Of a stretch of 32,000 nucleotides of DNA, positions 1 to 32,000 are shown in pieces (within the stretch, counting starts at the first letter, position 1; each line of letters opens with the position of its first letter). Location: assembly GCA_037444445.1 (NCBI GenBank), contig JBBIMK010000005.1:61837-93836 (forward strand), written 5' to 3'. The DNA comes from a bacterium. Lineage in GTDB: Bacteria > UBP7 > UBA6624 > JBBIMK01. The notes under the pieces were generated by a model that saw only the letters and a list, made by a program, of their open reading frames with translations, searched no databases and had not been told where the DNA came from. The position numbers and the translations under genes were made by a program.

Positions 1-2
1 AA

Positions 3-374
3 CCCCGCTTCCCTGTGAGTGTGCCAGCAACCCTCACCACTTTTGCAGAAAACATGGAGCCCCGCCAGGTTCTCTATGGGGTGACGAAGGATATAAGCCG
101 AGAAGGAACTCTCCTGGCCTTCTCCTCTCCTCCCCCTTTGCAAATTGGTGAATTTGTGAAAGTGGAATTGCAATTATCGTCTTCCGTGCTCCATTTTTAT
201 GGAAGGGTAATTCGTATTCGGCCTGCAGAAAGCGAGGAAATTCCCGAAACTCTCATTCATCTTCACTTTACTATTCTGGAGGAATCCTCAATAAAATATC
301 TGCAAAGTCTTCTCACTTCGGAAGTCAAACCGGCAGGAAAGGATATGGATTCAGAATTGAAGCGAGGCGAGTGA
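3..374 (+). CDS. PilZ-domain-like protein, probably 5'-truncated by the window edge
   Basis: The track ORF 15..374 starts at GTG, but the frame stays open back to nt 3 (PRFP upstream). It contains a D-I-S-R-E-G motif matching the PilZ D/NxSxxG signature, followed by a beta-rich segment. The RxxxR half of the motif would lie at or before the window edge. Confidence 0.6.
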
Positions 375-375
375 C

Positions 376-1635
376 ATGAAGGAGATTTTATACGGTTGTT
401 TCATTGAAGAGAAGGACCCTGCAATTTATGGAGCGATTCAGGGGGAACTCACCCGAATTCGCACCACGCTGGAACTCATTGCATCAGAGAATTACCCTTC
501 TCTGGCAGTGTTGGGGGCTATGGGGAGCATCTTGACTGCCAAGTATGCGGAGGGGTATCCGGGGAAACGGTATTACGGCGGATGTCAGTTTGTGGATGTG
601 GCAGAAGAGTTGGCGAGAGAAAGGGCAAAAAGCCTGTTTCACGCGGAGCATGCCAATGTTCAACCCCATTCAGGCACGCAGATGAATATGGCGGTGTATT
701 TCACCTTCTTAAATCCAGGAGATACCATCATGACCCTTCGGCTGGACCACGGGGGACATCTGTCGCACGGACATTCCGTGAACTTTTCAGGGAGATTCTA
801 CCGCGTGGTTCATTATGGTGTGACGCCGGACACGGAACTGATAGATATGAATGAAGTTCGGGAGAAGGCAAAGGAATCCCATCCCAAACTGATTATGGTG
901 GGATATACGGCGTATTCTCGTTCCATAGATTTCCAGGCTTTTCGGGAGATAGCGGATGAAGTGGGAGCAGTTTTGGTGGCGGACATAGCGCACCCGGCTG
1001 GATTGATAGCGGCGGGGATATATTCCGACCCGATTCCCCATTGCGAGGTGGTTACTGCCACGACACATAAAACCCTGCGGGGTCCCCGGGGCGGGCTGAT
1101 TTTATGCAAGAAGGAGTTCGCAAAACGGATTGACCGGGCAGTCTTTCCAGAAACCCAGGGTGGTCCGTTTATGCACATCATCGCCGCCAAAGCGGTTGCC
1201 TTCCAGGAAGCCCTTCAGCCTTCCTTCACTGTCTACCAGGTTCAAACTCTTCAGAACGCCCGGACTTTAGCCCGTGCCCTGGCCGAAGAAGGATTGCGTA
1301 TTGTTTCCGGAGGAACCGACAATCATCTTTTTTTAGTGGATTTACGCCCACTGAATATCACGGGGAAAGAGGCGGAAACCCTCCTGGAATCAGCGGGAAT
1401 AACCGTGAATAAGAACACCATACCCTATGACCCTCAGCCGCCGGCTGTAGCCAGTGGAATACGCATTGGAACACCTGCGGTTACCACGAGGGGGATGAAG
1501 GAGTCGGAGATGCGGCAAATTGCCCGATGGATTGCGAGAGTGCTATCCAGTAAAGATTTGCAGGTTGCTCACCAGGTTCGTAAGGAGGTGGCTGAAGTGT
1601 GCGAACAGTTTCCCCTCTACCCGGAACTGGAATAA
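376..1635 (+). CDS. glyA: Serine hydroxymethyltransferase
   Basis: 419 aa. Typical SHMT motifs are present: [44 protein letters not shown]. It starts 1 nt after the upstream stop codon. Confidence 0.97.
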
Positions 1636-1661
1636 ATTGGAATCCTCAGGGGAGTGTGGAT

Positions 1662-2189
1662 ATGCCAAATCCTCCGGCGCTTCCGTGCGGTGTTCGGTAC
1701 CAGCCTCTACTCTTATCGTTGGGGTCAAATACCTCTTTACTCCATGACGACCCCCTGAGCCCCCTTCGGCGAGGTGTGTATATACTCCAGCGTCGCGGTC
1801 TTATGGTGCTGGAAATGTCCAATGTATATCTCACAGAACCGTGGGGACCCCTGCAAACCCAGCGATGGTTTTATAACATTGCTATCCTCACGGAAAGCTC
1901 TCTGGAGCCCTACGCTCTCCTGAATCTTGTCAAGGAGACGGAAAAAGAAGCCGGTCGCCTCGTTTCCTCCCAGCGGTGGGGACCCAGAGAAATTGATATT
2001 GACATCGTTCTGTATGGTAATTATGTGGTAAAGACTCCGGAATTGACCATTCCCCATAAGTATATGACAGAACGGCTCTTCGTTTTAGAGCCTCTATGCG
2101 AGATTGCACCCAATTATGTCCATCCCGTATTCAAAAGAACCGTGCGTGAATTATATGAAGACGCAGTTATCCGAGGCGTTTACCCCTGA
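1662..2189 (+). CDS. folK: 2-amino-4-hydroxy-6-hydroxymethyldihydropteridine pyrophosphokinase (HPPK)
   Basis: HPPK motifs: LSLGSN near the N-terminus, RWGPREIDIDIVLYG, and IPHKYMTERLFVLEPL. I chose the ATG at 1662, which has a GGGGAG RBS about 8 nt upstream. The track start at 1599 would overlap glyA. Confidence 0.85.
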   Translation: MPNPPALPCGVRYQPLLLSLGSNTSLLHDDPLSPLRRGVYILQRRGLMVLEMSNVYLTEPWGPLQTQRWFYNIAILTESSLEPYALLNLVKETEKEAGRLVSSQRWGPREIDIDIVLYGNYVVKTPELTIPHKYMTERLFVLEPLCEIAPNYVHPVFKRTVRELYEDAVIRGVYP

Positions 2190-2192
2190 GCC

Positions 2193-2220
2193 ATAAAAAT
2201 AATGACACCTTTTGGGGTCA
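2193..2220 (-). terminator. Possible rho-independent terminator for the histidine kinase gene
   Basis: The + strand reads TGACACC-TTTT-GGGGTCA, a 7-bp stem with one mismatch. It is preceded by ATAAAAATAA, which is a T-tract on the - strand just after the hairpin. It lies 18 nt downstream of the kinase stop codon. Confidence 0.35.
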
Positions 2221-2237
2221 GGCACCAAACTATGACA

Positions 2238-5015
2238 TTATTTTGAAATCTCGGCGGCAGGGGCAAGGTCCAGGATGCCCCGCACCTTCAACAGGAGGTC
2301 TTCGTGGTCAAAAGGCTTCTGCAGGAAGCCCTGAACCCTGGCGCGGAGGGACTGCTGCTCTTCCGATTCCTGGCTATAACCGGTAATCACCAGAATTTTC
2401 ATCTCTGGACGGATATGACGAACCACATCCACCACTTCTTCTCCACTCATTTCAGGCATCACGAGGTCTACTACCATAAGGTCAATGGAGTCCCGGTTCA
2501 GTAGGAAGATGTCCACCGCTTCCTTCCCATTCTTCGCCGCGAGGACACGATACCCTTTGGACTGCAGAATTTCTTTGAGAAGATTGCGAAGGACTGCTTC
2601 GTCATCCGCCACGAGGACAGTTTCCGACCCCCCGGGAATTTCCACAGGGGGAGGCACTTTCACTTCTGCCGGGCGCTCAGCGATAGGGAGATAAATCAGA
2701 AAGGTGCTACCTTTTCCCTGTTCACTGCGGACTTCAATGGTGCCGCCATGGTTTTTCACCACGCCGTAAGCCACGGCAAGCCCCAGCCCCGTTCCACTGG
2801 GCTTGGTGCTGAAGAAGGGTTCAAAAATCCGGTCCCTCATCTCTTCGGGTATACCCACCCCAGTGTCCGAGATAGAAATGCGAAGATAATCTCGCTCCTT
2901 TAATCTCAGAGTGCTCCGAAGGCGGTCTATGGGAATGAACCGGGTTTCCACGGTCAGAGTTCCGCCATCGGGCATGGCATCCCTGGCATTCAAACAGATG
3001 TTCAACAGGGATTGTTGAATCTGAGCCTCATCCCCTTCTATGTGAGGGTGAGAAGCATCCAGATGCATAACGATGGAGATATTTTTGGGGAAAGTGCGGG
3101 TGAGAATAGCCTTCACCTGGTCTAAAACGGTGTGGAGATTAAAGATTTTCACTTCTGCTTTTCTGCTTCTGGCGAAGGCGAGGAGTTGCTGAGTGAGGTC
3201 AGCGCCCTTTCTTGCAGTGGATTCAATGAGTTCCACATGGGAGTAAATTTCCGAGCCCGGGGTGAGTTTGCTCTTCACCAGGCTGGCGAAGCCGAGGATA
3301 CCTGCGAGGATATTATTAAAGTCATGGGCCACGCCTCCGGCGAGAGTGCCCAGGCTTTCCATCTTCTGGGAGTGGAACAACTGCTCTTCCAGGGCTTTTC
3401 GCTCGGTGATGTCGCGGAGAATGGCGCGAATCATTCGGGGATGGTCAGGAGTTCCTGATATCAACGAGGCGCTCATTATCACATCCATGGACTCGCCGTT
3501 GGATTTGACCATCTGGAGTTCCACGCCCTCTATCTTCTGGAAGTTGAGAATTTTCTGCAGAGCGTCCCGATGGGCGATGCGAGAAGCAGGCGTCAGGAAT
3601 TTTTCTATCGGCTGACCGATGAGATGCTCTTTCCGATAGCCCAGTTTGCCAGCCTCCGTTATGTTACAGGAAAGGATAATTCCCCTGTCATCCAGGCTGT
3701 GATACATATCGGGGGCATGCTCATACAGGTCCAAATATCGCTGCTCAGATAGAATGGCATTCTGATACAGACGCGCTTGAAAAATGGCGGAGGCAACCCC
3801 ACTGGCGAAAAGCGACATAATTTCTTCATCTTCCACGGAGAAGGGCTTGCCGTCTTCTCGGTCCGCCACATATAGCAAGCCCAAAACCGTGTCATTATAC
3901 CGGAGACAAGAACCCAGAAAATGGTTCATCACAGGATGGTGAGGAGGAAAGCCAGTAAACCCTGGTTGGCTGGAGATGTTTTCCAGCCGTAGAGGAGTGG
4001 TACACACTTTCAGAGCCCCAAGAATCCCCCGGTTACGCGGCCTCTGGGTCAAGGATGGCAGGATGGTTTCATCTATCCCACTGGTGAGAAACTCTTCCAG
4101 TTGCCCCTTGTTGTTAAATATCTGGAGCGCAGAATAGCGAGTGGAGAATAAATCCCGGGTCCTTTCCACCACCTGTTTTGCCAGTTCTTTCGGGTCCGTG
4201 CTGAGAGCATGAAGAATGTCGTAGACTTGAAGGAGGCGAGTAGACTTTCGGGATAGATATTGTAGGGCACTTTCCAGTTCCGAAATGATTGCCCGGGCTT
4301 CTATCGGGGGTCCCAGTTCGTTTCCTACCCGGCTGAGAAAAGACACGGTGGGGAGGGAAAAAATATACCCGGAAGAGACAAAGAAACTCAAGGCACCAAT
4401 GGGCTTCTCTATTCCTTTCAATGGCACGCTTCCGAACTGAATCAGGTCCTCATGTGCCGGTGCCTTCCTGCGGGTATCCTGAATGTAATTCTGAACAAAA
4501 ACAGGCTCCCCGGTCTGAAGACACATCGCTTCCAAACAGGGGTCTTCTCCAAGTTCCTGTAACGCTTCTGCCTGAGGGGCCGGGAGATTCCAGTGAGCCA
4601 CCAGCCGGAATCGGTTTTCTTCTTTCTCCCGGAGATGAAGGTAGACTGCAAAAAAATTCAACTCTTTCTGGAGGGCCTGGCAAATCTTGTTTAATGCCTC
4701 GGAAAAGGGAATGGAAGAATAAAGGAAAGATTCCAGATAAGAAAGCAAGGTCCGATGATATAACTCTTCCTTCTGGCTTTCCATCATCCGGAATGTATCA
4801 TTCACAACTACCGTGAGTTCATCCAGGTCCGCCTGTTTTACGGTGGGTAATGGGGAGAAATCCTTCTTCTCCACTCTGTTTCGGAGAGTGTGAACAAATT
4901 CTTTTAAGATTTCCTTCCATTTCTTACGGGTAAAGGAGGAAAGAAGAAAAAATGCCAGGGCAAAACCGATAATAAACCCGATAACTACCCCACTATATCC
5001 AGTTACAACTGCCAT
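2238..5015 (-). CDS. Hybrid sensor histidine kinase (N-terminal TM anchor, GAF region(s), PAS, HisKA, HATPase_c, C-terminal receiver)
   Basis: 925 aa. There is a hydrophobic N-terminus. Kinase motifs: H-box GGVAHDFNNILAGILG, N-box LLNICLNARDAM, G1 DTGVGI, G2 GTGLGLAVAYGVVKNHGG. The receiver shows VLVADDE ... DLMVVDLVMPEMSG ... LQKPF. Confidence 0.9.
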   Translation of the reverse strand: MAVVTGYSGVVIGFIIGFALAFFLLSSFTRKKWKEILKEFVHTLRNRVEKKDFSPLPTVKQADLDELTVVVNDTFRMMESQKEELYHRTLLSYLESFLYSSIPFSEALNKICQALQKELNFFAVYLHLREKEENRFRLVAHWNLPAPQAEALQELGEDPCLEAMCLQTGEPVFVQNYIQDTRRKAPAHEDLIQFGSVPLKGIEKPIGALSFFVSSGYIFSLPTVSFLSRVGNELGPPIEARAIISELESALQYLSRKSTRLLQVYDILHALSTDPKELAKQVVERTRDLFSTRYSALQIFNNKGQLEEFLTSGIDETILPSLTQRPRNRGILGALKVCTTPLRLENISSQPGFTGFPPHHPVMNHFLGSCLRYNDTVLGLLYVADREDGKPFSVEDEEIMSLFASGVASAIFQARLYQNAILSEQRYLDLYEHAPDMYHSLDDRGIILSCNITEAGKLGYRKEHLIGQPIEKFLTPASRIAHRDALQKILNFQKIEGVELQMVKSNGESMDVIMSASLISGTPDHPRMIRAILRDITERKALEEQLFHSQKMESLGTLAGGVAHDFNNILAGILGFASLVKSKLTPGSEIYSHVELIESTARKGADLTQQLLAFARSRKAEVKIFNLHTVLDQVKAILTRTFPKNISIVMHLDASHPHIEGDEAQIQQSLLNICLNARDAMPDGGTLTVETRFIPIDRLRSTLRLKERDYLRISISDTGVGIPEEMRDRIFEPFFSTKPSGTGLGLAVAYGVVKNHGGTIEVRSEQGKGSTFLIYLPIAERPAEVKVPPPVEIPGGSETVLVADDEAVLRNLLKEILQSKGYRVLAAKNGKEAVDIFLLNRDSIDLMVVDLVMPEMSGEEVVDVVRHIRPEMKILVITGYSQESEEQQSLRARVQGFLQKPFDHEDLLLKVRGILDLAPAAEISK

Positions 5016-5067
5016 TTATATTTCACTCTTACTTTATGTATATTCCGGTGCCTGATGGCATAAAATA

Positions 5068-5097
5068 AGTATAGTGCAAAAGGGATGCACCTGTCAA
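5068..5097 (-). promoter_or_regulatory. Sigma70-like promoter for the hybrid kinase gene
   Basis: The minus strand reads TTGACA (5097-5092), an 18-nt spacer, then TATACT (5073-5068). This sits about 50 nt upstream of the ATG at 5015. Confidence 0.5.
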
Positions 5098-5235
5098 GAA
5101 AAATGAGGAGTAGGCACCATTCTGAATCCTGAGTCAATTCAAATCCTCCGGAGCCAGAATTTCAAACATGGGCCCGTTTCGGATGTGGCTCGGGTGGGGG
5201 GAGGGAAAAGAGAAGCGAATCCACTGGCGTTTTTG

Positions 5236-6396
5236 TCAGGAGGAAACGAAAAGGCGGGGAATCCGCTTCCCGAGGGCGCAGAGAACTTCGTAAGGGATGG
5301 AATTAGCCCAGTGAGCCAGTTCCCAGGCATCTACACCTTCTCCGAGAATCGTCACCTCATCTCCGACCTTCACGCCGGGAATAGTGGTAACATCCACGGC
5401 AGTAAAATCCATGCTCACATTCCCGAGGACAGGGGCCTTTTGACCCAGGAGGCGCATCCATCCCTTACCTGAAAAAGCCCGGCTGTATCCATCCGCATAA
5501 CCGATAGGAATGATGGCAATTTTCGTGGGGGCAGAGGCTTGAAACCGATGCCCATATCCACATCCTTCCCCCTTCTTTAATTCTTTCACCTGAATTACCC
5601 GGGCTTTTACTGACATAACCGGGGCGAGAGGCAGGCTATAATTCAGGTTTGGAATCGGATTTATGCCGTATAAGAGGATACCCAGGCGCACCTGGTCTGC
5701 CCAGGTTTCTTTCCACCGTAAAGTAGCCGCAGAATTGGCCATGTGCAGAGCGATGGTGGAGCGATTTTTCCCCAGAAAGGGAGCCACCAAAGTTTGGAAG
5801 GTTCTCACCTGCTGGCGAGTGAACTCTTCATCACAATCTGCCTTCGGAAAGTGAGTAAAAATCCCTTTCACACCGGCGCCGGAAATTTCAAGGATTTCCC
5901 GAAGGAAAGTGGTGGCTTCGCCCGCCTGGACGCCCAGTCTTCCCATGCCGGTGTCCAGTTTTGCCTGAACCTGCAGAATCTTTCCATCTCTGCGGAGAGC
6001 CATCAATTCCTCCTGAAATTCCTGCAACATTTCAACGCTGAAGAGTGTTTGCTGAAGATTATAGTGATAAATCTCCCGGACGGCGCGCGGGGAAGTGTAC
6101 CCCAGGGTAAGGATTTCGCCTCTCACACCATTTTCCCGGAGTTCAATGGCTTCATCCAGAGAGGCAACGCCAAAGGAGCGGATGCCCTCTGCTTCCAGAG
6201 TTTTTGCAATTTCTACTGCGCCATGACCATAGGCTTCCGCCTTTACGATGGCTAAAATCTCCGTTTCTCCATTCAGGAACTTTCGGATATTCCGGAGGTT
6301 CTGGCGGAGGGCATTCAGGCTGATTTCTGCCCAAACGGGCCGATGTGTAGAAATAGAAAGTTCGCTCTGGGTTTCCACTCCATTGACCGATTTCAT
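5236..6396 (-). CDS. alr: Alanine racemase
   Basis: Motifs: RPVWAEISLNAL and the PLP-lysine motif AIVKAEAYGHG, with a typical C-terminal YEVLCALGKRIPR. I chose the start at ATG 6396 (MKSVNG...). The longer track ORF reaching 6555 would overlap the nnr 3' end. Confidence 0.92.
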   Translation of the reverse strand: MKSVNGVETQSELSISTHRPVWAEISLNALRQNLRNIRKFLNGETEILAIVKAEAYGHGAVEIAKTLEAEGIRSFGVASLDEAIELRENGVRGEILTLGYTSPRAVREIYHYNLQQTLFSVEMLQEFQEELMALRRDGKILQVQAKLDTGMGRLGVQAGEATTFLREILEISGAGVKGIFTHFPKADCDEEFTRQQVRTFQTLVAPFLGKNRSTIALHMANSAATLRWKETWADQVRLGILLYGINPIPNLNYSLPLAPVMSVKARVIQVKELKKGEGCGYGHRFQASAPTKIAIIPIGYADGYSRAFSGKGWMRLLGQKAPVLGNVSMDFTAVDVTTIPGVKVGDEVTILGEGVDAWELAHWANSIPYEVLCALGKRIPRLFVSS

Positions 6397-6415
6397 CTTG
6401 CTTATCAGGACTAAT

Positions 6416-7987
6416 TCAACTCTCCCTTTCCAAATTGAAGAGGACTCTGGGGATTTCCAGCAGGAGGTCAGAGGCAATGAGGGAGCGTGGGGTTTTTCTT
6501 GCTGCCGCCCGGTCACCAGCCAGACCGTGGAGGAAAACCGCCAGAGTGGCTGCAACCTCCGCCCCTAATCCCTCTGCCAGAAGAGTGCCCACCATCCCGC
6601 TGAGGACATCCCCCACGCCTCCGGATGCCATACCGGCGTTTCCTGAGGAGTTGATAAAGACTTTGCCGTCCGGGGTACCGATGGTCGTTCGGGCGCCCTT
6701 GAAAACCACCACACCACCGGATTCCTGCGAGGCTTTCTTTGTCCATTCCAGCCGTTCTTTCTCCAGAATATCCGGAGGAACACCCAACAAGCGTGAAAGT
6801 TCCCCTGCATGGGGCGTGAGAACAAATTTCACCCCTACCCGTTTTAAGGCTTTTATACCCTCGCCTTTACCTTTTAGCCCTTCACCTGAGCGAAAAGCGA
6901 AGAGGCCATCGGCATCCAGGATGAAGGGCTTTTGTGCGTTGAGCACTATTCGGCGAATCAGTGTTTGAGTTTCCGGATGCCTGCCCACGCCTGGTCCAAT
7001 CACGAGGGCATCTGCCCATCTTTCCTGCTCTTTCAGAGGCTCCCACGCTTTTAGCCCGATATGCCCTTTCTCACATTCCGGGAGGGGAAGTTTCATCACT
7101 TCTACCAGACGTCTGGCGAAGACAGGATGGAGGCTTTCCGGGAATGCAATGACTGCGAGGCCTGCTCCCGTTCGGATAGCGGCTCTGGATGCTAACTCTC
7201 CTGCTCCCGTCAACCCGGTGCTCCCGCAAACCAGCAGAACTTTCCCGCATTCTCCCTTGTGAACCCAGGGCTTTCGTTTGGGGAGTGCCATCTGTGCCCA
7301 TTCTCGGGTAATAAAATACCGGTGAATATTCTCCGTCAGAGAATCTGGATAACCGAGGGGTGCCACGACTACATCACCACAGTAGGTGGCGCCCGGGTAA
7401 AGAATCAAGCCAGGCTTCAAAAAGCCCATAGTTACCGTTACATCAGCACGAACGGCTTCTAACATGGGGCGACCTGTGTCGGCATTCAGCCCGCTCGGTA
7501 TATCCACACTCACCACAAGGCACCCCTGCTCGTGTAAGTGGCAAACGGTGCGTATCGCCGATAATGCGAGCCCTCTTACCTCACCCCGGATTCCCACTCC
7601 GAGGATTGCATCCACAATTCCTGAAACTCCCTCACAGGCTTTTTGCCAGTGGGCATAGGTATAAACAGGGATTCCATGAGCGTGCACCCAGGAGAGATTT
7701 TGACGAGCAGGACCCGAAAAATCTTCCTCCTCTGCCGTGAGAATAACTCGTGCTTCTCCTCCTAACATTTTTATCCATCGGGAAGCGCAGAGGCCATCAC
7801 CCCCGTTATTTCCCTTTCCCGCAAAAACAGCCACCTTCCTTCCTTTCCTTTCCTCTTTCAGGCGGTGAAGTATCGTTTCTGCCACCGCTTTGCCTGCGTT
7901 CTCCATCAATACCTCTACGGGAATACCCACTTCCTTTCGGGCTCGCTCATCCACTTCCCTCATTTCATCCGTCATCAAAACTTTCAT
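6416..7987 (-). CDS. nnr: Bifunctional NAD(P)H-hydrate repair enzyme (epimerase + ADP-dependent dehydratase)
   Basis: 523 aa. The N-terminal half is YjeF_N-like (VLMENAGKAVAE, GKGNNGGDG). The C-terminal half is carbohydrate-kinase-like (HKGECGKVLLVCGS, LTPHAGELSRL, MASGGVGDVLSG). Confidence 0.9.
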   Translation of the reverse strand: MKVLMTDEMREVDERARKEVGIPVEVLMENAGKAVAETILHRLKEERKGRKVAVFAGKGNNGGDGLCASRWIKMLGGEARVILTAEEEDFSGPARQNLSWVHAHGIPVYTYAHWQKACEGVSGIVDAILGVGIRGEVRGLALSAIRTVCHLHEQGCLVVSVDIPSGLNADTGRPMLEAVRADVTVTMGFLKPGLILYPGATYCGDVVVAPLGYPDSLTENIHRYFITREWAQMALPKRKPWVHKGECGKVLLVCGSTGLTGAGELASRAAIRTGAGLAVIAFPESLHPVFARRLVEVMKLPLPECEKGHIGLKAWEPLKEQERWADALVIGPGVGRHPETQTLIRRIVLNAQKPFILDADGLFAFRSGEGLKGKGEGIKALKRVGVKFVLTPHAGELSRLLGVPPDILEKERLEWTKKASQESGGVVVFKGARTTIGTPDGKVFINSSGNAGMASGGVGDVLSGMVGTLLAEGLGAEVAATLAVFLHGLAGDRAAARKTPRSLIASDLLLEIPRVLFNLERES

Positions 7988-8077
7988 TTGCCTTCCCTTC
8001 TACAATTATACACTCCCTCCACTGAATTGAAATTTTCCCTTCCTTTCTATTCCGCCCTCGCCTGTCCTTCGCCACCT

Positions 8078-8091
8078 TGCAAAATTTTGCA
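8078..8091. promoter_or_regulatory. Perfect 14-bp palindrome TGCAAAATTTTGCA, a candidate operator upstream of nnr
   Basis: Read directly from the sequence: TGCAAAATTTTGCA at 8078-8091, extended imperfectly to CCTTGCAAAATTTTGCAGGG. It lies about 90 nt upstream of the nnr start codon in a non-coding gap. Confidence 0.3.
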
Positions 8092-8427
8092 GGGCGTGGT
8101 TGGATAATTTGGGCATGGAAGTCCTCCAGAAATTTTTCGCCTCCCCCCACTCTCCCCGTGTAACTCTGGGGGCGGGACCCATCGGGGAATATCTGGAAAA
8201 TCTCTCGCGAAATAGATTATGGGCAGCGAGTGAAGAAGACTATACTGAATAATGGTGAATATGATTGAGGATGCGAGTGAATGCCTCCAGAGTGAATGAA
8301 GGTTTTATGTCCGATGTTACCGTAAGTATCAATAAGTATCAAGTAGAGTGATATGTCTCCACCGCCGAAAATATCAACGACAATCCTTCATCCTGTCTGT
8401 TTACGATGGGGAGGGAAAGAAGTGGGG

Positions 8428-9489
8428 TTAGAGTGTGAAGGTGGTAATGCCTTGAATGCGGCCGATGCGGGAGTGTAATAGATTCCAGGAATCTCCACCA
8501 TCGTCGGAAGTATAGAGTTGCCCGGTAGTGGTTCCGAAGAACAGGGTTCCGTCATCACTGGAGGTCAGGGCGTGGCGGAGGACGCAAGTGTGAATGTGTG
8601 AGGGTAACCCTTTGCTTGCCTTTTCCCAGGTTATTCCGGTATCGGATGAACGCCAGACTTCCAGCGGTCCCTGGATGCAACTATTGTGATGTTTACATTT
8701 TCCTTGATAAGCAGGGATTACGAAGATAGTGGGATGGGAAGCAATAGTAACCGCAATGGGGAAGCCGTGTCGGCTGGGTAGCCCTTCACTGATATCCTGC
8801 CACGACTCGCCAGAATCGTCGCTCCGATATACTCCGCAATGATTCTGCTGGAAGAGGAGAGTTTTCTGTTTTTTCAGTGGAGCCATAGCGATGCGATGGG
8901 TGCAAGCATGGACTTCTTTCAGGTGGTGGGGGTCATTTTTTGCTGTCGGGCATGAGGAGAGAGTACCTTTCCGGATGCGAGTCCACGAAGCGCCATCGTC
9001 ATCGGAGCGATAGGCTCCTCCTCCGGAACTGACGATATAGATTCGCCCGTTTTTTAAAGGGTCAAACAGCACTGTGTGTAAGCAATGCCCGGTGGTGCCA
9101 AAGCCCCAGTCAATTCCCCACTCTTTCCGACCGGGTGCCTGATGGAGCCCTTCCACATCGTTCCAGGAAATTCCTCCATTCTCGGAGCGGAAGAGGTGTC
9201 CATAGTGTGTGCCCGCAAGAATTACCCGGGGATTTTCAGGGTTCAGAGTGAGGGTCCAGACTTTCCGGATAGGCATACCCTGATAAGAGCGTGTCCATTT
9301 TCTTCCGATGTTTTTGCTGATATAAACGCCGTCGGTGAGGGTTGCTGAATACAAAATTCCGGAATGTTCATCTACGGCATAGTGGTTCACAGAATGGGCT
9401 ATGAGGAAGGTGCGGAGTAATTTCCACTTCCTTCCTACCTGTTGAAAGAGAACACCTGCGTTATCAGTGCCTATCAGTAATCCTCTCAT
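8428..9489 (-). CDS. BNR/Asp-box repeat beta-propeller protein (sialidase/Ycf48-like fold), no signal peptide
   Basis: 353 aa with five Asp-box (SxDxGxxW) copies: SENGGISW, SDDDGASW, SDDSGESW, SSDTGITW, SDDGGDSW. The N-terminus is not hydrophobic. Confidence 0.75.
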   Translation of the reverse strand: MRGLLIGTDNAGVLFQQVGRKWKLLRTFLIAHSVNHYAVDEHSGILYSATLTDGVYISKNIGRKWTRSYQGMPIRKVWTLTLNPENPRVILAGTHYGHLFRSENGGISWNDVEGLHQAPGRKEWGIDWGFGTTGHCLHTVLFDPLKNGRIYIVSSGGGAYRSDDDGASWTRIRKGTLSSCPTAKNDPHHLKEVHACTHRIAMAPLKKQKTLLFQQNHCGVYRSDDSGESWQDISEGLPSRHGFPIAVTIASHPTIFVIPAYQGKCKHHNSCIQGPLEVWRSSDTGITWEKASKGLPSHIHTCVLRHALTSSDDGTLFFGTTTGQLYTSDDGGDSWNLLHSRIGRIQGITTFTL

Positions 9490-9501
9490 AGCCCGCCCTC
9501 C

Positions 9502-10314
9502 TTATGGTTTGATATTCTTCTTTTCGTGGGCAGAAGAAGTAGCCCGAGAGTTTTTCACTGCAATCAATTGAGCGAGAATGGAGACAGCGATTTCTTCTGG
9601 GCTCTTGCCACCGATGGGCAATCCAATGGGTGCGTGAACTCGTTGTAGAGCGGATTCTAAAATGCCCTCTTTTTTGAATTCGTGGACAAATTGGAGCCAT
9701 TTAGATTTGGAGCCCACCATTCCCAGGTAGGCGACGGGCTTCTGGCAGTAACGACGAACGAGGGATTTATCTATTTCATGGTCCCGGGTGACGATGACGA
9801 TGTAAGTGTTTTCATCCACCGGTGGGATGTTTTTTTCGAACTCGGGGTCGGTGAGAATGACTTTCCGGGCGCCGGGGTGGAGCCCAGGGGTAGCGAACTC
9901 GGGTCGGTCGTCCACGACGGTGATGGAAAAGAGGGCTGTGTCACCGGTCAGGCGTGAAAGAGCGCGGGCAATATGCCCCCCGCCGAAAATCAATAATTGG
10001 GGTGGCGGATGGAAAGCCTGCAGGAAGACTGTGGCTTGCCCCGCACAGTACATCCCTGCTTCCGAAGGCGTCAGTAAGTATTCCTTCAGCAGGGTTTTCC
10101 CCTCTCTCATCAGGTGGAGGGCATCCTGGATAACTTCCGCTTCAAAAGTTCCACCTCCGATGGTTCCTTCACCGGAGGAATCGGGGAAGATAATCATGCG
10201 GGCACCCGGCTCCCGGGGCGAGGAGCCCTTCACTCCCACCAGTTCAGCGAGAACGAACACTTTACGCTCCTCCAGCAGGTCTGCGATGCGCCGGTGAAAT
10301 TTTTCTTCCTCCAT
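9502..10314 (-). CDS. XdhC/CoxI-family accessory protein (molybdenum-hydroxylase maturation factor family)
   Basis: 270 aa. The N-terminal XdhC_CoxI-like segment reads LAELVGVKGSSPREPGARMII ... GTIGGGTFE. A Rossmann-like C-terminal half reads LLIFGGGHIARAL ... YLGMVGSKSK. Confidence 0.8.
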   Translation of the reverse strand: MEEEKFHRRIADLLEERKVFVLAELVGVKGSSPREPGARMIIFPDSSGEGTIGGGTFEAEVIQDALHLMREGKTLLKEYLLTPSEAGMYCAGQATVFLQAFHPPPQLLIFGGGHIARALSRLTGDTALFSITVVDDRPEFATPGLHPGARKVILTDPEFEKNIPPVDENTYIVIVTRDHEIDKSLVRRYCQKPVAYLGMVGSKSKWLQFVHEFKKEGILESALQRVHAPIGLPIGGKSPEEIAVSILAQLIAVKNSRATSSAHEKKNIKP

Positions 10315-10363
10315 TATCGCCGTTACAGCACGGGGTCAGGGGTGGATGGACGAATTCGTTCCA

Positions 10364-11806
10364 TCAGTATGGGATAGCCGTGCGAATGCGCCTCAATACC
10401 TTCTCTTTTCCTAAAATCTCCATGCAGTCAAAAAGAGGTGGAGACGCATCTTTCCCGGTGATTGCCACCCGGAGGGGCTGGAAAACTTCCTGAGTTTTCA
10501 GCCCAGAATCCGAAACGAGTTGTCGCAAGGCTGGCTCAATCTTCTCCCTGATGAAAGGCTCAATGAGGTTCAGGACTTCCAGGACCTGCTGGAAAATAAC
10601 CGGGATATGGGGGTTACTCAAATACTTTTTCTGTAAGGTCGGGGGAATTTTCACCTCCTGGAAGAAGAAATCCGCTTTCTCCGCGATTTCACCAAAAGTT
10701 TCAATACGTTCCAGGAAAAGGGGAGCGATACGAGGTATGAGAGATTCCTGTGCAGGGGACTGGAGAAGACCTCCTTTCTGGAGAACCTTGCACAGGGCGG
10801 ATTCAAACTCCTGCCGGGGCATCTGCCGGATGTATTTTCCATTCATCCAATTCAGTTTTTTAAGGGAAAACCGGGCGGGGGAATGGTGAAGACGCTCCAG
10901 TTGGAACGCCTGAATCAGTTCTTCCCGGCTAAAAAATTCCCGCTCACTCCCCGGGGACCAACCGAGAAGAGCGAGGAAGTTGAACAGTGCCGACGGGAGG
11001 TAGCCCCGGGCACGGTAGGCTTCCACGGATGTGGCGCCGTGGCGCTTGGACAGCGGCGTTCCATCCTCCCCGTGAATCAGCGGCAGATGGAGAAATTCCG
11101 GCGGTTCGTACCCAAAAGCACGATATAACAGCAGTTGCTTGGGGGTATTGGAAAGATGGTCTTCTCCCCGGAAAACATGTGTAATTCCCATGGCATGGTC
11201 ATCCACCACCACAGAGAAGTTATAGAGGGGGCTACCGTCCTCCTTCATAATGGAGAAATCACCCACTTCCTCACTGAGGAAGTCCACATCACCGCGGAGG
11301 CGGTCGTGAAATCGGATTTGTTCACCCATTGGGGTTTTGAAGCGAATCACCGGCTTCAGCCCCTGGGTTTTCAGGGCTTTTATCTCCTTCGGGGTGTAAT
11401 CCCGGCAGGGGTGGGGTTTGCCGGGTTTGGGGGCTTGACCGGGCTCACAATAGCAGAAGTAGGCTTTTCCCTCTTTCAGGAGTCGTTCCACATGTTCCTG
11501 ATAAAGGGGTTTTCGCTGGGATTGGAAGTATGGGCCGCAAGGGCCACCCACATCCGGTCCTTCATCCCAATCCAGTCCCAGCCAGTGGAGGCTGTTGAGG
11601 ATAGTTTCCACGAATTCCGGGGCGGAGCGTTGCACATCGGTATCCTCAATCCGAAGGATAAAAATCCCGCCGGTGTGACGAGCAAAGAGCCAATTATAAA
11701 GAGCGGTTCGGGCGTTCCCGATGTGCAAAAGGCCAGTGGGGCTGGGAGCGAAGCGGAGCCGCACTTTCCGTTCCCCTGCAGGAAGAGAGCCTCTGTCCTG
11801 CATCAC
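10364..11806 (-). CDS. gltX: Glutamate--tRNA ligase
   Basis: 480 aa. Motifs: RLRFAPSPTGLLHIGNARTALYNWLFAR (HIGH motif), PLSKRHG (KMSKS-type), DDHAMGITHVFRGEDH. Its ATG overlaps the stop of the upstream RidA-like gene (ATGA). Confidence 0.96.
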   Translation of the reverse strand: MMQDRGSLPAGERKVRLRFAPSPTGLLHIGNARTALYNWLFARHTGGIFILRIEDTDVQRSAPEFVETILNSLHWLGLDWDEGPDVGGPCGPYFQSQRKPLYQEHVERLLKEGKAYFCYCEPGQAPKPGKPHPCRDYTPKEIKALKTQGLKPVIRFKTPMGEQIRFHDRLRGDVDFLSEEVGDFSIMKEDGSPLYNFSVVVDDHAMGITHVFRGEDHLSNTPKQLLLYRAFGYEPPEFLHLPLIHGEDGTPLSKRHGATSVEAYRARGYLPSALFNFLALLGWSPGSEREFFSREELIQAFQLERLHHSPARFSLKKLNWMNGKYIRQMPRQEFESALCKVLQKGGLLQSPAQESLIPRIAPLFLERIETFGEIAEKADFFFQEVKIPPTLQKKYLSNPHIPVIFQQVLEVLNLIEPFIREKIEPALRQLVSDSGLKTQEVFQPLRVAITGKDASPPLFDCMEILGKEKVLRRIRTAIPY

Positions 11807-12279
11807 ACCGATTTCTCTCCCTTCCGGATTTTCACCACCATAGAAATTTCCACCGGGGAATTCATAGGCAGGGAAGCCACGCCCACGGCTTCCCGGCTGT
11901 GTTTGCCTGCTTCTCCGAAGACTTCCACCAGTAACTCAGAGGCACCATTCACCACCAGTGGATGGGCGGTGAACCCCGGGTCGCTTGCGACATATCCGGT
12001 GAGACGGACGATGCGTTCCACCTCTTCATCGGCACGGAGTTCTGAACTCAGGATAGAAAGAAGATTCAACGCACTCTGTCGGGAAGCTTCCTGCGCCTGC
12101 TGAAGGCTTACCTGTGTGGGAACTTTTCCCTCAAATAACAACTTACCTTCCTTCAATGGGAGGGTGCCGGAAAGGAAGAAGAGGTTCCCCGCTCGCACCA
12201 CTGGCACATAACTTGCGATGGGTTTTGGCGGTTCCGGTAGCACAATCCCTTTCACCTTCAAAGTTTCTCGCCAATCCAT
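11803..12279 (-). CDS. RidA/YjgF/UK114-family protein
   Basis: 158 aa. Pattern typical of the family: YVPVVRAGNLFFLSGTLP ... RLTGYV ... ARSAVGVASLP-like segment (SREAVGVASLPMNSPVEI). Confidence 0.85.
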   Translation of the reverse strand: MDWRETLKVKGIVLPEPPKPIASYVPVVRAGNLFFLSGTLPLKEGKLLFEGKVPTQVSLQQAQEASRQSALNLLSILSSELRADEEVERIVRLTGYVASDPGFTAHPLVVNGASELLVEVFGEAGKHSREAVGVASLPMNSPVEISMVVKIRKGEKSV

Positions 12280-12395
12280 TTCTCTATTATTCTAACATAA
12301 AGGAAGAGGTGTATGACGCAGATGCCCAACTTTGAAGTGCTGGGATTTCGCTTCCCATCGTTCAGCCTGATAAAATTAGATAGAGTTAAACCCGT

Positions 12396-13592
12396 ATGAC
12401 ACTTCCGTGGGTATTTATTTTTATACCATTTGTTGGGACCCTGGCGGGGTCGGTTGTGAAAACGGCGGTGGCGTTCCAATCTCGCTCTCTTGGCGGTTTA
12501 GGGTGGCAGGTGGGCGCTCTCACTTCCGGATTTATGCTGGCTCGTGCCCTTTCTTCGCCTCTCTTCGGGTATCTCATGGACCGGCTCACCGGAGATTCGT
12601 CCCGGAGAACTTTTTTCCAGCGTCTTTTTATCCTTGCCGGTCTACTTCTTTTCGCTCTGACTTCTATCTTTTTCCTTCTCACTCCTTTCATCTGGATGCT
12701 CATCCTTCTGCGCACACTCCAGGGAGTGTGTGCGGGGGTGCTCTGGCCCACGATGCAAACCTATGTGGCGGAAAGTGCCGATGCTCAATCATCGGCGAAG
12801 TGGCTGGCCGTCTATTTCATTTCTGGAGAGCTGGGTTTGTCGCTTGGCTATCTCCTCTACGGCTCTTTTTTTACAGGCTCGTTTTCGGGAGCTATGGGGG
12901 CGGGAATTTTTTTCTTCCTGCTCACCGCCTGGAGCACGCGGTATCTTCCTTCTCCGCGTCCAGCAACGAAGGCTGGCATTTCACCTGCCCTTGCGAACTC
13001 CCATTTCTACACTTCTGCCTGGCTATACCTGACTACTTTCAGCGCAGGACTGGGAGTGGGGCTTACTGGAGAACTTCTCCTTATTTACCTGAAAGAGGTT
13101 CAAGCATTTACCGTTTCGGAGACCACTTATCTTCTTTTTATAGCAGGTGTGGTGGGGCAGGGCGTCAGCCTTTATCTATCCCATCTGGCAGGTCAAGGGA
13201 ATTTAGAAGCGGGATTGCATCGCAGTCTTCTGCTGACGGCCTCTGGTGCTTTCCTCCTTTCTTTTCGCGGAGGTTTTTATACCACCTTTCCCGCTCTACT
13301 TTTCCTTTTCAGCGGACTATACAGTTTTTCCCCAATTTCAAGGGCTTACGCAAGCCTACGGTCCTATAATCCTGCCACGGTGATTGGTTTCCTGAACACG
13401 GCTGGCAACCTCGGAGGATTCCTCTCTCCACTCCTCGGGGGGTATCTCTATGAGATTTTTCTTCACAAATCGGCGGGTGTTTTTTCTCCTTCTGCTGCAC
13501 CCTATTTGCTCCTCGCTATCCCTCTTTTAACCCTGGGAGTGCTTCGCCCTTCCGTCTGTATTCAAAATCAGGAAAATAGAAATCACCCGTGA
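12396..13592 (+). CDS. MFS transporter
   Basis: 398 aa and highly hydrophobic, with about 12 predicted TM stretches. An MFS motif-A-like loop, FGYLMDRLTGDSSRR, follows TM2. Confidence 0.8.
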   Translation: MTLPWVFIFIPFVGTLAGSVVKTAVAFQSRSLGGLGWQVGALTSGFMLARALSSPLFGYLMDRLTGDSSRRTFFQRLFILAGLLLFALTSIFFLLTPFIWMLILLRTLQGVCAGVLWPTMQTYVAESADAQSSAKWLAVYFISGELGLSLGYLLYGSFFTGSFSGAMGAGIFFFLLTAWSTRYLPSPRPATKAGISPALANSHFYTSAWLYLTTFSAGLGVGLTGELLLIYLKEVQAFTVSETTYLLFIAGVVGQGVSLYLSHLAGQGNLEAGLHRSLLLTASGAFLLSFRGGFYTTFPALLFLFSGLYSFSPISRAYASLRSYNPATVIGFLNTAGNLGGFLSPLLGGYLYEIFLHKSAGVFSPSAAPYLLLAIPLLTLGVLRPSVCIQNQENRNHP

Positions 13593-14248
13593 GAGAAATT
13601 CGGGAAATTCTCATCCTCTGGATTTTGACGATGGTTCGGGTCTGGATTCCTTATCTTCATTATAACCATCTCGCCGGTGCTGTATGGGTTATGGCTTCGC
13701 TGTTTTATCTCCTCTCTGTGCAATATGCCCGGTGGAAGTCAATAAAAGCCCTTCCTGCGACAGAATCCTCACTGGCGAAAGAAGGTGGTATTCGCTGGGA
13801 TACTTTTTTCCCCTGCCTTCGTGTTGTATCGCCATTTCTTGTTGTTTTTATATTCCTGATTGTTGTAATTTATATCTCGGAGGGGCAACCGACACTTTGC
13901 CGAAATCTACCTCTCCGCTATCTCCTCTATTTCCTGTGGGCTTTATTTCAGCAATACCTTTTGCAGGGTTTCATCGTGGTGCGACTGCGATCCTTCGGGA
14001 AAAGTCGGGTGTGGACAGCATTCCTAACGGGGTTGATTTTCGCCAGTGTTCACCTACCCAATCCAGGCCTCACGGTGGCGACCTTCATCGGTGGATGGAT
14101 TTTATCCTATGCGTTTTTAATTTACCCCAATCTTTTTTCTGTTGCCATAGCCCATAGCCTGATTGCTGTGAGTATGAAATGCTTTCTACCGAAGACCATT
14201 CTTGCCAACATGTATGTGGGGATTTATTACCTCTATCCGCCCCCTTAA
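13589..14248 (+). CDS. CPBP (CAAX protease/Abi)-family membrane protein with degenerate catalytic motifs
   Basis: 219 aa multi-TM protein. Motif 2 (FxxxH) is present as FASVH. The motif 3 His is present (AHSLIA). Motif 1 (EExxxR) reads QQYLLQ instead. The GTG start overlaps the MFS stop (GTGA). Confidence 0.6.
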   Translation: MREIREILILWILTMVRVWIPYLHYNHLAGAVWVMASLFYLLSVQYARWKSIKALPATESSLAKEGGIRWDTFFPCLRVVSPFLVVFIFLIVVIYISEGQPTLCRNLPLRYLLYFLWALFQQYLLQGFIVVRLRSFGKSRVWTAFLTGLIFASVHLPNPGLTVATFIGGWILSYAFLIYPNLFSVAIAHSLIAVSMKCFLPKTILANMYVGIYYLYPPP

Positions 14249-14289
14249 GAGGGGAGCAGGTGGAAAACCGGAAGCAGGAGGTCGGGAGG

Positions 14290-14472
14290 TTAAGTGGTAG
14301 ATTTTTTCTCTTCAGAATTTTTCAGGTATTTTTCCGGGTTTTTATCAAAGGCGATTTTACATCCCCGGGCGCAGAAGTAATAAGTTTTTCCCTGATACAC
14401 CGAGATAGCCGCCGCCTTCTCCGGGTCCACCTTCATCCCGCAAACCGGGTCGATTTCCATAGCCACAATCAT
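14290..14472 (-). CDS. YHS/TRASH-type small metal-binding domain protein
   Basis: Contains DPVCGMKV ... YYFCARGCKIAFDKNPEKY, the YHS-domain signature. I chose the start at ATG 14472 (MIVAMEIDPVCGM), which is preceded by AAGGGG. The track ORF begins further upstream at 14529. Confidence 0.7.
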   Translation of the reverse strand: MIVAMEIDPVCGMKVDPEKAAAISVYQGKTYYFCARGCKIAFDKNPEKYLKNSEEKKSTT

Positions 14473-14569
14473 CACCACCCCTTCAATTATACAACCCCGA
14501 CGATAAGTATTGGAAAATCTTACCTCCACATGGTAGATGCTTCACTGCGTTCTGCCTGACGAAAGGCAT

Positions 14570-14597
14570 TTGACTTCTGTGCCTGACCCCTTATAAT
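14570..14597 (+). promoter_or_regulatory. Sigma70-like promoter for the isocitrate dehydrogenase gene
   Basis: TTGACT (14570-14575), a 16-nt spacer, then TATAAT (14592-14597). It is about 37 nt upstream of the GTG start and is followed by a GAAGGAGG RBS. Confidence 0.5.
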
Positions 14598-14634
14598 CAC
14601 CATTGGACTTGAGAAAGAAGGAGGTTTTTAGAAG

Positions 14635-15663
14635 GTGAGATACCGGGTGGTACTGATTCCTGGGGATGGCACGGGGCCGGAAATTACGGAGGCAACGGTG
14701 AGGGTTCTGGAAGCCACGGGCGTGAAATTTGAATGGATGGAGTATTTAGTGGGAGAAACGGCGTTGAAGCAGAAGGGCACCCCATTACCCGATGAGGTGA
14801 TTGAAGCCATTCGTCAGACGAAGGTGGCGCTCAAGGGGCCTATCACCACTCCGATAGCGAGTGGATTTCGGAGTGTGAATGTGGCTCTTCGGAAAGCCCT
14901 GAACCTGTATGCCAACATCCGACCAGCAAAATATATGCCCGGCGTGAAATCCCGATTCCCGGAGACGGACATCGTGGTCATCCGTGAAAACACCGAAGAT
15001 TTGTATTCCGGGGTAGAATATTTTATGAACCCGGAGACGGCCATTTCGTTGAAAATCATCACCCGGGAAGCGTCGGAGCGCATCGTCCGTTTCGCCTTTG
15101 AGTATGCGCAAAAAGAAGGACGAAAGAAGGTTACCGCCGTCCATAAAGCCAACATCCTGAAGTATAGCGATGGACTCTTTCTGGAAGTTGCCCGGTATGT
15201 GGCTCAACAATATCCCGACATTGCATTTGAGGATCGCATCGTGGATAATATGTGCATGCAGTTGGTGCAGAAGCCGGAACTGTATGATGTTCTGGTTCTT
15301 CCGAATCTTTATGGCGACATTATTTCGGATTTATGCGCTGGATTGGTGGGGGGGTTAGGGGTGGCGCCCAGCGGGAATATAGGCGATGACGGCGCTCTGT
15401 TTGAAGCGGTCCACGGCAGTGCTCCCAAGTATACCGGTAAGAACAAAGTAAACCCCACCGCCCTCATCCTCACAGGCGCTATGATGCTCAAGTATTTGGG
15501 TGAAGCAGAAGCGGCACTGACAGTGGAACGAGCCGTCCGAAAAGTCATCGCGGAAGGGAAATTTGTCACTTATGACCTGAAGCCGAACCGGGATGACCCT
15601 ACCGCCGTAGGCACATCCCAGATGGCGGATGCCATTGTGAAAGTCATTAAAGCTGGCATCTAA
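14635..15663 (+). CDS. icd: Isocitrate dehydrogenase, NAD-dependent IDH3-like (isocitrate/isopropylmalate dehydrogenase family)
   Basis: 342 aa. Motifs: [92 protein letters not shown]. The pattern closely resembles IDH3-type enzymes. Homoisocitrate specificity cannot be excluded. Confidence 0.88.
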
Positions 15664-15817
15664 CCCCCCGCTTACGCTCCTTCCCGAGTCATCCTCATAA
15701 AATACTCAGAATTTTGGGACCCCTTCACATCGCCTTATGTATTGAAATATCGGGTTTCCACCACAGGGATTTCAGAGAGTGAAGGGGGCAGAATTGCAAG
15801 AATTTTCTTTTTCCCTG

Positions 15818-15826
15818 TGGTATGAT
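15818..15826 (+). promoter_or_regulatory. Extended -10 element (TGgTATGAT) upstream of the alpha-solenoid gene
   Basis: TG at 15818-15819 and TATGAT at 15821-15826, 21 nt before the ATG at 15848. A GGGGGTGA RBS lies between them. Confidence 0.35.
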
Positions 15827-15847
15827 GGTAAATGGGGGTGATAATTT

Positions 15848-17563
15848 ATGAAAGGATGGGTAAGGGTGGGGATGAGTGTGGGAATTTTGCCGATGTGTCT
15901 CGTGGCTGGCGCAAAATCTTTCGGGCAGGATGTGGCGCCCCTTAGAGCGACAAGTTTGATGGAAGAAGCCCTGAGTATGACGGAGAAAATAGAGAATCCC
16001 CGGGATAAAGCCTTTGCCCTTCGTCATATCGCCGGTCAAGCGGCAAAAATAGATAAAGCCCTCGCACTTTCCATATTTGAACGAGCGGCATCGGAGGCGG
16101 AGAAAATTGAAGATGCCAGCCAGAGAATCTCAGCTTACCAGGAAATCGTTCTGGACCTGTCGGAGATGGATATGGACCGGGCTATTGCAATAGTTCAGAA
16201 AATTTCAGATGAAACAATGCAGTCCTTTGTCATCCGCGACATCACTCAGCCCCTCACTGAAAGGGATGTGGAAGAAGCTATGGCGGTGGTGGAGAAGACT
16301 CCAGACCCCGGTCCCAAAATCTCTGCTTTGATTTCCATAGCCCAGAAACTGGCGAAGAAGGACCCGGCGCGTGCTCTAACCCTGGTAGAGAAAATCCGGG
16401 ACCCCAATCCCAGGTCTATAGCGCTATATGAGATTGTTTCTGAACTTTCTCAAACCCACATTCGCCTTGCTCTCACGGTGGCGGATTCAATTCCTGACCC
16501 TTTTTTCAAAGCAAGTGCCCTCAAAATCATTTCTGCAGAGCAGGCGAAAACCGATGTGGAAGTTGCGAAGAAAATGGCTGAGGAGATTCCCGAGCCTTAT
16601 GAAAAAGCAGATGCTTTGAGTCGCATCGGCATAGAGGTCGCAAGGACTGACACGAAGGGCGCCCTCACCTTTTTTCAGCTCGCCCTGCAAGAGGGGGAAA
16701 AAATTTCTGACCCTACCCGAAAGGTTCACCTTCTCCTACCCATAGCCAGAGAGATGGTGAATTGGGACTCGGCTCGTGCTCTGGACATATTTGACCGTGC
16801 CATTCAATCTGCAAAGAGAATCTATGATGAGGGAATGAAGGATAGAAACCTGCAGGAAATCGCTATTGCCCTTGCGAGCATAGATTTTGACCGAGCTTTC
16901 AAAGTGGCGAATGAAATCTCCAATACCTGGATCCGGGCGGAGACCATTCGTATTCTCATCGTTGAAATAGCCAAAAAAGATGTCCCCGGCGCCCTGCAAA
17001 GGGTAGAAAGTATTGAGGATTCAGACTTTAGAGCCTCCGCCCTGTTGAGTCTCGCCACAGAAGTGGCAAAAAAGGATATGGGGCTCGCCCTGCAGATTGC
17101 AGAGAAAATCGGTTTACCCTTCTGGCTTGCCCGGGCTTATGGGAACATCTCCGTAGAAGTGGCGCGCTACAATCTTCCTGCGGCTCTGGGTATCGTGCAA
17201 AAAATCACCACCACTAACGACAGGGATAAAGCCTATCATCATATCGCTGAACTCCTGGCAAAAACGGATATAGAACAGGCTATAAATTTAACGGAAAGAA
17301 TTCAGGATAACGAGCGGAAGGGCGAAGCCTTGCATACCCTCGCCCTGGGACTGGCAGAAAGGGATTTCCAGCGAGCCCTGGGGCTGGTGGAAAAGATGAC
17401 ACCCGACTCCGATGAGAAGCGAAAAGCCTTGCTGGACATCGCATCGGAATTAAGGGGGAAGGACCTGAAGCAAAGGGAAAAGTTGCTGGAGCAAGCGGCA
17501 GAAATCGCCCGTCAGCGGCAGGATGCCATCGCCCTGGCTGAAGTGGCTGTGTTTTTCCTGTAG
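15848..17563 (+). CDS. Exported alpha-helical repeat (solenoid) protein, about 15 tandem ~32-aa repeats, unknown function
   Basis: 571 aa. The N-terminus is signal-peptide-like (VGILPMCLVAGAKSFGQD). The rest is a repeating unit of the type K-I-x-D-P-x-x-K-x-x-A-L-x-x-I-A-x-x-L-A-K-x-D-x-x-x-A-L-x-L-V-E. Confidence 0.7.
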   Translation: MKGWVRVGMSVGILPMCLVAGAKSFGQDVAPLRATSLMEEALSMTEKIENPRDKAFALRHIAGQAAKIDKALALSIFERAASEAEKIEDASQRISAYQEIVLDLSEMDMDRAIAIVQKISDETMQSFVIRDITQPLTERDVEEAMAVVEKTPDPGPKISALISIAQKLAKKDPARALTLVEKIRDPNPRSIALYEIVSELSQTHIRLALTVADSIPDPFFKASALKIISAEQAKTDVEVAKKMAEEIPEPYEKADALSRIGIEVARTDTKGALTFFQLALQEGEKISDPTRKVHLLLPIAREMVNWDSARALDIFDRAIQSAKRIYDEGMKDRNLQEIAIALASIDFDRAFKVANEISNTWIRAETIRILIVEIAKKDVPGALQRVESIEDSDFRASALLSLATEVAKKDMGLALQIAEKIGLPFWLARAYGNISVEVARYNLPAALGIVQKITTTNDRDKAYHHIAELLAKTDIEQAINLTERIQDNERKGEALHTLALGLAERDFQRALGLVEKMTPDSDEKRKALLDIASELRGKDLKQREKLLEQAAEIARQRQDAIALAEVAVFFL

Positions 17564-17578
17564 GGTCATTATCATTTT

Positions 17579-19555
17579 TTACAAATCCAGTCCCGCGCCC
17601 TTTTCGGAAGGCAATTGATTGCTACCTGGCTGGATCCAGAGGATATTATCCCGTGCGAAAGGTTTCGGGTAAGAATCTTCCCCGCCGCCGGTATCTAAAA
17701 AGATGCCAATCGTAGGCATAAAATCCCGAATTAGCCCTACCGGGCCACCCACGCTGGATTTACCGAGAGTTAAATCTGCGGACACACGGTAAATATCCTT
17801 CCCGCTTTTATCCCAGAATAAGCCCATACCGTTAGCATTACCGGCGCCGAGGCTGAGATTGGGGGCATCATAAACATCATCACCCGCCTCGTCTATCAGG
17901 AAACCCACGGTGAAATCGTGCCCGGCGCCTTGAGCCATATTATGGGTGGCGGAATAATGGTCGTTTCCTCCACCCTCCCAGAGGATGCCAACGCCGAAGT
18001 GGGCTCCTGCGCCCTGAACATACCAAACACCTTTATACTCATCATTCCCCGCTTTATCTGCGAGGATGCCCACGCCATACCAGTACGCCTGCCCCTGGCC
18101 GAAGACGCCGCAAGAGTAATGGTCATTTCCATCGCCATCCACGAGAATACCCACACCGCCTGCGAGGGAATGCCCATCCGTGAAATCTGCCCGCTTCCCC
18201 ATTCCCATCCCTTGCACAAGACTGCTGTTGTGTTCCTTCGTCTGGGCAGCAGGAAATTTGATGTCCGAATCGTTGCCCGTGTAAATATCGTCTCCGGCTA
18301 CATCCACCAGGAGCCCGCTACCGAGAACCCAACCATATCCCTGACCCTGCTGGTAGAGGGCATACGAGTCATTTCCCTGCAGGTCCGATAGGACGCCCAC
18401 ACCGAAGAACCCTGCCCCCTGCCCGCCCGCAAAAGCATCGTAGGAATCATCACCGGCTCTATCCATCAGGATGCCCGCGCCAAAGAATCCAGCGCCCTGC
18501 GTCAAAGACTTGCTCCTGTAAGTATCATTCCCCTGAAGGTCAACCAGATAAGCCCAGCCGAGAATGCCGGCGCCGAAGGAAGGAACCTTCGCATCCTCCG
18601 AGATATAGGTGTCATTCCCCTGAAGGTCAATCAGGATAGAGATGGGGTTGGCGGGGGAAGAGGATGCGCCCGTGGTGTAGGTGTCATTTCCACCCACATC
18701 CACAAGGATGAACGGGTTCTTTTCCGAATAGGAATCATCTCCTGCCCCCCGGATGGAAATGGCGCCCACAGGGGTGGAAGCATGGAAAGAAAATTTCTTA
18801 TCCGTGTGGAATGAAGAAAGAGATTTCACCACTTCATCCAGGGTGAGAGCGAGGTCAATACCGCCGGTATTCAGATACAGAAAATCCACCTGGTCGGCGA
18901 AAGATTCTACTCGCCGAATGACCTCCTCCTGCACCTGTTCCGAATCAATCCCCACCACATAGGAAATCGCATCGCCAAAAACTTTCTCCACATCCTTCAC
19001 TGCGACTTTCTGAAAAGCCAGGTCCCTCCAGGAGAGAACCTCAGCAGAGGTCACAACGAGCAATGCCACCTCCTTCGCTACTTCGGGTGGCACCTCCGAA
19101 GCGGTTTTTTGAAGCCGCTGGTATTCATTTTTCGGTAATTTTTTTCCGTTTTTCTCATAGAGGAATTGAATGGCGTTGGGGAGGACGTCCGTTTCTTTCA
19201 GTTTTTTCCGGTAGCCTTCCACAGGGTTGAAAATCAGGCTACGGCGGACAGAAGTTTTCACTTTTGCCGCCGTGCGCATCAACAGATTCCCTATAGATTC
19301 CGAGTTCTTCAGGGTGTCCTCCGCAAAATAAGGCACATAATTTGGAATTTTCAGGGGGCTATCTATGAAGACATCAAAGAAATGAAGACGATACTTATCC
19401 CCGCCGAAAAAATTCATATCCAGCCGGTCAAACTTCAGCGTCTCTTTCGTGTATCCGATGATGGGTAAAACCTTCTCCCACGGGTCTTCTTCAGCCACTC
19501 CCGAAATCAGCATCATTGCGAGGAGAATACCTGAGAAATTCAGATATTTTTTCAT
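17579..19555 (-). CDS. Exported protein with 13 tandem G-(N/D)-D-x-Y repeats (RTX-like beta-roll/beta-helix candidate), unknown function
   Basis: I chose the start at ATG 19555 (MKKYLNFSGILLAMMLISGVAEE, signal-peptide-like), with AGGAGG 9 nt upstream. The C-terminal roughly 370 aa carry AGDDSY, GGNDTY, QGNDTY x2, AGDDSY, QGNDSY, AGDDIY, DGNDHY, AGNDEY, GGNDHY, AGDDVY, SGKDIY and GGEDSY at a period of about 24-26 aa. Confidence 0.75.
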   Translation of the reverse strand: MKKYLNFSGILLAMMLISGVAEEDPWEKVLPIIGYTKETLKFDRLDMNFFGGDKYRLHFFDVFIDSPLKIPNYVPYFAEDTLKNSESIGNLLMRTAAKVKTSVRRSLIFNPVEGYRKKLKETDVLPNAIQFLYEKNGKKLPKNEYQRLQKTASEVPPEVAKEVALLVVTSAEVLSWRDLAFQKVAVKDVEKVFGDAISYVVGIDSEQVQEEVIRRVESFADQVDFLYLNTGGIDLALTLDEVVKSLSSFHTDKKFSFHASTPVGAISIRGAGDDSYSEKNPFILVDVGGNDTYTTGASSSPANPISILIDLQGNDTYISEDAKVPSFGAGILGWAYLVDLQGNDTYRSKSLTQGAGFFGAGILMDRAGDDSYDAFAGGQGAGFFGVGVLSDLQGNDSYALYQQGQGYGWVLGSGLLVDVAGDDIYTGNDSDIKFPAAQTKEHNSSLVQGMGMGKRADFTDGHSLAGGVGILVDGDGNDHYSCGVFGQGQAYWYGVGILADKAGNDEYKGVWYVQGAGAHFGVGILWEGGGNDHYSATHNMAQGAGHDFTVGFLIDEAGDDVYDAPNLSLGAGNANGMGLFWDKSGKDIYRVSADLTLGKSSVGGPVGLIRDFMPTIGIFLDTGGGEDSYPKPFARDNILWIQPGSNQLPSEKGAGLDL

Positions 19556-19577
19556 CTTTTCCGCCCTCCTTCTCCCA

Positions 19578-19586
19578 ATCATATCA
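19578..19586 (-). promoter_or_regulatory. Extended -10 element (TGaTATGAT) upstream of the GNDxY-repeat gene
   Basis: The minus strand reads cttgTGaTATGATtgggagaaggagggcggaaaagATG. The -10 ends 22 nt before the ATG at 19555. Confidence 0.35.
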
Positions 19587-19720
19587 CAAGCGGGAAGAAA
19601 AATTTTTATCCCATTTCTCTGGCAGGAACAGGGTGTCAACGAGCCCTGGACTCAAAAGGGAGGGAAGTGCGGAGTCAAGGCTGTCTGTGGGGGGAATCCA
19701 TTTGAATTTGTGACAGGAAT

Positions 19721-19756
19721 AAAAAGGGGCGGCCGCCGACACGGTCAAGCCGCCCC
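19721..19756 (-). terminator. Rho-independent (bidirectional-looking) terminator after the EF-hand gene
   Basis: An 8-bp GC-rich stem, GGGGCGGC (19726-19733) paired with GCCGCCCC (19749-19756). It is flanked by AAAAA on the left (TTTTT on the - strand after the hairpin) and CTTTTT on the right. It lies 31 nt downstream of the EF-hand stop codon. Confidence 0.7.
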
Positions 19757-19786
19757 ACTTTTTAAGTCAAAAAGGACTAACGAGTT

Positions 19787-20473
19787 TTACGGTAGTTCCG
19801 GGGGGCTTATGCTTTCCTCAGGCTGGGATTCTTTCGGAATTCCGGGTTCTCCAGTTCCGGGACCTCTCTTCCAATCATCCCGGTTCAGGACGCTGTCGCC
19901 ATTCCGGTCCAGACGCTCAAAAAGGGTGTTTATACCCGTCTGAAATTCCTCCTTGCTCAAAGCCCCATCCTTGTTTGTATCCAACCGCGCCATGCGGGAG
20001 AAAACAGGAGGAAGGTTGTCTTGCCGCTTTTTCATTCCAGCGATGAATTCTTCTCCGGTAATGGCGCCATCGTGGTTTGCATCCAGCCTCTGGAATAACT
20101 CCTCGCGTCCGGGAAACTCATCCCTGACAATTTTTCCATCGCCATTGGCATCCAGTTTCTTCAGGTGCTCCAGGATTTTATCCTGCACTTCACCCAGGAA
20201 AGCGTTTCGTGCCTTCTGCGCCTCTTCCCTGGTGATGACACCATTTCCGTCAGAGTCCACCTTCTGGAAAAGGGTCATCCAGCCCGAAGTGAACTCCTCC
20301 CGGGAGATGGAACCATCTTTATTGGCATCAAATTTTTGCCACGCCATTCTCCCCGTATGCTTTACCGCTTCCTTTTTGAAATGTTCCCTTTTCACCGACC
20401 TTCCTTCCGGCTTACCCGCGAGCAGGAAGGGAACCACCAGCACCGCCGTAACTATCAGAATTATTTTTTTCAT
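19787..20473 (-). CDS. Exported EF-hand calcium-binding protein (six EF-hand loops)
   Basis: I chose the start at ATG 20473 (MKKIILIVTAVLVVPFLLAG, a signal peptide), with a GGAGGTG RBS upstream. The six canonical 12-residue loops are DANKDGSISREE, DSDGNGVITREE, DANGDGKIVRDE, DANHDGAITGEE, DTNKDGALSKEE and DRNGDSVLNRDD. Confidence 0.85.
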   Translation of the reverse strand: MKKIILIVTAVLVVPFLLAGKPEGRSVKREHFKKEAVKHTGRMAWQKFDANKDGSISREEFTSGWMTLFQKVDSDGNGVITREEAQKARNAFLGEVQDKILEHLKKLDANGDGKIVRDEFPGREELFQRLDANHDGAITGEEFIAGMKKRQDNLPPVFSRMARLDTNKDGALSKEEFQTGINTLFERLDRNGDSVLNRDDWKRGPGTGEPGIPKESQPEESISPPELP

Positions 20474-20645
20474 TCTTCCATTCACCTCCACTTTCCTATA
20501 AACAAGGAAAGGTTCTAAAAGTTTCATCCTGTTTTCAGAGAGGGATGAGTGGGGAATGTCAGAAGAAAATCTACCGGGAAATCATGCGGGAGGGCTGTGA
20601 CATCGGGAAATGTTTCTTTTCCTTAAGGGGAGCCCCCACCGATTT

Positions 20646-20700
20646 TTCAACAGGAACGATGATTTGTATCACCTGGTCAGGATCTATTGACTCAAAAAGT
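20646..20700 (+). repeat. Copy 1 of a 55-nt long-range inverted repeat (partner at 31946-32000)
   Basis: The reverse complement of 20646-20700 matches 31946-32000 at 54 of 55 positions. The single mismatch is at 20662 / 31984. Confidence 0.9.
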
Positions 20701-20708
20701 GTAGACTT

Positions 20709-20738
20709 TTGACAAAGAGAAGGAGAATAAGATATAAT
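20709..20738 (+). promoter_or_regulatory. Consensus sigma70 promoter of tRNA-Pro
   Basis: TTGACA (20709-20714), an 18-nt spacer, then TATAAT (20733-20738). The mature tRNA 5' end is at 20754. Confidence 0.7.
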
Positions 20739-20753
20739 ATACACTCGCAAGAG

Positions 20754-20829
20754 CGGGATGTGGCTCAGCCTGGCTTAGAGCGCCTGGTTCGGGACCAGGA
20801 GGTCGCGGGTTCAAGTCCCGCCGTCCCGA
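20754..20829 (+). tRNA. tRNA-Pro (anticodon CGG)
   Basis: Manual cloverleaf fold. Acceptor CGGGATG/CGTCCCG, U8, D-stem GCTC/GAGC, anticodon stem CCTGG/CCAGG with loop TTCGGGA (U33, CGG, G37). T-arm GCGGG-TTCAAGT-CCCGC, discriminator A73. C1:G72 and A73 are bacterial tRNA-Pro identity features. No CCA is encoded. Confidence 0.95.
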
Positions 20830-20854
20830 TGGAATTTTTGGAAGGGAGAGAAAG

Positions 20855-21718
20855 ATGAAAAGGTGGATTTTTACAGGTATAATTTTGTTGACCGGGATTC
20901 CCTTATTTTCCCAGGAACCGGAGGAGTTGCTCCGCTCCTCTATTCGGATAAAACTGCCCACAGAAACCCCTGAACTTCCTGAAATTCAGGTGAATCGGCG
21001 TCTATTTCAGAAAGAAATGATTCTAAAGCAATTTTTAGGCGAGGTCCCCCCGAAAATAGAAGAAGGAAGTATTGAGGTCTACACGGGGAAAAATGGGCAA
21101 GAGGTGGATTTCTACCCCACCCAGGTTTTTTCCTTTTTACAGCCAATTCAACCTGAAGAAGAGAAAAAAACGATGAACGAGGCAGAAGCCCGAAAGGCGG
21201 TGAATGATTTCCTGGAGAGATTTGGGGGCTTGCCGGCAGAGGCTTATCTGTTAGAGAGTAAAGCCCTGCGGGGTGAAGGTGGAGCAGGGAATCTCTATTA
21301 TTACATTTACGCTCACAACTATCATAATGTGGCTGTGGAAACAGATGTGATACGCCTTACAGCAGGGGCAGGCCGTGTGGTGGAATTCGTCTTCGGATGG
21401 AGCACACCCGTGAAAGAATTTCCTTCAGTAAAAATCATTCCTGCTGAGGTGGGGCTGAAGAATGCCCTGAAATACCTGTATGTGGATATTCTGAAAAATA
21501 AATACTATGCCACGGCAGAAGTGACGGATGTGAAGTTATACTACTACAATAAGAGCCAGAAAGAGATAGAGCGGCTGGTGCCGGTGTGGCGGTTTACGAT
21601 GGTGCTGACGGGTCAGTCACTTCTCCAGCCGGGTCAAACGCAATTCAGGGAGCCAGAAGCCATCGGCTATTCCATTCAGGTGCGAATCAACGCCATCACG
21701 GGGGACCCGATCCGATGA
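20855..21718 (+). CDS. Exported protein with two PepSY-like modules, function unknown
   Basis: 287 aa. Signal peptide MKRWIFTGIILLTGIPLFSQ. The C-terminal segment VPVWRFTM...IQVRINAITGDPI resembles the PepSY ending (v.vDa.tG.i). A GGAAGGGAGAG RBS follows 25 nt after the tRNA. Confidence 0.55.
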   Translation: MKRWIFTGIILLTGIPLFSQEPEELLRSSIRIKLPTETPELPEIQVNRRLFQKEMILKQFLGEVPPKIEEGSIEVYTGKNGQEVDFYPTQVFSFLQPIQPEEEKKTMNEAEARKAVNDFLERFGGLPAEAYLLESKALRGEGGAGNLYYYIYAHNYHNVAVETDVIRLTAGAGRVVEFVFGWSTPVKEFPSVKIIPAEVGLKNALKYLYVDILKNKYYATAEVTDVKLYYYNKSQKEIERLVPVWRFTMVLTGQSLLQPGQTQFREPEAIGYSIQVRINAITGDPIR

Positions 21719-21800
21719 ATTCCACTGTAGTGAGGATGTTTAAGAGGAACCTGAGGGGAAGGGTTTCCATCCAGGGGTATTCAAAGGGAGCATCAGCGGG

Positions 21801-22733
21801 ATGAAGCGATATTCTCCACGGCCCACCCTCACGCTGATGGTTATGACAGAAAAGAGAGAGCCTCGTTTTTTCCGCCTCTCTTCCATAGTGGTTCGGTGGA
21901 GTCTGCTGGCGAGTGGAGTGCTACTGCTGGGGCTAACCCTCTGGATAGCCCGATACTTTTATCTGGAGAGTGAGGTTCGTAAACTCGCCGGTGTGAAGCA
22001 GATGCAGGAGCAGTTTGACACACTGAAGCAGGACCTGTTGGATGAAATGAAGAAATTCCATGCCCTTCAGGAGAAGGTTAGAAAACTGGAGGACCGGTTG
22101 AAGAGCAAGTCCTACGCACCACCACGAGAAGACACAGAAATGCAGGCTTTTCCGGTCCTTGAAGAGTCTACATTCTCACCTGATGGAATGGAGGATGCTC
22201 TGCAGGCATACAAACTTCTAACCTCACGCCGTGAAAAACTGGAAAGTCAATATGTTGCTCTGAACGAAGAAGTATCTCGGCGTCTCTCCCTTCTGGAATA
22301 TATGCCCTCCATTCCTCCCACCTCTACCCTGTCCATTTCCTCCGGCTTCGGGTATAGGCGGAATCCCCTGAGTGGCAGGAAGGATTTCCATCCGGGGCTG
22401 GACATTCGGGGGGACCCTTCGGATGTGGTTCGTGCTACTGCTTCGGGCACTGTGATTTTTGCGGGCTGGAAGGGGGGATATGGACGAACCGTAATCATTG
22501 ACCATGGAAATGGATTTGTTACCTGGTTTGCCCATAACTACAGTTTGACGGTTCGGAGCGGGGAACGAGTCAAAAAGGGGCAGGTAATTGCTCGCATCGG
22601 CAGCTCTGGCTACACGACAGGACCCCACCTGCACTACGAGGTTCATTACCGGGATAAAATCATAGACCCTCGCATTGTTCTAAATGTAAATGTGTTTACA
22701 GTAGAATCAATCCTGAGCAGGGTCCGGAGGTGA
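21801..22733 (+). CDS. M23-family metallopeptidase (peptidoglycan endopeptidase/LytM-type) with N-terminal TM and coiled coil
   Basis: 310 aa. Motifs: FGYRRNPLSGRKDFHPGLDI (HxxxD) and GSSGYTTGPHLHYEV (HxH). There is a hydrophobic stretch, WSLLASGVLLLGLTLWIA, and a heptad-rich linker. The exact start (21801 or the downstream in-frame ATGs at 21837/21843) is uncertain. Confidence 0.9.
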   Translation: MKRYSPRPTLTLMVMTEKREPRFFRLSSIVVRWSLLASGVLLLGLTLWIARYFYLESEVRKLAGVKQMQEQFDTLKQDLLDEMKKFHALQEKVRKLEDRLKSKSYAPPREDTEMQAFPVLEESTFSPDGMEDALQAYKLLTSRREKLESQYVALNEEVSRRLSLLEYMPSIPPTSTLSISSGFGYRRNPLSGRKDFHPGLDIRGDPSDVVRATASGTVIFAGWKGGYGRTVIIDHGNGFVTWFAHNYSLTVRSGERVKKGQVIARIGSSGYTTGPHLHYEVHYRDKIIDPRIVLNVNVFTVESILSRVRR

Positions 22734-22740
22734 GGAAAAG

Positions 22741-23133
22741 GTGTTTGGAAAGCGAGAGGCAAAAGAGGATAAAATCACGACCATCCTGGGGGGGAATAGT
22801 TCCTTTGAGGGGACGCTGAGCGACCTTCATTCCTTGCGAGTGGATGGCCGTTTCAACGGTGACATTTCCACGGAAGGAGAAATCTTTGTAGGAAAAATGG
22901 GATATGTCAAAGGGAACCTCACGGGGAAAAGCGTGTATGTGTATGGACGGGTTCATGGGAATTTGCAAGCCAAGGAGCGTATAGAAATTATAGAAGGCGG
23001 AGTGGTGGAAGGAGATTTACATACAAAACGCCTGGTTATTTATGAGGGCGCCGTGTTTAAGGGACACAGTTATATGGAGGAGATGGTGGTTCAACCGATG
23101 GCCGAGGGTGCGCGGAGTGCGATGGTTTCTTGA
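22741..23133 (+). CDS. Bactofilin-family cytoskeletal protein
   Basis: 130 aa. Shows the typical bactofilin beta-helix pattern: TILGGNSSFEGTLSDLHSLRVDGRFNGDISTEGEIFVGKMGYVKGNL.GKSVYVYGRVHGNLQAKERIEI..GGVVEGDLHTKRLVIYEGAVFKG. The GTG start has a GGAGGTGAGG RBS. Confidence 0.88.
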   Translation: MFGKREAKEDKITTILGGNSSFEGTLSDLHSLRVDGRFNGDISTEGEIFVGKMGYVKGNLTGKSVYVYGRVHGNLQAKERIEIIEGGVVEGDLHTKRLVIYEGAVFKGHSYMEEMVVQPMAEGARSAMVS

Positions 23134-23495
23134 ACCTCCTCCGAGCATGGGTAGTGGTTCTGGGTGGAACCTTTCTGACATGGCGCTGGTTAAAAGAGGG
23201 AATGCATGGGCAACAGGAAACAGCGTGGATGATTGGGTGGGCAATCGGGATAGGTATTCTCGCTGGTGTGGGGCTTTTGTGGTATTGCAAAACGGCATCC
23301 AGGGCGCTTTTCCGTAAACTATTTCTTTTTCTTCTCGGATTTACCATACTATGGGTGATTTTTCTGGCTACGGGCGCACCCTCTTCCCCCGCCCATAACT
23401 TCCTGTTTGAAGTGCTGGAAATGGTCTGGGTGGCCGTGATAGTCCTGCCCATTCTCTGGCAGAGGAGGGAAAATGGAAATCCTACTGGCACCTGA
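23130..23495 (+). CDS. Small integral membrane protein (about 4 TM), unknown function
   Basis: 121 aa with four hydrophobic stretches. The TTG start overlaps the bactofilin stop (TTGA). The first in-frame ATG, at 23202, would remove the first hydrophobic segment. The start codon is uncertain. Confidence 0.5.
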   Translation: MNLLRAWVVVLGGTFLTWRWLKEGMHGQQETAWMIGWAIGIGILAGVGLLWYCKTASRALFRKLFLFLLGFTILWVIFLATGAPSSPAHNFLFEVLEMVWVAVIVLPILWQRRENGNPTGT

Positions 23496-24636
23496 CTCGT
23501 TTAAGGGCACCCTGTGGGCCTGGGAAGTCAGCCAGGTTGTGGAAGAGGGATTGAGAGATAGCGGGCTTGACTGCCGCGTGGAGAAACTGCCCATCGCTGA
23601 CGGAGGAGAAGGAACGGCGGAAGTGCTGAGAAGGGCGTGGGGAGGAATACGGATGACCTCTCAAGTCAAAGGCCCTCTATACGAGAGAGTGGAAGCATCG
23701 TGGGGTCTGAGCCCGGATAGAAAAACGGCCGTCCTGGATATGGCTTCCGCTTCCGGGCTCACTCTCGTTCCACTGGAACGCAGAAATCCCCTGCTCACGA
23801 CCACTTATGGAACTGGAGAATTGATTCGGAATGCAATTCAATCGGGAGTGGAAGAGATTTTAGTGGGAATAGGAGGGAGTGCCACCGTAGATGGGGGTTT
23901 GGGCGCTCTCCGGGCACTGGGAGTAAAACTCTACGATGAACAGCGAAATCTTCTGGAGGGGCGAGGGCAGGACCTGCTTCGTCTCTCCGCGGTGGATGCG
24001 GAGGAAGCGGAAGCCATCGTGAGTTCCACCCGGATTGTGGCCATGGTGGATGTCCGGAACCCACTGTGCGGCCCGGAAGGGGCGGCTCGGGTCTACGGTC
24101 CCCAAAAAGGAGCCTCTCCTGAGGTGGTTGCCCTGCTGGAAGAGGGTCTGGAGAAGTGGGCAGAACGGATAGAAGTGGAGCGAGGGATAAGCGTGAAGAA
24201 CCTGCCCGGAGCGGGTGCGGCCGGTGGATTGCCTGCCGCTCTCGTTGCCTATCTCAATGCAGAAATCTGCGCCGGTGCTCCTTTCGTCTTGAAGCGTCTC
24301 CAGTTTGATGAAAAAGTAACCGGGAAGGACCTTCTGATTACGGGTGAAGGAATGGTGGATTCTAAAACTCTGTATGGAAAAGCACCCTACGAAGCCCTCC
24401 GAAGGGCAAAACAAAAGGGCATTCCGGTGGTTCTGCTGGCCGGTTCTCTGGGACCAGGCGCAGAGGAAGTCTACCGGCATGGTGCGGACCTAATCCTCGC
24501 TTCGTTCTATGGCAAAACGCCCTTCCAGGGGACCGAACAAGAAGCCCGAGAAAATCTCTACTTTCTGTCTTACTCTCTGGGTAAGTCATTCGTTCTGGGA
24601 AGGAGGCTTCCATCTTATGCCCAGGCCTCTTCGTAA
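23473..24636 (+). CDS. glxK: Glycerate kinase
   Basis: 387 aa. Motifs: MEILLAPDSFKGTL, PIADGGEGT, GIGGSATVDGGLG, PGAGAAGGL, ITGEGMVDSKTLYGKAP. It overlaps the upstream ORF by 23 nt. Confidence 0.9.
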   Translation: MEILLAPDSFKGTLWAWEVSQVVEEGLRDSGLDCRVEKLPIADGGEGTAEVLRRAWGGIRMTSQVKGPLYERVEASWGLSPDRKTAVLDMASASGLTLVPLERRNPLLTTTYGTGELIRNAIQSGVEEILVGIGGSATVDGGLGALRALGVKLYDEQRNLLEGRGQDLLRLSAVDAEEAEAIVSSTRIVAMVDVRNPLCGPEGAARVYGPQKGASPEVVALLEEGLEKWAERIEVERGISVKNLPGAGAAGGLPAALVAYLNAEICAGAPFVLKRLQFDEKVTGKDLLITGEGMVDSKTLYGKAPYEALRRAKQKGIPVVLLAGSLGPGAEEVYRHGADLILASFYGKTPFQGTEQEARENLYFLSYSLGKSFVLGRRLPSYAQASS

Positions 24637-27577
24637 AACTTTCTTCAGCAATCTGGATGCACTGAAGGAAATCCTGGGTAAGGAAAGCCCTTTAAGTCTC
24701 AAGGAAATTATCTCCCGGATCCAGAAAAAATATCTGCTGGATGAAAGTCAGGAGGTGATTAAGAGTGATTTCGTTCTCCCCGTGCTGAAGAAGCAGGATT
24801 ACTTTACCTGTGTAGAAGATGAAACAGAAGATGGAAAATGGTCTCTGGAGTATAAAAAACTTCCGGAGCATCAATGCGCCCTAAAAATCCTTCGTGCAGA
24901 AGGAAAGGTCATTCCGTCCAGGGTCTTGAGAGAAAGAATTGCTGAAAGTCTTCGCCTGCCGTTGAAGCGAGTTTTTTTCTTTCCTGAAAAAGACCCGGAG
25001 ACATTCAAGAAATTTTCCTTCCCGCTGAAGGTGGAAGAGGGAGAGTGCTGGGTTCCCAGGGACTGGCGGCTCATCAACGACGAAGCGGTGGAGATTCTGA
25101 GAAGGGAAAAGACCCCGCTGAATACCCGGGAAATAGAGGAAAAGGTGCGTGCCCACTATAAACTGGCTGAGCCGGTTCTCATCTTTGAACCCCGATGGGA
25201 TGACCGATTTGAGGCGCACAAGAGAAAATGGGTTCTTCGGGAAGAGCGAGAGGAGGTGATAGAGAAAAAGGCTACTTCCTGGGTTGTGGAAGTCACCCTG
25301 AAAGAAAAGGTCATTCAGGCGCTGGAGGAAATTCTTGAGAAAATGAAGCACCGCTCTCAGCCTTTCTCCCTCAATGATTTAACTCAGTCTTTACTCGGGA
25401 AAGAAGCCCAGGGTGTGAAAGATACCCTGTATTTTTCACTTCTGAGAGAATGCCTTCAAGCGAAAGAAGCCCGGGGCGAACTGGTCCGGGTCAGAGGGCA
25501 TCGGGAAACCTTCTCGCTTCGTGCTGCCTGGCGGTTGTCGGAAGACATTCCTTCCGCCGTGTTTACCCTGCCGATACGAGAGGAGCCTTTTGAGCCGAAA
25601 CCTTTTGAAATCTTGAGCGATAGGGGTTTGGACCCCGAAATGGTTGCTATCCTAAAAAACCCATACGATTATTTTTACGACGGCGATTATGAGGAGCACC
25701 AATTCCCTCCCTCCGGTTTCTGCATCTTCATCACTTATCATGAAATGCTCACGGGAATCGTTGCTCTTTCAGCCCCTGGAAAAGCCTTTCTAAAAAAGGA
25801 ATTGGGCTTATTCTTTGAGGGTTCTTCGGGGGAGAGACCCCACTCACCCGAAACCGGTCCCGTGGCAGAACTGGAGGTGCGTATTCCCGACGGGACAAAC
25901 CTCAACATTTTTATCCACCTGGGCACGGGGTTGGTCTTCGGCCTGGAAGATTTTATCAGCCGTTACTCCGAGCCCGGGGCCTGCTATCGCGTGGAAGTCA
26001 CAGGCCCTTACCAGTTATCTCTGACACCGGAAGTTACACCCAGTCTATCCGAAATCTCCATCATCACTGGAGAAGAAATTGAGCGGCTGGATGAAATGAT
26101 TCCACGACTACCGGAACTTTCTTTATTCCAGGTGATGGTGGAGATTCTGTCCCAGTACAAAGAGGGTTTGACCGTGATGGACCTGTACCATCGGGTGCAG
26201 TATCTACGGCGAACCAGCCGACGCCACCTTTTCAGCCTCCTGTGCCAGCACTATGCTTTCCAGAAGAAGGACCAGAAATGGAAAATTATGCCTGAACGAG
26301 TTGCCTGGGAGAAGAGGAAATCCCTTCTGGTTCATGCCCGGGAATTTCTCGCCAGCCAGTCTTTTTCCTTTTCCTTCGCGGGTCCGAAAATCCCACTTCG
26401 GGAAAAAGAAGATGGGTGGACGCTTACGCTGAGAGGAATCAAAATCCTGCCCCGACCCCGGGATTACATCCTCCTGTTTTCCCGACATGATGAGGCTTAT
26501 GTGGGAAGTTTCTTTGCTTCCTCCGTTCATCGCATCAACGACGCAGAAGTCATCATAGAGACCCCTGCGCTGGAGTTGTGGGAAGTGAAAGTCCCCCTGG
26601 AGAAGGGCTGGAAAGTGGGATTGGAACGAACTTCTCTGTATCCTCTCCGCACCACCATGCTTTCAAAACTGCTGGAAACTTTTGACCGTCTTTCCTATGC
26701 TTACTGGGTGAAGAAAACCCTGACACGTTCCTTTCGTTTCGTGGAGATGACCCCGGCGCTCACGCAGAAATCTAAAGATGAAATCCAGGAATTGAAAGGG
26801 TATCTGGAAGAGGAACAAAGCCCGTTTCTTGCCCTGAAAGGGATTTCCTGGCAACTTCAGATGACGCCAACTTATGAGGAGTTTAACAAAATTCTGGAGG
26901 AAAAACATTATTCTCGTGGAGAACGAACCCGTCTGAAACCCTGGGAAATGCAAGAGGCTGTATTGAGTCTTGAACTTTCTTTCCCTCAGCGTCTTCTCTT
27001 CTTCCCTCTGGGGGAGGGAGAGTGGGCCCTGTCCATTCTGGAGGACTTTAAAAAGCAACTGATAGAAGGGGGCTACGGTGTAGAGGAAGAGGGAGTGAAA
27101 TTCTTCCTGTCAGGGCAGGAAGAGATTCTGCCCTGGGAAAAGATAGTCTCGGACCGGCGGAGAGTGGAAAAAATTCGCATGCGAGAAGACGACTTGAATA
27201 CGGATGAAGCGTTGAATGCTTTACTGGAGCGATATACTCTGGGGGTGGAACCTCGCCGTTCCCTTTTCCTGATTGCCAGCCTAAGCCTCCGATTCAAGGG
27301 CTTCGGCAGCCTTCCGTTGATGAACAAACGGGTGGAAGATTTCCTGCGGGATTCTCCCGGGCCGGATGAACTGGAAAGGAATGGCTTTGACCGCATAATC
27401 GGCGACCTGCGCAATCTATCGCATAAAGAGGTTCGGAATATCCTCACAGGCATACCTTCCTTTCTTCGTGCCGGTGGGCTTGCGTCCTTCTTCATCCACA
27501 CAGATGTTAAAGGGCTGGCGGTGGATTCTGAAAAGGTTTTATCCGACGCCGTGAAACTGGTCTTCCTCCGACGATGA
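24617..27577 (+). CDS. Large uncharacterised protein (986 aa) with several winged-helix (HARE-HTH-like) modules
   Basis: I chose the start at ATG 24617 (MPRPLRK...), with AGGAGG 10 nt upstream. The track start at 24509 lies inside glxK. There is no Walker A motif and no catalytic motif I recognise. A module recurs of the form: helix, P(L/F)(S/N/T)xx(E/D)(I/L), helix, then a W-containing hairpin. Confidence 0.8.
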   Translation: MPRPLRKTFFSNLDALKEILGKESPLSLKEIISRIQKKYLLDESQEVIKSDFVLPVLKKQDYFTCVEDETEDGKWSLEYKKLPEHQCALKILRAEGKVIPSRVLRERIAESLRLPLKRVFFFPEKDPETFKKFSFPLKVEEGECWVPRDWRLINDEAVEILRREKTPLNTREIEEKVRAHYKLAEPVLIFEPRWDDRFEAHKRKWVLREEREEVIEKKATSWVVEVTLKEKVIQALEEILEKMKHRSQPFSLNDLTQSLLGKEAQGVKDTLYFSLLRECLQAKEARGELVRVRGHRETFSLRAAWRLSEDIPSAVFTLPIREEPFEPKPFEILSDRGLDPEMVAILKNPYDYFYDGDYEEHQFPPSGFCIFITYHEMLTGIVALSAPGKAFLKKELGLFFEGSSGERPHSPETGPVAELEVRIPDGTNLNIFIHLGTGLVFGLEDFISRYSEPGACYRVEVTGPYQLSLTPEVTPSLSEISIITGEEIERLDEMIPRLPELSLFQVMVEILSQYKEGLTVMDLYHRVQYLRRTSRRHLFSLLCQHYAFQKKDQKWKIMPERVAWEKRKSLLVHAREFLASQSFSFSFAGPKIPLREKEDGWTLTLRGIKILPRPRDYILLFSRHDEAYVGSFFASSVHRINDAEVIIETPALELWEVKVPLEKGWKVGLERTSLYPLRTTMLSKLLETFDRLSYAYWVKKTLTRSFRFVEMTPALTQKSKDEIQELKGYLEEEQSPFLALKGISWQLQMTPTYEEFNKILEEKHYSRGERTRLKPWEMQEAVLSLELSFPQRLLFFPLGEGEWALSILEDFKKQLIEGGYGVEEEGVKFFLSGQEEILPWEKIVSDRRRVEKIRMREDDLNTDEALNALLERYTLGVEPRRSLFLIASLSLRFKGFGSLPLMNKRVEDFLRDSPGPDELERNGFDRIIGDLRNLSHKEVRNILTGIPSFLRAGGLASFFIHTDVKGLAVDSEKVLSDAVKLVFLRR

Positions 27578-30258
27578 ATCTCTCCCTTTTTCTGATTGTG
27601 CTTCTTCTTCTGGTGGCTGTGGGAGTAGGCGGCTTCTGGGCTCATCGCAGGCAAATTCGTCGTTTGAAGTCTTACTTCCGTTCCAGCCTTTTGAACCTGC
27701 AAGAAGGGAAGCCCATCCCGGAAGAGCCTCTCCTGAAAGAGATTCAACCCACCCTGCTCCAATTATTCCAGCAAAGCCAGGAACTGGCACAAAACCAACA
27801 GAATTTGGAAAGAAAGAACGCTCATCTCCAGGCAAACCAGTTATTTCTGAGGACTCTCCTGGAACTCATGAACTGGCAGGGTCCCAGAGCTGAACTTCAG
27901 GAGACCCTTGTGCACCTTCTGCTGGATGTTCTTCAAGTGGAGCAAGTGCTGTTCTTTGACTATGTTCCAAGTATAAAAGGTTTTCATTTTGCATGCCAGG
28001 CGGGAAAACCTGGCGTCGTGCCACCTTCTCTTCAATTAAGCCCGGATGAACATCCCTTCTTCCTGCGGAGAATTTTTACATCCCGAGCCTCCATCGCGCT
28101 TCAGCCAGATGACCCTGAAGCGGGTTTCCTTTTATCAGCAGTGAAAACAAATCGGGGGTTCTTGAGCCTGCTCCGACGGGAAGGCTCCCTCTACGGGCTC
28201 CTGCTCATCACTATTACCGCAGAGGATTCTGCTACCCTTCAGAAAATCCAGGAAATGTTTGACGACTATACGAAAATCATTACACTCCTGCTGGAAAATC
28301 ATGCAGTGCGGGAGGAAAGTCAGAGGCATATTAAGGACCTGGAACTGGTTCATCAGATTAATCTGCAAATCAGTTCCATTCTGGAATTTTCGAATATCCT
28401 CACAACCTCAGTTGAACAGGTAGCCCGGGCTCTGGAATCCGATGTGGCTATGATTGAATTAGTGGAAAACGATGAAATCCATCTCAGGGCTTCTTCAGGA
28501 ATTTCCCTGGAAGAAGTGAAAGGGATGTCTCGGATGAAAATCGGCGAGAGTTTGTCGGGATGGGTAGCGGCGGCAGGAACTCCCCTGGCGGTAGAGAACA
28601 TTGAACTGGACCCCCGGTTCAAATTCAAAGGACAAGCCCGGGCCCTGGGCCTCACTTCCTACTGTGGTGTGCCGCTGATTATTACGGGAAAACTGATTGG
28701 TGTTCTTTCCGTTCTAAACCGGCAACCCCGAATCTATTCGCCCCGAGAAATTGACCTTCTAAATACCATCGCTGGCTCCCTGGGTGTGTTCTTAGAGCAG
28801 GCGACTCTCTACCAGCAGCTGCAGGATAAACTCCAGGAATTGGAAAGCGTTCACCAACAACTGAAAGCCCATGATAAAGAAATCCTTCATCTCAACCAGC
28901 AGTTGCAAGCCCTCCAACAATTCCAGCAGGAACTGGTCCACTCTCTCCCCCGGGCACTACTCAATCCCTTAACTATCATCAAAGGAACCGCTTCCATCTT
29001 CCAGACTGGCTTACAACAGACAGAGAAAGAGAAGGAGATTTTTTTCACCTTTCTGAATACACAGGTAGATGCTATGGTGGATTTCCTATCTCAACTCTCC
29101 GACTTTCTTCTGATTCAATCCGGTCAATTTGCTTTGTATCCAGAAACCCAATCATTAAAGGCTTTTCTTGAAACTCTTTTCGTGCCGTATCACGCTCTGG
29201 GGCAGGCAAAATTTAACACTTTTCAAACGCAAATCTTCGCAGAAGGAGAACAAGCGGTATTTGACCCTCGGCGTCTTCGTCTTATCTTCCGAGGCGTCCT
29301 TGGAAGAGCGTTTAGTAAGTCTAAAACTGGTGACACCATCTTTTTGCAAGCCCGCGCTGGACCCCTGGAAAAACTTCCATTCTCGCCACCCGTAAAACTA
29401 TCTCCGGGAGAGTATTTATGGGTTACACTTCAGATGATTTCCGCAGAAGGGGTTCACAGAAAACCCTCGGAAGTGTTTGACACTCTAACGAAAGAGATTG
29501 AACCCATTCCCGGCAAGCCGGAAGCATTCGCCCGGGGATTTGAGGATTTCTTGACGCGGTATTTCATCTCTGCTCATGGTGGAACCTTATGGGTGGAAGA
29601 TGGAAAGATAGATGAACCGAAAATCCATTTCACTGTTTCCATTTCCCCTACCCCTTATATCACGACTGCGGAGAAAGGGTTGGTTCCTTACACCCGCCCA
29701 CTCGGTATCCGTTCCATCCTCCTTTTCCAGAAAGGATGGGATATTCAGCCCTGGCTGACCCTTCTCCAGAAGCATGTTCCATCCATTCTACGGGCAGAAA
29801 ATTCTATGGAAGCACAAGAGATTTTAAAAAAAGAGGAGCCCGATTGCTTGTTTGTTCCCGCAGCTATTTCGGGCGATATACTTCATCTCCAGGAGGAAAT
29901 CGTAAAGGGGAGTGGAGTTTCACAGAGTGTGCCCTGTGTCGTGGCTCCCCGGGACCCTCCCACGACTCCCGCTTCTACCCCACTCTATCTCCTCGTCTTG
30001 CATACTCTACGGGATAGATTTCATCCGCAGCCCGCACACTGGGAAATCGTGTATATAGATACGCTGGAGGCTCTGCGGAAGGCGACACAAATGGAGATGA
30101 AATATCATTCTATATGCCTGTTTGATTTTCCTCTGTTGACGGAAGTATATGAAACACTGGTGAACCTGCAGGGGCAAGGGTGTTTTTTGATTCTTTCGCC
30201 GAGGGAAAAGTTGCCCCTGATCCTGGATTGTCTTCACAGAGTTCTCATCGCACCATGA
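27574..30258 (+). CDS. Membrane-anchored GAF-GAF-DHp protein with degenerate HATPase and receiver-like regions (histidine-kinase-like pseudokinase)
   Basis: 894 aa. N-terminal TM LFLIVLLLLVAVGVGGFW. Clear GAF at about aa 262-412 (GESLSGWVAAAGTPLAVENIELDPRF ... YCGVPLIITGKLIGVLSVLN). Coiled coil, then an H-box-like ELVHSLPRALLNPLTIIKG. The N/G1/G2 box positions read RGVLGRAFSKS / MISAEG / ARGFED. The ATG overlaps the upstream stop (ATGA). Confidence 0.8.
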   Translation: MNLSLFLIVLLLLVAVGVGGFWAHRRQIRRLKSYFRSSLLNLQEGKPIPEEPLLKEIQPTLLQLFQQSQELAQNQQNLERKNAHLQANQLFLRTLLELMNWQGPRAELQETLVHLLLDVLQVEQVLFFDYVPSIKGFHFACQAGKPGVVPPSLQLSPDEHPFFLRRIFTSRASIALQPDDPEAGFLLSAVKTNRGFLSLLRREGSLYGLLLITITAEDSATLQKIQEMFDDYTKIITLLLENHAVREESQRHIKDLELVHQINLQISSILEFSNILTTSVEQVARALESDVAMIELVENDEIHLRASSGISLEEVKGMSRMKIGESLSGWVAAAGTPLAVENIELDPRFKFKGQARALGLTSYCGVPLIITGKLIGVLSVLNRQPRIYSPREIDLLNTIAGSLGVFLEQATLYQQLQDKLQELESVHQQLKAHDKEILHLNQQLQALQQFQQELVHSLPRALLNPLTIIKGTASIFQTGLQQTEKEKEIFFTFLNTQVDAMVDFLSQLSDFLLIQSGQFALYPETQSLKAFLETLFVPYHALGQAKFNTFQTQIFAEGEQAVFDPRRLRLIFRGVLGRAFSKSKTGDTIFLQARAGPLEKLPFSPPVKLSPGEYLWVTLQMISAEGVHRKPSEVFDTLTKEIEPIPGKPEAFARGFEDFLTRYFISAHGGTLWVEDGKIDEPKIHFTVSISPTPYITTAEKGLVPYTRPLGIRSILLFQKGWDIQPWLTLLQKHVPSILRAENSMEAQEILKKEEPDCLFVPAAISGDILHLQEEIVKGSGVSQSVPCVVAPRDPPTTPASTPLYLLVLHTLRDRFHPQPAHWEIVYIDTLEALRKATQMEMKYHSICLFDFPLLTEVYETLVNLQGQGCFLILSPREKLPLILDCLHRVLIAP

Positions 30259-30854
30259 GTGCGTCTGCCATCTCCTTTTTATTCTTTCTCGGCGCCTTCT
30301 TTCTCGGGTCCATTCCCTCTGGTTATCTCATCACACAGGCCTGGAAAGGGGTGGATGTGCGAACCGTAGGAAGCGGAAATATTGGATTTACCAATGTGGT
30401 TCGGGCAGCGGGTTGGACACCAGGGCTCCTCACGCTCTTGCTGGACTTCTCCAAAGGTTTCTTTCCCGTGTGGCTTGCCAGTCGGTGGACTCCAAATTTA
30501 AATTTACTGCTTTGTATCGGTGCCTTTAGCCTCATCGGGCATCTGTTCACTCCCTGGCTACATTTTAAGGGCGGGAAAGGAATTGCCACTGGATTTGGCG
30601 TCACTACCGCTATTTTCCGGTGGTATATCCTCTTTCCTCTGGCGATTTTTCTCCTGTTATTCCTGACCACACGCATCGTTTCCATCTCTTCCCTATCCGC
30701 CAGTTTATCCCTTCTCGTCCTGATGTTTTTCTTACCTGACTTTCGCCAGCAACCGGTAGCGATACTGCTGGTTTTCGTGATGGTGGCACTCATCTTTTAT
30801 CGCCACCAGGAAAATATCCAGCGATTTTTGAAGGGTGAGGAAAGACGGATATGA
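30255..30854 (+). CDS. plsY: Glycerol-3-phosphate acyltransferase PlsY
   Basis: I chose the start at ATG 30255 (MSASAISFLFFLGAFFLGSIPSGY), which overlaps the upstream stop (ATGA). Motifs: GSGNIGFTNV, HFKGGKGIATGFG. Confidence 0.92.
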   Translation: MSASAISFLFFLGAFFLGSIPSGYLITQAWKGVDVRTVGSGNIGFTNVVRAAGWTPGLLTLLLDFSKGFFPVWLASRWTPNLNLLLCIGAFSLIGHLFTPWLHFKGGKGIATGFGVTTAIFRWYILFPLAIFLLLFLTTRIVSISSLSASLSLLVLMFFLPDFRQQPVAILLVFVMVALIFYRHQENIQRFLKGEERRI

Positions 30855-31834
30855 AAGCAGGAATCATCGGGAGTGGCGCCTGGGGCACTGTCCTGGCTCA
30901 TCTTCTTGCCACTCAGAAGCACTCCGTTACCTGGTGGGTTCGGGAAGAGGATGTGTGTGAAAGCGTGAGGGAAGAGCATGAGAATTTTTTGTTCTTTCCA
31001 GACTTTTCAGTGAATCCTGACATAGAAGTCACGACAGACCCTTCCCTGCTTTCATCAGCAGAAGTTTTCCTTTTTGCTGTGCCATCCCCGTTTGCACGCA
31101 CCATCTTAAGACAATTCTCTGGAGTGCTATCTTCTCGGGTTCCTTTCATCTCCGCCACCAAGGGAGTAGAAGCCTCTCCATTCAAACGCATCAGCGAGGT
31201 GATAGAAGAAGAGATCCCCGGGTTAAAAATCGGGGTGCTCTCGGGCCCCAATCTTTCCAGGGAGGTAGCCAGAGGCGACCCATCTGCCACCGTCATCGCT
31301 TCCTCTCACGAGGAGGTTCTTCAACTGGGTCAGTCCTTGTTTGCGGGTTCCAACCTTCGGGTCTACACCTCTCAGGATGTCATCGGGGTGGAAATCGGCG
31401 GCTCCTTCAAAAACATCATTGCTATCGCCTCCGGTATGGCCACCGGGCTGGGATATGGAGCCAACACCCTGGGAGCCCTCCTTGCACGAGGACTGGCAGA
31501 AATGAAACGGGTGGGTGCTTGCCTCGGCGCTCTGTCAGAAACCTTCTCCGGCCTGGCGGGCGTCGGCGACCTGGTCACCACCTGCGCAAGCCCTTTAAGC
31601 CGAAACTATACCCTGGGCTTCCGCCTGGCACAGCAAGAACCATTAGAAAAAATCCTCTCCCATTCCCCCCATATAGCGGAAGGTGTCCCCACCACGAAAG
31701 CCTATTACACCCTCGCCCTGGAAAATAATCTGGACCTTCCCATCACCCGTGAGGTCTATCAAATCCTCTTTGAGAAGAAGGACCCAAAATCTGTCGTCCA
31801 ATCCCTGATGTCCCGCCCCCTCAAACCCGAATAG
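30851..31834 (+). CDS. gpsA: NAD(P)H-dependent glycerol-3-phosphate dehydrogenase
   Basis: 327 aa. Motifs: MKAGIIGSGAWGT, ISATKGVE, LSGPNLSREVA, GGSFKNIIAIASG, GDLVTTCASPLSRNY. The ATG overlaps the plsY stop (ATGA). Confidence 0.95.
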   Translation: MKAGIIGSGAWGTVLAHLLATQKHSVTWWVREEDVCESVREEHENFLFFPDFSVNPDIEVTTDPSLLSSAEVFLFAVPSPFARTILRQFSGVLSSRVPFISATKGVEASPFKRISEVIEEEIPGLKIGVLSGPNLSREVARGDPSATVIASSHEEVLQLGQSLFAGSNLRVYTSQDVIGVEIGGSFKNIIAIASGMATGLGYGANTLGALLARGLAEMKRVGACLGALSETFSGLAGVGDLVTTCASPLSRNYTLGFRLAQQEPLEKILSHSPHIAEGVPTTKAYYTLALENNLDLPITREVYQILFEKKDPKSVVQSLMSRPLKPE

Positions 31835-31916
31835 CCCCGCCTGTATTTACCCCTTTACTGAAGCCCGGGCAATATAGTGAGAACCCAAAAGGATGTCAAA
31901 ATCAGGTTTCTCTTTC

Positions 31917-31952
31917 CGCAGATGGAACCCGCTTTGTCATCTGCGACTTTTT
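31917..31952 (+). terminator. Rho-independent terminator after gpsA
   Basis: A perfect 8-bp stem, CGCAGATG (31917-31924) paired with CATCTGCG (31938-31945), with a 13-nt loop. It is followed by ACTTTTTG (T-run 31948-31952). It lies 83 nt downstream of the gpsA stop codon. Confidence 0.6.
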
Positions 31953-32000
31953 GAGTCAATAGATCCTGACCAGGTGATACAAAACATCGTTCCTGTTGAA
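31946..32000 (-). repeat. Copy 2 of the 55-nt inverted repeat (partner at 20646-20700); may extend past the window edge
   Basis: Direct comparison: 31946-32000 equals the reverse complement of 20646-20700 except at 31984. The window ends inside or at the end of the match, so the true length is unknown. Confidence 0.9.

Follow-up and report, generated by a model that had tools for sequence, protein, structure and literature searches.

Two large genes in a deep-branching, uncultured bacterium, which encode proteins here called A (986 amino acids) and B (894 amino acids), are real, conserved genes, and A represents a very rare orphan family. By motif alignments and predicted structure, the C-terminal third of A has a class I SAM methyltransferase fold of HsdM/N6_Mtase type in which the catalytic motif is disrupted. 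Our preferred reading, which we hold tentatively and whose mechanism we infer, is that A was domesticated as a scaffold for DNA recognition and has a membrane partner specific to its lineage.

Gene Neighborhood and Conservation

The window, meaning the whole 32,000-nucleotide stretch of DNA that was analyzed, contains a train of nine genes that begins just past tRNA-Pro. In order, these code for a secreted protein, an M23 peptidase, a bactofilin, a small transmembrane protein, GlxK, A, B, PlsY, and GpsA.

20855..21718, + strand: secreted protein of ~290 amino acids, first gene of the train, with a signal-peptide-like N-terminus
21801..23495, + strand: M23 peptidase, bactofilin, and small membrane protein (inner clade only)
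23473..24636, + strand: glxK, glycerate kinase, adjoining A on its 5' side (Pfam Gly_kinase, E 3e-127)
24617-27577, + strand: A, 986 amino acids (open reading frame list and junction sequence)
27574-30258, + strand: B, 894 amino acids, a membrane-anchored GAF pseudo-histidine-kinase
30255..31834, + strand: plsY and gpsA (inner clade only)

Pfam identified the peptidase (Peptidase_M23, E 1.6e-32) and the bactofilin (Bactofilin, E 4.7e-26) and gave no match for the secreted protein. The initial annotation had named glxK, plsY, and gpsA as neighbors, and Pfam and NCBIfam together upheld these identities (for plsY, TIGR00023, E 2e-46; for gpsA, both GpsA domains). It had also described overlapping junctions, all of which are borne out by the sequence: the glxK stop codon (24634-24636) falls inside A, whose start is at 24617, giving the 20-nucleotide overlap, and ATGA can be read at both the A/B (27574) and the B/plsY (30255) junctions. 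The plsY/gpsA join, like that of B and plsY, is a 4-nucleotide overlap, and GGAGG sits 8 nucleotides 5' of the A ATG. In total, codon overlaps link seven genes, from bactofilin to gpsA, which suggests that A and B are made together with cell-envelope enzymes; these same overlaps are what the earlier proposal of a stoichiometrically co-expressed sensor/scaffold would be drawn from.

Both genes are under purifying selection, as evidenced by dN/dS values of 0.15-0.20 for A and for B (0.17 for B), the same range as in the flanking housekeeping genes. Base composition is even throughout the window, which holds no mobile-element or defense genes. Homologs of A are exceedingly scarce, with 3 among 5.8 billion proteins and, when 1.84 billion representatives were searched exhaustively with a profile, 9 matches at E<=1e-30.

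The loci that carry A fall into two clades. The inner clade consists of seven loci (L001-L007), across which GltX is only 54% identical, compared with 46-50% to other phyla. The complete nine-gene order, including the M23 peptidase, bactofilin, and small membrane protein genes, is retained in L001-L006, and the short L007 contig retains glxK, A, B, and plsY. In the outer (marine) clade, A orthologs are 22-25% identical, and neither B nor plsY nor gpsA was found near A. Adjacency of A and B in relatives therefore stands for all seven inner-clade loci, where the two usually overlap, but not for the outer clade, which lacks B; the proposed tie to the phospholipid-precursor enzymes PlsY and GpsA is confined to the inner clade in the same way. 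Because B is absent there, A of the outer clade evidently works without it.

The steadiest partner of A is not B but glxK upstream. In every one of the 17 loci with upstream DNA, drawn from both clades, glxK lies immediately 5' of A, often with overlapping codons, and GlxK itself is 30-34% identical between the clades. A homolog of the secreted protein (28% identity to L012 5736-6656, E 2e-21) precedes glxK in the outer clade as well, and thus inherited gene order may contribute to the glxK-A linkage.

Architecture of A

The features of A, all on the + strand, are as follows.

24644..24850, + strand: wH1, residues 10-78, HARE-HTH-like (Pfam, AlphaFold2)
24863..25072, + strand: wH2, residues 83-152, like the N-terminal domain of RNA polymerase delta (family profile)
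25076..25237, + strand: wH3, residues 154-207 (hhalign to wH2, AlphaFold2 topology)
25283..25537, + strand: wH4, extended, residues 223-307 (AlphaFold2 topology only)
25553..26065, + strand: middle module, residues 313-483 (invariant columns of a 10-ortholog alignment)
26069..26287, + strand: wH5, residues 485-557, with a conserved basic helix, RRTSRRHL (AlphaFold2 topology)
26360..26596, + strand: all-beta domain of eight strands, residues 582-660 (AlphaFold2 strands)
26984..27574, + strand: class I SAM methyltransferase-like domain, residues ~790-986 (Foldseek, motif alignments)

At least five winged-helix modules had been claimed for A, and the confident AlphaFold2 model (mean pLDDT 88.4) contains five, each with H-H-H-beta-beta topology; three of them (wH1, wH2, and wH3) are also supported at the sequence level. 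Module wH1, modeled as H-H-H-E-E at pLDDT >90, scores 23.8 bits against Pfam HARE-HTH, just under the cutoff of 25.9, and sub-threshold or weak HARE-HTH matches recur on this module in three of four A orthologs. Over wH2, the profile of the family retrieves the N-terminal domain of delta (PDB 2krc, 6zca, and 7f75; E 4e-7 to 1e-5), which is the only significant PDB sequence match of A and covers ~75 of its 986 residues. Module wH3 aligns with wH2 by hhalign (93%, E 3e-7), shows weak WH_Rok matches in three of four orthologs, and has invariant residues D195, R197, F198, and W205 in the 10-ortholog alignment. No significant hhalign match connects wH4 to the other modules. The same alignment shows R526, R535, R536, S540, W555, and R561 to be invariant in the wH5 region, whose basic signature recurs in a 99-sequence consensus.

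The middle module is the best-conserved stretch of the family in that alignment. It comprises an invariant segment, DxGLDP...YFxDGD(F/Y)xE..FPP, followed by a small beta-sandwich; it has no sequence match in the PDB and is common to about 90 remote relatives. Residues 582-660 are possibly a B3/EcoRII-N-like DNA-binding pseudobarrel, an assignment that we make tentatively: B3-type matches (LlaJI.R1 N-terminal and BfiI C-terminal domains; prob 0.96-0.99, E 0.02-0.1) came solely from a low-confidence first model, without aligned coordinates. Neither this beta-barrel nor the middle module had figured in the initial annotation.

The same annotation had found no Walker A or other catalytic motif in A. 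A regular-expression search agrees about Walker A, but a methyltransferase-like domain with recognizable SAM-binding motifs had been overlooked. Behind a helical region (residues 679-785), this domain matches RlmKL, AviRa, Trm11, the type I M subunit 3ufb, and others in a Foldseek search of the PDB (prob 1.0, E 5e-5 to 2e-3) and adenine DNA methyltransferases in a viral library. Profile matches to the HsdM structures 3ufb and 2okc are marginal (E 0.03-0.06), and the domain escapes every methyltransferase HMM of Pfam, NCBIfam, and PADLOC. Motifs I (PLGEGE), II (VEPR), and III (EDFL) are in place. Motif IV reads GDLR instead of the catalytic NPPY, and the (D/N/S)PP(Y/F/W) loop, aromatic residue included, is missing from every A ortholog in the alignment. 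Residues D930 and R932 are nearly invariant in both clades; taken with the SAM-pocket motifs that are kept, they may indicate that the domain retains enzymatic activity through an atypical active site.

Architecture of B

27574..27648, + strand: transmembrane anchor, residues 1-25 (hydropathy scan)
27826..28323, + strand: N-terminal conserved module, residues ~85-250 (BLASTP against the 768-amino-acid L007 protein)
28393..28788, + strand: GAF domain, residues 274-405 (Pfam, PDB)
28897..29673, + strand: degenerate kinase core, with DHp-like helices and a CA-like region (alignment with ortholog P0006)
29701..30255, + strand: C-terminal ~185 residues with a conserved PD...VP...FP pattern (alignment)

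The hydropathy scan bears out the single N-terminal transmembrane segment attributed to B, and the basic stretch that comes right after it, HRRQIRR, suggests that the remainder is cytoplasmic. Where GAF domains had been proposed in the plural, one was verified (GAF, E 1.9e-17; GAF_2, E 1.7e-15; PDB matches 5w10 and 3ci6), and hhalign found no profile similarity to GAF at residues 85-250. The histidine-kinase-like core is present but degenerate: Arg460 (28951-28953) replaces the phospho-acceptor histidine, the CA-like region has lost the N, G1, and G2 boxes, and searches returned no Pfam HisKA or HATPase_c match and only weak NCBIfam PhoR/BaeS matches. Ortholog P0006, 34% identical to B over its full length, keeps SSVTHELRTPL, the N box, DTGIGI, and GIGLYL and is recognized by Pfam (HisKA, 64 bits; HATPase_c, 102 bits). 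Judged by this comparison, the label of GAF pseudokinase is apt, and B probably descends from a working histidine kinase; its ortholog P0006 is still a canonical one. The C-terminal ~185 residues have no Pfam match and look receiver-like by eye. In the most divergent ortholog, the L007 protein, neither the GAF nor the kinase region can still be recognized; BLASTP aligns residues 5-281 (E 3e-14), and the N-terminal module is the sole recognizable part.

Remote Relatives of A

The winged-helix and middle modules of A also occur in remote relatives in which the C-terminal domain is swapped. For instance, P0073 has a Pfam N6_Mtase domain above threshold at the position of the methyltransferase-like domain of A, and PADLOC matches it to type I MTase/mad2. 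Relatives of 650 amino acids also match PADLOC mad2 and have N(F/L)(T/A)F where NPPY is expected, while P0081 and P0112 carry Sigma70_r2 plus r4 (Pfam). Two further loci, L017 and L018, are DISARM loci (DrmA, E 5e-206 and 2e-290) with DrmB, DrmC, and a DrmMII-like gene, and the A relative stands directly after DrmB/DrmC. Relatives of A are thus linked with restriction-modification and DISARM. Among the remote relatives sampled whose length differs from that of A, none has glxK beside it.

Possible Functions of A and B

We tentatively propose that A belongs to a modular superfamily, of which it is a "domesticated" representative residing in the core genome. Members would have in common a platform of a HARE-HTH-type winged-helix array and the conserved middle module, the latter made up of a beta-sandwich plus a basic winged helix; the C-terminal output domain would be exchangeable, being N6-adenine methyltransferase or sigma-70 r2-r4 in relatives. 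In A, the output domain would be an HsdM-like fold that keeps the SAM-pocket motifs (GxG, beta-2 acid, and DF) and has lost the catalytic (D/N)PP(Y/F) loop. A would then most likely be a scaffold that binds nucleic acid, with either no catalysis or catalysis of an atypical kind, and with DNA as its probable target and RNA polymerase as a possible one. B would be its inner-clade, lineage-specific partner, a GAF protein that lies in the cytoplasm, is anchored to the membrane by a single helix, and, in the lineage of the window, can presumably no longer autophosphorylate; a complex of the two would tether A to the membrane and might have a regulatory role. Against this proposal, it leaves the glxK-A coupling at all 17 loci unexplained, and A of the outer clade functions without B.

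Other readings can be set against the same observations. That A is an active DNA, RNA, or protein methyltransferase with a noncanonical motif IV (D-L/F-R), guided to its substrate by the winged helices and with glxK and B as mere neighbors, is unlikely, though it accounts for the class I fold, the conservation of motifs I to III and of D930 and R932, and the Pfam-recognized N6_Mtase at the same position in P0073. The lost loop, the silence of the methyltransferase HMMs, and the replacement of NPPY even in the 650-amino-acid relatives all speak against catalysis, as does the 10-ortholog alignment, in which invariant positions are scarcer in the C-terminal domain than in the middle module. We consider it rather more doubtful that A is an RNA polymerase accessory factor, either a giant analogue of delta or a sigma-associated adaptor, docking through its HARE-HTH modules. 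The HARE-HTH of delta binds RNA polymerase, not DNA, so the platform of A may be a protein-docking device, and two relatives join that platform to sigma-70 regions 2 and 4. Nevertheless, the delta similarity, although the only significant PDB sequence match, spans a small part of A, which has no delta-like acidic tail and no RNA polymerase gene nearby, and HARE-HTH is also frequent in restriction and modification proteins.

A slightly less probable reading still is that A works with glycerate kinase, recruiting it, regulating it, or being regulated by it, and that B, plsY, and gpsA joined the operon later. The linkage persists despite the deep divergence of both A and GlxK and is missing from the sampled relatives of other lengths. 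However, to our knowledge, no precedent or chemical logic ties glycerate kinase to a winged-helix/methyltransferase-like protein; among the papers searched, none mentions both, GlxK is by Pfam and NCBIfam a normal enzyme of full length, and the gene 5' of glxK is likewise conserved between the clades, which may reflect inherited gene order. Finally, A and B, with or without glxK, are very improbable as a cryptic system for anti-phage defense or self/non-self DNA surveillance built from DISARM and restriction-modification parts. The relatives in DISARM loci, the mad2 matches, and the possible restriction-enzyme-type B3 domain of A are what such a system would offer, but A, B, and their orthologs have no PADLOC match, and the window encodes neither a nuclease or helicase nor an active methyltransferase as a partner. 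Moreover, unlike defense islands, the pair holds a fixed position in a housekeeping operon over very deep divergence and evolves at the rate of its housekeeping neighbors.

Comparison with Known Systems

As the initial annotation had stated, the pair corresponds to no described system: searches of Pfam, NCBIfam, PADLOC, and PDB sequences gave no family-level match. A has the winged-helix fold of HARE-HTH (PF05066; delta subunit RpoE, PDB 2krc, 6zca, and 7f75), but it stays under the Pfam gathering score and sets five such modules in a large multidomain protein that lacks the acidic C-terminal tail of delta. With N6_Mtase (PF02384) and type I HsdM (PDB 3ufb and 2okc), it shares the Rossmann methyltransferase fold, and its motif order is colinear with that of gamma-class N6-adenine methyltransferases (motif X-like helix, I GxG, II acid, III DF, and IV, the last placed at the end of beta-4). 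Unlike HsdM, A has GDLR for NPPY, is recognized by no HMM in this domain, has a large beta-hairpin (SDRRR..IR.RED) inserted between motifs I and II, and has no HsdS or HsdR partners.

The extra gene of the DISARM loci L017 (840 amino acids) and L018 (901 amino acids) codes for an N-terminal winged-helix array and middle module like those of A, as evidenced by tblastn (E 3e-9 and 5e-8) and by P0067, which represents the cluster of the L017 protein P0208 (domain E-values of 1e-18 and 8e-13). Unlike DISARM loci, the window lacks DrmA, DrmB, and DrmC, and the C-terminal domain of A differs from those of the DISARM-linked relatives, one of which has sigma-70 r2-r4; PADLOC DrmE models match neither A nor the DISARM-linked relative.

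Bactofilin and M23 peptidase genes form cell-shape pairs known from Helicobacter and Hyphomonas, and the A/B train likewise has an M23 peptidase gene followed directly by a bactofilin gene; this pair, missing in the outer clade, lies in the neighborhood of A and B and is not part of them. Although B differs from canonical HisKA-HATPase_c kinases in Arg460 and the lost boxes, its order of transmembrane segment, N-terminal module, GAF, coiled coil, DHp, CA, and C-terminal region is that of canonical GAF sensor histidine kinases, P0006 among them.

Gene structure and selective constraint

Proteins A and B are encoded within a compact train of nine genes, in which the following were located:

20855-21718: secreted protein of ~290 aa, first gene of the train
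21801-23495: M23 peptidase (N-terminal coiled coil), bactofilin, and small polytopic membrane protein, separated by short gaps or overlapping
24617-27577, forward strand: protein A, 986 aa
27574-30258, forward strand: protein B, 894 aa

A six-frame ORF list left the frame containing A open from 24509 to 27577, and a GGAGG located 8 nt upstream of the ATG makes 24617 the sensible start, in agreement with the initial annotation. The junctions reported there also hold. The glxK stop codon (24634-24636) lies inside the start of A, giving a 20-nt overlap, and the A/B and B/plsY junctions both overlap as ATGA, reading cgacgATGAatc and caccATGAgtg, respectively. Overlaps of 4 to 23 nt occur throughout the chain formed by the genes for bactofilin, the small transmembrane protein, GlxK, A, B, PlsY, and GpsA. 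The identities first given to the neighbors were recovered with Pfam and NCBIfam (Gly_kinase, E = 3e-127; PlsY TIGR00023, E = 2e-46; both domains of GpsA), as were the upstream M23 peptidase (E ~2e-32) and bactofilin (E ~5e-26), which we take to resemble known bactofilin/M23 cell shape modules. The secreted ~290-aa protein matched no Pfam family.

At 20709-20738, a promoter that matches the sigma-70 consensus perfectly (TTGACA, 18 nt, TATAAT) lies just upstream of tRNA-Pro(CGG) at 20754-20829; the first gene of the train begins 25 nt downstream of the tRNA gene. A terminator scan inside the operon returned 21 sites against 15.5 ± 4.2 expected, which is chance level.

Nei-Gojobori comparisons with two close relatives gave dN/dS values of 0.15 and 0.20 for A and of 0.17 in each case for B, indicating that both are real genes under purifying selection. 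With the same relatives, the flanking genes fell between 0.10 and 0.24, except for bactofilin, which has no amino acid change at all relative to the closest relative. Base composition is even over the whole window. A mobile or defense island origin of A and B was rejected on the grounds of fixed synteny, housekeeping neighbors, uniform composition, and housekeeping-like dN/dS.

Rarity and conserved synteny

Homologs of A are scarce. A word-indexed search of 5.8 billion proteins returned only three (95, 46, and 36% identity), and a fourth, at 86% identity, was reached via the ortholog of B. When 1.84 billion representatives were searched exhaustively with an HMMER profile, 9 matches reached E ≤ 1e-30, several being fragments, and 134 reached E ≤ 1e-3. 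The profile search, combined with scans of species genomes in GTDB and of JGI metagenomes, also brought up full-length A orthologs (954 to 983 aa, 22 to 25% identity) that form an outer, marine clade. The inner clade, which carries both A and B, is very deep. Its sole named member is placed by NCBI in unclassified Bacteria, and the window GltX shares 54% identity with its counterpart in "bacterium JZ-2024 1" and 46 to 50% with those of Bacillota, Margulisbacteria, or Chloroflexota.

Gene order is identical in six of the inner-clade loci (secreted ~290-aa protein, M23 peptidase, bactofilin, small transmembrane protein, glxK, A, B, plsY, and gpsA), all of which keep the block at 21801-23495, while the short contig of the seventh, L007, retains glxK, A, a divergent B (B'), and plsY. 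When every locus was searched by tblastn with all of the window proteins, B, PlsY, GpsA, M23 peptidase, and bactofilin were not found in the outer clade, where A is followed by an Amidase_2 gene and an amino acid permease with Usp domains. A homolog of the secreted ~290-aa protein nevertheless precedes glxK there (28% identity, E = 2e-21), and glxK lies immediately upstream of A in 17 of the 17 loci that include upstream DNA. The glxK/A junction usually overlaps (e.g., 8001/8004 in L008 and 7815/7818 in L012), and GlxK itself is only 30 to 34% identical between the clades. Since B, plsY, and gpsA are missing from the outer clade while glxK and the secreted protein homolog are kept, the deepest conserved unit is [secreted protein]...glxK-A. 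The initial annotation had treated A and B as a unit; the two are indeed adjacent in all seven inner-clade loci, yet B is absent from the outer clade, so the pair is not the conserved unit, and B, plsY, and gpsA are companions of A within the inner clade.

In one inner-clade locus, L004 (9430-9969), the B ortholog is still a genuine kinase, and plsY, called as a truncated ORF of 120 aa, follows B after a gap of ~220 nt. PlsY residues 21 to 197 were still recovered by tblastn, and the truncation is probably a gene-calling or frameshift issue in the contig. Elsewhere in the window, other large ORFs also lack Pfam matches, at 15848-17563 (forward strand, 571 aa) and 17579-19639 (reverse strand, 686 aa), and they adjoin a 246-aa multi-EF-hand protein (19787-20527, reverse strand). 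The inner-clade locus L006 has matching neighbors, namely, a 661-aa protein without Pfam matches and an EF-hand protein.

Winged helices and middle region of A

Single-sequence searches of Pfam, NCBIfam, PADLOC, and PDB placed A in no characterized family above threshold, and a motif pattern search found no Walker A, both as initially proposed. An AlphaFold2 (AF2) model built from 4 sequences was poor (pLDDT 48), whereas a 99-sequence alignment including remote relatives yielded a mean pLDDT of 88.4 and a pTM of 0.62, with the following predicted regions of A (residues):

10-78, 83-152, 154-207, and 223-307: four N-terminal winged helices
313-483: conserved middle region with a small beta-sandwich at its end
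485-557: fifth winged helix
582-660: eight-stranded all-beta domain
679-785: helical region
~790-986: C-terminal alpha/beta domain

The five winged-helix repeats first read from the sequence coincide with the five modeled modules, each of which has three helices and a beta hairpin at pLDDT >90; three have sequence support as well. In the first winged helix, A scores 23.8 bits against Pfam HARE-HTH (PF05066; E = 6e-5, residues 14 to 42 only), short of the gathering score of 25.9 bits, which some relatives exceed (P0087, 34.6 bits; P0208, 29.4 bits). The 99-member family profile matched the N-terminal domain of the RNA polymerase (RNAP) delta subunit in PDB (2krc, E = 4.3e-7; 6zca, 1.7e-6; 7f75, 2.4e-6), and the match falls on the module equivalent to A residues ~83 to 150, the second winged helix, which in turn aligns with the third at an hhalign probability of 93%. 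Foldseek matches to forkhead and H1 winged helices (probability 0.9 to 1.0, E > 0.05) came from the low-confidence first model, as did weak matches to B3-type barrels; both sets are tentative. Profile searches of PDB with two alignments gave no significant match for the middle module, beta-barrel, or helical region.

Over both clades, the most invariant positions are the middle-region motif DxGLDP...YFxDGD(F/Y)xE..FPP and a basic helix of the fifth winged helix, RRTSRRHL...W. The former, an acidic cluster at residues 335 to 365 (window 25619-25711), is the most invariant stretch of the family; it is confidently modeled with little regular secondary structure and may bind a metal or ligand or serve as a docking strand.

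A methyltransferase-like domain at the C terminus of A

In the confident AF2 model, the C-terminal domain has a Rossmann-like class I SAM methyltransferase fold. In Foldseek comparisons with PDB, the top 50 matches were essentially all methyltransferases (E = 5e-5 to 2e-3, probability 1.0, target TM up to 0.6), among them RlmKL, AviRa, Trm11, RumA, a type I modification subunit, RsmD-like proteins, PrmA, CamA, and BsaXI, and matches in the viral library BFVD were adenine-specific DNA methyltransferases. Alignment with relatives located the following motifs:

X-like helix and motif I: RLKPWEMQEAV...LLFFPLGEGEWAL
motif II acid: LGVEPRR, with E or D in all orthologs
motif III: VEDFL
motif IV position: FDRIIGDLRNL

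The segments PLGEGE (the GxG of motif I), VEPR, and EDFL align with the SAM-binding motifs of relatives and outline a putative pocket, and the domain profile matches the HsdM structures 3ufb and 2okc exactly over motifs X and I, at marginal E values (0.03 to 0.06). In place of motif IV, the catalytic (D/N/S)PP(Y/F/W) loop of N6_Mtase, inner-clade orthologs have GDLR(N/G) and outer-clade orthologs have (A/V)D(F/L)R, with D930 and R932 almost unchanged, and no NPPY-type motif occurs anywhere in the A orthologs. Because motif IV is replaced and no curated methyltransferase HMM (Pfam, NCBIfam, PADLOC) matches A or its isolated C terminus, we class the domain as methyltransferase-like.

B as a decaying histidine kinase

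B has one hydrophobic segment (residues 1 to 25), the single N-terminal anchor that had been anticipated, followed by HRRQIRR, which places essentially all of the protein in the cytoplasm. More than one GAF domain had been proposed. One stands, at residues ~274 to 405 (E = 2e-17), scoring above threshold with Pfam GAF (64.5 bits) and GAF_2 (57.8 bits) over residues 273 to 408. The second was rejected, as residues 85 to 250, although conserved, align with the GAF domain at an hhalign probability of 0.2%.

B descends from a histidine kinase. Its full-length ortholog P0006 (E = 5e-132) is canonical, with the H-box SSVTHELRTPL, an N box, DTGIGI, and GIGLYL and with Pfam matches to HisKA (64 bits) and HATPase_c (102 bits). 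In the window protein, Arg460 aligns with the acceptor His (HSLPRALLNPL), the N, G1, and G2 boxes are degenerate, and neither HisKA nor HATPase_c is matched in Pfam at E ≤ 0.1; residues 442 to 594 give weak matches to NCBIfam PhoR/BaeS and to PDB 4jas. The pseudokinase label is thus apt in this lineage. The JZ-2024 ortholog also has Arg at the acceptor position, and in L007 only the N-terminal 280 residues of B' are recognizable (E = 3e-14), with no Pfam domain left. The orthologs thus capture successive stages of decay, with an intact kinase in one, Arg in place of the acceptor His in two, and an unrecognizable kinase in a fourth. In contrast to degenerate B, the window also encodes a fully canonical hybrid kinase of 925 aa (GAF-GAF-PAS-HisKA-HATPase_c-REC; 2238-5015, reverse strand).

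A wider family with exchangeable C termini

Remote relatives share with A the N-terminal array, the middle module, or both, in the same order, while their C termini differ. P0073 (1137 aa) matches Pfam N6_Mtase above threshold as well as the PADLOC type I methyltransferase and mad2 models; a family of ~650 aa has an A-like domain with GN(F/L)(T/A)F as motif IV and a PADLOC mad2 match; P0081 and P0112 end instead in Sigma70_r2 and Sigma70_r4; and a family of ~610 to 690 aa, found in Armatimonadota, stops after the fifth winged helix. This last family (e.g., L010 3244-5073, P0092, P0096, and P0213) combines the HARE-HTH region with the middle module and fifth winged helix of A; its members are common across Armatimonadota (Fimbriimonadia, Armatimonas), carry hypothetical annotations in every case, and have housekeeping genes as neighbors.

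Bona fide DISARM loci contain two of the relatives, each following DrmB or DrmC directly: L017 7001-9523 (840 aa) and L018 7001-9706 (901 aa). PADLOC identified DrmA (E = 5e-206 and 2e-290), DrmB (1e-60 and 2e-88), DrmC (8e-18), and a DrmMII-like C5 methylase. The DISARM-linked relatives, one of which is the sigma-bearing P0081, are not DrmE, whose PADLOC models gave no match, and they may be an undescribed DISARM accessory component. Some other remote relatives sit among housekeeping genes. The shared platform, with its differing C termini, thus resembles a portable module for recognition whose outputs can be exchanged, and A looks like its housekeeping-embedded version, with a decayed output domain.

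Competing interpretations

Taking gene structure, selection, folds, motif states, and synteny as direct observations, we favor, at somewhat less than even confidence, a scaffold-plus-anchor model. A would bind nucleic acid, or RNAP, via its winged helices; its methyltransferase-like domain would be noncatalytic or atypical; A and B would form a complex at the membrane; and their co-translation with envelope enzymes would be functionally meaningful. Alternative models overlap with it in part. That A is an active, atypical methyltransferase is unlikely: the fold and the putative SAM pocket are consistent with activity, and the replaced motif IV speaks for the noncatalytic reading. Somewhat less probable is a role as an RNAP accessory factor, to which the delta subunit match points. 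The delta subunit (RpoE) consists of ~170 aa, with a HARE-HTH N-terminal domain and a polyanionic C-terminal tail, whereas A has 986 aa in nine structured regions without an acidic tail and is similar in one module only.

A function centered on GlxK is a slightly fainter prospect still; it would draw on the invariant pairing within the two clades, and glxK is next to none of the sampled remote relatives. The glxK-A coupling is the strongest signal without an explanation, and every model accounts for it poorly. We give marginally less credence again to A and B forming a membrane-to-nucleoid or membrane-to-RNAP link built from a domesticated restriction/DISARM-type DNA recognition platform, a SAM-sensing dead methyltransferase, and a dead GAF kinase. 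In that case, B would serve as membrane anchor and ligand sensor, and envelope growth would be tied to the state of the chromosome or of transcription through co-translation with bactofilin/M23, GlxK, PlsY, and GpsA. A cryptic defense system is the least credible reading and highly improbable; the DISARM-linked relatives suggest it, and a DISARM set comprises the DrmA helicase, DrmB (DUF1998/MZB), DrmC (PLD), and a methyltransferase, of which DrmA, DrmB, and DrmC are all absent from the window. PADLOC matched neither A nor B.

Significance and relation to known systems

A is among the rarest large conserved proteins, yet at least two deep uncultured clades keep it as a core gene, under purifying selection, and its invariant coupling to glxK is a concrete, testable association. 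The decay series of B offers a tidy natural set for the study of pseudokinase origin. Were the membrane-to-nucleoid or membrane-to-RNAP link true, A and B would constitute a coordination device of a previously undescribed kind in a deep-branching lineage.

The domains of both proteins belong to known types (HARE-HTH, HsdM-like methyltransferase fold, GAF, and histidine kinase relic). As initially suggested, the pair matches no described system in the libraries searched (Pfam, NCBIfam, PADLOC) or in the literature searched, which likewise held no description of the architecture of A, its core genome setting, its invariant glycerate kinase pairing, or its pairing with a decaying kinase. Literature searches on HARE-HTH with glycerate kinase and on DISARM/DrmE with winged helices returned nothing relevant. 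Fused elsewhere to sigma-70 domains and present in DISARM loci, the platform resembles a general "reader" whose outputs can be swapped, a view that may aid the interpretation of uncharacterized DISARM accessory genes. A would exemplify a DNA recognition platform of the defense or restriction-modification type (HARE-HTH plus HsdM-like fold) recruited into a housekeeping operon, a domestication paralleled by that of Noc from ParB.
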